A stretch of 64,000 nucleotides of DNA from Candidatus Kapaibacterium sp. (GCA_044224925.1 JBGAJM010000012.1:1510-65509), one strand, 5' to 3'. Positions 1-64,000 are shown, counted from the first letter of the stretch. Notes: generated by a model from the sequence alone, not told the origin. Numbers and translations: made by a program.

Positions 1-1
1 C

Positions 2-2209
2 CATCAATACGATCCACGCGGCGTGGTGCAGTTGATCCGCGTTGCCTACTACGACAATGCACGCATCATCGCGCCGATCACGGCTCCGAACTTCGACGGC
101 ACCATTGGTGGCGTTGTGGCCATCGAAGCACGCGATACGCTCTTCATCGGCGCCGATGTGATGATGAGTGGCGCAGGGTTCCGCGGTGGACTCCGCTCCG
201 TGTCGTACTCGAAATGCGAACAGGCTGACTATGCGTACGACTATGCATGGGGCCTCTCCGGAGAACGCGGCGACGGGATCGCGCAACGCGTGGGCTACAC
301 GGCCGGACGTGGTCGCTGGGCGACCGGTGGCGGTGGTGGCAACGGCAACAACGCCGGTGGTGGCGGAGGTGGCGGTGCCGGGGAAGGTGGACATGGCGGC
401 AAGTCGAACTACTACTGCAAGAATCCCGACGTGGGCGGCTTTGGCGGCAACGGCATGGCGCGCTTCATCACCGATCAGCGCGTGTTCCTTGGTGGTGGTG
501 GTGGTGGCGGACACGACAATGATTCCATGGGCACCCATGGTGCAACGGGCGGCGGCATCGTGATGCTGCGTGCACGTGTGATCGATGGTGCATCGAATGC
601 CATCGATGTGCGCGGACAAAGCGCTCGCGTTTCAGATCGCGATGGAGCCGGTGGTGGCGGAGCCGGTGGCTCGGTGATCATTGACTGTGATACGATCACG
701 TCGACGTTGATCATTCTTGCCAACGGTGGGAACGGCGGCGACAACATGAACGAATACAATGTTCATGGTCCCGGTGGCGGCGGTGGCGGTGGTGCGGTGA
801 TCTTCACTCGCGCTCATCCCAAGGCCATTCCATCGATCGAAGGTGGCCGCAGCGGCATCATCCTTTCGAACAACACGGATGCAGGTTCGGACGCAAAGGG
901 CAAGCACTGGGGTGCGCGCGATGGTGCGGTCGGACTGCTCGACACGAACTTCACATGGCGTCGGCGCATCGATCCGGTCCTCACTGTTTCGTCGACAGAA
1001 GAGATCTGTCCGGGCGATACGGCAACACTCGCCGCATCGACCGGATTCGTTTCGTATCGATGGAGCAACGGCGACACGTCGCGCATCGCACGCACCACAC
1101 AGCCCGGCACATACTACGTGGTGGCCATCGACAACGGTGGATGCCTGCATCGCTCGACAGATGTAACTGTGCGATTCGATCCCACGCTCTTTACCATGCC
1201 GAATCTGATCGACTTCGAGGCCATCGAATTGAATTCAACGCGCATCGAGACGATCGTCTTCCGCAGCAACGACGACGATACCATTGTGATCAATGCAGCC
1301 ACGCTTCCGAATGGATTCACCCTTCTGCGACCAACATCGTTCCCGATCGTGGTGGCGCCATTCGGCACGGTGGACTTCGAGATCTCCTACATGCCAACGC
1401 AGGACAAGAGCTACGACGGCGTGATGGACCTTACGATAAGCACACCCTGTGCAGCGAGTCACACGGTCACCATCCTCGGTCAAGTAAGTCCGGTGGCCGC
1501 ACAGTTCAGCATCCCCGATACATCGGCCATGGTCGGCACGGCCGGGTTCCGTATCCCGATCCGCATGACGGCAACACCGGACTCGGTGGACCTTCCAAAC
1601 AGCACGTTCGCCATTACCATATCGTTTGATGCACGCGTGTACAAACTCGATACGGTCACAACGGGTACCATTACCAACGATGTGATCGACATCATTGCGA
1701 ACAAGCGCACGACGACGATCCGCTTCGACAGTGTGCACATCCTTCCGACAGAGCGCACGATCACGTCGTTGCAAGGAACGGTGCTTCTTTCGCCCGTGCT
1801 TCAAACACCGATCACGATCGACAAGGTGGAATGGTTGGACGTTGTGCAGCGACCGGCCACGACCGTGCGCGATGGCACGCTGCAAGTACTGCCGGATTGT
1901 TTCTATCAAGGTCGGGCCGTGAAGCTCTTCGGAACAGCAACGTTGCAAGTGCGACCGATCCCTGCGCGTGAACAAGTGGTGATCACGGCAACGCTCTCGG
2001 CGCCTGGCCGCTACAGCATTCAGATCGTCTCGTCGGATGGCAAGGAAGTGTTCTCACGGATCTACGATCATGTCGAGACGGTGCACACCACCGAAACCGA
2101 TACGCTCGATGTGCGCATGCCTGTCTACGATCTGCCTGCGGGCGTCTACGTTGTGCGATTCCAGACGCCATCCGAGATCATCACTCGAACATTCCCCGTG
2201 GTGCCCTAA
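2..2209 (+). CDS. Gly-rich secreted protein with Ig-like/choice-of-anchor-D domains and T9SS C-terminal sorting domain (5'-partial)
   Basis: Frame is open to the window edge. Gly-rich GGGGG motifs, a YRWSNG Ig-like repeat, and C-terminal 'VRPIPARE...DLPAGVYVVRF' typical of a T9SS type A CTD. Confidence 0.8.
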   Translation, partial: HQYDPRGVVQLIRVAYYDNARIIAPITAPNFDGTIGGVVAIEARDTLFIGADVMMSGAGFRGGLRSVSYSKCEQADYAYDYAWGLSGERGDGIAQRVGYTAGRGRWATGGGGGNGNNAGGGGGGGAGEGGHGGKSNYYCKNPDVGGFGGNGMARFITDQRVFLGGGGGGGHDNDSMGTHGATGGGIVMLRARVIDGASNAIDVRGQSARVSDRDGAGGGGAGGSVIIDCDTITSTLIILANGGNGGDNMNEYNVHGPGGGGGGGAVIFTRAHPKAIPSIEGGRSGIILSNNTDAGSDAKGKHWGARDGAVGLLDTNFTWRRRIDPVLTVSSTEEICPGDTATLAASTGFVSYRWSNGDTSRIARTTQPGTYYVVAIDNGGCLHRSTDVTVRFDPTLFTMPNLIDFEAIELNSTRIETIVFRSNDDDTIVINAATLPNGFTLLRPTSFPIVVAPFGTVDFEISYMPTQDKSYDGVMDLTISTPCAASHTVTILGQVSPVAAQFSIPDTSAMVGTAGFRIPIRMTATPDSVDLPNSTFAITISFDARVYKLDTVTTGTITNDVIDIIANKRTTTIRFDSVHILPTERTITSLQGTVLLSPVLQTPITIDKVEWLDVVQRPATTVRDGTLQVLPDCFYQGRAVKLFGTATLQVRPIPAREQVVITATLSAPGRYSIQIVSSDGKEVFSRIYDHVETVHTTETDTLDVRMPVYDLPAGVYVVRFQTPSEIITRTFPVVP

Positions 2210-2212
2210 CGC

Positions 2213-3589
2213 TTATCGCGTTACGATGAGCGATGGATCGATGCCATGCGGTGCACGTTCCCGCACAATGGCCTCCAGCGCCGCCTTGCCGCCTTCCGTC
2301 AGCCATTCCTCAGCAATATTGGGAATGGTCATCATTCGGTCCATCCACGCATCGTTCTCCTGCCCCATGCGCAACGCCGTTGCATACGGCACATGCGAGA
2401 ACGTCACCAACGTGTAGAGCGGGATCCAACGCTCCGGATAGGTCGCATAGAGATAGGCCTCGATCTTCTTGCGGAGTGCGAACACCGGATCGGCCACCTT
2501 ATCACGCATCTCGAAGAAGTTCGCAATGGCCAGATCAGCAATGGCATCGCCATTCGGCTTGCGGAGTTCTTGATAGCGCGCAAGGGCTGTGGTCCAATCG
2601 TCGTTGGCGTCATCGAGACATTCGATGAGCACACGACAGTCTTCGAAGCCACAGTTCATGCCTTGTCCGTAGAACGGCACAATGGCATGCGCCGCATCTC
2701 CGATGAGGGCCACGTTGTTCGATACCCACGGATAGCACTTCACCGTCATGAGCGACGATTCCGGATTCGTGAAGTAGTCATCGACGATGGTGGGCATCAT
2801 GGCAACGGCATCGGGGAACTGCTCGTTGAAGAAGGCGGCCACCGATTCGCGCGTGGTGAGCTCTGCGAACGACGGAGATCCCTCGTGCGCAAAGAAGAGC
2901 GTGCACGTGAAGCTGCCGTCAAGATTGGGCAGGGCTATCATCATGTAGGAATGACGTGGCCAGATATGCAGTGCATGTTTCTCGATCTGGAACTCACCAT
3001 TGGCAGCGGCAGGGATATGAAGTTCCTTGTAGCCATGCTGCAGATACGATTGCGAATAGTTGAATCGGTCCAGGTACTGCATGCGGCCACGAACGGCGCT
3101 GTAGGCCCCGTCGGCGGCGATGAGCAGATCGGATGCGATGGTCGTTCGCTCGCCACTCTGCACATGTTCGAAGGTGGCGGAGGGGGCGGCAAGGTTGATG
3201 TCGGTGCAGCGTTGCTCGAACGAGATGGTCACGCCATGACGTTCTGCAAGGGTGAGGAGCGACTTGTTGAGTTCACCGCGCGAAACGGAGTTGATGGCCT
3301 GGTCACCCACGCCATAAGGCGCATATGTTTGCGCGCCATGGACGTCGTGCATCATGCGGCCTCGCATGGGAATTGCGATCTCGCGAACATCGTCGGCGAT
3401 GCCGGCAAGTTCAAGTGCGCGCAGACCACGATCGGACAAGGCAAGATTGATGGAACGTCCGGCGCTGATGTTCGCAGCGCGCATGTCGGGTCGACGTTCA
3501 ACCACGTGCACACCATATCCTCGCTTGGCCAACAGCACAGCGAGCAAACATCCAACAGGTCCGCCACCAACGATCGTGATCGACTTCAT
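2213..3589 (-). CDS. kmo: Kynurenine 3-monooxygenase (FAD-dependent)
   Basis: Starts MKSITIVGGGPVG (Rossmann). Contains GRSINLALSDRG, ALHIWPR and GDAAHAIVPFYGQGMNCGFED, signatures of KMO. Confidence 0.92.
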   Translation of the reverse strand: MKSITIVGGGPVGCLLAVLLAKRGYGVHVVERRPDMRAANISAGRSINLALSDRGLRALELAGIADDVREIAIPMRGRMMHDVHGAQTYAPYGVGDQAINSVSRGELNKSLLTLAERHGVTISFEQRCTDINLAAPSATFEHVQSGERTTIASDLLIAADGAYSAVRGRMQYLDRFNYSQSYLQHGYKELHIPAAANGEFQIEKHALHIWPRHSYMMIALPNLDGSFTCTLFFAHEGSPSFAELTTRESVAAFFNEQFPDAVAMMPTIVDDYFTNPESSLMTVKCYPWVSNNVALIGDAAHAIVPFYGQGMNCGFEDCRVLIECLDDANDDWTTALARYQELRKPNGDAIADLAIANFFEMRDKVADPVFALRKKIEAYLYATYPERWIPLYTLVTFSHVPYATALRMGQENDAWMDRMMTIPNIAEEWLTEGGKAALEAIVRERAPHGIDPSLIVTR

Positions 3590-3591
3590 GA

Positions 3592-4164
3592 TTACATCTC
3601 GATAAGGGGAGTAAAGATCGGATCGCGCAATTGAAACGAGCTTTGAAGGGACGATGCGGCGATCACCCATTCCGTGCAACTGCGCGTCGTGCGAAAGCGT
3701 GCAACATTCGTGCAGCCCATGATAACCGTACACCATGCTCCATCGTTCACGATGCGCAGTTCTTTTGGACTAGCACCCGCACCTTCAGCGCCAACGAAGA
3801 CGGCGCCGTCGGATGAGGTGACGATGGTATTGCTGTTGGTGATGTCGATGCGAATGCCGCTGTCCGCACGCATGCGCATGGCATACGGCGTGGTGCGCGT
3901 ACATACGGTCACCGACCCGCCGGTGGCCAGGGTGATCTCGGTCGAGAACGTCCCGTCGGTCAGTCCCGGCACCCGCAACGCAAAGGCCGATGTATCGTGT
4001 GTGCCGACCACGTTGGGTTGTTCGATCTGCATCGCATGCCGATCGCGCAGAACACGTCCTTCGAGCGGATAGTAGGAGTTCTCGTGCAGCTTGAAACTGT
4101 ACGGATCTCCGCAGCCGATCAACAGCATGCAGAGCACCACTCCACCGATGAAGAGCTTACTCAT
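3592..4164 (-). CDS. Hypothetical lipoprotein (190 aa)
   Basis: ATG at 4164 gives MSKLFIGGVVLCMLLIGC (lipobox). It is fused to the upstream gene in the ORF track only because of a frameshift. Confidence 0.7.
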   Translation of the reverse strand: MSKLFIGGVVLCMLLIGCGDPYSFKLHENSYYPLEGRVLRDRHAMQIEQPNVVGTHDTSAFALRVPGLTDGTFSTEITLATGGSVTVCTRTTPYAMRMRADSGIRIDITNSNTIVTSSDGAVFVGAEGAGASPKELRIVNDGAWCTVIMGCTNVARFRTTRSCTEWVIAASSLQSSFQLRDPIFTPLIEM

Positions 4165-5559
4165 GCGGATATCCCTTGCCGTAGCGAAGCTCGCTGCGGT
4201 GGAAGATCTTGTCGAACAGACCGGCACCGATGCCCAGATAGAATCCGCTGAAGTTGGTGGAGAACGGCTTCCACCGGAATCATAGCCCTTCGCACTGCCC
4301 GTTTCGCCGCTTGCATAGCCCGCAACGAATTGAATGGTGGTGTTGTCGCCAACCGGGAAGGCAATGCGTGCACCAACATGTGTGAACTGCGACGGCGTGT
4401 AGTTGTACTCAACAAATGGTTCCACGGCAACATTGTCCGAGAACACATTGAACCATCCGCTCAGACGGATCGGCAACACACCAATGCCATAGCCCGTGGC
4501 ACCGAGCATCACGCCGTTGAACAGCGATGTACCAATGGCAATGTGTTGGTTCAGGAACGGAAGGGCCAGCATGGCATTGCCAACGCGTGCCGTGAAGCCC
4601 GTGAGTTTGCTCGCACTGTCACCCGTTTTATCGGGCGAGAAGATCGAGGCCACTTGATTGCTTGCGCCGATGAAGTTGAACTGGATGAGACCGATCTCCC
4701 ACGCAGAATGCTCGTGATACTTCCACTCGGTTTCCGTTTCTTCTTGTCGGTTCAAAAAGTCGAACGTGGTGAAACCAAGACCCATGTAGGGGAACGATAC
4801 AAAGCCACTCGAATACCCGGAGCCTGCGCCCGCCAGTCCCTGCATGCCGAATGTATACCCCGCATAGGCACGGAAGTTCACGCCGCCGATACTGCCGATC
4901 TCGAGTGCCACGTTCGGATTCACGTACTGCGATGTGATGGCCGAGAACGACATGCCGGGTGTGATGGAGACGTAGGGGATCTTGTCGTGGATGCGAAACC
5001 GCTTCTTCACGGAGAGAACACCAACGCCCGTGAGACGGTGCTCGGACGATGCATCGGGTTGCATGAGCTCATAGGCTGTGATACCCCACGACCAATCGGG
5101 ATCGTCGTCGAACCAGCGCAGCCGCCATTCGGCAATGCCGAAGCGATAGATGGCGCCAACGAAGAGTTGTGATGATGTGGTGTCGGGAGGATTGCCGAAG
5201 AGGTATTCATCGATGTCGAATTGAATACCGAAGACACCGCGGTTGAGCGAGTTTCCGCCCTGACCCGAGAAGGCAAGACCCACCGATTCAAAGAGGGCCA
5301 ATCGTATGAAATTCGGATACTCGCGCGTGACCACACTGTCGTGTTGCAGCACGTTCCGATCGTACGAGATCACACGCGACGATGGATAGATCACACCGTT
5401 ATCTCGGTCGCCCGGTGGATTCTGCACGCGCTCGGTCACGACCGTGTCGTGACGTGTGATGGTATGCACGTCCTTCTCCGTTCGCGTGAACGAAGAGCAT
5501 CCCACCAGTGCACTCATGAGCAGAGCGCCAACAGCGAAGAGTATGCGGTGTTGCTTCAT
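4157..5559 (-). CDS. Hypothetical lipoprotein / outer-membrane beta-strand-rich protein, frameshifted near 4270
   Basis: Lipobox LVGC. A natural C-terminus FSTNFSGFYLGIGAGLFDKIFHRSELRYGKGYPHE* lies in another frame, ends at TAA 4157-4159 and overlaps the next ATG. Confidence 0.7.
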
Positions 5560-5561
5560 GG

Positions 5562-5882
5562 TCAGTCGAGAGAGATGATATCAACAACCGTTGCCGGCGT
5601 TCCAACGCGACAGCGCGGTGTGGCCGTCGAGTCCAACCGAATGCGAAGCGTGGCCTTGGCGTCTTGCTTCTGCACCTTGCGCACGATCGACGCGTCGCCG
5701 TCCACTTGATAGAATTTCTTGTCCGCCACCTTCGTGCCCACTTCGATCACCCAACAATCATCACCACCCACGACCTTGTTCATCACGCCGGTGACGACGA
5801 TGGTCCCTTCTGTTGACACGGCAGTAGCGCAGCCACCAAGGACAAGGAGGGCGGCAAGGAGGGAGAGGAGGAGGTTGATCAT
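5562..5882 (-). CDS. Small hypothetical lipoprotein (106 aa)
   Basis: MINLLLSLLAALLVLGGC lipobox. ATGA overlap with the upstream FAH gene. Confidence 0.7.
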   Translation of the reverse strand: MINLLLSLLAALLVLGGCATAVSTEGTIVVTGVMNKVVGGDDCWVIEVGTKVADKKFYQVDGDASIVRKVQKQDAKATLRIRLDSTATPRCRVGTPATVVDIISLD

Positions 5883-6526
5883 GAGAAGTGGACCGTAAGC
5901 GTGATGAGATCTTGGAGTGCGGCAATGGCCGTGTCGCCTGCATGCAGTTGTGCAACCCCTTCGGGTGTTCCGGTAAAAATACAATCGCCGCGGCGCAGCG
6001 TGAACACCGAGCTCACATACGAGATCAACTCCTCCACGCTTCGCTCCATGTTCGCCGTGGTGCCGGACTGACGGAGTTCGCCGTTCACGTGGAGCGTAAA
6101 TCCAAGAGCACCGTTGGGAACATCAGCAATGGGCACAATGGCCGAGACCGGTGCCGAGTGCTTCCAACTCTTTGCCACGGCCCACGGCTCGCCACGTTGC
6201 TTTGCACCTTGCTGCACGTCGCGTGCCGTCAGGTCGAGCCCGATGCCCACACCGGCGATCAACGATGCCGCGTTCTCTTTCGCAACGTTCTCACCATCGA
6301 CACCGATCACCACCACCAGCTCCACTTCGTGATGCACGTTCGTCGAGAACGGTGGCAAGACAATGGTGCTTCCGTTGGCAGCGTAGGCGGCTGGCGGTTT
6401 GAGAAAGACGATCGGTGCTTCCGGCACAGGTGCATTCATCTCACGCGCATGTGCGGCATAGTTCCGTCCGATACAGTACATCGTGCCGATCGGCATGGTG
6501 GTGCCATTCGTGAACGTCCACATCAT
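5879..6526 (-). CDS. Fumarylacetoacetate hydrolase family protein
   Basis: CIGRNYAAHARE, HHEVELVVVIG, DLTARDVQ and TGTPEGV motifs. Confidence 0.92.
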   Translation of the reverse strand: MMWTFTNGTTMPIGTMYCIGRNYAAHAREMNAPVPEAPIVFLKPPAAYAANGSTIVLPPFSTNVHHEVELVVVIGVDGENVAKENAASLIAGVGIGLDLTARDVQQGAKQRGEPWAVAKSWKHSAPVSAIVPIADVPNGALGFTLHVNGELRQSGTTANMERSVEELISYVSSVFTLRRGDCIFTGTPEGVAQLHAGDTAIAALQDLITLTVHFS

Positions 6527-8706
6527 TCGTCCTTCTTTGGTAGGTCTGCCGGAGATCGTTCCGGTTCGTTCTCAACAGGTGGTCGGTCCGGTGGTACTTC
6601 TGCCGGCGGATCGATCATCACATCAACACCAACCGTATCGGCACTGTCTGCCTGCATATCGAAGTGGATAGCCGGATAGCCAAGCGCAGGGTTGCCATAG
6701 ACCTTCGACATCAGTCTGCCCCAGATCGGTGCTGCCGCCCTGCCACCTTGCCCATAATCTCCGGTGAACTGCACGCGTCGATCATCAAAGCCCACCCATA
6801 CGCCGGCCACGAGCTGCGGTGTGTAGCCCACGAACCATGCGTCGGCAAAGTCGTTGGTGGTGCCGGTCTTCCCGGCCGCATCACCGCGATAGAACTTGCG
6901 AATGCTCGATGCCGTGCCGCCGTCCACAACACCGCGCATGATGCTGATCATGTTGCGAGCGACGGATGGACTGATAGCGTCGGTGACGGTCGATGGAAGT
7001 CGTGCCTCGTACAACACATTGCCCATGCGGTCTTCGATGCGCGTGATGTACGAAGGCGGCACGCTCACACCATGATTGACAAAGGCGCCATACGCACCGG
7101 TCATCTCGAGCGGTGTGACCTCCACAGCTCCAAGGGCAATGGAGGGAACAGGGTGGAGAGGGGATTGAATGCCGAGACGCTGACAGAGGGCGACCACCTT
7201 CGAGGGCGAGGTGTGTTCGGTGATGAGTCGTGCAGCAACGGTGTTCACCGAGAATTTCAAGGCGGTGCGCAAGGCCATCGGTCCGCCGGTCTTGCTTGCT
7301 CCACTTGGCGACCAGATCTCGCCCGTTGGAAGTTGATACGTGAACGGTCCGCTCTCGATCTCGGTATCGGGTGTGAGTCCGTCTTCAAATGCCGAAGCAT
7401 ACACGAATGGTTTGAACGACGAGCCGGGCTGACGTCGTGCTTGCGTTGCATGGTTGAACGAATAGCGTGCCGTGGGGTTGAGCTTCATGCTTTGCGGCGA
7501 TGCGCCCACCATGGCAAGAATGGCGCCCGTGCGAGGGTCCATCACCACAACGGCTGCTTCGATGGTGGTGGCATCGCGCTTCACGGAATCCACAAAGGCG
7601 CGGTTCTTCTTCAAGCGTTCGGCAACACGAGCGCGCTCTGCGCCACGCGCCGCGATATAGGCCGGTGTGGCGCGCACAGCACGGTCGAGGAGTTGATTGA
7701 TGATCTGCCACCGACCCTTCCACGACCAATTGCGTTCGAACAACTGTTGATACGTAGCAAGGTGTTCGGCAACAGCATCGTTGGCAGCGCGTTGAATGCC
7801 GGAGTTCAGCGTGGTGTGAATGATCAGTCCGTCGCGATACAGATCGTGATCCTGCAGTTTTCCATTTGCAACATTGCCGCGACTGAGTTGCTGACGGATG
7901 GCCTCGACAAAGTGCGGTGCGATCCCGCGCGTGATCGATGCCGGTGTTGGATGGGCAAGCGGTTCTGCTGTTGCGGCGGCCCACTGATCTCCCGTCAAGT
8001 AGCCTTCATCGGTCATCATCGTGAGGATCAGATTCCGTCGCGAGATCCCCGCGCTATCGTTGCTGTTGTACTTCTCCGGTGCTTTGAACAATCCAACGAG
8101 ATAGGCGCACTCTGCTGTGCTAAGGTTGATGGCCTGCTTGTTGAAGTAGACCTGTGCGGCCACCTGGATCCCGTACGCACCTCGGCCATAGTAGACCGTG
8201 TTGGCATACAGTTCCAGGATCTCGTGCTTCGTATACGTGCGTTCGATCTGCACGGCCGTCCACGCTTCGCGGATCTTGCGCGACAGTGTTTGTTCTTGTG
8301 TGAAGTACAGATTGCGAGCAAGCTGTTGCGTGATCGTCGATGCCCCTTCTTTCGCACGAAAGGCGAACACGTTCTTGAAGGCGGCCTTGATGATGCGCAT
8401 CGAATGCACGCCCCAGTGATCATAGAAGGCCCTGTCCTCGGTGGCGATCAAGGCGTTGACGAAGTTCTTTGGAATGGAGTCGAACGGGATGTACGTGCGA
8501 CGTGTGGTGGCAAAGTGTTCGAGCAACACTCCGTCGGCCGAGAACACCTGCGTTGCAAGGTCCTGCTTCGGATGTTCCAGTTGCGCCAGTGTGGGCATGG
8601 AATCGTCGTTCACCACCACGAGAGCATAGAGGGCAACGAGCACCACGATGGTGCCGGATGTCCATGCAAGGAATTTCAGGGTAAGGTAGGGGGTGATGCG
8701 TTTCAT
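6523..8706 (-). CDS. mrcA: Class A penicillin-binding protein (PBP1A family)
   Basis: Transglycosylase motifs TEDRAFYDH, GASTITQQL and RKIRE. Transpeptidase motifs GSSFKP, SVN and KTGT. Confidence 0.9.
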   Translation of the reverse strand: MKRITPYLTLKFLAWTSGTIVVLVALYALVVVNDDSMPTLAQLEHPKQDLATQVFSADGVLLEHFATTRRTYIPFDSIPKNFVNALIATEDRAFYDHWGVHSMRIIKAAFKNVFAFRAKEGASTITQQLARNLYFTQEQTLSRKIREAWTAVQIERTYTKHEILELYANTVYYGRGAYGIQVAAQVYFNKQAINLSTAECAYLVGLFKAPEKYNSNDSAGISRRNLILTMMTDEGYLTGDQWAAATAEPLAHPTPASITRGIAPHFVEAIRQQLSRGNVANGKLQDHDLYRDGLIIHTTLNSGIQRAANDAVAEHLATYQQLFERNWSWKGRWQIINQLLDRAVRATPAYIAARGAERARVAERLKKNRAFVDSVKRDATTIEAAVVVMDPRTGAILAMVGASPQSMKLNPTARYSFNHATQARRQPGSSFKPFVYASAFEDGLTPDTEIESGPFTYQLPTGEIWSPSGASKTGGPMALRTALKFSVNTVAARLITEHTSPSKVVALCQRLGIQSPLHPVPSIALGAVEVTPLEMTGAYGAFVNHGVSVPPSYITRIEDRMGNVLYEARLPSTVTDAISPSVARNMISIMRGVVDGGTASSIRKFYRGDAAGKTGTTNDFADAWFVGYTPQLVAGVWVGFDDRRVQFTGDYGQGGRAAAPIWGRLMSKVYGNPALGYPAIHFDMQADSADTVGVDVMIDPPAEVPPDRPPVENEPERSPADLPKKDE

Positions 8707-10404
8707 TTATCGGAGGACCTTTACGAGTTCGACGCGACGGGCGCGTTTTCTCCACACATCCGTTGGTTCGTCGTGACGTCGGGCGGGAAGGAGCGACTCG
8801 CCCGCAGTGCGACCCTCAAGCAATTCGCGCGACACACCGCGCTTCACCAGTTCTTCGATCACGAACTCCACGCGATGCTTGCCGAGCACGAGGTTCGATG
8901 CTGTTGTGCCCACATCGTCGGTATGTCCGATCAGCACAAGTTTCTGCAGTCGGTTCCCGCTCATCCTGATGTTCGTCGCGATCAGGTCGAGCGACGCTCG
9001 CCACGACGTCGACGTTTCCATGCCGTTCGAGTCGAGCGTGTTCGGATACGGATCGTTGAACACGTTCGTAGGAAAATTGATGCGCAAGTAGAACGTGAGC
9101 GGGATCTCGAAATAGGGGACAGAGATCGTGCTATCGCCCATGCCGGCAGGAATGCTGATCACCTTCGAATCGAAGAACAGATCGGCGGATTGTGCGCTCA
9201 CTTCCACGTTCGTACCGGTTGGTACCTTCAACGAGTAGTTCCCGTTGACATCGGTCTTCGTGGAGTTCACGGATTGCGGCGTGTTCACATCGTGTGCCTG
9301 CACATCGGCATGGGCAACAGGTGTGTTCGACCGCTCCATTACCACGGTGCCTCGAAGGATGGCAGAGTCGGGCACCACGGAGTCTTCACGAACTGGCGTG
9401 ATGATGGTGGGAACCACCACGGCAGCGGCGGCGATCTCGCGCTTCTTCTCGCGTGGTGTGCCGATGCTGGCACCTTCAACGCGGTGCAGCACCCAGATAT
9501 CGAACGTGCGTTGCTGATTCGACGAATAGTACAATGGCCAGTCGGTGTGGCCCGCCGGGATGTAGGGGAACATCTCATCGGCACGTGTGTTCACGGGAGC
9601 ACCGATGTTGCGGGCTTCGTAGGCAACGGTCACGCTCGTGCCGCGCGCATCGATGGCGGTGCGAAAGAGATCGTATCCGCCAACCGTCTCACGTCCGGAC
9701 GAGGAGAAGAGCAACGTGGTATCGCCGTGGACAAGACACGGTGACAGTTCATCGCACGGCGTGTTCACACGGTCGCCCATGTTCACGGGCTCGGACCATC
9801 CGGATGGTGTCCGTCGCGTATACCAAAGGTCTGTTCCGCCCATGCCGCCTTCCCTGTCGGAGGCAAAGATCATCAGCGTTCCATCGCGCGACGTGGTGGG
9901 TTGGGCATCCCAGAAGATCGGTGTGTTCACGGGAGCGGACAGAACATCGTCCACCACAAGTTCATCGTTCACTACCGTGGCCGAGGCGATCGAGGCGTCG
10001 CCCATGATGTCGGCGCTGCGCACCACACCCATGAATCGTTTTCCCGAAGAGCGTGCCGGCATGCGCGATACAGAATCGACGATGGTGCGTTCCACCGTCA
10101 TGTATTGATCGTGCGCCATGTTCACGCCCCACATTAGCGCATCCACATCACCGGCGGGCAGCAAGGCGAACTCGTCCTCGCGCGTGTTCGCGCCGCGAAC
10201 GATGCTGATCTTCCAATGGGTCTCGGGTGCAAGGACGGCGGCGGACGACGTGTCGATGTCCACGCGTTCAAGGCGCAAGGGAGAGCAGGAAGGTGGCGGG
10301 GGAGGAGGCGGGCAGCCTTGGAAGGCGCGTTTGGCGGGTCGTGGGGTGCAGGACGTGAGAAGGATCACGATCAGCGCAAGCATGCATCGATGCAGGGAAC
10401 TCAT
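8707..10404 (-). CDS. OmpA-family lipoprotein with PD40/WD40-like repeats
   Basis: Lipobox LTSC, FASDREGGMGGTDLW PD40 repeats, and OmpA_C motifs GHTDDVG...NLVLGKHR...RRVE. Confidence 0.82.
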   Translation of the reverse strand: MSSLHRCMLALIVILLTSCTPRPAKRAFQGCPPPPPPPSCSPLRLERVDIDTSSAAVLAPETHWKISIVRGANTREDEFALLPAGDVDALMWGVNMAHDQYMTVERTIVDSVSRMPARSSGKRFMGVVRSADIMGDASIASATVVNDELVVDDVLSAPVNTPIFWDAQPTTSRDGTLMIFASDREGGMGGTDLWYTRRTPSGWSEPVNMGDRVNTPCDELSPCLVHGDTTLLFSSSGRETVGGYDLFRTAIDARGTSVTVAYEARNIGAPVNTRADEMFPYIPAGHTDWPLYYSSNQQRTFDIWVLHRVEGASIGTPREKKREIAAAAVVVPTIITPVREDSVVPDSAILRGTVVMERSNTPVAHADVQAHDVNTPQSVNSTKTDVNGNYSLKVPTGTNVEVSAQSADLFFDSKVISIPAGMGDSTISVPYFEIPLTFYLRINFPTNVFNDPYPNTLDSNGMETSTSWRASLDLIATNIRMSGNRLQKLVLIGHTDDVGTTASNLVLGKHRVEFVIEELVKRGVSRELLEGRTAGESLLPARRHDEPTDVWRKRARRVELVKVLR

Positions 10405-10985
10405 ATCCGAGCATCTCCGAACGTGCGATCCAATGCAAGAGCGTGCTTCAGCATAACCTGATATCCGGCGTCGGAGATCTCCACAGCGCCAAGAGACTGA
10501 GTGTGATCGTTGATATACTGTGTGTCCAGCAACGTGAACCCGCGTTGTTGCAGCGCTGCGATCAAGTGCACGAAGGCCACCTTCGATGCATTCGATACAT
10601 GCGAGAACATCGACTCGCCAAAGAAGGCGCCACCGATGCTCACGCCATAGAGTCCGCCCACCAAGCGCTCGTTCTGCCACACCTCTACGGAGTGTGCATG
10701 TCCGAGTTCATGCAGGGCGCAATAGGTATCCACGATCTCCGGACTGATCCACGAGTCCTCTCGAACGGCACAGGCCGTGATCACATCGTCGAACGACGTG
10801 TCGAAGGTGATCTCGAACGGCCTGCGTTGGACGAGGCGACGCAACGACCGTGCAATATGCACACGATCGAGGGGGATTATGGCACGTGGGTCGGGTCGGT
10901 GCCACACGATCCGCTCTGTTGGCGGCTCTGCCATCGGAAAGTAGCCGTTTTCGTAGCCGATCAACACAACAGAAGGGAGCAGCAT
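10401..10985 (-). CDS. aat: Leucyl/phenylalanyl-tRNA--protein transferase
   Basis: GYFPMA, PDPRAII, HAHSVEVW, GGLYGVSIGGAFFGESMFS and SKVA motifs. Confidence 0.95.
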   Translation of the reverse strand: MLLPSVVLIGYENGYFPMAEPPTERIVWHRPDPRAIIPLDRVHIARSLRRLVQRRPFEITFDTSFDDVITACAVREDSWISPEIVDTYCALHELGHAHSVEVWQNERLVGGLYGVSIGGAFFGESMFSHVSNASKVAFVHLIAALQQRGFTLLDTQYINDHTQSLGAVEISDAGYQVMLKHALALDRTFGDARI

Positions 10986-11014
10986 GCCCGCAAACTACGA
11001 CAGCGAGAAGGATG

Positions 11015-14000
11015 TTACCGCAGGACGGAGAACTGTCCGTGCGAGATCTGAACGGGTCTCGAACCCGATTCACTCCACACCGCTGCATAGTAGACGCCGG
11101 AGGGAAGGCCCGTTAGATCGACGATCTCACCGCGGTGAACGACCCCCGACATGTGAATGGTGCCCACGGCGTCGACGACGCGCAGCAGGAGCCGCTCGTT
11201 CTTCACCGGTCTGTCGTGCAGCAGCACTCCGTCGATGACGATGCTCACCACATCGCGCGACGGATTCGGATAGACGGCAAGGATGGACGCGTTGGTGAGG
11301 TCGACGGAGCGCATCGACTGCAGGTCGACACTGCGAGTGGTGCCGCGAGCCATGCGCCCAAACGACACCGGCTGCGGATCGATGTCGCGGTCCTCGCGGT
11401 ACATGAGGGCGTCGGCACCTGCATGCAGAAGGCGCAGCCGATAGGTGCGGTTGTCGCCGTTGCTCACGTAGTACCGCTGATGGACCTCGTTGTCGGGAGC
11501 CGACGCGTCTGCTGCTGCAAGATCAAGTTGTGCCGACATGGGCGCACTCGGGTCGCTATCCTCGATCGACAGTTGAATGCCGTCGCGAAGTCCGCCGCCG
11601 GAGATGATATCGATGCCGCTGATGTCGTCGACGATGAAGTCGTCGGAGACGAGTGTCGTGGGTCCGGTGGTCAAGGCATGCTGCTGCATTGCCATGGCCG
11701 TGCTGCCCGAGTATCCGCTGCGAAGTGCAGTATCGGTCTGCGGGTGAAATGCGATCGGCGTCCCGTCTTCAAGGACGGCGCGCACGGTCACGCTCTCATC
11801 GCGTTGCTGATATCCGGATCGCGTAACGGGAGCTGCCGGGGTCTCGTCAGCCGACGTCTTGTAGAACGCCTCGGCACTCACGTACAGATGCGGGGGCGTG
11901 TCGCCCGTGTACTGCATGATGCGTCGTATCGGTCGAATGCCAAGCGGGAAGTTCTCGCGCATGCGCATGGCAAGATGCGGCCAGGCACCGCCGGCGGTGA
12001 GGAAGTCGTAGTGCAGGATCAGACCCGACGACGACGGCAGGCGCGGCGTGCGACGAAGAAAGATCTGCTGCACGGAGATGGAAGGAAACTGCGCGAGGCC
12101 TGTCCAGTAGGAGGCATGCCCGGAGTCGCGATGACTCCGCAGCGTGTCGTAGACGGCAGAATCCAACACACAATAGTTCACAACGAGCGACGAGTCGGAA
12201 ACGTCGCCGCGAATGATGTGCAGGCTGTCGTCATAGCTCACGAGACTGTCGTCAACGACGCCCTCCCACGTAAGCGAGTCGATGCGCACGATGCCGCTTG
12301 TGAGAACCGGGTGGAAGAGGCTCACCGTGCTGCCATAGGTGGTGTTCGTCCACCAGTAATGCAACTGTGACGGGATCGTATCGGTGCGGTCGATGAAGTG
12401 GTTATAGCGTATGCGCGACCGGCCCTGCGAGGTGATGTATTCGGCCCATGCAACGGTCTCGTGGTTGTAGGAGAACGATCCGCTCGGCGAACCGTCGGCA
12501 TCACGGATGAAGAGACCCATGGTGTCCGACTGCAGGCTCCTGACAACCACCGGCAGCTCTGCACGTGCCCCTGCTTCTTTGCCGCCCACAACGGCGATCC
12601 TGTTCGTCGTATCAAGAGGAATGGACGGCGGTGAGCTGGAATCGTAGGACATCTCCACAAATCGCGGAAGTGTGCGGGCAATGGCACTTCCGGTGCCGGG
12701 CGTAAGACGTGTGTATCGTATGTGCGGATGCGTGGAACCCTCCTGCCATACGAGTGTTGCATCGGTGCGCTGGTGTGCGATATTGGAATACACGTTCAGG
12801 CTCGGGAAGCGGGCCGTTCCGCCGACGAGGGTGTCGGTGCCGCTGATGATCGTAGGGGTCGGAACTCTTGTCAGTGCACTCTGGTTCGGCAACCACGTCT
12901 GCGTGCTGCTCTTCTTTCCGGCACCGATGCCGGTGTTGCTTGCACTCCATGCATAGTACATGGTGTTGCTGCCGCTTGCATTGATCACGGGCGTACCGTA
13001 GCGTGCGAGGCTCTTGAGCGTGTCGGCACCGCCGTCGTGGTTCATGTCCTTGCGGCAGACCACCAGCGAGCGGCCGTTGGCGCCGAGATAGGTTGTGTCC
13101 GTGGAGGCAGCATCGAGAAAGGCATTCTCGACCACATGAAAGTAGGTATTGCGCTCCGGCGTTTTCGTCCACATGTCCTCACAAGCATAGACAACGAAGA
13201 TCTTCGGCACGTTGCTCTGCACTTCACGCACGACGATGCTCGGGAAACCGCACGAGCAGTCCTTGAGTGTCGTCACAAGTGTGTCAAGGTTCGACAGGTA
13301 TCCTGCGGAATCGGCGGGGTCATTATAGCGTGTTCCGTATGCTCTATCGGTAGGATAGATGCTGAGCCCCGTCTGCTTGCTGAGTGCAATGGAGGGTTCC
13401 CATGCGATACCGTCCACCGATGGGAGCGTGTCCTTGTGATAGAGTCGCGACCGTTTGTAGTAGACCGTCCACACATTCAATCGAGCTGATTCCTTCAGTT
13501 CGCGAGCGTGATAGACCATGTGATAGCGAATGGAATCCGTATAGCCCGACGAATCCGCCTTCGCAACAGGAAAGGCGATCAGTTTGTTCTGTGTGGAGTA
13601 GGCCAGATAACCGCTTGCGATCGAATCGGCTGCACGAATGCATTTGATGCGGAGGAACCGTGTTTCGCCGGGACGCAGATCGATGGTGAAGTGCTTCTGA
13701 GAAGAGACCACCGTATCGATCGCCCATGCAGAGTCCTGCCGTGGCACCATGTCGCGAATGTTGAACAGGTAGGGAGTAGAGAGATCGACAGAATACTTGA
13801 ACGGGATCTCGATGCGTCGTGCGCCCACCTGGCGGTAGCGCAGGTCGGGACGGCTATGGCGCGTAAGGGTATCGAAGTCGTACGACGCCATGAACTCGAT
13901 GGAGTCGAGAAGGTGTGCATTGTACAGCCACGGCAGCGTACGCCTGTTCGTAACGGCAAGGATGCAGAACGTGTCGGTCGTTCCTGCTTCGACGGTGTCC

Positions 14001-16738
14001 ATGAGAACCATATCATACAGATTCTCATCCGTCGGCTCTTCACGCAGCACAAGCGTGGTATCCGACGCTGAGGTGCGCTCCCACCTGTACACGTGCACGG
14101 AATCAGCGAAGGCCTCCACCCAGTGGCGCAGCCGATTGGTATCACCGTTCATGAGTGTGCGATAGCCCTTGCCGAACCACCCCACGGGGCGTGTGCGCAT
14201 GAAGTAGTAGGCGTTGGAGCGATCGACGGAATGCGGGTAGACGGTCTGCGTGTCGGTGACAAGATCGTGCCACCACTTCGACTCCATGAGCATGGAACGG
14301 CGGCCCGCGTAGACGTGCTGCGAAGAGTCGCCGGGCATACATCGTTTGATGCCCATGAAGCCGGCCATCGTGTCGAGGTTGTTGTAGGACTGGATCATGT
14401 ACGGGTCATTGTCGGTGAGGTAGTCGCTCCCCAGATGACCCGAGTTGACAAGACTGTCAGCCGTTACGGTGGTGTCGTGGTCCCAGGCACGCGCTACGGA
14501 GTCGTCGCAGATGGGGCCGGGAAGGAAGGCCTTCGTAGAAGGGCGGTGCGTGGAATCAATGATGTCAGGATCATCACTGGGATAGATCTGTTTTCCCGCA
14601 AAGAACGACTCGTCCAGCGAATCCGTTGGCGGTGGCACCGGATACCCATAGCGCCACTTGTCATACATGAATCCTCGGCAGCCCATGGAGAGCGACGCGC
14701 CGTGCTCAAGGCGCACCCATTCACCCGTCTGCGGCACCTTATCAGTGTGCCGGAAGTAGGGACGTCCGCTCGAATCCACATTGAACGTCGGGTTCATGTG
14801 ATAGAAGAAGTTCGCCCACCAGTCACGGCGCTTGGCAAAGAACATGTCTCCGGTCTGATACATCATGACAAAGGCGATGTTCTCGAACCAGGCCGCCGGA
14901 CCTCGGTCGGAATTGATGAACTCCTGATAGGCGACACCCGTACGATAGGCCGAGTCGAGCGGCAGACCATAGGTTCCGTAGCCCGAGCGTGCATAGTTCG
15001 TCTTCACCATGGCTTCCGAAAGAAGCGGATCCGTGACGACGGCGTCTCGGCTATAACCGTTCTTGAGTCCCATCGATGGCGTCGGCATGGGTGTATTGGT
15101 GTGGACGTTACCTTCCTTGCCGTTGGCGAAGTATGGTGCTGCGACCTGGAAGCCGGGCTGCGACATGCCTGCCATCCACAGGAACTTCGTCGGGAATCCC
15201 TGCAGCTTCTGATGACCGTACTCGCCGTGCTCATTGTCGCCCGTGAACAGCGGTCCGCCGAAGCCCGCCTCCGACGTCAGGCGCTTGTCAAGTAATTGCA
15301 ACCGGTAGCGCATACCAAGCAAGTGCTCGATGCGGAACTCGTCGCACATGTAGAACGACAGCACCTTGAAGGTGCGACCCGTCGAATCGTGATAGGCATT
15401 GAGCTCGCTCTTCATGGACGCAACGTGATCTTTCATCTGACTCGCCCACAACTGATCATTGTATCCGCTCGTCGCACGCTTGGTCTGTGGTGTGAGTAGC
15501 GAGATGGAACGGATAGCCACCGACGAATTGCCATGATACCACACCGTCACGCCGAGCGTGTCGATGGCCATGTAGCGTTTGTTGGTGTCGGCCAACGTTA
15601 ACGTGTCGGCGTTGTGTCGTGGAAAGTCAAAGGGCTCATGCTTGAGAATGTGGGGGCGGCGCTGGCCAAACAATGTATCTCCGCCAGGTTGTGCTTGGAT
15701 CTCCAGTAAAGTGTCCGTTCTGAATTCCGCCACGATGGTAATGTCAGGACCATGTGCATCAGAGTGCAACGGCAGCATATTTCGCCGGATCACAATCGAG
15801 TCAACGAACTCATTGGTATCAACATCGCGCATATGCATTTCTGTACCACGTCCGTTGGGGAGTTGGAATGTACCTGCAATTGCATCCGGAACAGTGCGGA
15901 ATGGCATGCGATAACGAATTGAATCAACGGTCTTGTTCGTGTCGACGTGATCCTTCCAACGCAACTGATACGGAACGACAACGCTGACAACTGCAGCAGT
16001 GTCTTCGATTTCGTCAGAGGATGAAGTTCGCCGAAGGTTGATCACAAGCTGCAAGCGCCTGCAGTCGACGCTGTCTTTAGGCGGGAACTCAGTGTCAAGC
16101 GGCGAATTCCAGTCGACAGCACTTGTGATGTACAACCTGTTACGCGGCTCGGCGGAATCCAACACCTTCACGGGATACGTCAGCGATGTGTCTATGTCGA
16201 GGCGGTAGCGCCGGTAGTTGACGTCGCTCGTCACCGACGAGACCGAACCGTAGTGCCGTGCCGTGAACGATAGCGGCCAGGCATCTGTGTCGCGCGGTTG
16301 CCACGATCTGTCGTAGCCACCATTCTCAGCGGGCTCCCAACGCATGCCCATCCACTCGTCGATAAAGGCCATGTTCGAGCCGGGCAGATTTGCGAGCGGC
16401 GATGTCCAGACGAGATAGTTCGTATCACCATTGCCGCGTCCCAAGTGCTTGAGCTGACGGATATGACCGAGTGCGTCAAGGTATCCGAACTGATCGGCCG
16501 TCACATTCATGCGAAGCGATGTGTTGAGCTTGTCGAGATCGGCTGTGCCCCACTGATGACCAAGTGCGAACGAGGGCAGCCGTGCGGTAAAGACCGTCGT
16601 GTCCCACACGAATGTCGAGTCGATGCTGTGCAGGTCACCAACGAGAATGGTGTTTTGTGCATGGGCACAAACTTGAAGTCCCGTGAAGAGCAGTACCAGA
16701 CTCAGCACGCGCACACTCGTGGCCGTGACAGCCCTCAT
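11015..16738 (-). CDS. Giant (1907 aa) secreted protein of unknown function with T9SS C-terminal domain
   Basis: Signal peptide MRAVTATSVRVLSLVLLFTGLQVCAHA. C-terminal 'VYPNPSRDVV...LTGLPSGVYY'. Confidence 0.8.
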   Translation of the reverse strand: MRAVTATSVRVLSLVLLFTGLQVCAHAQNTILVGDLHSIDSTFVWDTTVFTARLPSFALGHQWGTADLDKLNTSLRMNVTADQFGYLDALGHIRQLKHLGRGNGDTNYLVWTSPLANLPGSNMAFIDEWMGMRWEPAENGGYDRSWQPRDTDAWPLSFTARHYGSVSSVTSDVNYRRYRLDIDTSLTYPVKVLDSAEPRNRLYITSAVDWNSPLDTEFPPKDSVDCRRLQLVINLRRTSSSDEIEDTAAVVSVVVPYQLRWKDHVDTNKTVDSIRYRMPFRTVPDAIAGTFQLPNGRGTEMHMRDVDTNEFVDSIVIRRNMLPLHSDAHGPDITIVAEFRTDTLLEIQAQPGGDTLFGQRRPHILKHEPFDFPRHNADTLTLADTNKRYMAIDTLGVTVWYHGNSSVAIRSISLLTPQTKRATSGYNDQLWASQMKDHVASMKSELNAYHDSTGRTFKVLSFYMCDEFRIEHLLGMRYRLQLLDKRLTSEAGFGGPLFTGDNEHGEYGHQKLQGFPTKFLWMAGMSQPGFQVAAPYFANGKEGNVHTNTPMPTPSMGLKNGYSRDAVVTDPLLSEAMVKTNYARSGYGTYGLPLDSAYRTGVAYQEFINSDRGPAAWFENIAFVMMYQTGDMFFAKRRDWWANFFYHMNPTFNVDSSGRPYFRHTDKVPQTGEWVRLEHGASLSMGCRGFMYDKWRYGYPVPPPTDSLDESFFAGKQIYPSDDPDIIDSTHRPSTKAFLPGPICDDSVARAWDHDTTVTADSLVNSGHLGSDYLTDNDPYMIQSYNNLDTMAGFMGIKRCMPGDSSQHVYAGRRSMLMESKWWHDLVTDTQTVYPHSVDRSNAYYFMRTRPVGWFGKGYRTLMNGDTNRLRHWVEAFADSVHVYRWERTSASDTTLVLREEPTDENLYDMVLMDTVEAGTTDTFCILAVTNRRTLPWLYNAHLLDSIEFMASYDFDTLTRHSRPDLRYRQVGARRIEIPFKYSVDLSTPYLFNIRDMVPRQDSAWAIDTVVSSQKHFTIDLRPGETRFLRIKCIRAADSIASGYLAYSTQNKLIAFPVAKADSSGYTDSIRYHMVYHARELKESARLNVWTVYYKRSRLYHKDTLPSVDGIAWEPSIALSKQTGLSIYPTDRAYGTRYNDPADSAGYLSNLDTLVTTLKDCSCGFPSIVVREVQSNVPKIFVVYACEDMWTKTPERNTYFHVVENAFLDAASTDTTYLGANGRSLVVCRKDMNHDGGADTLKSLARYGTPVINASGSNTMYYAWSASNTGIGAGKKSSTQTWLPNQSALTRVPTPTIISGTDTLVGGTARFPSLNVYSNIAHQRTDATLVWQEGSTHPHIRYTRLTPGTGSAIARTLPRFVEMSYDSSSPPSIPLDTTNRIAVVGGKEAGARAELPVVVRSLQSDTMGLFIRDADGSPSGSFSYNHETVAWAEYITSQGRSRIRYNHFIDRTDTIPSQLHYWWTNTTYGSTVSLFHPVLTSGIVRIDSLTWEGVVDDSLVSYDDSLHIIRGDVSDSSLVVNYCVLDSAVYDTLRSHRDSGHASYWTGLAQFPSISVQQIFLRRTPRLPSSSGLILHYDFLTAGGAWPHLAMRMRENFPLGIRPIRRIMQYTGDTPPHLYVSAEAFYKTSADETPAAPVTRSGYQQRDESVTVRAVLEDGTPIAFHPQTDTALRSGYSGSTAMAMQQHALTTGPTTLVSDDFIVDDISGIDIISGGGLRDGIQLSIEDSDPSAPMSAQLDLAAADASAPDNEVHQRYYVSNGDNRTYRLRLLHAGADALMYREDRDIDPQPVSFGRMARGTTRSVDLQSMRSVDLTNASILAVYPNPSRDVVSIVIDGVLLHDRPVKNERLLLRVVDAVGTIHMSGVVHRGEIVDLTGLPSGVYYAAVWSESGSRPVQISHGQFSVLR

Positions 16739-16752
16739 GATGGCCTCCGCAG

Positions 16753-18222
16753 TTATCGTGTGACGGGGATCGAGACGACAAGAGTGCCGATGTGCACGCG
16801 CAGGAAGTAAGCGCCCGAGGGCCGGTTGTGTAGAAGTGTGGCTACGTCGTAGTGCTTGACTCCGACGTCGAGCGTAGTTGGCGGGACGACCGTCCACTGC
16901 TGACCTGTGACGGTAGCAACGTCGACGGAGACAACGTCAGATGTGACGAGTGTAACATCGAGTTGATTGCCGACAATGCTGGCCGTTGAAATCCTGGGGT
17001 CGTCGGTCGGGTTCTCGTCTACACCGACGGATTGATCGAAGGTGATCACCGCCATGCGTCCATCTACCGTGCCGCCCGTGAGGACGATATCAGGTTTGCC
17101 GTCACCCGTCTGATCGTTGATCACAGTGAATCCACGTGCTGGCTGAAGCCCCGTTCTATTGTAGCTGAATTTTGCGAAGGCAGTCGTGATGTTATCGGCA
17201 TAGAAATAGCAAAAGCCTCGATAGGTATCGATGCCGATAACGGGAACATCAGTGCCTAGACTATGACCCATGTTGTCACAGAAGGCAAGTGAATACTCGG
17301 TCACCTTCTCGCCCGTGGGAGCGAACCGTCCGTCGGTGATGTCGAAGCGCTCCACGCCTTTCGTCACCGGGTCCCACTTCAACACTCGTTCAACAAGTAG
17401 ATAGTCCTTATGATGAACCGTATCGATGAGCTCCTCTACCATGCCAAACGGATCATCGTTCAGTGATGAACTTCCGCCGTAGAGTGAATCAAGTGGTGTG
17501 AACGTTGTCTCGAAGATATTGCCTGTGCGTTTCAGGCCAACGTCATAGAGCATCATGATTGGAGAAAGGTCGGACTGACCACGCTCCCATTGTACAAATC
17601 GCCACCGACCCGAAGAAGAACGAAAGAATGCACGTTTCAGCGATTTGTAGCGGTTCGGATAGCCATGGATCTCGGCCACACGCTCGCATCCCTTGCCTGC
17701 ATTGGGTCCGCCAAGGATAACGTGGGCTAGCATACCTCCACCCAACAGATCGCACACCACGTCTAGGTATCCGTCGCCGTCGACATCCATGGAATAGTTT
17801 GGGAGAATGTTTGAAGTCCAGCAGTTGACAGTATCAAGTCTAGTGCGCCGGGAGGGATCGCCAATGAATTCACAATGCTCGATTCGTCCATTAACATTCA
17901 TGTACTCCAGTGGTGGAACTCCATCATAATCAATCTGCATAAATACACTATTCCAATACAAAGGTGTTGGCAAACTCGTGTCTATTCGTGGTGAGGTCTT
18001 GAAAGCCCGACCTCCCGTAGTCGAGCTCACAGTAACAACATCCATGCCTGGACTCTCACATGGTGATGCGGTGTATTGCGGCGCGCCAACGGACCCGCCC
18101 ACCCGCACATTCATCACTGTTTTGACGGGCACTGCTTTGGAGATGTCGAACGGCACTTGTGCGCTAACCAAACACGTAGCCGAAAGGATCAATGCTATCA
18201 TCAAACGTCGATACGTTCTCAT
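16753..18222 (-). CDS. Secreted FG-GAP-like repeat protein with T9SS CTD (paralogue copy 2)
   Basis: Signal peptide ending SAQ, DVDGDGYLDVV and DQTGDGKPDI motifs, C-terminal PSGAYFLRV. Confidence 0.78.
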   Translation of the reverse strand: MRTYRRLMIALILSATCLVSAQVPFDISKAVPVKTVMNVRVGGSVGAPQYTASPCESPGMDVVTVSSTTGGRAFKTSPRIDTSLPTPLYWNSVFMQIDYDGVPPLEYMNVNGRIEHCEFIGDPSRRTRLDTVNCWTSNILPNYSMDVDGDGYLDVVCDLLGGGMLAHVILGGPNAGKGCERVAEIHGYPNRYKSLKRAFFRSSSGRWRFVQWERGQSDLSPIMMLYDVGLKRTGNIFETTFTPLDSLYGGSSSLNDDPFGMVEELIDTVHHKDYLLVERVLKWDPVTKGVERFDITDGRFAPTGEKVTEYSLAFCDNMGHSLGTDVPVIGIDTYRGFCYFYADNITTAFAKFSYNRTGLQPARGFTVINDQTGDGKPDIVLTGGTVDGRMAVITFDQSVGVDENPTDDPRISTASIVGNQLDVTLVTSDVVSVDVATVTGQQWTVVPPTTLDVGVKHYDVATLLHNRPSGAYFLRVHIGTLVVSIPVTR

Positions 18223-18305
18223 CAGACCCGCTCCACAATACTCTAAGGTGCGATTGCGACTCAAACATAGGCAGGAATTGGATGCCTCGCCACCTTACTT
18301 CCTTG

Positions 18306-18494
18306 TCATCCGATAATCGAATGAAGTGCGCATTTGCGCTTGTCGAGATCGGCTGCTCCCCACTGATGCCCGAGTGCAAACGAGGGCAGCCCACCAACGA
18401 GTATGGTGTTTTGAGCATGGACACAAACTTGCAGTACCGTGAAGAGCAGTACCGTACTCAGCATGTGCACACCCGAGCCTGTGACAGCCCTCAT
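18306..18494 (-). pseudogene. Truncated remnant of the 5' end of the giant protein gene
   Basis: MRAVTGSGVHMLSTVLLFTVLQVCVHAQNTILVG-GLPSFALGHQWGAADLDK matches the giant's N-terminus with an in-frame 54-bp deletion (16582-16635 equivalent), then diverges and stops. Confidence 0.85.
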
Positions 18495-18508
18495 GATGGC
18501 CTCCGCAG

Positions 18509-19979
18509 TTATCGTGTGACGGGGATCGAGACGACGTGGGTGCCGATGTGCACGCGCAAAAAGTAGGCGCCCGATGGGCGGTTGCGAAGCAAGGTTGCAA
18601 TGTCATAGTGCAGTGTGCCCGTATCTGCATGTGTTGGCGGCACTGCAGTCCATTGTTGTCCCGTGACTGTGGCAACATCGATGGAGATCGTCTCAGGTGT
18701 TGTGAGCACGATGTCTACGTGATCACCCACAACGCGTGCTGTTGATGATGCGGGTTGGTCTGTTAAGGCATCCTCGACGCCAACGGATTGGTCAAAAGTG
18801 ATCACCATCATGCGGCCGTCCGTAGGAGAACCCCCGGAAAGAACAATGTCAGGTTTTCCGTCTCCGGTTTGGTCATTGATAACGGTAAATCCCGCTACCG
18901 GTTGTATGCCGGTATTGGTTGGAATAAAGCGAGCGAACGGCGTTGTGATGTTATCTGCAAAACAATAGCAAAAACCACGACTACTGCCGATGCCGATGAT
19001 AGGGATATCCGTACCAAGACTGTGGCCAAGGTTGTCATTGTCGCCGAGCTGATACCCCGTGACCCGTTCACCTGTTGAGGTGAACTTTCCATTCGTGATA
19101 TCGAACCGTTCAACCGCCCAGGTTCTATCGCTGAAATTCACAATACGTTCCATCAGCAGGTAGTCCTTCTTGTGCACGGTATCGACGACCTCCTCCACCA
19201 CACCAAACGGATCGTCATCAAGCGACGAGCTGCCTCCGTACAGAGAATCCAAGGGTGTGAATGTTGTCTCGAATGCGTTTCCTACTCGCTTGAGGCCGAC
19301 GTCATAGAGGAACATCCTTGGCGATAGGTCCGATTGACCGCGCTCCCATTGCACGAAACGCCATCGTCCTGATGACGATCGAAAGAACGAACATTGCTCC
19401 GATTTGTAGTTGTGCGGATACCCGCGGATCACAGCAACTCGCTGACAGCCTTTGCCGGCATTAGGACCACCCAAGATCACATGAGCCAAAACTCCGCCAC
19501 CCAGCAGGTCGCACACGACATCGAGATACCCGTCGCCGTCCACATCCATGGAGTAGTTGGGGAGGATGTTCCTCGTCCAGCAGTTGACCGTGTCTATGGA
19601 TACCCGATGAAAACTCCCGTCAAAGTCACCGCAGCGGTCGATTCGGCCATTGTCACTCATTAGTTCGAATGGTGGCATGCCATCGTAATCGATGGACATA
19701 GATGAGAGGCCCAACCCCTTTGGCGCTTCCGCCGATGTGTCTATACGTGGTAATGTGTTGAAGACTCGGCCACCAGTCGAACTGCCAATCGTCAAAACGT
19801 TAAACTCTAGAACATCGCACGGCGATGGAACATATCGCGGCCTCCCCACTTCGCCACCAACTCGCACATTCATTACCGTCTTTGCCAATAGCCTTCGACA
19901 GATCGAACGGCACCTGCGCTACACCAACATGATGCAGACACAACACGAGAACGATGCCGATGAGTGAGCGTGTGATCAC
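18509..19979 (-). pseudogene. Secreted FG-GAP-like T9SS protein (paralogue copy 1), frameshifted just after the signal peptide
   Basis: GTG at 19979 overlaps the trmB stop and gives VITRSLIGIVLVLCLHHVGVAQVPFDLSKAI. The body (AKTVMNVRVGG...) is in another frame from about 19887. The paralogue reads AQVPFDISKAVPVKTVMNVRVGG. Confidence 0.72.
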
Positions 19980-20674
19980 GGGATGGCGTTCGGTGTGGCG
20001 ACAGTGATACGTCGGGCGGTGCGTCGGACGTAGGGGATGTTCTTGCGATCGCAGAAGCGTTGCTGATCGGTGGTGCCGGGCAGACCCCAGGCGTCGTCGT
20101 CGTGGGGGTCGGAAAGAACGAAGCCGCCGTGCGCTGCGATGACCTGACCTTGATACTCGTCCACATCCGGTCGGTCCGTTGCCAGATACAACACGGCATC
20201 GGGACGCATCACGCGATGGAGCATGTTCAAGAAGTCGACCGTGAAGGCGCGACGTTTATGGTGCTTGTTCTTTGGCCATGGGTCCGGAAAGAGATAGAAG
20301 ACACGGTCGATGCTCTCTGTTACGATGAAGTCGATGCCGTTCACCACCGAATACCACCGGGCATGAGCATTGCCGAGCTGTTCACCCCGAATGACGCCGT
20401 TGATCCAGTCCACCAACTGATCCCGCACCTCGATGCCGAAGATGTTCACGTCGGGATGGGCCATGGCATAGGCCAGTAGAAGTCCGCCTCGACCGCAGCC
20501 GATGTCGAGCACCGTGGGCGGCGCGCCGTTCGCAAAGACGGTGCTCCAGTCGATCCGGTCGATATCCGGCGGATACCACGCCGGAAGATGCTTGTGCTGA
20601 TGCGCCGGAAGGTAGAGCAGGGAGCTCACATGGTGGCGAACACGGGGAATGGGATACTTTTTTGAATCGATCAT
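19976..20674 (-). CDS. trmB: tRNA (guanine-N7)-methyltransferase
   Basis: LDIGCGRG SAM motif, FPDPWPKNKHHKRR and ATD. Confidence 0.92.
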   Translation of the reverse strand: MIDSKKYPIPRVRHHVSSLLYLPAHQHKHLPAWYPPDIDRIDWSTVFANGAPPTVLDIGCGRGGLLLAYAMAHPDVNIFGIEVRDQLVDWINGVIRGEQLGNAHARWYSVVNGIDFIVTESIDRVFYLFPDPWPKNKHHKRRAFTVDFLNMLHRVMRPDAVLYLATDRPDVDEYQGQVIAAHGGFVLSDPHDDDAWGLPGTTDQQRFCDRKNIPYVRRTARRITVATPNAIP

Positions 20675-20697
20675 GGGCTCTTCTTCACGGTTTTCCA

Positions 20698-20747
20698 CAA
20701 AACTAACGCCCAACCACCCTCTTGAAACGCGTTTTTTCCTATCTTCG
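20698..20747. promoter_or_regulatory. Divergent trmB / secD promoters (-7 boxes)
   Basis: TAGTTTTG on the - strand (20698-20705). TATCTTCG on the + strand (20740-20747) with upstream TTG at 20722. Both resemble the Bacteroidota TAnnTTTG consensus. Confidence 0.55.
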
Positions 20748-20832
20748 CAGTCCTTTTGTCCATGCAAAAGGACGGGACGGGCGTGTGCAGTTTTGCCGCC
20801 CGAGCACTCGTAATTGACTTCGATCGAAGAAC

Positions 20833-22899
20833 GTGGAGGAATCCTTGAAACAGAACAAGCTGGGCAAATACCTGCTCATCATCTTGCCGATCCTAGCGGC
20901 GGCCTATCTGATGTGGCCTACGTACCGCTTCTATCAGCTGGACAAGCAACGCAGCGAGGTGTCCGCCGATTCCGCCGCCCTTGAACAATGGGATGCAGAC
21001 AACGGCGAGGCCTATAACAAGGCGCGCGCCGGACGGATCAAGCTGGGTCTTGACCTTCGCGGCGGGATGTACGTCACGCTCGAAGTGGACATCTTGAAGC
21101 TCATCGACGAGTCGGCCGACCCCGCCTCGAAGGACGACGAGTTCACCAAGATCGTCGAGAAGACCCGCGCCGAAACGATGAACACGGACCTCGACGTGCT
21201 CGATACGTTCATCAAGAACTTCAAGAGCTCCGGTAAGTCGCTGCTGCAGTACTTCACGGTGACGGGCACGCAGGACGTGACCGAACAGGCCGTGATCGAA
21301 AAGCTGAAGCGCGATGCCGACGGTGCTGTTGACCAGGCCATGGAAGTGCTCCGTCAGCGTATCAATAAGTATAGCCTGTCCGATGTGAACATCCAGAAGC
21401 AAGGCGCACGTCGCGTGCTGATCGAGCTTCCTGATGTGAAGGACGAAAAGGAGATCCGCCAACTGATCCAGACCACGGCCCGCCTTGAATTCAAGCGCGT
21501 GCTGATGAACAAGGACCTGCTGACGGCCATTCAGATGGTCGACAACGTGATGCGTGGCAAGATGCCAACAGAGGACACTGTTGCCGCACCGGTGGCAGAC
21601 ACGACGAAGAACGCCAAGGACACAGCCAAGGCCGCACAGGTGGCCAAGGCCGATAGCGCCAAGGCGGACACGACGAAGACGGACTCGGCGAAGAAGAGCA
21701 AGGACCCATATGCAGGTCTGTCGCAAGAAGAGGCCGCACGCCGCTTCCGCGCCGATCACCCGTTCTCGAACATGATCATCTTCAATGCCGAAGGCATGAA
21801 GCAGCCAATGCCGGTTGGTGCCCTGGACCTTTCCGCCTTCCCTGAGAATGCCCCCTTCGTTTTGTATGTGAGTGGTAAGGACATCAATCGTATCACGGCC
21901 ATCCTCGAGCGGAACGATGTTCGCAAGGCCATGCCCGCCGATCTTGATATTCAGATCAGTGCGAAGTCGGAACAGAACGGACAAAAGGGCACCGTGGTGC
22001 CACTCGATCAGCAGATCTTCCAGGTGTATGGTGTTGCACACGAAGCCGAACTCACCGGTGATGTGATCACGGAAGCGTGGCCAACGTTCGACCCGACAAC
22101 GAATCAACCCGTTGTGAACATGGAGATGAGCACGGAAGGTGCCGAGAAATGGGCACAGATCACGGGTCGCAACATCAAGAAGCGCATCGCTGTGGTCCTT
22201 GACGGCCGCGTCTACACAGCACCAACGGTCGAGAACAAGATCCCGAACGGCTCTTCCCGTATCTCGGGTATGGCCAATACAGAAGAAGCGACCATCCTCG
22301 CTGTTGTGCTCAAGGCCGGAGCCCTCAAGGCACCGGTCACCATTATTGAAGAACGTGTTGTTGGTCCATCGCTTGGTGAAGACTCCATCCGCAGCGGTAT
22401 CCTGAGTACCGGTATCTCGATGGCCTTCATCGTCCTCTTCATGCTCATGTATTACTCGTGGGGTGGCGGCTTTGCCGACATGGCATTGCTCATGAACGTG
22501 TTGCTCACCGTGGCGGCCCTTGCCGGATTCGGTGGAACACTCACGTTGCCTGGTATCGCCGGTATCATCCTTTCGACGGCCATGGCGGTCGACGCGAACA
22601 TCCTGATCTTCGAACGGATGCGCGAGGAAATGAAGGCGGGACGGAATCTGAAGTCGGCACTGGAGCAAGGCTACAGCAAGGCGTGGAGCGCCATCATCGA
22701 CTCGAACCTGACGAACATGCTCGCAGCCATTCCGCTGCTGATCTGGGGCACAGGTCCGATCCAAGGATTTGCCGTGACACTGCTCGTTGGTACCATCCTC
22801 ACCCTCTTCACGGCCGTGCTGCTCACGCGCTCGATGTTCGAACTCGTGGTGTCCAGCGGTGCCGTCTCTATCAACATCGGTCAACGGAAGGTGGCATAA
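20833..22899 (+). CDS. secD: Protein translocase subunit SecD
   Basis: LGLDLRGG, VVGPSLG, TLTLPGIAG, AVDANILIFER and AIIDSNLT motifs. Confidence 0.97.
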   Translation: MEESLKQNKLGKYLLIILPILAAAYLMWPTYRFYQLDKQRSEVSADSAALEQWDADNGEAYNKARAGRIKLGLDLRGGMYVTLEVDILKLIDESADPASKDDEFTKIVEKTRAETMNTDLDVLDTFIKNFKSSGKSLLQYFTVTGTQDVTEQAVIEKLKRDADGAVDQAMEVLRQRINKYSLSDVNIQKQGARRVLIELPDVKDEKEIRQLIQTTARLEFKRVLMNKDLLTAIQMVDNVMRGKMPTEDTVAAPVADTTKNAKDTAKAAQVAKADSAKADTTKTDSAKKSKDPYAGLSQEEAARRFRADHPFSNMIIFNAEGMKQPMPVGALDLSAFPENAPFVLYVSGKDINRITAILERNDVRKAMPADLDIQISAKSEQNGQKGTVVPLDQQIFQVYGVAHEAELTGDVITEAWPTFDPTTNQPVVNMEMSTEGAEKWAQITGRNIKKRIAVVLDGRVYTAPTVENKIPNGSSRISGMANTEEATILAVVLKAGALKAPVTIIEERVVGPSLGEDSIRSGILSTGISMAFIVLFMLMYYSWGGGFADMALLMNVLLTVAALAGFGGTLTLPGIAGIILSTAMAVDANILIFERMREEMKAGRNLKSALEQGYSKAWSAIIDSNLTNMLAAIPLLIWGTGPIQGFAVTLLVGTILTLFTAVLLTRSMFELVVSSGAVSINIGQRKVA

Positions 22900-23835
22900 A
22901 TGGACCTTATTAAGCAAACCAACTTCGACTTCGTTTCCCAACGCAACAAGTTCTTCATGGCCTCGCTCACGATCAACATCGTGGGTCTGATCGCCGTGTT
23001 CGTGCTCGGCATGGATCTCGGGATCGACTTCACCGGTGGTACACAGGTGACGGTGGCATTCCGCAAGAACACCGCCACTGCCGACGATGTGCGTGGCGCT
23101 CTTGCCCAGATCGGCTTCGCCGGTGCAGAACTCAAGAGCTTCGGCAAGCCAGGTCAGTACCTGATCCGCATCAACAAGACCGGAAACGCAACCGAAGTAT
23201 CGGCACAGATCGTTGCATCGCTGCAGCAGAAGTTCAAGAACGATCAGGTGGACATGCTGGGTGCGGACAACGTGGAGAAGAAGGTGTCGAGCGAATTGGC
23301 GTGGGGCGCAGCGAAGTCGCTGACCGTTGCCTTTATCGTGATCGTGCTCTACGTGGCCTTCCGATTCGAGTTCGTGTACGGCGTGGCAACGATCGTGGCA
23401 TTGCTGCACGACGTGCTCATGGCCTTCGTGATCTCTGCGCTCTTCAACAAGACGGGCTTGCTCAACCTTGAATTCAGTTTGAATTCGTTGGCGGCCTATC
23501 TGACGATCCTTGGATATTCGATCAACGACTCCGTGGTGGTGTTCGACCGTATTCGTGAGAACCGCGAGAAGCACAAAGGCATGCCGCTGGCAGAGCTGGT
23601 GAATCTCTCGATCAACGAAACACTGAGTCGGACCCTTATCACCGGTGTGTCCGTGCTCGTTGCCCTCTTGACGATGGTCTTCATCGGTGGCGACGTGCTC
23701 GAAGGCTTTGCCTTCACCATGTTCATCGGTGTGATCATCGGAACGTATTCTTCGGTCTACATTGCTGCATCGTTCGTGATCTGGTATCAGGAACGTGTAC
23801 GTCACAAGCGTGTTGGCGACGTGAAGCACGCATAA
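22900..23835 (+). CDS. secF: Protein translocase subunit SecF
   Basis: LGIDFTGG, GYSINDSVVVFDRIRE and TLSRT motifs. Confidence 0.97.
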   Translation: MDLIKQTNFDFVSQRNKFFMASLTINIVGLIAVFVLGMDLGIDFTGGTQVTVAFRKNTATADDVRGALAQIGFAGAELKSFGKPGQYLIRINKTGNATEVSAQIVASLQQKFKNDQVDMLGADNVEKKVSSELAWGAAKSLTVAFIVIVLYVAFRFEFVYGVATIVALLHDVLMAFVISALFNKTGLLNLEFSLNSLAAYLTILGYSINDSVVVFDRIRENREKHKGMPLAELVNLSINETLSRTLITGVSVLVALLTMVFIGGDVLEGFAFTMFIGVIIGTYSSVYIAASFVIWYQERVRHKRVGDVKHA

Positions 23836-23856
23836 GAACGACCAGGAACAACGACT

Positions 23857-25471
<1,615 letters not shown>

Positions 25472-25513
25472 ATGGCCGCACCAGAACGTCGCCCATGATG
25501 TATTTTGGTCGAC

Positions 25514-28500
25514 ATGTCCCTCCGGGCCATCATACTGCCCTTCCTCCTTGCCCTCAGCCTTCTTCCCCTGCAGGCACAGCGCTGGGAGCGTAGCACGCTT
25601 CCGAAGCCATTCGACACCGGCTACTATCTGGATGTGTTCTTTCTTCCGTCCGACACGCGCTATGGATGGGCATGCGACGAGTTCCATGCCTATGTGATCC
25701 GCACCACGAACGGTGGCGTGACGTGGGTGGGCGATTCCGTGAACACAGGCGCCGGCAATACCAAGCATCTTGAATTCGTACAGTTCCTCACACCGGCCGT
25801 TGGCTATTGCTCGGGTCCGGCGGGTGTGTTCAAGAGTCAAGACTCCGGCAAGACGTGGACGTCGGTGCGACCCGATCCTACCGCCAATATCTGGGGCGGA
25901 TGGTTCCGCGATGAGAACGTTGGTTGGATCTGCGGTGGAACATGCGGACGTAATGCCTTTTGGCGAACGGCGGATGGTGGTGCCACATGGACGTCGTTCC
26001 TTGATACCACGAGTGCTCCCGACTGCAAGATGTCCGATCCGATCTGGCGTGCCGAGATGCCCACGAACGTTGTGTATGCTGCGGGCAGCGGGACCATCTG
26101 GAAGTCCACCGATGATGGCGTGACGTTCCAGGTGTACAAGTCCACGGGCGCGATCGCGCGGTGGCACGAAGAGATCTCCATGGTTGGCGCCACGATCTGC
26201 GTGCCGGGTGCCGGTGCGGATTGCAATGGCACGACCACAGCAGGTGCCATTCGTACGAGCGCCGATTCCGGAAAGAACTGGACGGAGTCGCCAACGATCG
26301 GCGCGATGTTCGGTGCCTACATGCTCACCGCAACACATGGCTGGGCCTCTGGCTATAGTGCGGGTGTATACGAGACAACGAATGCCGGCGCGCAATGGAC
26401 GTTGCGCAACTGCGGCATCATCAACGATGAACACATGGACGACATTTGGTTCATCAACGATTCCACCGGTTGGGTGGTCGGCGCCGGCGTCTACTCCTTG
26501 AAACCACCGAAGCACGAACTGTCCGATACGGTGCTGTCGTTCCTTGACGTGTGCAACGAACAGAAGAAGCGCGACACGGTCTACGTGCGCAACAAGAACT
26601 TCTACACGTCCACTGTAACGGGCCGCATCGCCGGTCCTGATGCCGACCTCTTCACGATCATCGCTCCAAACGGAACGCAGTCGATGGGGCAGTGCGGCGA
26701 GGTGGCCTACATCATCGAATATGCAGCGATGCGTCCCGGGTCCGCCTCGGCAACACTGATCCTCGATTGCACGAACAAGACCGAGACGCTCGTGGTGCAG
26801 TTGATCGGATCGCGAAGAGACCGCTCGGCTGTTCCCTCCGACACGGTGTTCTCCGTGAACCTTCGTGTTGGTGCAACGACAACGTTGCCCGTTGTGTGGC
26901 GTGCTACGACATCGTCCTTTGAAACGCTCGTCTCTGCCACGGTTGTCTCGGGCGACACGCTGAACAAATTCCGACTCACGCTTCCGTCCTTGGTGGGAGC
27001 GGCCAACATCGTGAGCTTCATCGATGCAACGGCAAGCGATACGGGGTGGACGCAAACACGCTTCAAGGTGACGATCGCACCATGCATTCGCGACACGTTC
27101 ATCACGCTTCGCGTGTATGGCATCTCGCCGATCTTCAATGCACTCCCAGCCTACACGGTGGATGCCGGATGTTCACCGCGTGATACCATTCGCATTCCGG
27201 TAACGAATACGGGCAATGCCGATCTGTTGGTCTCGCGTGTGAGCGTGACAAACGATGCAGGCGGTGCCTTTGTGCCGTTGTTCTGGCAGAGCGGACGTCC
27301 GTATCCGGTGAACATCAAGCCCAAACAGTCGGACACGCTCGTGGTGGAATATCGCGCGAGGACGACGATGGACCTGGCCGATCTGGTGATCGAACACGAC
27401 GACAAGACAACGAAGCGTGGTGTGCGATCGCCATGGACGATCAAGCTCAAAGGCTTGTCGTCGCGCGTTTCGGTCGACGTGTCGCCACGCGTGATCGATC
27501 TTGGAACGAAGTGTCTGAACCAAGTGGCTGACACGATCTTTCGCGTCACCAATAACGGTCCCGCATCCGCCACTGTCTCGGTGGATGGAGAACCGGATCG
27601 CATTCTCGATCAGTTCGGCACGGCCACGTATCGCAAGCGTGTGCCCACAAATGTGGTGGGCTCGTTCCGCGACACGATCCATGTGCGTGCTCGCCCGTGC
27701 GACACGTCAACGATGGTCATACGCACTTGGAAGGTGGAAGACCTTCGTGTGACGATCACACCACAGCGGATCGAAGACAGTGTGACGAATGGCGGTACGG
27801 TGCGACGTCGCGCTGTGATCCGCGTGAGCGGCGTGACGTCGGCTCGTATCACGAGTCTGCGTCTCCTTCCCGCATCGCCGATGGCCGTGATCTCTCCCAT
27901 GCCAGCACTGCCCGTCTCCCTCACTCCGAACGATAGTCTTGAAGTGTGGATCGATCTCTCGGCCACGGATGCAGGATCCTATGTTGGATCGTTGATCGTC
28001 GACGCTACATCGTCGTGCACGGCAACGGACAAGGCCGACGTGATCTATCGCTCCACGGTGCGTGGACTTCGACTGTCGACGCCACAGATCTCCATCGATC
28101 GACGGTGCGTCACCGGTCCGATGGAAGATTCCATCGTCGTCACGTCGACTTCATCCACCACGATCACCCTTGCCGCCCCGCTCCTTGGCGGAGCAGATGC
28201 CGCCTTCTTCACCGTCACGCCGTCGACATCGCAAGTGCTCGCTCCCGACGCGTCGGTGACCTATCGCATTCGTTGCAGCGCGCCCGTTGTGCGTGCCTAT
28301 GTGGCCGATCTTCAGATTGGTCTTGTCACGGACAGTGTGCGTCAAACAGTGCCGATCCGGATGGCGCAACATCGCACTGCATTGCATTGGGCCACGACAG
28401 AGGCCGATTCGATCGTGCGCATCGATGTAGGAACACGCGATGCCTGCGAGAACGCTTTTGTTCTGCGACGCACGTTGTACAACATGAGCGACACCGTCGT

Positions 28501-29737
28501 GCATGTGCAGCTCGTGCGCGCGGCACCGATCGGTGGCATCGATGGTTCGATGAATGCAACGCCGATCACGATCGCTGCGCAGGACTCCGTCGACGTGGTC
28601 GTGCGCATCGTTCCCAATGCATTGCCCGCCGGTGCATGGAGCGAGCGGATCCATCTGGTGGAAGATCTATGTGGGATCCGTGCGGTGCTCATCGTGAGCG
28701 GTGCAACGAACAGCGGAGCGCTGGTGATGACGCCACCACGCGTTGACTTTGGAACGATCCCCACAGGCGCTACACGCACAGCACCTATCACGATCCGCAA
28801 TCCGTCGAGCGCATCACGCACCATCACATCGATCTCGTTGGATGCGCTGGCATCACCGAGCATCACACTCCTTGCGCCACCGGTGGGAGTGATCGTGCCG
28901 CCATCGGGCTCGGTGTCGTTCGATGTTCGCTTCGCACCAACAACAGAAGGCGCTGCATTGGCAACCATCACGATGGTGGATTCGGGTGCATGTATCACGA
29001 CGAGCACGTCGCTCGTGATCGGTGCGTCGCGCGATTCAACCCCACCGGTGTATGTGGCCACGATCAAGACGGGCCGCTATCTCGAGCGACCGAACACAAC
29101 GATCGATGTGCCGGTGTTGTGGACCACTGATGTGTCGGCGGCGAAGATCGACAGCATGCGCATTCGTTTGCATGTGTATGAATTGCTGTTGGAGGTCGAC
29201 ACGGTCACGTCCACGTATCCGGGAGTGTTCTCGGAAATGCACGTCGACAGTGTTGTCGAGTTCACCATTCGCGCCGACAGTACGCGGCAGCTTGGTACGG
29301 TTGGAACGCTATGCGTCCTCCGCGGCACCACACGTCTTGCCTTGCCCGATTCAACGGCCTTTGTGGTTGCCAACTACAACTTGTGGAGTGCCGACACCGT
29401 TGCCCTTCTCGAAGATCCGGGATACTTGATCGTGGATGCATGCGGTCCGCGCTTCATGATCAAACTCGGAGCCGACGTTCGCGTGCGCATCGCATCGCCG
29501 CAACCCGTGCGCGATGTGCTCACGCTTGCGCTCGACCATGCCCAGGCCGATGTGCTTGACGTTGTGTTGGTGGATATGCAGGGAAGAGAAGTACTGCGTC
29601 ACTCCGTTGCCATCGATGCAGCGGCCACGACCACCTCCATCCCCGTCCACCCGTGCGCATCGGGTGCATACGTGCTGCGCGTGGGCAGTGCGCGCGGAGA
29701 GATCATCTCCACCGCCATGGTGCTGATCGCGCGTTAG
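25514..29737 (+). CDS. Large secreted protein: YCF48/BNR beta-propeller + multiple Ig-like (choice-of-anchor-D) domains + T9SS CTD
   Basis: Signal peptide, repeated S/TxDGGxTW motifs, 'VDFGTIPTG...ITIRNP' Ig repeats, C-terminal ASGAYVLRV. Confidence 0.8.
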   Translation: MSLRAIILPFLLALSLLPLQAQRWERSTLPKPFDTGYYLDVFFLPSDTRYGWACDEFHAYVIRTTNGGVTWVGDSVNTGAGNTKHLEFVQFLTPAVGYCSGPAGVFKSQDSGKTWTSVRPDPTANIWGGWFRDENVGWICGGTCGRNAFWRTADGGATWTSFLDTTSAPDCKMSDPIWRAEMPTNVVYAAGSGTIWKSTDDGVTFQVYKSTGAIARWHEEISMVGATICVPGAGADCNGTTTAGAIRTSADSGKNWTESPTIGAMFGAYMLTATHGWASGYSAGVYETTNAGAQWTLRNCGIINDEHMDDIWFINDSTGWVVGAGVYSLKPPKHELSDTVLSFLDVCNEQKKRDTVYVRNKNFYTSTVTGRIAGPDADLFTIIAPNGTQSMGQCGEVAYIIEYAAMRPGSASATLILDCTNKTETLVVQLIGSRRDRSAVPSDTVFSVNLRVGATTTLPVVWRATTSSFETLVSATVVSGDTLNKFRLTLPSLVGAANIVSFIDATASDTGWTQTRFKVTIAPCIRDTFITLRVYGISPIFNALPAYTVDAGCSPRDTIRIPVTNTGNADLLVSRVSVTNDAGGAFVPLFWQSGRPYPVNIKPKQSDTLVVEYRARTTMDLADLVIEHDDKTTKRGVRSPWTIKLKGLSSRVSVDVSPRVIDLGTKCLNQVADTIFRVTNNGPASATVSVDGEPDRILDQFGTATYRKRVPTNVVGSFRDTIHVRARPCDTSTMVIRTWKVEDLRVTITPQRIEDSVTNGGTVRRRAVIRVSGVTSARITSLRLLPASPMAVISPMPALPVSLTPNDSLEVWIDLSATDAGSYVGSLIVDATSSCTATDKADVIYRSTVRGLRLSTPQISIDRRCVTGPMEDSIVVTSTSSTTITLAAPLLGGADAAFFTVTPSTSQVLAPDASVTYRIRCSAPVVRAYVADLQIGLVTDSVRQTVPIRMAQHRTALHWATTEADSIVRIDVGTRDACENAFVLRRTLYNMSDTVVHVQLVRAAPIGGIDGSMNATPITIAAQDSVDVVVRIVPNALPAGAWSERIHLVEDLCGIRAVLIVSGATNSGALVMTPPRVDFGTIPTGATRTAPITIRNPSSASRTITSISLDALASPSITLLAPPVGVIVPPSGSVSFDVRFAPTTEGAALATITMVDSGACITTSTSLVIGASRDSTPPVYVATIKTGRYLERPNTTIDVPVLWTTDVSAAKIDSMRIRLHVYELLLEVDTVTSTYPGVFSEMHVDSVVEFTIRADSTRQLGTVGTLCVLRGTTRLALPDSTAFVVANYNLWSADTVALLEDPGYLIVDACGPRFMIKLGADVRVRIASPQPVRDVLTLALDHAQADVLDVVLVDMQGREVLRHSVAIDAAATTTSIPVHPCASGAYVLRVGSARGEIISTAMVLIAR

Positions 29738-30684
29738 TGCGCGGGAAAGAGGCGATGCATTGCCTCGTTGATCGCCGTTCGGAACGACTCCTTCGTATCG
29801 TCTGCACAGGTTGCGTTGGCAGAGCGAATGGGCTTGTAGGCAACGGGACTCACCAGCTCGCATAACCGTAGCGTAAGGTCTGCACCCTTGAGCGTACGAA
29901 CGAAGGAACCGATGATCACGTATCGCACTTCGAATGCACGTAACAATCCGATCTCGTTGATCGCCAGCGTCTTGTAATTCTCCACGGCATAGAGTCCGGC
30001 CTTCACATACATCGAGTCGCGCGTTTCAAGATCGATCAGCGTGAACTCGTCCAATGAACTCGCCGCATTTGCAATGGTCTCTGCACCATCGTACGAGACC
30101 ACCACTTTATCGGCGAACAGATTCCATACCTTTTGCTGCGTGGTATCGGTGAACTCCACGCCGCCAATGGCCACGAGTGACGTTGGTGTGACGCGAAAAT
30201 CGCTCTCAGCATTTGCATACAACGTACTGTCATGCATGGCCACACACAATGCACGCTGGATCGACGCTAGAATGGCCGGGTCGGCCATGGCCGATCCATC
30301 CGCATCATTTTTATAGCGCATCAATCCATATCCCACCCCGCGCCCTTCCTCCTTCATCCCATCCTTGGCCGCGATCACCACCTCCGTCCGCACAAGGTTG
30401 CCCACACGTCGCGTGGTGATGAAGAGCGCACCAAAGGCATGCGTGGCATCGATAGCATCGACAACGGTGCGTTTCGATGTTGGGAGGGTGGCAAGGATGG
30501 AGTCGCGAACCACGTTCGGGATGAGCCGCCAGTTGCGCGTCAACGACAGGGCCACGGATGTTCCGGCCTCGACCTTGCCCGCTGTGATGGCCCGATCGGT
30601 CGTGTCCACGTTGATCCGACCGATGACAAAACTCTGATAGATCGTGGCGTGTGCGGTGCCGGAGGGGAGCATTCCGCACAGCAA
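29734..30684 (-). CDS. Hypothetical exported protein (start uncertain: 30768, 30684 or 30672)
   Basis: Long ORF with a hydrophobic segment ending TAHA. The stop overlaps the convergent gene's stop. Confidence 0.6.
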   Translation of the reverse strand: MLCGMLPSGTAHATIYQSFVIGRINVDTTDRAITAGKVEAGTSVALSLTRNWRLIPNVVRDSILATLPTSKRTVVDAIDATHAFGALFITTRRVGNLVRTEVVIAAKDGMKEEGRGVGYGLMRYKNDADGSAMADPAILASIQRALCVAMHDSTLYANAESDFRVTPTSLVAIGGVEFTDTTQQKVWNLFADKVVVSYDGAETIANAASSLDEFTLIDLETRDSMYVKAGLYAVENYKTLAINEIGLLRAFEVRYVIIGSFVRTLKGADLTLRLCELVSPVAYKPIRSANATCADDTKESFRTAINEAMHRLFPAH

Positions 30685-30692
30685 GACGACGA

Positions 30693-30748
30693 GTAACGTA
30701 CTGGTAACATACCGGTAACACCCAGCTAACAGGCTGCCGATAGTTTCG
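30693..30748 (+). promoter_or_regulatory. Four 11-bp-phased STAACR direct repeats (OmpR/PhoB-type operator) followed by a -7 box
   Basis: GTAACG at 30693, GTAACA at 30704, GTAACA at 30715, CTAACA at 30726, then TAGTTTCG at 30741-30748. Confidence 0.65.
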
Positions 30749-30770
30749 TGGTGCTCAGTGACAACCATGA

Positions 30771-33617
30771 ATGAGGTATCCAGTGAAGACGGTGAATTCA
30801 ATTGTTTCGGTATTCCTGTTGGCAGCAATGTGGCCGTTGGCCATGCTTGCCGAGGGGACCATTACAGGCAAAGTTACGGACGGAGAGAATGGCGACGGAT
30901 TGCGGGGGGCCACCGTTCAGGTGCTCACCACGAAGAAGGGCGCCTATACGGACACGAAGGGAACCTTCCGGATCAAGAAGGTACCGGCCGGTACGTATTC
31001 CGTGAAGATCGCCTTTGTGGGCTACGACTCGAAGACGGTGGATGGCGTGGTGGTGAAGGACGACGAGACCGTCACCGTGGACGTGTTGCTGGAGATGACG
31101 AAGACCACGTCGAAAGAAGTGGTCGTCTCTGCCACGCGTTCAAACGATAATGCAGCGGCGATGCTTGCGAAACGGAAGAACGCATCGCAGGTGAGTGACG
31201 GTATCGGGAAGGAAGAGATCTCGAAGCTGCCGGATGGTGATGCCGGTCAGTCGCTGAAGCGCGTCTCTGGCGTAACCCTCGTCGAAGGCAAGTATGTGTT
31301 CGTGCGTGGTGTGAGCGATCGGTACAGCAACACCACGTTGAATGGCGCATCGCTCTCGACCACGGAGCCCGATAAGAAGTCGTTCGCCTTCGACATGTTC
31401 CCGGCGGAATTGCTCGAGAACGCCAACATCGCCAAGTCGTTCACGCCGGATCTTCCCGGGAATTTCTCGGGCGGACTCGTGCAGTTGAACACCATCGATT
31501 TTCCAAGTGCATACAGTCTGAAGTTCAGTGCCGGCCAGCAGTTCAATGACTACGTGACGTTCCATAGCAACGAGTTCCTGACGTATCAGGGTGGAAACAC
31601 GGATTGGCTGGCCTTCAGCGGTCAGTCCCGCGTTGCACCATCGGACGTGCCTGCGTCGCGTCAAGAGTTCGCACAACTGAACAAGGCCGCCTACAGCGGC
31701 GATCAAGCCGCCATCGAACGCGTGCACGAGGTGGGAACGGGCTTCCAGAACGCGCGTTGGAACACGCTGTACGAAACGGCGCCAACGAACGGCACCATGG
31801 GTCTGACGCTGAGTGCACCTATCGAAGTGGGCGACACAGATCAGCTGGGCATCGTTGCCAACATGAACTACGGCATGAGCTATGCGATGAATCGCATGAA
31901 GCGCGGTGGTATTCAATCGGACGGAACGCTGCAATACGACAAGCAAGGGTATGCTGCACAGAAAAGCGTGAGCTGGGGCGGTTTGTTGAACCTTGCCTAT
32001 CGCATGGGAACGAACACCACGGTGTCGCTCAAGAGCGTGTACAACCGAGGCATGGACGACGAATCGGTCGAGCTCGACGGTCTCTCGAACGCCCTCACAA
32101 TGGTACGTCGTGAATTCGGCTTCAACTACGTGGAGCGACAGCTTGCCAGCACGCAGCTCAGCGGTGAGCACACCGTGGCAGATCTCAGCAATGCCCTTAT
32201 CGAATGGAAGCTCGGCTATAGCGCTTCGCTGCGCAACGAGCCGGACTACCGTCGCCTCACGTATCAGCGCAACGTCGAAGAGCCGGAAGGCGCACTGACG
32301 CTAGCGATCACGGCCTCGCCCTATGGCGATGGTACATCGGCAGGACGGTTCTACTCGAACATGACGGAGTACAGTCGCAACGCCAACTTGAACTTCACCA
32401 TTCCGGTGAACGAGTTCAAGATCAAGGTGGGCGGACTCTATGAGTTCCGCAATCGCAACTTCGGTGCACGTTCGTACACGATGATCCAGTCGCAGAACTA
32501 TCAAGGCGACATCGACAACCTTCTCACCATCAACGAGACCGGTCAGGTCGATCATGCACGCACGTTCCAGGATTCGAACTTCACGGTCGACCGTATCCTG
32601 ATGTCGGAAGAGACCAAGGCATCGGATTCCTACATCGCCTCCGAAGAGCTTGGCGCCGGCTATGCCATGGCCGATCTTCCATTCGCGATCGGAACCACCA
32701 CGATGCGATTCATCGGTGGTGCACGTATCGAGAAGAGTGTGCAACAGCTCAACTCCTTTGACTATAACAACCAACCGGTGAATCCGCGCGTGGACGTCAC
32801 CGATGTGCTACCGTCCCTGAATCTCGTGATCGGACCCACGGCCGACATGAACATTCGCATGAGTGCAACGCAAACACTCTCGCGTCCTTCCCTCCGTGAA
32901 TTCGCTCCCTTCTCCTTCTACAATTTCCAGACGCAAGCAGTGGTCACGGGGAATCCGAATCTCACGCGTGCCCTCATCCAGAACTACGATCTGCGCTGGG
33001 AGTACTTCCCGGCATCGGGTGAAGTGCTCAGTGCGAGCGTCTTCTACAAGACCTTCAAGAACGCCATCGAAGAGACCATCTTCCCGTCGACGTCGGAAGT
33101 GATCTACTCCTTCCAGAATGCATCCGGCTTAGCCACCAACATCGGTGTCGAATTCGAAGCACGGAAGAACCTCGGCTTTATCGGCGACTTCTTCAAGCCC
33201 TTCACGTTCTCGGTGAACTATGCCTACATCCGGTCGAACATCACCGTCACGCAAGGCTCTGTGGTGGACGAGCGTCCGATGTGGGGACAGAGTCCGTACA
33301 CATTGAACGCATCGCTCTTCTACACCAACCTGGAATCAGGGTCGACGATCAGTCTCGGATACAACACCTACGGCAAGCGCATCATCAAGGTCGGACAGCG
33401 CGGCGTATATCAGTTCGACGATCCGCATGTGTACGAGATGCCTCGCGACGTGATCGACTTCGGTTTCACGCAAAGCATTGGCGCAAGCCTCGAGTTCAAG
33501 TTCAGTGTTCGCGATCTCCTCAATCAAGCACTTGTCTGGCAACAGGGAGCAACGGCCATTCAGAGCAACATCCGTGGCCGCTCCTTCACCTTTGGTATTG
33601 GCTATAAACTTCAATGA
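30771..33617 (+). CDS. TonB-dependent receptor with N-terminal carboxypeptidase-regulatory-like domain
   Basis: GTITGKVTD N-domain, plug motifs LKRVSGVT...VRGVSDRYS...LNG, barrel ending FGIGYKLQ. Confidence 0.93.
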   Translation: MRYPVKTVNSIVSVFLLAAMWPLAMLAEGTITGKVTDGENGDGLRGATVQVLTTKKGAYTDTKGTFRIKKVPAGTYSVKIAFVGYDSKTVDGVVVKDDETVTVDVLLEMTKTTSKEVVVSATRSNDNAAAMLAKRKNASQVSDGIGKEEISKLPDGDAGQSLKRVSGVTLVEGKYVFVRGVSDRYSNTTLNGASLSTTEPDKKSFAFDMFPAELLENANIAKSFTPDLPGNFSGGLVQLNTIDFPSAYSLKFSAGQQFNDYVTFHSNEFLTYQGGNTDWLAFSGQSRVAPSDVPASRQEFAQLNKAAYSGDQAAIERVHEVGTGFQNARWNTLYETAPTNGTMGLTLSAPIEVGDTDQLGIVANMNYGMSYAMNRMKRGGIQSDGTLQYDKQGYAAQKSVSWGGLLNLAYRMGTNTTVSLKSVYNRGMDDESVELDGLSNALTMVRREFGFNYVERQLASTQLSGEHTVADLSNALIEWKLGYSASLRNEPDYRRLTYQRNVEEPEGALTLAITASPYGDGTSAGRFYSNMTEYSRNANLNFTIPVNEFKIKVGGLYEFRNRNFGARSYTMIQSQNYQGDIDNLLTINETGQVDHARTFQDSNFTVDRILMSEETKASDSYIASEELGAGYAMADLPFAIGTTTMRFIGGARIEKSVQQLNSFDYNNQPVNPRVDVTDVLPSLNLVIGPTADMNIRMSATQTLSRPSLREFAPFSFYNFQTQAVVTGNPNLTRALIQNYDLRWEYFPASGEVLSASVFYKTFKNAIEETIFPSTSEVIYSFQNASGLATNIGVEFEARKNLGFIGDFFKPFTFSVNYAYIRSNITVTQGSVVDERPMWGQSPYTLNASLFYTNLESGSTISLGYNTYGKRIIKVGQRGVYQFDDPHVYEMPRDVIDFGFTQSIGASLEFKFSVRDLLNQALVWQQGATAIQSNIRGRSFTFGIGYKLQ

Positions 33618-33640
33618 CCTGTTTCATAAAGGAACGCTCT

Positions 33641-36600
33641 ATGCGCTCACTTCGATACATACTTCTCGTTGGCGTTCTGTCGGCTGTCACGATGATGGCG
33701 CAGAATCCAACATCCTGCCGGATCACATCACCCAATGGCGGTGAAACGTTCCGTCCGGGCCTTTCACAGACGATCACGTGGGACACCGCCGGCACGAGTC
33801 GTGCGCGGTGGAGGTTCAAGTATGGGACGTCTCCTGCAGGTCCGTGGACAACGATCACTGGCATGGAGAACGTTCTCGACTCCGCAGCGCGCCGTGGGAC
33901 CTTTGTTGGCGGCTGGCGCGTTCCTGCACAGGCCACGACGAATGGCTACATCCGCATGGAACTCATTGCCGACTCCAACACGGTGTTCGACGTCACCGAC
34001 GCGGCTTTCACGATCATTCAACCGGAGGCTGTGCGTGTGGACTCCGTGCTCTCCGGTACGTTGACGGGAACCGTGAAACTTCGCAATTCGAAGATCTACG
34101 GTCTGAACGGATTCCTTTATGTGAACGGAACGCTCGAGATCGAGCCGGGTACGATCATCGTTGGCGATACGGTCGGACAGAACTCGGCCATTTGTGTCAA
34201 TCGTGGTGGCAAGCTCATTGCGAAGGGCACAAAGGACCGTCCGATCATCTTCACCTCTGCAGCTCCTGCCGGTCAGCGTGCGCGTGGAGACTGGGGTGGC
34301 ATCGTGTTGTGCGGAAATGCGCGCACGAATCATCCCGGAGGGCAGGCCGCCATGGAAGGTGGCATTGCCGATCCCGCACCACCCAACGGCTGGTTCGGTG
34401 GAACGAATGACGACGACAACAGCGGTGTGCTGCAGTATGTGCGTATCGAGTTCGGTGGCATCGCCCTTACGCCGAACAACGAGATCAACGGACTCACGCT
34501 CTGTGCTGTGGGACGTGGCACCACCATCGATCACGTTCAAGTGTCGCATGCGAATGATGATTCCTTCGAATGGTTTGGCGGTACGGTGAATGCGAAGTAC
34601 CTGGTCTCCTACGGTGGGATCGACGACGACTTCGATACCGATAACGGATTCAGTGGCTTCGTTCAGTACGGCGTCGCCAAGCGCTTCCGCACCATTGCCG
34701 ATCAGTCGACATCACAGGCCTTTGAATCGGACAACGATGCGAACACGTCGTTCAACGATCCACGCACGCATGCCATCTTCTCGAACATGACGTTGATCGG
34801 ACCGATCCAGGACACGTCGTGGACGGCCGGCAGCGGACCCAATCAATACAATCGATTCTTTGGCTCAAGCTTGCAAGTACGTCGCAACTCTCGTTTGAAT
34901 GTGTTCAACAGCGTCTTCGTTGGTTGGCCACGTGGTATGGAGCTGTCCGGCGTTCCAACAATGGTGGCCGCACAGGCAGACACGACGCATATCCGCCACA
35001 ACAGCTGGTTCGGTATCAAGGGTACGACCTTCAATCTTGCCAGTGGTACGCCACCAACGGGAATGGATGCCACGTGGCTCGAGCGCGTGCAGTATGTGAA
35101 CACCGTCGACAAGAGCAATCCCAACAATGCCTTCCTCGAAAACCCTTGGGTGGAAGCATCGAACACGTTCAATCCTGCACCGAAGAACGTGGCACCATAT
35201 CTGAACTCTGCAAGCTTCACAAATGCCAACTTCGCACTTGTGCCGATCAACGATCCGTTCTTCGAGCAAGTGAGCTATCGCGGTGCATTCCCTGCAACGG
35301 GTGAGCGCTGGGATGAAGGTTGGACAGAGTATGATCCTGTCAATGCCGACTACCGTGCCGTGCCATTCATCAAGGTGCTCTCTCCGGGTGCAACAGCAGG
35401 CGAGAAGTTCGTCAAGGGCACAACGGTCGACATCACATGGGATACGACCAACGCTCCCGGCACACACTATAAGATCGAGTTCGCAACTGGTGCAGCAGGT
35501 CCATGGACGACCGTGACCAATGGTTCCGATGTTGTGGATGCAGGCGCATCGCGCGGCAAGCTGCCTGGTGGATTCTCTATTCCTAACATCAACACGACCA
35601 CCGGCTACATTCGCATCTCCGATGTGAACGATCCGTCGAACTTCGACATCAACGACAATGCCTTCTCCATCATCGATTTGCCGCAGCCGGCCGTTCGTCT
35701 CATCGAGCCGGGCACGAACAACAAGAGCATTCGCGTTGGTCAGTCCGTCACACTGAACTGGGACACCACGAACACGTACCGCAAGCACTGGCGCTTCGAG
35801 TTCGGCAAGTCGGCCACCGGTCCGTGGCGCACTTTGTCGAACCTTGGCAACGTGCTCGATAGCGGTGCACGCCGTGGACAGTTCACCGGCGCCTTTGTCC
35901 TCCGTCAGTCCGACGTCACCGAAACGGGCTATGTGCGCATGACGCTCATGGAAGACACAACGAAGACCGACGTGAACGATATGCCGTTCGCCGTTGTCAC
36001 GGCAGCACCATCGCGTGTTGACTCTGTTATCAGCGGACACATCTCCACGCGCGTCAAGCTGTGGAACACGAAGATCTATGGTATCGATGGCTTTGTCTAT
36101 ATCGACAGCACGGGAGTGCTCGAGATCGAAAAGGGAACGGTCATCCTTGGTGATACACTCGGACAGAACAACGCCATCTGCGTGAATCGCGGTGGCAAGC
36201 TCGTGGCCAATGGAACGCGCGATCTTCCGATCGTCTTCACGTCGAGTGCAGCACCGGGTCAGCGTGCCCGCGGCGACTGGGGCGGCATCGTCTTCTGCGG
36301 TCGCGCACGCACCAATCATCCCGGAGGCCAGGCCGCCATGGAAGGTGGCATTGCCGATCCAGCACCCCCGAACGGTTGGTTCGGTGGAACGGATGACGAC
36401 GATTCAAGCGGTGTGCTGCGCTATGTGCGTATCGAGTTCGGTGGTATCGCGTTGACGCCGAACAACGAGATCAACGGACTCACACTTGCAGCCGTTGGCC
36501 GCAGAACGGTGATCGATCACGTGCAGGTTTCGCATGCGAACGACGACTCCTTCGAGTGGTTCGGTGGCACGGTGAATGCCAAGTATCTGATCGCCTATGG

Positions 36601-37651
36601 TGGCATCGATGATGACTTCGATACCGACAACGGCTTCAGCGGTAAGGTGCAGTTCGGTCTCGGCAAGCGCTTCCGTACGGTGGCCGATCAGTCGACCTCG
36701 CAAGCCTTCGAATCCGACAACGATGCGAACACATCGTTCAACAACCCGCATACATCGTGCATCTTCTCGAACATGACGTTGGTCGGTCCGATCCAGGACA
36801 CGTCGTGGACGTCGGGCAGCGGCGCAAATCAATACAACAAGTTCTACGGTGCAGGCATTCAAGTGCGCCGCAACTCCCGTCACAACCTGTTCAACAGCGT
36901 GTTCACCGGTTGGCCACGCGGTATGGAGATCGCCGGTGTACCGACGATGGTGGCCGCCAATGCCGACACGATGAGCACGCGCAATACAAGCTGGTTCGGC
37001 ATCAAGGGCACATGGCTCAATCTCGCCGGTGGTACACCACCTGCCGGCATGGATGCGTCGTGGATCGCCAAGAGCGCCTTCGAGAACACCATCGATAAGG
37101 CAGATCCGAATGGCGCCATGCTCATCAATGCATGGGTCGAGAACGACAATGCCTTCAACCCCGTTCCGCTCTTTGGCGCACCGTATCTGAACACAGCCAG
37201 CTTCACGAATGGAACGGCATTCGCACCCATCGGCGATCCGTTCTTCGAGCAAGTACCGTACCGCGGCGCCTTCGCACCGAACGGCGAGCGCTGGGATGCC
37301 ATCTGGGCAGAGTATGATCCGATTAACAAAGAATACAAGGCTCAACCCCCCGTGGATCCGACAAGCGTTCAGGACGAGCACGTCACTGAGCAAGTTGTTG
37401 CTTCGGTCTATCCGAATCCAACAGCTGACGTTTGTACTGTCCGCTATCGTCTCTCGGGGGATGATGCCATCACCATCACGGTCGTGAATGCCATCGGCTC
37501 CGAGCGCAACACGTTCATGGTGGCACAGCCGCAACAAGAAGGTGTGTATGAATTCCAACTGCACACTGCAACACTTGCAAACGGGATGTACTTCGTGACC
37601 TTCACCACGTCGCGCGGAACTGTCTCCCTCCCCTTGACCGTCCAGCGGTGA
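33641..37651 (+). CDS. T9SS-secreted protein with two copies of an Ig-like + beta-helix-like module
   Basis: Signal peptide. RARGDWGGIV...SGVLxYVRIEFGG...DDDFDTDNG occurs twice, 1986 bp apart. C-terminal VYPNPT...LANGMYFV. Confidence 0.82.
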   Translation: MRSLRYILLVGVLSAVTMMAQNPTSCRITSPNGGETFRPGLSQTITWDTAGTSRARWRFKYGTSPAGPWTTITGMENVLDSAARRGTFVGGWRVPAQATTNGYIRMELIADSNTVFDVTDAAFTIIQPEAVRVDSVLSGTLTGTVKLRNSKIYGLNGFLYVNGTLEIEPGTIIVGDTVGQNSAICVNRGGKLIAKGTKDRPIIFTSAAPAGQRARGDWGGIVLCGNARTNHPGGQAAMEGGIADPAPPNGWFGGTNDDDNSGVLQYVRIEFGGIALTPNNEINGLTLCAVGRGTTIDHVQVSHANDDSFEWFGGTVNAKYLVSYGGIDDDFDTDNGFSGFVQYGVAKRFRTIADQSTSQAFESDNDANTSFNDPRTHAIFSNMTLIGPIQDTSWTAGSGPNQYNRFFGSSLQVRRNSRLNVFNSVFVGWPRGMELSGVPTMVAAQADTTHIRHNSWFGIKGTTFNLASGTPPTGMDATWLERVQYVNTVDKSNPNNAFLENPWVEASNTFNPAPKNVAPYLNSASFTNANFALVPINDPFFEQVSYRGAFPATGERWDEGWTEYDPVNADYRAVPFIKVLSPGATAGEKFVKGTTVDITWDTTNAPGTHYKIEFATGAAGPWTTVTNGSDVVDAGASRGKLPGGFSIPNINTTTGYIRISDVNDPSNFDINDNAFSIIDLPQPAVRLIEPGTNNKSIRVGQSVTLNWDTTNTYRKHWRFEFGKSATGPWRTLSNLGNVLDSGARRGQFTGAFVLRQSDVTETGYVRMTLMEDTTKTDVNDMPFAVVTAAPSRVDSVISGHISTRVKLWNTKIYGIDGFVYIDSTGVLEIEKGTVILGDTLGQNNAICVNRGGKLVANGTRDLPIVFTSSAAPGQRARGDWGGIVFCGRARTNHPGGQAAMEGGIADPAPPNGWFGGTDDDDSSGVLRYVRIEFGGIALTPNNEINGLTLAAVGRRTVIDHVQVSHANDDSFEWFGGTVNAKYLIAYGGIDDDFDTDNGFSGKVQFGLGKRFRTVADQSTSQAFESDNDANTSFNNPHTSCIFSNMTLVGPIQDTSWTSGSGANQYNKFYGAGIQVRRNSRHNLFNSVFTGWPRGMEIAGVPTMVAANADTMSTRNTSWFGIKGTWLNLAGGTPPAGMDASWIAKSAFENTIDKADPNGAMLINAWVENDNAFNPVPLFGAPYLNTASFTNGTAFAPIGDPFFEQVPYRGAFAPNGERWDAIWAEYDPINKEYKAQPPVDPTSVQDEHVTEQVVASVYPNPTADVCTVRYRLSGDDAITITVVNAIGSERNTFMVAQPQQEGVYEFQLHTATLANGMYFVTFTTSRGTVSLPLTVQR

Positions 37652-37665
37652 CCATCCCGTTCACG

Positions 37666-37702
37666 AAAAAGCCCGTCGTTCGAAAGAGCGACGGGCTTTT
37701 GT
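37666..37702. terminator. Bidirectional intrinsic terminator
   Basis: AAAAGCCCGTCGTTC-GAAA-GAGCGACGGGCTTTT lies between convergent genes. Confidence 0.88.
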
Positions 37703-37723
37703 GTTTGTTGAAATGGTCTTCGA

Positions 37724-38374
37724 TCAGTTGAAGGCGATCTTCACGCGCACCCAACTCCGCGCCGCCACGCCGCCCTTCTTCCCCGGAGTAAAGGGGATCC
37801 GATGGACAGCTTCTTCGGCAATGCGATCGATCTCGGCGTTGACGCGCAAGACGTGATCGATGCGGCCGATGGTCCCGTTGGCGAACACCTCGACGGCCAC
37901 GATGGCCGTGCCATGGAGCGATCCACCGGCACCCGGTGTGAGAGCCTCCAACGCCGTTCGCAGGTCGGCTTCGTTATACGTTGCGGCTACGTCGACCACG
38001 GCCGTCGTATCGAGTTCATCGAGACTCTTCGGCAACGGCACGGGCTTGAGGGCCCGCAACGTGTCGAGACTCCAGATCACACCGATCGACTCATGTTCCA
38101 ACCGCGTGCCGCGCGGCGGATAGCGCAACAGATCGAAGTCCGTCACATGCCGTCCACGATCGAACGCACCCGTATACACCATCACCGTATCCATGTCGCT
38201 CATCCACACGGCCTTGCCATTGCCATGCGCCGTGTCGTTGCGAACCTGTCCACTATACCACACGGATGTGACTTGAAACGCCTCGGGATTCTCGATCCAG
38301 CACGTTGTGCCCTTCGAGCGAATGAAGGCATCGCCGGGAAGGAGGAGGGAGGCGGTGAGGAGGAGATGGAGCAT
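37724..38374 (-). CDS. Exported protein with MORN-like N-terminal segment and TonB C-terminal-like domain
   Basis: WYSGQVRNDTAHGNGKAVW, and C-terminal 'GTAIVAVEVFANGTI...AEEAVHRIPFTPGKKGG...VKIAF'. Confidence 0.65.
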   Translation of the reverse strand: MLHLLLTASLLLPGDAFIRSKGTTCWIENPEAFQVTSVWYSGQVRNDTAHGNGKAVWMSDMDTVMVYTGAFDRGRHVTDFDLLRYPPRGTRLEHESIGVIWSLDTLRALKPVPLPKSLDELDTTAVVDVAATYNEADLRTALEALTPGAGGSLHGTAIVAVEVFANGTIGRIDHVLRVNAEIDRIAEEAVHRIPFTPGKKGGVAARSWVRVKIAFN

Positions 38375-38381
38375 GGGGGAG

Positions 38382-38443
38382 AATCGGAAGAGAATACAGG
38401 ATCAAGAATACAGAATCCCGATCAAGAATCAAGGATCAAGAAT
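38382..38443. repeat. Leader motif (38 bp, identical to 47729-47766) plus short ATCAAGR heptamer run
   Basis: AATCGGAAGAGAATACAGGATCAAGAATACAGAATCCC followed by GATCAAGAATCAAGGATCAAGAAT fills the intergenic gap. Confidence 0.9.
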
Positions 38444-39565
38444 TCACCAGCCAGGGAAGTCTGCAGGAACAACAATGTAGGTGACCGTCATGACAATGAT
38501 CTGGAGTGCATAGAAACGTTGCGCCAATTCAGGGCGCTCCTTCTTGATCGAGTGCCAATACCACATGATCACAAGTAGGGGAATGGTGATCACCATCCAG
38601 ATCACGGCGACCCCAAGATATCCTTGCGGAGGGAGACCGATCATATGTTGCGCGGTCTGTGCGGCCTTCCCATAGACGAGGATCAAGTGAGAGACATACA
38701 TGAAGAGCGATTCTTGTCCGACAACCTGCAAGAACTTGCCAATGCGCGACCGTTGAAGTCGGTCTTCGTTCAAATACAGGATACCGAGCAACGTGAGCGT
38801 TGCCGTGCAACAGAACAGTAGTATGCTTGGAGTGGCCTTCCACCAAATGTCGAGTGACCACGGTGCGGGAAGGGTCGACAGTTTCAACGTGAACAGCACC
38901 ACCGGCACAAAGAGTCCGGAGGCGATCCAGATCTTCGATATCATCGACTTGTTCGTCGATCGCATGAACACACTCGTGAGCGTAACGCCGGCGAAGAAGT
39001 AGAAACTCCACGGAAACATCGGGAACGGACTGGATGATGGGAACTCCGTCCATACCCACCACGAACTACACAGGACGAAGAGCGCTGCCGCCGCTGATAG
39101 GCGCGTGACGTTCTTGATGTTCCTGCCGATGAACACAAATGCCAACCCAATGAACGTCGAGTAGACGATCGTGTGAAGCACATCCACCTGAAGGCCCGGA
39201 AGGAGTTCATCCATCGAAGCCATCAAGGTGCGCTCAAGAGAATAGAAGGGGATGTGCAGTGTAAAGGCGCACCACAGTATGTAGAACAGTCGGCGTACGT
39301 ACAGATAGAGTGGTCTACCTCCATGAAGGTAGTCGTTGATCTTCCTCGACATCGCGATCCAAAATCCGGCACCGGCAAGAAAGATGAATGTTGGCGCAAC
39401 GTACCCATTGGTCACGTTCAGAACATCGAACGACGTGTTGACATGGATCGCCGGATCGATGAAGACATTCGTGATATGCACCTGGATCATCCAGAGGACG
39501 GCCAGACCGCGCGCTACGTCGAGGAAGATGAACCGGGAATTTGGACGTGGTTCCGATCGCGTCAT
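38444..39565 (-). CDS. DUF1624 / heparan-alpha-glucosaminide N-acetyltransferase-like membrane acyltransferase
   Basis: RFIFLDVARGLAVLWMIQVH N-terminal motif, APTFIFLAG, many TM helices. Confidence 0.78.
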   Translation of the reverse strand: MTRSEPRPNSRFIFLDVARGLAVLWMIQVHITNVFIDPAIHVNTSFDVLNVTNGYVAPTFIFLAGAGFWIAMSRKINDYLHGGRPLYLYVRRLFYILWCAFTLHIPFYSLERTLMASMDELLPGLQVDVLHTIVYSTFIGLAFVFIGRNIKNVTRLSAAAALFVLCSSWWVWTEFPSSSPFPMFPWSFYFFAGVTLTSVFMRSTNKSMISKIWIASGLFVPVVLFTLKLSTLPAPWSLDIWWKATPSILLFCCTATLTLLGILYLNEDRLQRSRIGKFLQVVGQESLFMYVSHLILVYGKAAQTAQHMIGLPPQGYLGVAVIWMVITIPLLVIMWYWHSIKKERPELAQRFYALQIIVMTVTYIVVPADFPGW

Positions 39566-39678
39566 GGCCGGCGCTCGTCTTTGCTGTTCGTCATCCGCCG
39601 GACGAATCCGAGGACGAAGTTGAAGGTGAAGATCACGCCAACCACGAAGAGCAGGAAGATGATGAGGTAGCGTTGCAT
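39562..39678 (-). CDS. Small single-pass membrane protein (38 aa)
   Basis: MQRYLIIFLLFVVGVIFTFNFVLGFVRRMTNSKDERRP. ATGA-coupled to the acyltransferase. A -7-like box TATTTTAC lies 4 nt upstream of its ATG. Confidence 0.6.
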   Translation of the reverse strand: MQRYLIIFLLFVVGVIFTFNFVLGFVRRMTNSKDERRP

Positions 39679-39733
39679 GTCGGTAAAATACGAGGCAGGG
39701 GGAAACGGCCTGCGAAGGGTGTATTTTCGCCCC

Positions 39734-41284
39734 ATGGCAAGTTCCTCTCTTATCGCGGCGATCGACGTTGGCACGAACTCCTTCCACATGGTGATCGCTT
39801 CGGTGAGCACGCGCGGAGTGTTGCGCATTCACAGTCGCGACAAGGAGATGGTACGTCTGGGCTCGAGTGCCGGCGATATCAAGCGCCTGACGCCCGAGGC
39901 CATCACGCGTGGCGTGCAAACGCTGAAGCGGTTCGTGACCGTGGCACGACAGCATGGTGCCGAGGTGCGGGCCGTGGCCACGAGTGCCACGCGCGAGGCC
40001 TTGAACCGCGACGAGTTCATCGATCGCGTGCGTCGTGAATGCGGCATCGACATCGAAGTGGTGGCGGGCTCCGAAGAGGGTCGACTGATCTACCTTGGCG
40101 CCCTTCATGCCCTTCCTATCCTTACCAAGCGCGCCCTTGTGATCGACATCGGCGGAGGCTCCACCGAAACGGTGATCGGCTATCAGGGAGAAGTGGCCTA
40201 CGTCCACTCCGCCAAGCTCGGCCACATCCGGCTTTCCAAGCGGTTCTTCCCCGATGCCGTGATCACGGACGATCAGATCGAGATGTGTCGACGGGCCATC
40301 AAGGGAGACTGGACGCCGATCTTCCAAAGTCTCATCGCCTACGGATTCGAGTACGCCATCGGCTCGTCGGGCACGGCCATGGCCATTGCCACGATGACGT
40401 TGGCACGACAAGGGAAGCGCATCCCGGAATCGCTGAATGCGCTGACGATCTCGCGCAACGATCTGCTGCAGACGATCGCCACCGTGGTGGAGGCGCGAAC
40501 GCTAGAGCAGCGCAAGGCCTTGCCCGGACTTGATGAGAAGCGGGCTGACATCATCATGGGCGGTGCGCTGATCCTCGAGCAGGCCATCATCGGTCTGAAC
40601 ATTCAAGAGCTCACGATGAGCGGTTATGCGCTTCGCGAGGGCACCGTCTTCGATACGGTGCAGAAGCAGCGCGATATCGACGAGTATCATCATCTGTCGC
40701 ACCTTCGCTATCAAAGCGTCGACCATCTCTGTGATCTCTACCGCGTTCACCGACCGCATGCCGAGCACGTGAAGAACCTCTGTCTGCGACTGTTCGACGA
40801 TCTGCAGCCGTTGCATCGATTCGCCGACCGAGAGCGCGAGCTCCTGGAGGCCGCAGCACTCCTGCACGACGTTGGCTATCACATCTCTGCCGAACAGCAT
40901 CACAAGCACAGCGACTACATCATTCGCAACAGCCCCATGCCGGGCTTCACGAACGACGAGGCCGAGATCGTGGCCACCGTGGCCCGCTACCATCGCAAGA
41001 GCTATCCCAAAAAGAAACACGAGTGGTTCACCGCCCTGAGCGCCTCGGAACAACAGGTGGTGCGCGTTCTGGCCGCCATCTTGCGCATCTGCGAGGGACT
41101 GGACCGACGGCAGCAACAACTCGTCACCACCGTCCGTGCCGTCTACACCGACCAATCCATCGAGATCTTCATGACCTCTCCCATGGGACTGCCCGATATC
41201 GAGCTCTGGGGGGCGGAACGGCGGAAGGGTCTGCTTGAGGAGGTCTACGGTCGAAAAGTGCGCCTTCTCCTGCACACGATGTGA
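39734..41284 (+). CDS. ppx: Ppx/GppA exopolyphosphatase with HD domain
   Basis: AAIDVGTNSFH, ATSATREA, DIGGGSTE, LREG and AALLHDVG motifs. Confidence 0.93.
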   Translation: MASSSLIAAIDVGTNSFHMVIASVSTRGVLRIHSRDKEMVRLGSSAGDIKRLTPEAITRGVQTLKRFVTVARQHGAEVRAVATSATREALNRDEFIDRVRRECGIDIEVVAGSEEGRLIYLGALHALPILTKRALVIDIGGGSTETVIGYQGEVAYVHSAKLGHIRLSKRFFPDAVITDDQIEMCRRAIKGDWTPIFQSLIAYGFEYAIGSSGTAMAIATMTLARQGKRIPESLNALTISRNDLLQTIATVVEARTLEQRKALPGLDEKRADIIMGGALILEQAIIGLNIQELTMSGYALREGTVFDTVQKQRDIDEYHHLSHLRYQSVDHLCDLYRVHRPHAEHVKNLCLRLFDDLQPLHRFADRERELLEAAALLHDVGYHISAEQHHKHSDYIIRNSPMPGFTNDEAEIVATVARYHRKSYPKKKHEWFTALSASEQQVVRVLAAILRICEGLDRRQQQLVTTVRAVYTDQSIEIFMTSPMGLPDIELWGAERRKGLLEEVYGRKVRLLLHTM

Positions 41285-41334
41285 TCGGTTCGTTCGTTAC
41301 TACCCCTTCGTAACTAACTCAGGAGATCCTTGCT

Positions 41335-42888
41335 ATGACAAAGCGTCCAATCCTTACCGCCCTTACTCTGATCGGGATCGGTATCGCTTTTGGTGTGGTG
41401 TTGATGACGAATTTCGGGAGCAATGCCCTCGAGTCCCTGCTGGCAAAAGGCGTCGGTGACCTTGGTGCGAAAACACCTCCCATTGTTCTGCCCGAGAACG
41501 TGAAGGCATTGAACAACGCCTTCGTCTCTGCATCGGATGCTGTGAAGAAGAACGTGGTGAGCATCACGGTGAAGACGGAGCAAAAGGGCGGACAAGTGAT
41601 GCCGCGCGATTTCTTCCGCTTCTTCGGTCCGGACGGACAGGAAGAAGATCAAGACGTGCAGCCACGCGAGGGTGAACAGGGCGGCAGTGGCGTGATCATC
41701 ACCGCAGACGGATATGTGGTCACGAACAATCACGTGGTGGAAGACGCGAAGGAGAACGGCATCACCGTGACCACCTTCGATGAAAAGGAATACAAGGCAA
41801 AACTCGTCGGTCGCGATCCGCTCACCGACCTTGCCGTGCTGAAGATCGAAGGACAGTTCCAAGCCGCACACCTGGCCGATCGCAGGAACGTGCGCGTGGG
41901 TGAATGGGTGATCGCCGTTGGTGCGCCGCTCGGACTCAAACAAACGGTCACCACCGGTATCGTGAGCGCCGAAGGCAGAGGTATCGGCATCATCGGCACC
42001 GACGAAATGCGTGGCACACGCAATCGGTTCTCCGTTGAGAACTTCATTCAAACAGATGCGGCCATCAACCCGGGAAATTCCGGCGGTGGTCTCTTCAATC
42101 TCGAAGGGTCGCTTGTCGGCATCAACACGGCCATCGCATCGCGCAGTGGCGTGAACGCCGGCTACGGTTTTGCCATTCCCATCGACATGGTGAAGAGCGT
42201 TGCGCTCGACCTGATCGACGATGGCAAGATCGAACGCGGATACATCGGCGTCGAGATCACCTCCGTGGACGAGACCGCTGCCAAGACCGTTGGTCTACAA
42301 CGGGTCGCCGGCGTGATGGTGAACAAGGTCGTGAAGGGTGGCGCGGCGGCCGCAGCCGGACTTGAAGAGGGCGATGTGATCCTTGATGTTGACGGAACAC
42401 CGGTGAAGACGTCGAATGAATTGCAGAATCAGATCGTACTGCATCGTGCCGGCGATCGCGTGACGTTGAAGATCTGGAGAGATCGCAAAGAGATCTCGAA
42501 GACCGTGACACTCAAGTCGCTCGATGACAATGGCGCCTTCGCAGAGGCATCGAACGATGGCAAGAGCGGAGATCGTCCGTCAAGCTCTGCAGACCCCGTC
42601 ACCTTCAAGGACCTTGGTTTCACGGCAAGTCCGCTCACCGAAGATGTGAAGCGCGATCTCGACACGAAGCAAGGTGTGCTCGTCACAAAGGTCGACGCAC
42701 GTGGTGTGGTCGCACGACGTGGACTTCAGTCGGGCGCCGTCATCCTCAAGGCCGACGGACAGATCGTGAACAACCCATCGGATCTCAAGCGCATTCTCAG
42801 CAACAAGGCCGGCGGTGATGGCGTGATGTTCGTGGTCAAGACCCGCGACGGAAAGCAGGCCATCACGGTCCAAGTGCCGGAGAGCTAA
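41335..42888 (+). CDS. degP: DegP/DegQ (Do family) serine protease with two PDZ domains
   Basis: TNNHVV, TDLAVLKI and QTDAAINPGNSGG motifs. Confidence 0.92.
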   Translation: MTKRPILTALTLIGIGIAFGVVLMTNFGSNALESLLAKGVGDLGAKTPPIVLPENVKALNNAFVSASDAVKKNVVSITVKTEQKGGQVMPRDFFRFFGPDGQEEDQDVQPREGEQGGSGVIITADGYVVTNNHVVEDAKENGITVTTFDEKEYKAKLVGRDPLTDLAVLKIEGQFQAAHLADRRNVRVGEWVIAVGAPLGLKQTVTTGIVSAEGRGIGIIGTDEMRGTRNRFSVENFIQTDAAINPGNSGGGLFNLEGSLVGINTAIASRSGVNAGYGFAIPIDMVKSVALDLIDDGKIERGYIGVEITSVDETAAKTVGLQRVAGVMVNKVVKGGAAAAAGLEEGDVILDVDGTPVKTSNELQNQIVLHRAGDRVTLKIWRDRKEISKTVTLKSLDDNGAFAEASNDGKSGDRPSSSADPVTFKDLGFTASPLTEDVKRDLDTKQGVLVTKVDARGVVARRGLQSGAVILKADGQIVNNPSDLKRILSNKAGGDGVMFVVKTRDGKQAITVQVPES

Positions 42889-42980
42889 CAACCCTCGGAA
42901 CTTTCTGATAAATTGCGGTCGCCATGGTTGTCCATGGCGACCGTTTTTGTTTGTGTTGCATTCTTTCGAGGGGCAGTCGT

Positions 42981-43658
42981 ATGAAACGCAGTATCACAGT
43001 ACTGACATTGTTCGCTGTTTGTGCAAGCGTATCACTTGCCGTTGAACCACCACCAATGTTCAGCACCGGTTCCTTCTCCGTCGGCCCATACGCGGGCATC
43101 ACGTACGGTTCCGTCACAACAGACCCGTCATCAGACGGATGGTCTTCGGCAATGGGCATCTCTGCCGGACTCGACGCACGCTACTATCTCTGCGAGACCT
43201 CGAACTTGCAATTGGGCCTCCGTTACGAGCAACGAGGCTCCAAGCAGAGCACGTCGAATCCGTTCTCTTCAACAGACTATAGCGAAATGCGGAACTACTT
43301 GAGCTTTGACGTGACCGCAGCGTGGTACTTCACGGAGATGTGCGACGGCGGCTTCCGTCCACGTTTGTATGGGGGTGTCTTCCTCGGGTCGTTCTTGAGT
43401 GGTACGTCAAAGGTCACGACAACGATCGGTGGAGGAAGTCCACAGACCTCGGAAACAGAGATCAAATCCGACAATGTGAATGCACTCAACTGGGGACCGA
43501 AGATCGGCCTTGGCTTTGATTGGAAGATGGGCCCTGGTGCATTGACGTTCGGTGTGAGCTACGACTATGCGATCTCGAACATTGACAACACCGGCGCAGG
43601 ATCGAAGTTCTACGACCGCGGCATCTCGGCAGGACTCGGCTATCAATTCGGATTTTAA
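42981..43658 (+). CDS. Outer membrane beta-barrel (PorT/porin-like) protein
   Basis: Signal peptide MKRSITVL..., alternating beta-strands, C-terminal YQFGF. Confidence 0.75.
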   Translation: MKRSITVLTLFAVCASVSLAVEPPPMFSTGSFSVGPYAGITYGSVTTDPSSDGWSSAMGISAGLDARYYLCETSNLQLGLRYEQRGSKQSTSNPFSSTDYSEMRNYLSFDVTAAWYFTEMCDGGFRPRLYGGVFLGSFLSGTSKVTTTIGGGSPQTSETEIKSDNVNALNWGPKIGLGFDWKMGPGALTFGVSYDYAISNIDNTGAGSKFYDRGISAGLGYQFGF

Positions 43659-43685
43659 CTCGACATAAAGATCGGACCTCACTGC

Positions 43686-44396
43686 ATGACGCGCTTCCTT
43701 TCCGCCTTCTCTTCTTTCGTTGCTTGCACGATCCTCGTGGCTTGTTTGTCGGCCGCTCCGGTCGTTGCCGCAGCTCCATGGTTCTTGGGTCCGACGTTCG
43801 CCTACACCATTGGCGTGAACGCGCCCGATGATGTGACGTTCACGTCGGGTCCACAGCGATTGAACATCGGACTTCAATGGATGATCGAGACATCGCGCAC
43901 CATCCAGATCCGAACGGCGCTCACGTATCGCACGGAACAGGCGGACTTCCAACAACCCGCACCGAACCTCAAACCGGTGGTCACACCCGGTGGTGGTGGA
44001 AGTGGATCGAGTTCAACAGAGAAGGTCCTCTCGTCCATCTCTGCCAATGCCGTGGTCTTCGAAGCATCTGCGCATTTCCCCATCGCACGACTTGATTCAA
44101 GCGGCAGCGCGCTCATGATCGGACTCGGTGGTTTCTTCGATCGCACGATCTCTGCATCGCAAACCGACGACTACCGCGGCGTGACGGGATGGCCGGAGCC
44201 AAAGACAGCATCGGAGGATTTCCCAACATCGTGGGGTGGCGGCGCCACACTCAATGCAGGTCTCTCCCTCCCCTTAGGCGACACCCGCCTTCTCTTCGAC
44301 GTCAAGTACATCGTCCGCTCCGCCCCCGCATCTGCAAGTCAGTACAGTTGGCTCAGCAACGGGGGCGTGAGTATTAGTGCAGGGGTGCTGTTTTAA
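43686..44396 (+). CDS. Outer membrane beta-barrel protein
   Basis: Signal peptide, amphipathic strands, C-terminal Phe (SAGVLF). Confidence 0.68.
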   Translation: MTRFLSAFSSFVACTILVACLSAAPVVAAAPWFLGPTFAYTIGVNAPDDVTFTSGPQRLNIGLQWMIETSRTIQIRTALTYRTEQADFQQPAPNLKPVVTPGGGGSGSSSTEKVLSSISANAVVFEASAHFPIARLDSSGSALMIGLGGFFDRTISASQTDDYRGVTGWPEPKTASEDFPTSWGGGATLNAGLSLPLGDTRLLFDVKYIVRSAPASASQYSWLSNGGVSISAGVLF

Positions 44397-44400
44397 GAGC

Positions 44401-44546
44401 ACTGCGTGGGACACAAGAGTGCGACACAAGAGTGCGACACGAGAGTGCGACACGAGAGTGCGACACGGAGTGCGACACGAGAGTGCGACACTTTGTGCGA
44501 CACTTGCGTGATCCTGTATTCTTGATCCTGTATTCCTCTTCTGATT
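44401..44546. repeat. Left arm: tandem 12-13-bp array (1x GTGGGACAC + 7x GTGCGACAC cores) followed by reverse-oriented leader motif
   Basis: Cores at 44406, 44419, 44432, 44445, 44458, 44470, 44483 and 44495. GATCCTGTATTCTTGATCCTGTATTCCTCTTCTGATT at 44510-44546. Confidence 0.93.
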
Positions 44547-44621
44547 TCTTCCCCGCTCCCTCCTCCCTTCGTCACATTCTCCGCCTTCCAGGTCCCTTCT
44601 GTCACACAACGGAGTTGGACC

Positions 44622-45092
44622 ATGGCATTGCACAATCTGCGCATCTTCCTTCTTGCGCAGCACATCAATTCACGGGTGACGACGCAGGTGCTTTCGTGGA
44701 CATACCTGCATCAGCAGACCTTGGGGAAGCAGATCCTTCGATCGGCCGATTCGATCACGAACAACATCAGCGAAGGATACGCTCGCGTTCGAACCGGTGA
44801 GCGTCTTCAGTTGCTGTGGTATGCCGAGGGCTCCATTCAGGAGACCAAGAATGGCGTTCGGCGCTGCGTACAACGGAGGATCCTTGATGAAGAGGCTGGC
44901 AAGGAACTCGAAACGCAACTCACACGGCTCTCGATCTCGCTGATCGAATTCATGCATGCGATCCTCGTGAAGGACCCGGAGTATATCGGGCCCTACCGCC
45001 GGAAGGTGGAAGAGCGAAGGGCGTGGAGAGAGAAAGGAAGAGAGGAATCGGAAGAGGAATACATAATCAAGAATACAGGATCCAATTCTTGA
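44622..45092 (+). CDS. Four helix bundle protein (23S rRNA IVP / TIGR02436 / bAvd-like family)
   Basis: LGKQILRSADSITNNISEGY...ERLQLLWYAEGSIQET matches the family signature QxxRSAxSIxxNIAEG...AxGSxxE. GGAG lies 7 nt before the ATG. Confidence 0.88.
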   Translation: MALHNLRIFLLAQHINSRVTTQVLSWTYLHQQTLGKQILRSADSITNNISEGYARVRTGERLQLLWYAEGSIQETKNGVRRCVQRRILDEEAGKELETQLTRLSISLIEFMHAILVKDPEYIGPYRRKVEERRAWREKGREESEEEYIIKNTGSNS

Positions 45093-45242
45093 ATCGTGTA
45101 ATACATGATCGCACTCTCGTGTCGCACTCTCGTGTCGCACTCTCGTGTCGCACTCTCGTGTCGCACTCCGTGTCGCACTCTCGTGTCGCACTCTTGTGTC
45201 GCACTCTCGTGTCGCACATCGTGTCGCACTCTCGTGTCGCAC
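45046..45242. repeat. Right arm: leader motif followed by tandem 12-13-bp array (10x GTGTCGCAC cores), inverted relative to the left arm
   Basis: AATCGGAAGAGGAATACATAATCAAGAATACAGGATC at 45046-45082. (TCGCACTCTCGTG)n at 45109-45242 is the reverse complement of the left array unit. Confidence 0.93.
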
Positions 45243-45246
45243 GAAG

Positions 45247-47142
45247 TTAGATCTCTATATGCGACCCCACCTCCAGCGCCCGCTTGACCGGAATGCCGAA
45301 GTACTTCACCGGTGTGCGCGAGTTGCGGTGCATGAAGGCGAAGATCTCCTTGCGCCATCGGACCATGCCGCCTTCCTGCTTGATGGAGAGCGATTCGTTG
45401 CCGAGGACGAAGACGGCGTCGGTGATGTCGACGGGGACGTCGAACTCGGGGAGATACATCAGGTCGTCGAGGAGGTTGAGCTGGTCCATGAAGCCGTAGC
45501 TAAGAATGACCTTGTAGAAGCCCTTCTCCATAGGCACCACTTCGAAGCGATGTTCGTGTTCGATGTGCGAGACCGTCTTCACGCTTACCGTGAGGAGGAT
45601 CATGGTCTCGTGTCGACTTCGATTGTAGCGAAGGTTGGAGATCAGCGCCGGTGGTGCGACGTCTTGGTAGCCCGTCATATACAGCGCCGTGCCGGGGACG
45701 ATGCAGTACATGTCGATCTCGTCCTTGAGGATCTGATCCACCGACTGATTGCGTTTGTGAATGGCATCACGAAGAATACCACGTCCACGATGCCACGTGA
45801 CCATCACGAGGTACGTTGCTGCGGCCATCATCACGGGAACATAGCCGCCATCCTTGAACTTGAAGACGTTGGCGATGAAGAACGATCCGTCGATCACCAA
45901 CAAGACACTTGCGATCGACGCTGCGACAGTGCGGCTCCACCCGAAGAGTCGACGCATGGCGAAGTAGGCGAGCATCGTGGTGATCACCATGGTCGTGGTG
46001 ACGGCGATACCGTAGGCGGCAGCGAGTGCGCCCGAGGTCTGGAAGACGACAACGAGCAACACCGTCGACAGGAACAAGACCCAATTCACGGTGGGCAGAT
46101 AGATCTGTCCGCGCTCTTCGTGACTGGTGTGCATCACTTTCAATCGCGGCAGGTAGCCGAGCTGCAGTGCCTGCCACGTGAGCGAGAAGGCGCCGCTGAT
46201 CACAGCCTGCGAAGCCACGACCGTGGCAAAGGCCGCCACGATCACAAGGGGAATGACGCCCCACGTTGGTACCATGTGGAAGAACGGATCGGCAACGACG
46301 GCCTTGTTCGATCCTTCGCGAAGAAGAAGAGCGCCTTGGCCGAAGTAGTTCAGGACCAGTGCCGGAAAGACGAGGATGAACCAACCGCGACGGATGGGTT
46401 TCTTTCCGAAGTGTCCCATGTCGGCATAGACCGTCTCGCCACCCGTCATCACAAGGAAGACCGAGCCAAGCACAAGGAAGGCGCGGATGTCGTGATGCAT
46501 GAAGAACTGCACAGCATACCATGGATTCACGGCCATCAGCACGTGCGGTGTTTGGACAAGACTGATCAGACCGAGCACGGCAATGAGGATGAACCAGAAC
46601 GTCATGAACGGACCGAAGATGCGGCCCACGCCACCGGTGCCGTACTTCTGAATGAAGAACAGTCCGAACAGAATGGTCAGTGTGATCGGCAACACCACCG
46701 ACGCAAGTGAAGGCGCTGCTACTTTCAAACCTTCGACGGCAGACAACACGGAGATCGCAGGGGTGATGATCCCGTCGCCATACAACAACGCTGCACCAAA
46801 AATGCCAACAGCAAAAATGAACGTCATGCGAGCAAAGCCGTTCGTTCGCTTGCTTACCAACTCCATCAACGCAAGGATGCCGCCTTCGCCTTTGTTGTCG
46901 AAGCGCATGATCAAGGCAAGGTACTTCACGCAGATCACGATCGTGAGCGACCAGAAGATCAACGACAGGATGCCGAAGACCTCGGACTCTTGAGCATGAA
47001 GATTGTAGTGTTCAGAGAAGCACTCTTTGAGCGAGTACAGGGGCGACGTTCCGATGTCGCCATAAACGACGCCAATAGCGCCAATGGTGAGGGCAAGCAG
47101 GCGCGACTTTGCGCTCTTGCCCTCGGTCTGTTCGGCGTCCAT
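45247..47142 (-). CDS. kup: KUP/HAK/KT potassium transporter
   Basis: GVVYGDIGTSPLY, DNKGEGG, YGDGIITPAISVLSAVEG and YADMGHF motifs. Confidence 0.97.
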   Translation of the reverse strand: MDAEQTEGKSAKSRLLALTIGAIGVVYGDIGTSPLYSLKECFSEHYNLHAQESEVFGILSLIFWSLTIVICVKYLALIMRFDNKGEGGILALMELVSKRTNGFARMTFIFAVGIFGAALLYGDGIITPAISVLSAVEGLKVAAPSLASVVLPITLTILFGLFFIQKYGTGGVGRIFGPFMTFWFILIAVLGLISLVQTPHVLMAVNPWYAVQFFMHHDIRAFLVLGSVFLVMTGGETVYADMGHFGKKPIRRGWFILVFPALVLNYFGQGALLLREGSNKAVVADPFFHMVPTWGVIPLVIVAAFATVVASQAVISGAFSLTWQALQLGYLPRLKVMHTSHEERGQIYLPTVNWVLFLSTVLLVVVFQTSGALAAAYGIAVTTTMVITTMLAYFAMRRLFGWSRTVAASIASVLLVIDGSFFIANVFKFKDGGYVPVMMAAATYLVMVTWHRGRGILRDAIHKRNQSVDQILKDEIDMYCIVPGTALYMTGYQDVAPPALISNLRYNRSRHETMILLTVSVKTVSHIEHEHRFEVVPMEKGFYKVILSYGFMDQLNLLDDLMYLPEFDVPVDITDAVFVLGNESLSIKQEGGMVRWRKEIFAFMHRNSRTPVKYFGIPVKRALEVGSHIEI

Positions 47143-47168
47143 GAAGGACCCTTGCGTTCTGAAACAAC

Positions 47169-47191
47169 AACGCCCCGCTGAGCAGGGCGTT
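47169..47191 (-). terminator. Probable terminator hairpin downstream of the DinB-family gene, abutting the kup -7 box
   Basis: On the - strand AACGCCCTGC-TCA-GCGGGGCGTT then GTTGTTTC. TAATTTCG (- strand) at 47192-47199. Confidence 0.5.
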
Positions 47192-47230
47192 CGAAATTAC
47201 AGCAAAATCGGTCCGAGTGTTCTCACCGTT

Positions 47231-47719
47231 TCAAACAAGGTAGCGCTCATGGAGAATGGTGGCATGGTGGAAGGCATGTCCGGCCACGATGTACACGATG
47301 GCATTCACAGAAATGGCCTGTCCATTCGCAATGCCGGTCTTGAGCATGTCGGCATCGGTGAACGACTGGAACAATGCAAGGTTGGAAGCACGCACACTGT
47401 GCAGCTCGGAAACGATGTCGTACACCGTGCGACGATCGAACCCTGCCGCCTTGACGAAGTCATCCTCTTCAAAGCCCGGGATCGGATCCGTACTTCCGCG
47501 TGCGAACATCAGGGCACGATAGGCGAACACACGCTCCGTGTCGCACAGATGCCCAAGCAACTCCTTCACACTCCACTTGCCCGGCGCATAGCGGTGCATG
47601 GCCACTTCTTCCGTCAGTGTGAGGTAGGTGGCGCATTCATCCACTTGCTGTTGCAGCATGTCGAACACATCACCACGAACGTGGCTGACGTAGCGGGCGT
47701 AGTATTCGGGGAAGAGCAT
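47231..47719 (-). CDS. DinB/YfiT family protein
   Basis: RYAPGKWSVKELLGHLCDTERVFAYRAL and GHAFHH motifs. Confidence 0.88.
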   Translation of the reverse strand: MLFPEYYARYVSHVRGDVFDMLQQQVDECATYLTLTEEVAMHRYAPGKWSVKELLGHLCDTERVFAYRALMFARGSTDPIPGFEEDDFVKAAGFDRRTVYDIVSELHSVRASNLALFQSFTDADMLKTGIANGQAISVNAIVYIVAGHAFHHATILHERYLV

Positions 47720-47728
47720 AGGCGAAGA

Positions 47729-47951
47729 AATCGGAAGAGAATACAGGATCAAGAATACAGAATCCCACGAAGTGTCCCACGAAGTGTCCCACGCAGTGTC
47801 CCACGCAGTGTCCCACGCAGTGTCCCACGCTAGTGTCCCACGCTAGTGTCCCACGCTAGTGTCCCACGCTAGTGTCCCACGCTAGTGTCCCACGCAGTGT
47901 CCCACGCAGTGTCCCACGCAGTGTCCCACGCTAGTGTCCCACAACGTGTCC
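47729..47951. repeat. Leader motif plus tandem 12-13-bp array (14x GTGTCCCAC cores)
   Basis: 38-bp leader at 47729-47766. Linkers in order: GAA x2, GCA x3, GCTA x5, GCA x3, GCTA, AAC. The array ends at the gcdH stop. Confidence 0.95.
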
Positions 47952-49118
47952 TCAGCTGAACGCCTGGATCCCCGTGATATCCTGTCCGATGATCAGCGTG
48001 TGCATTTCGTGCGTGCCTTCGTAGGTCTTCACGGATTCGAGATTGGCGGCGTGGCGCATCACGGGATATTCATCCAGGATGCCGTTGGCACCGTGGATCT
48101 CGCGAGCGATGCGGGCGATGTTGAGGGCCATTTCGACGTTGTTGCGTTTGGCCATCGACACCTGTTGTGGGCGGATGTTGCCGGAGTCCTTGATCTTGCC
48201 GAGGCGCCAGCAGAGGAGCTGTGCCTTGGTGATCTCGTTGATCATGTAGACCAGCTTCTCTTGTGTGAGCTGGAAGCCGGCGATCGGCTTGCCGAACTGG
48301 ATGCGGCTCTTGGCATAGTTGAGGGACGAATCGTAGCAGGCCATGGCCGAGCCGATCACGCCCCAGGAGATGCCGTAACGGGCTTGGGTAAGACAGCCCA
48401 AAGGTCCCTTCAACCCTTCCACCCCGGGAAGGATGTTCGCTTCGGGGATCTCCACGTCCTGGAAGACCAATTCGGAGGTGACCGAGGCGCGGAGGGAGTG
48501 TTTGCCCTTCATTTCGGGGGCCGTGAAGCCCTTCATGCCCTTTTCGACCAGGAAGCCGCGGACCACGCCGTCGAGCTTGGCCCAGACGACGGCCACATCG
48601 GCCAAGGTGCCGTTGGTGATCCACATCTTGGCGCCGTTCAGCAGGAATCCACCGTCGATCTTCTTGGCATTGGTGACCATGCCGGCGGGGTTCGATCCGG
48701 CGTCGGGCTCTGTAAGACCGAAGCAGCCGATGGCCTTCCCGGCGGCCAGACGGGGAAGCCACTTGCGACGTTGCTCTTCGGAGCCGTACGTGTAGATCGG
48801 ATACATCACGAGCGAGCTTTGGACGGAGGCGAAGGAGCGAACGCCCGAATCGCCGCGCTCGAGCTCTTGCATGGCAAGGCCATAGCAGATGTTGTTCAGG
48901 CCGGCTCCACCGTATTCCGTGGGCAAAGTGACCCCAAAAACGCCCATTTCGGCCATTTTTTCGACCAAATGCATCGGAAACGACCCTTGGCGAGCGTGAT
49001 GCTCGATAATCGGGAGCACTTCATTGTCGACAAAGTCGCCAACCGCTTGACGGACCAGTTTTTCCTCGTCGGTCAGAAGTTCATCGATGTTCAAATAGTC
49101 TGGGTGTTGGAAGGCCAT
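47952..49118 (-). CDS. gcdH: Acyl-CoA dehydrogenase, glutaryl-CoA dehydrogenase-like
   Basis: ELERGDSGVRS, GCFGLTEPDAGS, KMWITNG and TYEGTHEMH motifs. Confidence 0.85.
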   Translation of the reverse strand: MAFQHPDYLNIDELLTDEEKLVRQAVGDFVDNEVLPIIEHHARQGSFPMHLVEKMAEMGVFGVTLPTEYGGAGLNNICYGLAMQELERGDSGVRSFASVQSSLVMYPIYTYGSEEQRRKWLPRLAAGKAIGCFGLTEPDAGSNPAGMVTNAKKIDGGFLLNGAKMWITNGTLADVAVVWAKLDGVVRGFLVEKGMKGFTAPEMKGKHSLRASVTSELVFQDVEIPEANILPGVEGLKGPLGCLTQARYGISWGVIGSAMACYDSSLNYAKSRIQFGKPIAGFQLTQEKLVYMINEITKAQLLCWRLGKIKDSGNIRPQQVSMAKRNNVEMALNIARIAREIHGANGILDEYPVMRHAANLESVKTYEGTHEMHTLIIGQDITGIQAFS

Positions 49119-49162
49119 GGCCGCTATCCGTAAGGGTTGAATGGTGTTGTCCGCCTGAACAG

Positions 49163-49210
49163 CGAAACTACGAAAACGGTTTCACCTATGTGGATTTCTT
49201 CCTATATTCG
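49163..49210. promoter_or_regulatory. Divergent gcdH / rimP promoters (-7 boxes)
   Basis: TAGTTTCG on the - strand (49163-49170) and TATATTCG on the + strand (49203-49210). Confidence 0.55.
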
Positions 49211-49225
49211 TGGCTGGTAAGGAGG

Positions 49226-49250
49226 ATGGGCGGATTGCCCATTTTTTGTT
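49226..49250 (+). promoter_or_regulatory. rimP leader terminator-like hairpin
   Basis: ATGGGC-GGATT-GCCCAT followed by TTTTTGTT, directly upstream of rimP, as is commonly seen before rimP-nusA-infB. Confidence 0.7.
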
Positions 49251-49262
49251 GATACCTAGCCG

Positions 49263-49739
49263 TTGGTGACTTCGTTGACGAATCCATTGCCGGAGCACGT
49301 ACGTGCAACCATAGACGAAGTCTGTGCAGCAAATGGAGTTACGTCCATCGATGTGCAGATCAGAGGGCAGCGAGACCAGTTGATCCTGGACCTGTTCATT
49401 GATGCACCCAACGGTGTGACGCACGAAGAATGCAGAGGCGTCACCACGGGCCTCGACGAACGCTTGGAAAACGATGAATGGTACGGCCGCCTACGGGCGG
49501 TCGATGTGTCTTCACCCGGTGCCGACGCTCCCGTGAAGTTCCTCTGGCAACTTACGAAGAGCATTGGGCGCACGGTTCGCGTGATCCGAGCGGACGGAAC
49601 GGCAGTAGAAGGCAAGCTCACGGATGTGGCCGACGAAGGCCTCTCGGTGCAGCCCCCAACAACGAAGAAGAAGGTCGTGGAGCTGGTTGTGATACCGGCT
49701 GCCGACGTCAAAGAAGCAAGAGTAATCCTGAAATGGTAA
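49263..49739 (+). CDS. rimP: Ribosome maturation factor RimP
   Basis: LFIDAPNGVTHEEC and DVSSPG motifs. Position is upstream of nusA. Confidence 0.88.
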   Translation: MVTSLTNPLPEHVRATIDEVCAANGVTSIDVQIRGQRDQLILDLFIDAPNGVTHEECRGVTTGLDERLENDEWYGRLRAVDVSSPGADAPVKFLWQLTKSIGRTVRVIRADGTAVEGKLTDVADEGLSVQPPTTKKKVVELVVIPAADVKEARVILKW

Positions 49740-49755
49740 TCAACGACTGATCGTT

Positions 49756-51219
49756 ATGGCACGCAGAAAAGTCAAGCCGAAAGTCGACAATAAGAAGCTG
49801 ATCATCGAGGCCTTCAATGAGATGGCCCGTGAGAAAGCTATCGATCGCGACCTCCTGCAAGGGATCGTCGAAGAGACCCTCTCGTTGATGGTGAAGAAGA
49901 AGTATGGCCTTGAAGCCAACTTCGACATCATCGTGAACATGGAGAAGGGCGACATCGAGATCTACCTGATGCGGGAAGTGGTCGAAGAGGTCGAGAACGC
50001 GGAAACGCAGATCTCTCTCGAAGACGTGATCGCCATTACGGGCGAACCGATCGAGATCGGCGAAGAGTATCTGGAAGAGATCACGCTCGAGAACATTGCC
50101 GACAGTTTCGGTCGCCGTCTGATCGCTCAGGCCATTCAAACGCTCAATCAGCGTATTCGCGACGTGGAGAAGGACAACATCTACGACGAGTATGCGAAGC
50201 GTGTTGGCGAAGTGATCATTGGCGAGATCTATCAAGTGCGTCCGAACAACATCCTCGTGATGCACAACAAGATCGAGATGCGTTTGCCGCGCGAAGAGCA
50301 GATCCCGAACGAACGCTTGAAGAAGAATCAGCAAGTGAAGGCCATCATCAAGGAAGTACGTCGCACGGGTGGTGCCACCGGATTGCCGGACATCATCCTG
50401 TCGCGCTCGGACGATACGTATTTGGCCCGCTTGTTCGAACAAGAGATCCCCGAGATCTACGACGGCATCATCGAACTCCGTGCCATTGCACGTGAGCCCG
50501 GTGAGCGCGCAAAGGTGGCCGTGACGTCGTTCGACGAACGCGTCGACCCGGTTGGCGCCTGCGTTGGAATGAAGGGTATTCGCATTCATGCCATCGTGCG
50601 TGAACTGAACAACGAGAACATCGATATCATCGAGTACACCGAAGATCCGAGACTCTTCATCGCACGTGCACTGTCGCCATCGAAGGTGCGCGACATCACC
50701 ATTGCGCCGGAAACACGGCAGGCAACGGTGATCGTGCCGGATGATCAAGTATCGCTTGCCATTGGCAAGAACGGACAGAATGTACGTCTCGCATCGAAGC
50801 TCACCGGCTACTCCTTGTCGCTGGTGAAGGAAGGTGCCGAAGACATTGAACTCATCGAATTCCGTGATGAGCTTGGTCGCGCCCTCTACGATCTCTTGAT
50901 CGCCAGTGGTATCGACACGGCCCGCGAATTCCTTGAAGCAGGCCCCGATGTCTTGCTGCGCCTTCCGGGCATCAGCAAGCAGAAGATCGCAGAGGTCCGT
51001 CGCATCATCCTCGATGAATTCGACGAGCCCGAAGACAACCGTTACGTGGCAGCCCTCGAAGCATGGGAGCCCGAAACGGAGAGCGAAGACATCGGTCTGG
51101 AAGAAAGCTATGCCGAAGACACACCTGAAGTGTTCGCCGCCGACGAAGGCGAAGCGGAAGGTGGCATGGAAGAAGAAGTGGTTCCCGGAGACGAGGAACC
51201 GATGACGTCGGAAGAATGA
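49756..51219 (+). CDS. nusA: Transcription termination/antitermination factor NusA
   Basis: EIPEIYDG, AREPGERAKVAV, GACVG and SLAIGKNGQNVRLA motifs. Confidence 0.97.
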   Translation: MARRKVKPKVDNKKLIIEAFNEMAREKAIDRDLLQGIVEETLSLMVKKKYGLEANFDIIVNMEKGDIEIYLMREVVEEVENAETQISLEDVIAITGEPIEIGEEYLEEITLENIADSFGRRLIAQAIQTLNQRIRDVEKDNIYDEYAKRVGEVIIGEIYQVRPNNILVMHNKIEMRLPREEQIPNERLKKNQQVKAIIKEVRRTGGATGLPDIILSRSDDTYLARLFEQEIPEIYDGIIELRAIAREPGERAKVAVTSFDERVDPVGACVGMKGIRIHAIVRELNNENIDIIEYTEDPRLFIARALSPSKVRDITIAPETRQATVIVPDDQVSLAIGKNGQNVRLASKLTGYSLSLVKEGAEDIELIEFRDELGRALYDLLIASGIDTAREFLEAGPDVLLRLPGISKQKIAEVRRIILDEFDEPEDNRYVAALEAWEPETESEDIGLEESYAEDTPEVFAADEGEAEGGMEEEVVPGDEEPMTSEE

Positions 51220-51237
51220 TCAACAGCCTCAGGAATT

Positions 51238-54200
51238 ATGTCAGCTTCTACAGGAACAAAACTTTTCAAGGTCGCGAGCACGATCAACATTGGTCGTGAT
51301 GCCATCGTTGAATTCCTTGTTTCGAAAGGCTTCAAGGTCGAGAACAAGGCTACGTCCGTCCTAACGGACGAGATGGTCCACCTTGTGACCGAGAAGTTCT
51401 CCAAAGAACTCAAGCATGCCGAAAAGCAGCGCGAGAAAGTAGAGCGCCAACGAGGCCTCCGCAAGACCTTGCATGAGCAAGGGAACAGTGTGTCCATCGA
51501 GTCCTTCGAAGAGACACATGAAGGCGTGATCCCAGAACAGGCAGCACCAGAAGCTCCCGCCCCAGCGAAGCCGGTCACGGCAGACGCAGAGGTGGTGGCT
51601 CCGACGGTTGCGCCTCCTGCCGACGTGGTGCCCGATGTGGCCCCCGCGCCGATCGCAGCCGAACCCGTGAAGGCAACCGAAGAGCCACCGGCACCTGCTC
51701 CGGCAGAGCCGGAGCGACCAGGTCCGGCCGTTGGAACGGTGATCGACCTGGGTGGACCCAAGAAGCCGAAGGCGGCCGAGGTTCCTCCTGTCGCCCCGCC
51801 TCCTTCTGCCCCTCCCGCACCCGCACCGACCCCGGTCGCTGCCGTGGTGGAAGAACCGGTCGCACCGGTAGCAGAGGTCGTCGTTCCCGAAGCGCCCGTT
51901 GCGGCTGCTCCGGCGGCCGATCCCGAAGCAACGGCCACGGCCGCGGCTCCGGAAGGCACGGCCGACGCGACCGCTCCTGCAGCCGATGCGGCGGAGACCG
52001 AAGAAGGACCCAAGCAAAAGAAGAAACGCAAGGGTGTGATCGAAGTCCAGTACGAGCCGGGCTCGGGCGTGAAGCTCAAGGGTCTGACGGTATTGGGCAA
52101 GATCGACCTCACACCAAAACCACCTCCCCGCTCCCAACAGCCGCAGCAACGCAGCGGTGGTGGCGGTGACCGCCCACAACGTGGCGGTGGTGGACGTGCC
52201 ACGATCGGCGATGCGATCGCAGGATCGTCGGCCGGCGGACTGAACCGTCCAGGTGGCGGATCGTCGACCGGTGGCGGTACATCGACGTCGCGCTTCGGTC
52301 CTCCGAAGAAGCCGGCAACCTCAACAGCAAAGAAGAAGGACGATAAGAAGCGCAAGAACACGAAGGGGATGAAGGAGCAGTTCTCCGACTCCGACGTGAC
52401 ACGCGCCATTCGTGCGACACTTTCCGGCATGGAAGAATCCGGCGGCGGCTCGAAGAAGAAGATGCAGCGCCTGCGCCGTGAGATCCGTGAAGGGAAGGAG
52501 GCCATCCGACAAGAAGAGATGGCGCGCGAGTCGACGATCCTGAAGTTGTCCGAATTCGTGACAACGGCGGACCTCGCCAACCTGATGAACGTGACCGCAC
52601 CCGAGATCATTCTCAAGTGTATGGGTCTCGGTCTGATGGTGTCGATCAATCAGCGACTGGACAAGGACACGATCACACTGATCGCGGGCGACTATGGATA
52701 CCAAGTGGAATTCATGGACGACGTGGCCGTGCAGGACGTGGACGAGGATGAAGATTCAGAAGAGTCGATGCAGCATCGTCCGCCGATCGTGACCATCATG
52801 GGTCACGTCGATCACGGAAAGACATCGCTGCTGGACTACATCCGCAAGGCCAGTGTGGTCGCCGGCGAAGCCGGTGGGATCACGCAGCACATCGGTGCCT
52901 ATCGTGTTGAGCTGCCCGACAAGCGCAGTATCACGTTCCTGGATACGCCGGGTCACGAGGCCTTCACGGCCATGCGTGCTCGCGGTGCACAGGTCACGGA
53001 TATCGTGGTGCTCGTGGTGGCTGCCGACGATAGCGTCATGCCGCAGACGATCGAGGCCATCTCGCACGCACAGGCGGCGAACGTGCCGATGGTCGTGGCC
53101 ATCAACAAGATCGATAAGCCGGATGCAAATCCGGATCGCATCAAGCAAGAACTCTCGACGCACGGCGTGCTCATCGAAGAGTGGGGCGGTAAAACGCAGT
53201 GCATCGAACTGTCGGCCAAAACAGGATTGAATGTCGACACGCTTCTGGAGAAGATCCTTCTCGAAGCCGACATTCTCGAACTCAAGGCCGATCCGGATCG
53301 CAATGCACGCGGTACGGTGATCGAAGCGCACGTCGACAAGGGTCGCGGAAACGTGGTCACCGTCATCGTCCAAAAGGGAACGCTCAAGGTAGGCGACATC
53401 TTCGTCTGCGGTCAGTTCGCCGGACGTGTGCGTGCCATGACCGATGAGCGCGGAAACCGCATGGAAACTGCGGGTCCGTCGATGCCATGTCAGGTGACCG
53501 GCTTCGATGGTCTGCCATACTCCGGCGATATTCTCGTGCAGATGGACACCGATTCGGAAGCGCGCGAAGTCGCAACGAAGCGTCAGCAGCTCCGTCGGGA
53601 ACAGCTCCTCAAGGGAATGCGTCACGTTACACTGGACGATATCTCGGCACAGATCTCTGTTGGCGGCGTGAAGGAATTGCGTCTCGTGGTCAAGGGCGAC
53701 GTGAGCGGTTCAGTGGAAGCACTGTCCGACTCGCTGCAAAAGCTCTCCACGGCAGAGGTCAAGGTTCGCATCCTGTATGCAGCCGTTGGTCCGATCACCG
53801 AGAGCGACATCATGTTGGCATCGGCATCCGACGCCATCGTGGTCGGCTTCCAGGTGAACGTGTCCACACAAGCACGCAAGATCGCCGAGGCCGAATCGGT
53901 CGAACTCCGACTGTATTCGATCATCTACGACTGTATCAACGAAGTTCAAGCCGCCCTCGAAGGACTGCTCTCGCCGGATCTCAAGGAAGAGATCACGGCA
54001 ACAGTGGAAGTACGCGCCATCTTCAAGATCAGCAAGCTTGGTACCATTGCAGGTTGCTATGTCACCAACGGTAAGATCACACGGAACGATAAGGTGCGCC
54101 TCCTTCGCGATGGCTTCGAGATCTATAAGGGAACACTCGCGTCCCTCAAGCGCGTCAAGGACGACGTGCGCGAGGTGGACACCGGTTACGAGTGCGGTAT

Positions 54201-54285
54201 TGGTGTGAACGGCTTCAACGACCTTGAAGTTGGCGACATCATCGAATCGTACAAGACCGTCGAGATCAAACGCAAACTCACCTGA
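51238..54285 (+). CDS. infB: Translation initiation factor IF-2
   Basis: MGHVDHGKTSLLD, DTPGHEAF and NKID motifs, with a long Pro/Ala-rich N-terminal linker. Confidence 0.98.
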   Translation: MSASTGTKLFKVASTINIGRDAIVEFLVSKGFKVENKATSVLTDEMVHLVTEKFSKELKHAEKQREKVERQRGLRKTLHEQGNSVSIESFEETHEGVIPEQAAPEAPAPAKPVTADAEVVAPTVAPPADVVPDVAPAPIAAEPVKATEEPPAPAPAEPERPGPAVGTVIDLGGPKKPKAAEVPPVAPPPSAPPAPAPTPVAAVVEEPVAPVAEVVVPEAPVAAAPAADPEATATAAAPEGTADATAPAADAAETEEGPKQKKKRKGVIEVQYEPGSGVKLKGLTVLGKIDLTPKPPPRSQQPQQRSGGGGDRPQRGGGGRATIGDAIAGSSAGGLNRPGGGSSTGGGTSTSRFGPPKKPATSTAKKKDDKKRKNTKGMKEQFSDSDVTRAIRATLSGMEESGGGSKKKMQRLRREIREGKEAIRQEEMARESTILKLSEFVTTADLANLMNVTAPEIILKCMGLGLMVSINQRLDKDTITLIAGDYGYQVEFMDDVAVQDVDEDEDSEESMQHRPPIVTIMGHVDHGKTSLLDYIRKASVVAGEAGGITQHIGAYRVELPDKRSITFLDTPGHEAFTAMRARGAQVTDIVVLVVAADDSVMPQTIEAISHAQAANVPMVVAINKIDKPDANPDRIKQELSTHGVLIEEWGGKTQCIELSAKTGLNVDTLLEKILLEADILELKADPDRNARGTVIEAHVDKGRGNVVTVIVQKGTLKVGDIFVCGQFAGRVRAMTDERGNRMETAGPSMPCQVTGFDGLPYSGDILVQMDTDSEAREVATKRQQLRREQLLKGMRHVTLDDISAQISVGGVKELRLVVKGDVSGSVEALSDSLQKLSTAEVKVRILYAAVGPITESDIMLASASDAIVVGFQVNVSTQARKIAEAESVELRLYSIIYDCINEVQAALEGLLSPDLKEEITATVEVRAIFKISKLGTIAGCYVTNGKITRNDKVRLLRDGFEIYKGTLASLKRVKDDVREVDTGYECGIGVNGFNDLEVGDIIESYKTVEIKRKLT

Positions 54286-54309
54286 TAGCATTGCTATCGG
54301 GAGGAACAC

Positions 54310-54702
54310 GTGTCAATACGAACAGAACGGGTCGCCGGCGAGATCACAAAAGCGCTGGCGAGTCCTTTGAAAACCATCGCCGATGATCTTTCGGCAGGCT
54401 TCATCACCGTCACGGAAGTGCGGATGTCGCCGGACCTTCAACTCGCGCGGGTCTATATCAGCGTGTTCGGAGGAAAGGTAACGCCTACCGAAGTGGTGTC
54501 GTACATCGAAGAGCACGAGGCAGGCCGTGTGCGCTCGCACATCGCCCGCACGTTGAATCTGCGATACACACCGCAGTTGCGCTTCTACGTGGATGATTCG
54601 CTGGATCGCGCACAACGCATCCATGAACTCATCGATCGCGTGAAGCCGGCTGACGAACTTCCTGCTGAAGAGGGGTCTGTTCCCGGAGATGATCATGAGT
54701 GA
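54310..54702 (+). CDS. rbfA: Ribosome-binding factor A
   Basis: TVTEVRMSPDLQLARVY and LRYTPQLRFYVDDS motifs. Confidence 0.95.
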   Translation: MSIRTERVAGEITKALASPLKTIADDLSAGFITVTEVRMSPDLQLARVYISVFGGKVTPTEVVSYIEEHEAGRVRSHIARTLNLRYTPQLRFYVDDSLDRAQRIHELIDRVKPADELPAEEGSVPGDDHE

Positions 54703-55438
54703 TCACGTCGTTCTGTCAACCCGAACGATCGGCGACATGGCAACGTGGTTGGAAGAAGCTCGCACCAACGGTGCCGTTGCGCTCATTGACAAAGAAGAGA
54801 ATTGGACGTCGTTCGACTGCGTTGCCAAGCTTCGCGGTCGCACGAAGATCAAGAAGGTCGGTCATGCCGGCACGCTCGATCCACTGGCCACCGGCCTGTT
54901 GATCCTGTGTTTCGGAAAGGCCACGAAGAGCATCGAGTCGTTTCAGGACGCCGAGAAAGCGTACGACGTGACGATCAAGCTCGGTGCGACAACGGCCACG
55001 GACGACCGCGGCAGCGACGAAGTGGTGGTGACACCTTCCGTCGACGTCGACACGGACACCATCCTTGCCGCCCTCCGAACTTTTGTCGGGACCATTCAAC
55101 AGGTTCCGCCTGCGTTCGCCGCGGTTCGACATGGTGGCCGACGTCAGTACGACCTTGCCCGCAATGGCGAGGCCTTCACGCCGAAGCCCCGCGTGGTCAC
55201 GATCCATAGCATCACCGATGTTGTTGTGGATCTTCCCTACGTGACGTGCACCGTGCACTGCTCGAAAGGAACGTACATCCGTTCCATCGCGCGAGATCTT
55301 GGTGCCTTGCTTGGTTGCGGCGGCTATGCGTACGCACTACGTCGAACACGCATTGGCGCCTATTCCGTGGACGATGCCGTCCGCGTTGAACAGGTTGGCG
55401 AGGCAGTGAACGCACTCAACGTGGTAGCGGTGGTATGA
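54695..55438 (+). CDS. truB: tRNA pseudouridine(55) synthase
   Basis: KVGHAGTLDPLATG and CSKGTYIRS motifs. Confidence 0.96.
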   Translation: MSDHVVLSTRTIGDMATWLEEARTNGAVALIDKEENWTSFDCVAKLRGRTKIKKVGHAGTLDPLATGLLILCFGKATKSIESFQDAEKAYDVTIKLGATTATDDRGSDEVVVTPSVDVDTDTILAALRTFVGTIQQVPPAFAAVRHGGRRQYDLARNGEAFTPKPRVVTIHSITDVVVDLPYVTCTVHCSKGTYIRSIARDLGALLGCGGYAYALRRTRIGAYSVDDAVRVEQVGEAVNALNVVAVV

Positions 55439-56373
55439 CGATCATTCGCGACAACGACGCAGTAACGTTCGACGAACGCACGGCCATTACGGTCGGCACG
55501 TTCGACGGTGTGCACTGCGGACATCAAGGTATCCTGCATCGCATGCGTTCCGTTGCCGACGCGCACGGAGAGCGAACGGTGGTGGTCACCTTCGATCCGC
55601 ATCCGCAGATCGTGTTGGCGAAGGCGGGACGGGAACCGGTGGAGTTGCTCACCACGATCGACGAACGGTGTGCACTGCTCGCCGCTCAAGGTGTGGATGT
55701 CACGGTCATCGTCACGTTCACGAAGGAGTTCGCTGCCACAGAGGCAGAGACCTTCGTGCGAGAGTTGATCGCCCGCATTGGCGCACGGCATTTCTTCATT
55801 GGTCACGATCACATGTTCGGAAAAGATCGTGGCGGCAATGAAGAGCTGCTGAAGCGCTTGGGACCGCAGCTCGGATTCGAGCTCGAGACCGTCGGACCAT
55901 TGGACTGCAACGGCATCACCGTGAGCAGCACGAAGATCCGGCAAGCGTTGAAGGGTGGCGAGGTGGACGCGGCACATCGAATGCTCGGCAGACCGTACTC
56001 GATCTCGGGGACGGTGGTTCGCGGAGACGGACGTGGCGCCAAACTTGGAATTCCGACGGCAAACATCGAGCCAACGGATGAGCACCGGTTGATACCAGGC
56101 AATGGTGTCTACTTGGTACGAAGCACATTGCAGGGTACGCAGGTGTGGGGAATGGCCAACATTGGCCGACGCCCCACCTTCACAGACGGACGGACGACGA
56201 CGATCGAGGTCCACTATCTGGACTTCGATGGAATGTTGTACGACCAAACCGTGACGATAGAGTTCATGAACTTCATTCGTCACGAACAACGATTTGAAAG
56301 CATCGACATGTTCCTCTCGCAATTGCGCGAGGATCGCATGGAATGTCTTGAACTCATTGCATCGATCACGTAA
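55435..56373 (+). CDS. ribF: Bifunctional riboflavin kinase / FAD synthetase
   Basis: GTFDGVHCGH, VSSTKIR and GIPTAN motifs. Confidence 0.96.
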   Translation: MTIIRDNDAVTFDERTAITVGTFDGVHCGHQGILHRMRSVADAHGERTVVVTFDPHPQIVLAKAGREPVELLTTIDERCALLAAQGVDVTVIVTFTKEFAATEAETFVRELIARIGARHFFIGHDHMFGKDRGGNEELLKRLGPQLGFELETVGPLDCNGITVSSTKIRQALKGGEVDAAHRMLGRPYSISGTVVRGDGRGAKLGIPTANIEPTDEHRLIPGNGVYLVRSTLQGTQVWGMANIGRRPTFTDGRTTTIEVHYLDFDGMLYDQTVTIEFMNFIRHEQRFESIDMFLSQLREDRMECLELIASIT

Positions 56374-56405
56374 CTCAAACTCAACATCATCAATTCGGGA
56401 TTCTT

Positions 56406-56672
56406 ATGATCTCCAAACAACGCAAAGCTGAGATCATTCAGCAGTTCGGTGGCGCGGCAACGAACACGGGCCTTCCGGAAGTTCAGATCGCCTTGCTCAC
56501 GGAGCACATCAACACGCTCTCATCGCATTTCGCTATGCACAAGAAGGACCATGCCGGCCGTCGCGGACTGATCCAATTGGTAAGCAAGCGGAAGAACCTG
56601 CTGTCGTACCTGGCCAAGAACGATGTGAATCGCTACCGCGCCATCCTCGCAGCTCTGGGTCTTCGTAAGTAA
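56406..56672 (+). CDS. rpsO: 30S ribosomal protein S15
   Basis: TGLPEVQIALLT, HKKDH and C-terminal LGLRK. Confidence 0.97.
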   Translation: MISKQRKAEIIQQFGGAATNTGLPEVQIALLTEHINTLSSHFAMHKKDHAGRRGLIQLVSKRKNLLSYLAKNDVNRYRAILAALGLRK

Positions 56673-56681
56673 ACTGTTCCC

Positions 56682-56711
56682 GAACAACGGCGCCCTATGG
56701 CGCCGTTGTTC
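56682..56711 (+). terminator. Hairpin after rpsO (terminator or stability element)
   Basis: GAACAACGGCGCC-CTAT-GGCGCCGTTGTTC forms a perfect 13-bp stem with only a weak U-tract. Confidence 0.7.
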
Positions 56712-56720
56712 ATTCTACCA

Positions 56721-56848
56721 CAGAAGGCGCATCGCGCATCATGCCCAGCGTTGTGTCACTCTGAGTTCGCAGACCGGAACGTCTGCGTACTCAGGGTGAC
56801 AACCATGAACACAACCTGCACGGCCTTCTGTTGGATCGTGGCATGATG
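56721..56848 (+). promoter_or_regulatory. Structured pnp 5' leader (long stem-loop, candidate RNase III site)
   Basis: 56750-56774 pairs with 56781-56803. Outer CAGAAGGC (56721) pairs with GCCTTCTG (56823). Alternative CATCATGCC (56737) pairs with GGCATGATG (56840). Confidence 0.6.
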
Positions 56849-56881
56849 CCAATGAATTCATCACAGTCTCAAGGACATGCC

Positions 56882-59143
56882 ATGCATGTTGTTCGCAAGA
56901 CCATCAATGGAAAAGAACTCTCCATTGAAACAGGTCGCTTTGCCAAACTCGCCGACGCATCCGTAATGGTGCGCTACGGCGACACCATGGTTCTCGTCAC
57001 GGTATGTGCCGCCGCTGAACCCAAGCCCGATATCGACTTCCTTCCGCTTACCTGCGAGTATCGCGAAAAGCATGCTTCTGCAGGAAAGATCCCAGGCGGT
57101 TTCTTCCGTCGCGAAGGAAAGCCAACGGATAAAGAAGTACTCTCATCCCGCCTGATCGATCGTCCATGCCGCCCGATGTTCCCGAAGGAATGGCGCTGCG
57201 ACACACAGATCATCGCCACCGTGTATTCGTACGACAAGGAAAACGATTCCGATGTGTTGGCCGCCACGGGTGCATCTGCTGCGCTGATGCTCAGCAATGT
57301 TCCGTTCAACGGACCGATCTCGGAAGTGCGTGTTGGCCGCGTGAATGGCGAGTTCATCGTGAACCCGTCGCATGCAGAGCTGGCCGAGTCCGACCTCGAG
57401 ATCCTCGTTGCCGGTTCGGATACATCCATCGTGATGGTAGAAGGTTCGTCGCTGGAGATCAGCGAGGCCGACTTCGTTGCGGGGATGGAATTCGCCCACA
57501 ACTGGATCCGCGAAATGAATGCTCTCCAACGTGAGTTGGCCGCACTCGTTGGCGCACCGCCGAAGCGTGAATTGGTGAAGGCAGAACTCCCGGAAGAGTT
57601 CGTTGCTGCCGTCAAGAACGCCGTGGTCGACAAGATCCGCACGAGCATTCGCGTCGAGTCCACCAAGGACCAACGCAATGCCCTGCGCAAGGAAGTACGT
57701 CAACTGGCCATCGACGCCGTTACACCGATCGTTGCTGCCAACGAGGCACTTGCCACGATCAAGGTCGACAAAACGGTCGACGGACTGCTCAAGAAGATCG
57801 AAGCGTATGAAATGCGCGAGATGATCTTGAACGAAGGACGTCGTCTCGACGGTCGTAGCACCACGCAGATCCGTCCGATCACGTGCGAAGTGGAGGTCCT
57901 CCCCCGCACGCACGGTTCGGCACTGTTCACACGCGGTGAAACACAGTCGCTCACAACGGTCACGTTGGGCACGAAGCGCGACATGCAATTGGTCGACGGA
58001 CTCTTGCCAACGTATGAGCGCCGTTACATGCTGCACTATAACTTCCCGCCATTCTCCACCGGAGAAACGGGACGGTTCGGATTCACGAGCCGTCGTGAAG
58101 TGGGTCACGGCGATCTTGCCGAGCGCGCCCTCGAATGCTTCATCCCGGATGAAGAAGAGTTCCCGTATACGATCCGCGTGGTCTCGGACATTCTCGAGTC
58201 GAACGGCTCGTCGTCCATGGCCACGGTCTGCGCCGGTTCGCTTGCACTCATGCAAGCCGGTGTTCCACTGAAGAAGGCTTGCGCCGGTATCGCCATGGGC
58301 TTGATCTATGAGAACGAGCGCGTGGCGGTGTTGAGCGATATCCTTGGTGACGAGGACTTCCTTGGCGACATGGACTTCAAGGTGACAGGATCGGTCGACG
58401 GGATCACAGCCTGCCAAATGGACATCAAGATCGAAGGACTGAGCGTCGACATCATGCGTACGGCTCTCGAGCAAGCACGTCAAGGTCGCTTGCACATCCT
58501 TGGCATCATGAACGAAACACTGGCAACGAATCGCACGGAACTCTCGGCCTATGCTCCGAAGCTCACGACCATTCAGATCCCAACAGAAATGATCGGTCTC
58601 GTGATCGGTTCCGGCGGCGAGACCATTCGTGGTATCGTCAAGGACACCGGCGCAGAGATCAACATCGCCGACGATGGGACGATCACCATTGCTGCCGTGG
58701 ATGGCGAGAGCGCCGAGAAGGCCATCGAGCGTATCCGTTCGCTTACGCGTCCGGTTGAACTCGGTGCCACCTACACCGGAACGGTCAAGGAGATCCGCGA
58801 AGGTCTTGGTGCCTTTGTCGAGATCCTGCCCAAGAAGCAAGGTCTGCTCCACATCTCGCAGCTCGACTACCGTCGCGTTGCCACAGTGGCCGAGATCCTG
58901 AAGGTGGGCGATGTGCTCGACGTGAAGCTCATCGAGATCCAGCCTGACGGAAAGTTCCGCCTGAGCCGCAAGGCCCTGATGACGCCTCCGGAAGGATACG
59001 TCGAAGAGGAACGTCGCGAGCGTCCGCAAGGCGATCGTGGCGGATACGGCGACCGTGGCGGATACGGTGACCGTGATCGCGGTCCACGTCGCGACGACCG
59101 TGGCGGACACGGCGATCGTGGTCGCGGCCCACGTCGCGACTAA
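56882..59143 (+). CDS. pnp: Polyribonucleotide nucleotidyltransferase
   Basis: GKIPGGFFRREG, HGSALFTRGETQ, ESNGSSSMA and GDMDFKV motifs, plus KH and S1 domains. Confidence 0.98.
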   Translation: MHVVRKTINGKELSIETGRFAKLADASVMVRYGDTMVLVTVCAAAEPKPDIDFLPLTCEYREKHASAGKIPGGFFRREGKPTDKEVLSSRLIDRPCRPMFPKEWRCDTQIIATVYSYDKENDSDVLAATGASAALMLSNVPFNGPISEVRVGRVNGEFIVNPSHAELAESDLEILVAGSDTSIVMVEGSSLEISEADFVAGMEFAHNWIREMNALQRELAALVGAPPKRELVKAELPEEFVAAVKNAVVDKIRTSIRVESTKDQRNALRKEVRQLAIDAVTPIVAANEALATIKVDKTVDGLLKKIEAYEMREMILNEGRRLDGRSTTQIRPITCEVEVLPRTHGSALFTRGETQSLTTVTLGTKRDMQLVDGLLPTYERRYMLHYNFPPFSTGETGRFGFTSRREVGHGDLAERALECFIPDEEEFPYTIRVVSDILESNGSSSMATVCAGSLALMQAGVPLKKACAGIAMGLIYENERVAVLSDILGDEDFLGDMDFKVTGSVDGITACQMDIKIEGLSVDIMRTALEQARQGRLHILGIMNETLATNRTELSAYAPKLTTIQIPTEMIGLVIGSGGETIRGIVKDTGAEINIADDGTITIAAVDGESAEKAIERIRSLTRPVELGATYTGTVKEIREGLGAFVEILPKKQGLLHISQLDYRRVATVAEILKVGDVLDVKLIEIQPDGKFRLSRKALMTPPEGYVEEERRERPQGDRGGYGDRGGYGDRDRGPRRDDRGGHGDRGRGPRRD

Positions 59144-59169
59144 GCCACCACCAACCACACCGACTCAAC

Positions 59170-59206
59170 AAGGGGACGTACTTCACTGTGCGTCCCCTTT
59201 GTCTTT
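59170..59206 (+). terminator. Intrinsic terminator after pnp
   Basis: AAGGGGACGTAC-TTCACT-GTGCGTCCCCTT followed by TGTCTTT. Confidence 0.78.
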
Positions 59207-59224
59207 CCCTCGTATCTTCGACGT

Positions 59225-60409
59225 ATGCAGGAACGGGGTCGCATACTATCCATCGATATACTTCGGGGTCTGGTCATGGTCATCATGGCCCTGGACCATA
59301 CGCGCGACTACTTCAATGTGAACGCCATCTCGGGTCAAGATCCACTCGACCTTGCCACCACCACACCCTTGATCTTCTTCACGCGATGGATCACGCATTT
59401 CTGCGCTCCGATCTTCGTTCTCCTCTCCGGCCTTTCCGCCTTCCTTGTTGTGGATCGTACGTCGAAGAAAGGCGCGGCCGCGCTCTTCCTTGTGAAGCGA
59501 GGACTGTGGCTGATCGTGGCCGAGGTCACCATCGTGTCCATCGGGTGGAGCTTTAGTTTTGCCTGGCCATTCACGATGTTCCAAGTGATCTGGGCCATCG
59601 GCATGAGCATGATCCTCCTTGCCGCCGTGGTCCATCTTCCGGTGCGATGGGTGTGTGTGCTCGGTGTTGCCATCATCGTCGGACATAATGCGCTCGATGG
59701 GATCACCACACAGCCCGAGTGGCCACTGTGGTTGCAAGTTGGTTGGTCGTTGCTGCATGAGTCGAATGTGTTCAAGCCCGACGATGTGCACGTGATCGCC
59801 ATCGGCTATCCGGTGCTTCCATGGTTCGGTGTGATGTTGGTCGGGTATTCGCTTGGCGCACTGTACCGGTCGAATGTGACGGCGCAAGCACGTCATGCCT
59901 TGCTCGGTCAGATCGGCGTGACGGCCATTGCGGTCTTCATGGTGATGCGATTGATCAACGGCTATGGCGACATGCATCATTGGTCGTCGCAGTCAACAGA
60001 GATCCGCACCATCATGTCGTTCCTCGACTGCACGAAGTATCCGCCATCGCTGTTGTATACGTGCATGACGATCGGTCCGGGCCTGCTGATCCTTGCGTCG
60101 GCGGAACGGTGGACGTCGCCATTGTCGCGCATGATGATCACCTTCGGTCGCGTGCCCTTCTTCTACTACCTCGCCCACATCTATCTCATCCACACGCTTG
60201 CATGGATCACAGCACTCGCCGTTGGCACCGCATGGTCCGCTCTCGATCCCACCGCCACGTTCGGCGGCATGCCCATTGGCTTTGGATTCGAGATCGAATG
60301 GGTGTATGTGTTCTGGATCTCGGTGGTGTTGCTTCTGTATCCGGCCTGTCGGTGGTACGACGTGTACAAGACATCGCACAAGCACATCACATGGTTGCGA
60401 TATCTGTGA
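59225..60409 (+). CDS. DUF1624 membrane protein (HGSNAT-like)
   Basis: RILSIDILRGLVMVIMALDHTRD, FFTRWITHFCAP and KYPPSL motifs. Confidence 0.88.
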   Translation: MQERGRILSIDILRGLVMVIMALDHTRDYFNVNAISGQDPLDLATTTPLIFFTRWITHFCAPIFVLLSGLSAFLVVDRTSKKGAAALFLVKRGLWLIVAEVTIVSIGWSFSFAWPFTMFQVIWAIGMSMILLAAVVHLPVRWVCVLGVAIIVGHNALDGITTQPEWPLWLQVGWSLLHESNVFKPDDVHVIAIGYPVLPWFGVMLVGYSLGALYRSNVTAQARHALLGQIGVTAIAVFMVMRLINGYGDMHHWSSQSTEIRTIMSFLDCTKYPPSLLYTCMTIGPGLLILASAERWTSPLSRMMITFGRVPFFYYLAHIYLIHTLAWITALAVGTAWSALDPTATFGGMPIGFGFEIEWVYVFWISVVLLLYPACRWYDVYKTSHKHITWLRYL

Positions 60410-61861
60410 TCACCAGTGCTTCGTTGCCGTTGCAACGTTGCCCCATGTGTTCGTGATGGTGATCCGCATGTCCGTACTTGACGCAGAGATCGCACTTGGA
60501 TCGCGCAGCGGAACTTCGAATCGAGAGAGGATGCCGTCGTTCGTTCGCACGAGTCGCGCCGTTCCGCGTGCAGCCGTGAGCGTATCGGTGCGCACAGCGC
60601 CACCGACGGTGCTTTGTGCGATCACGCGGACATCACATTGCGTGGGAATGTGGTCCGTGAAGTCCACGATCAACGTCGGCACGTTGTCCATACGCACCAT
60701 CTCTGCGCCCTTGAAATCCGGTCGGTCCTCCAACGCAACACGTTGGACTTCGGTGCTACGCTTCAGATGCTCGACGTGAACGGTGGGTACGTTCACGGTG
60801 CGCACGGCTTTCCGACGGTTCGCATCGATCGTGAAATACTCGATGTTCATGATGTCTTGACTCTTTGCGCTCACCACACCATCGCCCGGTTCGAAGAGCG
60901 CCGGCGCACCTCCGCCGAACACACCGAGCGTCTTACGCAAGAGCTCTTGAATGAACCCTTCACTGAGCTTCGATGCACCGTTGAACATATCGATGGTGCC
61001 GATCACGCTCACGTACTCCAGGTCAAGCGGATGCGCACGCTTGCCGAGCCGCGTAAGAAACACGCCGCCATCTTCCGGACGTCGGAGGTCGCGCACGGCA
61101 GGGGCGTTGTAGGGAACATCGTCTTCGGTGCCTTGAATAGCGCTCAATGCCGCCTTGCAGGGCGTGTTCACGATCACGTTCGAAGATGCCGCGCACTGCT
61201 CAAGGTCCGTCTTCCACGTCCACACCTTTGCGAACGGCGACCCAAGATGCGGCGTGCCCACGGTGATCAGTCGCTTCACATGATGGTCGGTATATCGTTC
61301 GGTGAGATACTGCCGCGCCGCAAGTCCACCCATGCTATAGCCGATCAAGATCACGCGGTCGGCACCGGTCTGCTTCAGAACGAAGTCCACACAGGTCTCC
61401 AGCTCCTTGCCCCATGCGGCCACGGAGTCGTACGGGTTCGAGAACGAAACGATATAGAAATCACCATCTTGGTTCCCCGCCGCATTCGTCTGCACCACAC
61501 CATGCTGTACGCGCAACGTCCCGCCATTCGACAACCCAAGGTCCTTCGAGAAATACTTCGTCGCCTCACCACTCCACACATCGGACTTCTGTCCGAGCCC
61601 ATGCAGCAGCAGCACCGGATACGGCACATGCATCGTTGTGATCTCGCGTGGCGGCGTGTAGGATGGAAGGGTGGAAAGGCGGGAGGGGATGGTGGAGCAA
61701 GAAACTAAGAAGAGAGTTACGAGGAGAGTTACGAGTGACAAGTGACGAGTGACGAGTTGAGTGACAAGTGACAAGTGACGAGTGACGAGTTGAGTGACAA
61801 GTGACAAGTAACGAGTGACGAGTTGAGTGACGAGTGACAAGTGACGAGTGACAAGTTGCAT
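60410..61861 (-). CDS. Lipoprotein alpha/beta hydrolase (lipase/esterase-like) with repeat-derived N-terminus
   Basis: PVLLLHG, GYSMGG nucleophile elbow, GTPHLGS and GDGVV. Lipobox LVSC is preceded by (QLVTRHLSLVT)x4. Start codon is uncertain. Confidence 0.8.
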   Translation of the reverse strand: MQLVTRHLSLVTQLVTRYLSLVTQLVTRHLSLVTQLVTRHLSLVTLLVTLFLVSCSTIPSRLSTLPSYTPPREITTMHVPYPVLLLHGLGQKSDVWSGEATKYFSKDLGLSNGGTLRVQHGVVQTNAAGNQDGDFYIVSFSNPYDSVAAWGKELETCVDFVLKQTGADRVILIGYSMGGLAARQYLTERYTDHHVKRLITVGTPHLGSPFAKVWTWKTDLEQCAASSNVIVNTPCKAALSAIQGTEDDVPYNAPAVRDLRRPEDGGVFLTRLGKRAHPLDLEYVSVIGTIDMFNGASKLSEGFIQELLRKTLGVFGGGAPALFEPGDGVVSAKSQDIMNIEYFTIDANRRKAVRTVNVPTVHVEHLKRSTEVQRVALEDRPDFKGAEMVRMDNVPTLIVDFTDHIPTQCDVRVIAQSTVGGAVRTDTLTAARGTARLVRTNDGILSRFEVPLRDPSAISASSTDMRITITNTWGNVATATKHW

Positions 61862-61995
61862 TGGGAAGGAAAAGAGAAGTAAAAGAGAAGTAAGAAAGAA
61901 GTAAAAGAGAAGTACGAAGTAGCGAAACGACAAGTGCACGAGTGTCGGTTAAACTCGTCACTTGTCACTCGTAACTCGTAACTCAACTTGTCACT
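61714..61995. repeat. Composite heptamer inverted repeat with 11-mer purine spacer
   Basis: (RAGTKAC)n at 61714-61856 with a 33-bp higher-order period. (AAAAGAGAAGT)x4 at 61870-61913. Inverted (ACTYGTM)n at 61952-61995. Confidence 0.9.
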
Positions 61996-63277
61996 TTCTT
62001 ACCTTCATCCTCACCTTCTCCACCCTTCTCGGTGTACTCTCGAGGATCGTCACCACATAGTGTTCGAGGGTGACCACGTCGCCTTGTTTGGGGACGCGAC
62101 CGGAGTGGGCGTTGATGAGGCCGCCGATGGTCTCATACTCGCCTTCGTCGGGAAGGGGGATGGGGAGGACGTCGTTCGCCTCTCCGATATGGACGGAGGC
62201 AGCGAGTTCGAATTCTTCTTGAGTGGGCGTGGCGAGGATCTCGCTTTCGTCGTCGTATTCATCCTGAATGTTGCCGACGATCTCTTCCATGATGTCTTCG
62301 AACGTCACGAGGCCTGCCGTGCCGCCGAACTCATCGAGCACGATCACCATGTGCACCTTGCGTCGCTGCATGTCGCGAAGCAATTGCTGCAGCATCAGGT
62401 CCTCTTGCACGAAGATGGCCGGACGGAGGATGTCCTGAATGATGATGAGATCTCGGTGATGCATGAGCGTGAGCAGGTCCTTCGCATAGACGATGCCAAC
62501 GATCGTATCGATGGAGCCGCGGTAGACGGGAAGGCGACTGTATCCTTCTTCCATCACGTAGTCCAGCATCTCGCTGCTCGACATACCGATCTCGAGTCCG
62601 ATGATGTTGGAACGGGGGATCATCACCTGACCGGCCGTGGTCTCGGTGAACTCGAACACGTTCTCGATGAGCTCGCGCTCGGTCGACTCCAGGCCGCCCT
62701 CGGTCGACTGTTGAATGAGATACCGTATCTCGTCCGGACTATGCACCTCGTGCTCCGGAGCAGGCTGAATGCCGGCCATGCGCAGGATGGTGTTCGACAT
62801 CCAGTTGAGGGCCAGAATGATCGGACGAAACACGAACATGAAGGCGCGCAGCGGCAAGGCCACGGCAAGGGTCACCGCTTCACTGCGTCGAATGGCCAAG
62901 GTCTTCGGCGCTTGCTCGCCCAACACGATGTGCAAGACCGTGATGATGGAGAAGGCAATGGTGAGGCTGATCGTGTGCAACGTTGGAGCGCTCAGTTCCC
63001 AACCCACGAACACGACGAATTGCTGAATGATGTCCGACACAACGCTTTCTCCGATCCAACCAAGACCTAGCGAGGCAAGCGTGATGCCGAGCTGCGTGGC
63101 CGAGAGATAGGCGTCGAGATGCGTGAGCATGTGTCTGGCCACAACGGCCAACATGTTGCCCTCGCGCGCCTTGAGTTCGAGTGCAGAGGCCCGCACTTTC
63201 ACAATGGCGAATTCGGCGGCGACGAAGAATCCGTTCAGAAAGACAAAGAAGAGGGTAAGGGCGATGTTGCCGAGCAT
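61991..63277 (-). CDS. Hemolysin-family / CNNM-CBS-CorC domain protein
   Basis: LNGFFVAAEFA, TQLGITLASLGLGW, GYSRLPVY and DEFGGTAGLVTFEDIMEEIVG motifs. Confidence 0.93.
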   Translation of the reverse strand: MLGNIALTLFFVFLNGFFVAAEFAIVKVRASALELKAREGNMLAVVARHMLTHLDAYLSATQLGITLASLGLGWIGESVVSDIIQQFVVFVGWELSAPTLHTISLTIAFSIITVLHIVLGEQAPKTLAIRRSEAVTLAVALPLRAFMFVFRPIILALNWMSNTILRMAGIQPAPEHEVHSPDEIRYLIQQSTEGGLESTERELIENVFEFTETTAGQVMIPRSNIIGLEIGMSSSEMLDYVMEEGYSRLPVYRGSIDTIVGIVYAKDLLTLMHHRDLIIIQDILRPAIFVQEDLMLQQLLRDMQRRKVHMVIVLDEFGGTAGLVTFEDIMEEIVGNIQDEYDDESEILATPTQEEFELAASVHIGEANDVLPIPLPDEGEYETIGGLINAHSGRVPKQGDVVTLEHYVVTILESTPRRVEKVRMKVRK

Positions 63278-63289
63278 GTACGAATATAG

Positions 63290-64000
63290 TTAGGGTGTGG
63301 TGCGCAGCATGTCGAACGTGGTGGTCACGATCCGTCGCTCCAGATGATGCGAGTAGTAGGCACTGAGAAAGGCGTCGATCTCGACGCGATCGGCATCAGA
63401 AATGGTGAACGACCCTGCATCGAAGGCCGATGCCTCCATGAGCTCTCGCATCACGGCATAGGCAGAGGCAGAGATCTGATATCCTCGCAGCCCTGCCACC
63501 GTCATCATCCCATTCTCCAGCGAAAGGTACAGGGAGTTGCCGGCGCCGTACGGACCGCTGTCGGGAAGGCCAAAGCCCATAAGGGTGGCAAGGTGGAGCC
63601 GGAAGACCATTCCGATGGCCACGGGACGGGAGGCCTGCTCGAGGGCGTTGAGGGAGTCCACCAGGAGCGTGAAGAGCTCTTCGTTGGGCTCTTCGTCCCG
63701 CTGGGTGCGCACCACGGTCTCGCACAGGGAAAGGCCAAGGGTGAGGTGGTCGAACGACTCGTGCAGCATACGCCGCTGGACGGTGACCTCGGCCTGTGAG
63801 ATCGTCTGCAGTTCGCGCATTTTCTTGTGGTAGACCGTAACGGCGCACTGGCGGAGCGGGTCGAGGGCGCTCCCGAACGGACTTTTCGGCGTCCGCGCGC
63901 CCTTGGCATGCACGTGCATCTTCCCGTGGGAACGGGTGTAGAGCACGGCGATCCGCGACGTGTCGCCGTATTTTCGCGAGTGGAGAACGATGGCCTCGGT
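63290..64000 (-). CDS. recO: DNA repair protein RecO (5'-partial)
   Basis: TEAIVLHSRKYGDTSRIAVLYTRSHGK...AKGARTPKS. The frame is open to the window edge. Confidence 0.88.
   Translation of the reverse strand, partial: TEAIVLHSRKYGDTSRIAVLYTRSHGKMHVHAKGARTPKSPFGSALDPLRQCAVTVYHKKMRELQTISQAEVTVQRRMLHESFDHLTLGLSLCETVVRTQRDEEPNEELFTLLVDSLNALEQASRPVAIGMVFRLHLATLMGFGLPDSGPYGAGNSLYLSLENGMMTVAGLRGYQISASAYAVMRELMEASAFDAGSFTISDADRVEIDAFLSAYYSHHLERRIVTTTFDMLRTTP

Follow-up and report, generated by a model that had tools for sequence, protein, structure and literature searches.

Bacterial heptamer repeats have been known since the cyanobacterial STRR work, and there is no agreed origin or role for them. 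Pneumococcal BOX elements are laid out as boxA, a variable number of boxB and boxC, in modules of 45-59 nt that fold extensively, and the Rickettsia palindromic elements (RPEs) are palindromic single units inserted in frame in proteins. The cited part of the BOX literature describes an interspersed repeat confined to one species group, judged to be parasitic and slow-moving (PMC3049150). The intergenic heptamers of other bacteria (STRR of Calothrix and Nostoc; TAACTGA of Beggiatoaceae, Cyanobacteria and Bacteroidetes; GGGAATC of Xanthomonas) are presented, in the sections of the two reports used here, as lineage-specific, often just 5' of start codons and of unknown function (PMC4679880, PMC4692102). 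The same sections describe STRR-like arrays whose length differs among relatives, with inverted pairs common in Xanthomonas (PMC4679880, PMC4692102).

In Coxiella burnetii's 23S rRNA intervening sequence (IVS), an S23p ORF lies within a stem that is cut by RNase III, and the cited excerpt places two to three tandem heptamers before the start codon, in a number that varies between strains, and describes the ORF as decaying (PMC4990558). In Haemophilus influenzae, a heptamer SSR in the hmw 5'-UTR, between promoter and start codon, is one arm of a long RNase III-processed hairpin, and repeat number sets expression, according to the section cited (PMC12721329). That source concerns one virulence locus, at which phase variation is proven, whereas the repeats considered here form a genome-wide family.

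This family was met in a stretch of 64,000 nucleotides from Candidatus Kapaibacterium sp. (GCA_044224925.1 JBGAJM010000012.1:1510-65509; hereafter the window), where an earlier note had described four copies of a leader running into tandem arrays of differing units. The tracts are a variant within a known, unexplained repeat class. The four copies are probably members of one genome-wide family of mosaic tandem repeats, specific to this lineage, that serves as the arms of IVS-like PF05635 hairpin cassettes. This genome (G000) was compared with its sister species G003 and the more distant congener G002.

Repeat tracts in the window and across the genome

Direct reading of the sequence confirmed the leader copies of the earlier note: 38382-38419 and 47729-47766 match at 38/38 bases, and variants lie at 44510-44546 (reverse) and 45046-45082. 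The link that it had drawn between two array types is also exact, ACTGCGTGGGACAC at 44401-44414 being the reverse complement of the 47.8-kb array unit. TRF returned 6.3 copies of period 7 at 38401-43, 6.7 copies of period 13 at 44406-91 (94% matches), 10.5 copies of period 13 at 45109-242 and 14.5 copies of period 12 at 47763-942 (97% matches). The repeats lie well beyond chance: a degenerate leader pattern matched twice in the window against 0 across 100 shuffles. Feature coordinates are collected in Table 1.

Table 1. Repeat arms, cassette parts and an adjoining gene, in window coordinates.
Feature	Position	Strand	Description
TonB_C-like gene	37724-38374	minus	ATG at 38374, after solo arm 1
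Solo arm 1 (copy 1)	38382..38443	+	leader 38382-38419, then ATCAAGR heptamers
Left arm (copy 2), B array	44401..44505	-	7-8 units of GTGTCGCAC + TCTC/TCTT/TCC, read on minus strand
Left arm, leader (A module)	44510..44549	-	pairs with 45043-45082, 40 nt, 90% complementary
Pyrimidine-rich 5' leader of PF05635 gene	44550..44621	+	predicted pairing with purine-rich 3' end of ORF
PF05635 gene (23S rRNA intervening-sequence protein, four-helix bundle)	44622..45092	+	156 aa; E 2.3e-16, 60.4 bits (cut-off 33.8)
Right arm (copy 3), leader (A module)	45043..45082	+	complement of left-arm leader
Right arm, B array	45109..45247	+	10.5 units, mainly GTGTCGCAC-TCTC; abuts kup stop codon (45247-45249)
Solo arm 4 (copy 4)	47729..47951	+	leader 47729-47766, then ~15 B units (GTGTCCCAC + GAA/GCA/GCTA)
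Related tract, beyond the four copies	61712..61995		C heptamer arrays inverted (61712-61858 reverse, 61953-61995 forward) flanking GAAGTAAAAGA 11-mer (D) array 61865-61914

Copies 1 and 4, by contrast with the paired copies 2 and 3, stand as solo arms, each taking up the whole spacer between co-directional genes. The leader stops 18-20 nt before the ATG of the gene downstream, and the opposite end meets the stop codon of the gene upstream. Copy 1 extends from the stop codon of an acyltransferase gene (38444-39565, minus) to 18 nt short of the TonB_C-like ATG, and copy 4 from the stop of an acyl-CoA-dehydrogenase-like gene (47952-49118, minus) to 20 nt short of the DinB_2 ATG (47719). In mRNA sense neither has a special fold (z +0.58 and -1.03), so a single-element structure of the BOX type was not found.

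Across the genome, the 21-nt leader core (<=3 mismatches) has 35 matches, against 0 for a reversed control, and the flanks of these cores are unrelated, with homology only among cyclase paralogs. The suggestion of a dispersed element, and not a confined local duplication, is therefore upheld. The four sites are real, but they stand among about 185-197 repeat tracts, and the 'different units' attributed to them are the modules of a single ordered mosaic, not free variation. Abundant repeats in this genome fall into just four families: A, the leader with its AATACAG/ATCAAGR heptamers; B, GTGTCSCAC followed by 3-4 nt; C, heptamers of the form CACTYGT; and D, 11-mers of GAAGTAAAAGA. Period-7 arrays number 157, of which 112 are of the C family and ~45 of the A family; the units of B, at 12/13 nt, and of D, at 11 nt, are longer than heptamers.

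The leader is the inner end of a tract ordered A, then B, then C. Outside the cyclase ORFs, 38 module transitions are forward (A to B 20, A to C 12, B to C 6) and 11 reverse. Module junctions are conserved, as with CCCACGAAGTGCAACTYGTCAC, which is retained even where no B units remain, and the usual 3' end of a tract is GTAACT(CAACT). Where tract edges face the stop of a gene, 84/136 lie within 20 nt of it, and the A side is found at gene ends and gene starts alike (47 tracts vs 42). In 20/30 cyclase ORFs, members of an expanded adenylate-cyclase family, the same A-B-C mosaic persists in frame in a loop of the catalytic domain, and the inserts, tandem repeats in direct orientation, are open in the frame in which the intact ORFs carry them. 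This in-frame mosaic, the fixed module order and the pairing of copies 2 and 3 described below are absent from the earlier note. Short-read assemblies are broken by the tracts, contigs stopping at arrays.

The tracts resemble STRR in their 7-nt head-to-tail units at many intergenic loci, their restriction to a lineage and a copy number that differs between close relatives. Unlike STRR, several families are joined here in a set order whose junctions are conserved, only two families out of the four have heptamer units, and there is an association with PF05635 cassettes, a link not found in the sections of PMC4679880 and PMC4692102 drawn on here. With BOX they share a fixed module order, conserved end modules and a varying number of internal units, but there is no sequence relation, each module here is a microsatellite, and the solo arms lack a special mRNA-sense fold. 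Like RPEs, these repeats are tolerated in frame inside proteins, but as tandem direct arrays. The exclusion of CRISPR and REP in the earlier note holds, given 9-nt cores separated by 3-4-nt linkers from a small set in the one case, where a CRISPR array would have repeats of about 23-50 nt and unique spacers of similar length, and direct repeats of 7-13 nt in the other, where REP/BIME units would be imperfect palindromes of 20-40 nt.

A PF05635 hairpin cassette between two protein genes

Copies 2 and 3, far from being independent elements, pair with each other as the two arms of a single PF05635 hairpin cassette, which is set between two convergent genes, the OMP-like gene (43686-44396) and kup (45247-47142, minus). 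The left array begins 4 nt past the OMP-like stop codon with an outermost unit of the GTGTCCCAC-GCA type, and on the other side the right-arm leader supplies the final ~15 codons of the PF05635 gene. The B arms are 97% complementary over 73 nt, and the predicted fold of the cassette is an 850-nt hairpin of -459.6 kcal/mol (z -21.4), which 0/20 shuffles equalled. A diversity-generating retroelement was considered for this locus and rejected, there being no RVT_1 in the genome and the neighbours of the PF05635 gene being the OMP-like gene and kup.

As in an IVS, complementary termini, predicted to form a stable stem, surround a PF05635 ORF. The likeness to the 23S IVS of Coxiella burnetii and Leptospira, as far as the cited excerpts describe them, extends to the arms, the ORF, the variable arrays and the presence of a decayed copy here too. 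The differences are that the arms measure 150-200 nt and consist almost wholly of tandem units, against 28 bp for the Coxiella stem in the excerpt, that the units include 11-, 12- and 13-mers, and that the arm sequences recur ~190 times elsewhere in the genome. Unlike the 23S IVS, moreover, the cassette sits between protein genes and is not inserted in a 23S rRNA helix (no rRNA match was found in 37500-48500), and RNase III cleavage is here a prediction.

The genome has four PF05635 genes, and inverted arrays bracket three of the four loci, with arms of A + B, C and D respectively; each of the four abundant families thus forms cassette arms, which provides the repeats with a concrete, testable genetic context. 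Same-family inverted pairs within 1.5 kb number just 16 in the whole genome. In relatives, inverted flanking arms were detected at 16/30 PF05635 loci, as against 0/54 shifted control positions, and almost all of these arms are tandem arrays with units particular to the locus; at the other 14/30 loci none were detected. The closest PF05635 proteins have arm types in common, which may be simple co-inheritance. With ~190 tracts to four PF05635 genes, most tracts have no nearby cassette, and the correlation with four-helix-bundle gene count suggested for testing in the earlier note is not one to one, although a trend is seen across a small genome sample.

Turnover of arrays and cassettes

The leader core occurs in 26 copies in G003, and at orthologous sites there the arrays are independently assembled. 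Unit number is equal in the two species at copy 1, lower in G003 at the tract at 61712..61995, and much changed at copy 4, where the G003 leader is unaltered and 4 B units stand against ~15 here. In G002 none of the three repeat families was found, and its OMP-kup gap is 105 nt long, with an ordinary terminator hairpin and no cassette. No insertion polymorphism was seen between G000 and G003, 8/8 tested leader loci being occupied in both. We infer mobility from the dispersal of the family and the cassette-free G002 site; movement itself was not observed.

Recombination between arms would account for an inversion in the sister species, the cassette interior (44510-45178) being inverted relative to its flanks in G003, where the arms at the 44.4/45.1-kb cassette are built of GTGTCCCAC 12-mers (5 units left, ~23 right). 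Cassettes are also replaced, and decay to gene-less hairpins. Upstream of der, a C-armed cassette in G000 has a D-armed counterpart in G003 with identical outer boundaries, and where G003 has its C-armed cassette, G000 has a remnant lacking 117 nt.

Within arrays, adjacent B units are identical in 54/186 cases (29%), compared with 9.8% of random pairs, and the TCTC/TCTT 13-mer variant occurs in the 44.4-kb arm and the 45.1-kb arm and nowhere else. Together with the shared 12-mer of both G003 arms, this bears out the local homogenisation that the earlier note had proposed. The oldest-looking unit lies at the outer edge (44401-44414) and the interior is homogenised, a pattern that fits slippage and conversion, and the reading frame kept by in-gene arrays points to selection on slippage products.

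Origin and role of the tracts

If the tracts are cassette arms, as we think probable, replication slippage or unequal exchange would lengthen and shorten the arrays, and recombination between the two arms would keep them alike and flip the interior. Hairpins that lack a gene, like the solo arms, could be cassette leftovers, or copies made by array-array recombination without a transposase. Where both arms lie on one transcript, a stem of ~150 bp would form an RNase III-type substrate, like the 23S rRNA intervening sequences. Solo arms would mostly be tolerated as near-neutral DNA, although the genes that follow may be tuned by differences in arm length.

Alternatively, the tracts may be functional cis-regulatory arrays, either phased DNA or RNA sites for a protein (possibly a PF05635 pentamer) or 5' leaders whose varying length sets the expression of the gene after them, a reading which we hold to be possible but somewhat unlikely. 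The leader lies 18-21 nt before the ATG at six unrelated genes and 18-31 nt before it at ~8 of the ~26 non-cyclase leaders, and upstream of genes the B units show a strong bias of orientation (8-mer GCGTGGGA, 15 sense vs 1 antisense); this spacing and bias resemble function or target choice more than neutral debris. The take-over of whole stop-to-start spacers and the variation of unit number between species are in keeping with such a role. There are also precedents, within the sections cited, in hmw, where RNase III is involved and expression depends on repeat length (PMC12721329) and in the TAACTGA repeats just 5' of start codons in Beggiatoaceae (PMC4679880). However, the identical mosaic occurs in frame in cyclase loops and after gene ends, and the congener G002, which has none of the three families, carries ordinary terminators at the sites that hold tracts here. 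The leader holds no sigma-70-type promoter, TAnnCTTG shows no enrichment 5' of genes (9 vs 12), and there is no Rfam family.

A MITE-like non-autonomous transposon, whose leader would be a terminal inverted repeat moved by a transposase acting in trans and whose arrays would be slipping internal cargo, appears improbable. The family is dispersed and lineage-specific, inverted leader pairs 50-120 nt apart exist at two loci (C6:269692/269764 and C10:75053/75152), and BOX offers a modular analogue deemed parasitic and slow-transposing in the cited part of PMC3049150. Most leader copies, however, are single leaders without an inverted partner, where terminal inverted repeats would be expected on every copy. 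The listed ends of leader copies show no target-site duplication, no transposase-like ORF adjoins a leader in the flanks read, and there were 0 new insertions among the 8 loci compared with G003.

Regrowth of arrays from a fixed leader anchor by templated, polymerase-driven addition of a telomerase- or retroelement-like kind, one of the mechanisms offered in the earlier note, is suggested by the constant leader beside a varying array and by the resemblance of PF05635 to Avd, a diversity-generating retroelement accessory protein (PMC10053308, in the section cited), but can hardly be credited, as the 99.65% complete genome has no match to the RVT_1 reverse transcriptase to which control genomes did respond, no template-like copy adjoins the arrays, the oldest-looking unit sits at the outer edge of a homogenised interior, and in-gene arrays stay in frame.

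The reading of the tracts as arms of PF05635 cassettes can be carried further, to a proposal which we consider speculative and rather unlikely as it stands. PF05635 cassettes would be unrecognised selfish elements with tandem-array arms, each lineage seeding and maintaining its own array family, and the toroidal four-helix-bundle protein would bind cognate units and promote their exchange, expansion or copying. The STRR, TAACTGA and GGGAATC heptamers would then be both footprints and landing pads of such elements, and the 23S rRNA IVS their best-known insertion site. The cassettes offer a testable link between three puzzles, namely the heptamer repeats, the function of PF05635 proteins and how rRNA intervening sequences arose. 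In practical terms, arrays can extend or create reading frames, and both ORF callers used here ran frames into arrays.

Repeat copies in the window and the PF05635 cassette

The repeat feature is genuine, and all the coordinates claimed in the earlier note for its four leader-and-array copies were borne out when positions 38000-48500 were read directly. The leader and array positions are collected in the table; the outermost unit, at 44401-44414, matches the 47.8-kb unit exactly once reverse-complemented. The degenerate leader pattern has two matches in the window versus none in 100 shuffles, and the distal ends of all four copies lie within 0-4 nt of a stop codon. Logan contigs break at the window arrays (X1: 43350-44445, 44442-45064, 45178-46128), and the joints in such contigs were rejected as repeat artefacts in which different arrays are joined. 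One 43-nt contig from a metatranscriptomic-labelled run matches 45114-45156, within a 13-mer array, exactly, and is too short to infer transcription.

The two inner copies form the pair of arms of a single PF05635 cassette. The ORF between them matches PF05635 (23S rRNA intervening-sequence protein; E 2.3e-16), and the tracts on either side are mutually inverted, with 97% complementarity between the B arrays (73 nt) and 90% between the leaders (40 nt). The region 44398-45248 is predicted to fold as RNA into one long stem of -459.6 kcal/mol (shuffles -298 +/- 7.6; z -21.4). The left B array begins 4 nt past the stop of the OMP-like gene, and the right array runs up to the kup stop codon. Inverted arrays bracket three of the four PF05635 matches in the genome under study (G000), with a different arm family each time, and same-family inverted pairs within 1.5 kb number only 16 in the whole genome.

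Coordinates of the repeat features and compared loci (window positions unless a contig is given)
Feature	Location	Description
Leader 38-mer	38382-38419; 47729-47766	identical
Leader variants	44510-44546 (reverse); 45046-45082
Tandem array	38401-38443	period 7 (TRF)
Tandem array	44406-44491	period 13, 6.7 copies (TRF)
Tandem array	45109-45242	period 13, 10.5 copies (TRF)
Tandem array	47763-47942	period 12, 14.5 copies (TRF)
PF05635 locus	44622-45092	arms A plus B
PF05635 locus	G000 C7:128.8-129.3 kb	arms C
PF05635 locus (remnant)	G000 C30:7.1-7.6 kb	arms D
PF05635 locus	G000 C17	no arrays
Cyclase ORFs	G000 C3:55187-92992; C13:32954-57469; C11:355687-362100; C7:64528-66879
Site upstream of der	G000 C7:128250-129400	C-armed cassette plus small extra gene
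Site upstream of der	G003 C8:848500-853000 (L119)	D-armed cassette
Intact cassette	G003 C8:900500-904700 (L120)	arms C
Counterpart of L120	G000 C7:73570-73936	inverted C arrays around remnant
Locus with length difference	G000 C22:67234-70254 (L028); G003 C8:485950-491472
Facing leaders	G000 C6:269692-269784; C10:75053-75172	divergent genes

The link between cassette and array extends to relatives. PF05635 is present in 26 of the 41 genomes of the order (G000 included), and in a fixed blastn test on 30 loci, taken from the 74 matches listed, inverted arms flank the gene at 16 loci versus 0 of 54 control positions shifted by 950 nt at the same loci; the 14 loci without arms by this test include a few that hold short complementary arrays below its reach. 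Nearly all of these arms are tandem arrays whose unit differs by lineage (e.g. CAGGTTA, GGTTTTG, GAGGGACTA, GTAGCTC, CAGCGAA and AGTTCAG, the last in 50 copies). The closest PF05635 proteins have the same arm type (protein identity 68-73% for C-arm, 77-91% for GGTTTTG-type and 80% for CAGGTYA loci), a pattern which fits the descent of gene and arms together; a match in arm type alone is no proof that the protein recognises the repeat.

Short-unit array density also tracks PF05635 count, and the correlation with four-helix-bundle gene number that the earlier note proposed to test holds as a trend in a small sample of related genomes. Arrays per 100 kb amount to 0, 1.1 and 1.0 in G002, G008 and G030 (no PF05635 match), 1.0 and 0 in G009 and G026 (one), 2.0 in G016 (two), 6.8 in the whole of G000 and 12.2 in G003 (four each), 16.8 in G024 (seven) and 9.5 in G018 (nine), figures to be read knowing that the genomes are kin, that G003, G018 and G024 are biased because their samples were picked around known arrays or cassettes, and that G036 (0 matches, 16 kb) is left out.

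Ordered mosaic tracts across the genome

The earlier note had allowed for a leader confined to the four local copies; instead, its 21-nt core (up to 3 mismatches) has 35 matches across G000 (3.4 Mb, 99.65% complete, the window being its contig C20) versus 0 for the reversed control, and the unit motifs occur ~4- to 14-fold above reversed controls. Only four abundant tandem families emerge from a genome-wide TRF search: C (CACTYGT heptamers, 112 arrays, ~5.1 kb), B (GTGTCSCAC + 3-4 nt, ~45 arrays, ~4 kb), A (AATACAG/ATCAAGR, ~45 arrays) and D (GAAGTAAAAGA, ~18 arrays). Every one of the four supplies arms to a PF05635 cassette. Other arrays of similar size are almost all single-locus, many with 15- to 30-nt units. 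Dispersal by segmental duplication was rejected because, outside the adenylate-cyclase paralogs, no flank homology extends beyond the leader, save two short low-complexity signal-peptide-like matches.

Along a tract the modules are arranged in the order A-B-C. Leaving the cyclase ORFs aside, forward steps between modules number 38 (20 from A to B, 12 from A to C and 6 from B to C), compared with 11 reverse steps and 6 changes of strand. Several of the reverse steps are chance motif matches within genes, and four of the tracts listed are cyclase tails not caught by the filter. Tracts have junctions in common, one of which, ...CCCACGAAGTGCAACTYGTCAC..., persists even without any full B unit. GTAACT(CAACT) is the usual terminus of C arrays, and the leader can itself be read as a heptamer array that has been frozen (GAAATCG, GAAGAGG, AATACAG, GATCAAG, AATACAG). 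The earlier description of differing array units holds in that units do differ by site, but these are modules of one ordered mosaic, and the apparent differences therefore reflect which modules are expanded at each site.

The tracts occupy entire spacers between genes. Clustering of motif hits gives 194-197 tracts, or 185 under a stricter definition, with 84 of 136 edges that face a gene stop lying within 20 nt of it and 48 of 100 that face a called start within 30 nt, the figures that rest on the custom gene caller being approximate because it runs ORFs too far through arrays. Upstream of genes, most B units are in reverse (GTGGGACAC) orientation and so share the polarity of a cassette's upstream arm.

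The mosaic also occurs in frame within intact ORFs. Thirty class III adenylate-cyclase ORFs were found in G000 by their C-terminal motif, and in 20 of them an in-frame A(-B)-C mosaic occupies a loop of the catalytic domain, as a 30-79 aa insert between ...HVSEAFA... and ...IKGKG that reads K[SK]NTE..IQN...(VSHx)n...SSLVT with 0-9 VSHx units. A second in-frame B or A array lies ~70 codons upstream in 16 of the ORFs, and 15 have both. Inserts vary among tandem paralogs, and paralogs without arrays have ordinary loops at these positions.

Change between species and taxonomic spread

The inversion of the cassette interior, the turnover of units and the replacement and decay of cassettes are seen directly when G000 is set against its sister species G003, a member of the same genus whose flanks are 90-94% identical. 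The window cassette is also present at this position in G003, with the interior (window 44510-45178) reversed relative to the flanks. The G003 arms are built of GTGTCCCAC 12-mers (5 units left, ~23 right) and those of G000 of GTGTCGCAC-TCTC 13-mers; within G000 the TCTC/TCTT linker (12 units) is confined to the two arms of the window cassette. A lone GTGTCCCAC-GCA unit at the outer edge (44401-44414) appears to be left over from the older unit type. In G000, 54 of 186 pairs of neighbouring B units (29%) are identical, versus 9.8% of random pairs. Copy 4, the solo arm at 47.8 kb, has ~15 B units in G000 versus 4 in G003 with the leader kept, and the C array at 61.7 kb ~21 versus ~15, while copy 1 at 38.4 kb is conserved unit for unit.

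Whole cassettes change as well. Upstream of der, the C-armed cassette of G000 and the D-armed cassette of G003 share identical outer boundaries. Where G003 has the intact C-armed cassette L120, G000 has inverted C arrays enclosing a remnant that has lost 117 nt and falls below PF05635 scoring, a case of cassette decay towards a gene-less hairpin. In the more distant congener G002 (kup only ~72% identical), none of the three repeat families searched and no PF05635 match was found; at its cassette site the OMP-like and kup genes are 105 nt apart with an ordinary terminator hairpin between them. All eight leader loci compared between G000 and G003 (four in the window, four elsewhere) are occupied in both, with no fresh insertion among them, and leader dispersal thus predates the split of the two species.

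Larger differences between the two genomes were also recorded. Window 11011-19994 (9 kb) has no counterpart in G003, where its flanks lie 23 nt apart in the syntenic alignment, which makes it an indel or island. Window 38503-39351, the 3' four-fifths of an acyltransferase gene, has no blastn match of at least 300 nt in G003, although its flanks are ~93% identical; the divergence begins near the edge of the repeat tract (38444) and might mark an exchange of alleles whose breakpoint fell at the array. G003 has ~1.5 kb of extra DNA at window 42889-42909, between the HtrA-like and first OMP-like genes, and ~2.5 kb extra relative to locus L028 (query positions 1204-1222), ~200 nt away from a C-A repeat tract.

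Across G000 and 40 relatives, B dimers number 253 in G000, 224 in G003 and 4 in G004 (0 in the other 38), and the leader 33 in G000, 26 in G003 and 1 in G001. C trimers number 187 in G000, 191 in G003, 7 in G001, 143 in G018, 243 in G020 and 207 in G024 (0 elsewhere). The CACTYGT family is abundant in three of seven genomes of genus g6 (143-243 trimer matches) and absent from the other four, a patchiness which suggests transfer or rapid loss. When 185,579 species genomes were screened for B trimers, 40 stretches came up: 20 in one 'Bacteroidetes bacterium' MAG, 2 in a Candidatus Kapaibacterium MAG, 2 in Ignavibacteria MAGs and 16 in 14 further records from unrelated taxa. Apart from these last 16, B trimers are essentially restricted to this small clade.

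Mechanism and the regulatory question

The interpretation of the leader and array as a dispersed element regrown locally was partly right. Array length would change through slippage or unequal exchange, and recombination between arms could both invert the interior and make the arms evolve in concert. Cassettes may be the source of the solo arms and gene-less hairpins, which might instead have been copied by recombination between arrays. Because no reverse transcriptase was found in the G000 genome, a DGR mechanism was discarded, and so was the templated repeat addition proposed in the earlier note, which is unlikely on the same ground. If both arms lie on one transcript, the stem might be processed by RNase III, by analogy with the Coxiella intervening sequence (IVS) and the Haemophilus hmw leader. 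The Coxiella IVS combines an S23p ORF with an RNase III-cleaved stem and has 2-3 GACAGAT heptamers before the start codon, their number varying by strain (PMC4990558), and the hmw leader provides the other basis for the analogy (PMC12721329).

The tracts belong to a known, unexplained repeat class: heptamer repeats are described as such in PMC4679880 and PMC4692102, and BOX elements are modular and offer a working analogue of the mosaic tracts (PMC3049150). No paper on genome-wide tandem arrays tied to PF05635 cassettes outside rRNA came up in a literature search that covered listings and selected passages.

A role for the leader as promoter was rejected because none of the leaders contains a sigma-70-like site. 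Upstream of genes there is a modest enrichment of the Bacteroidetes-type TAnnTTTG (46 vs 22) but not of the leader's TAnnCTTG (9 vs 12); owing to the imprecision of the called start codons, neither upstream composition nor 6-mers showed a clear signal. Folding of the solo arms in the mRNA sense is unremarkable (z +0.58 and -1.0), and an Rfam search of 37500-48500 returned nothing above E 0.49. A regulatory function of the solo arms nevertheless remains a live alternative to their being by-products of cassettes, since the spacing from leader to ATG is fixed: at six unrelated genes the ATG follows the leader's GGAAGAG end by 18-21 nt, and at ~8 of ~26 non-cyclase copies it does so within 31 nt. 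Two sites in G000 have a pair of facing leaders, 50-80 nt from one another, between divergent genes, one of the genes being mscL-like (MGMVSEFKEF... start), with 28-43 nt from leader to ATG at each gene.
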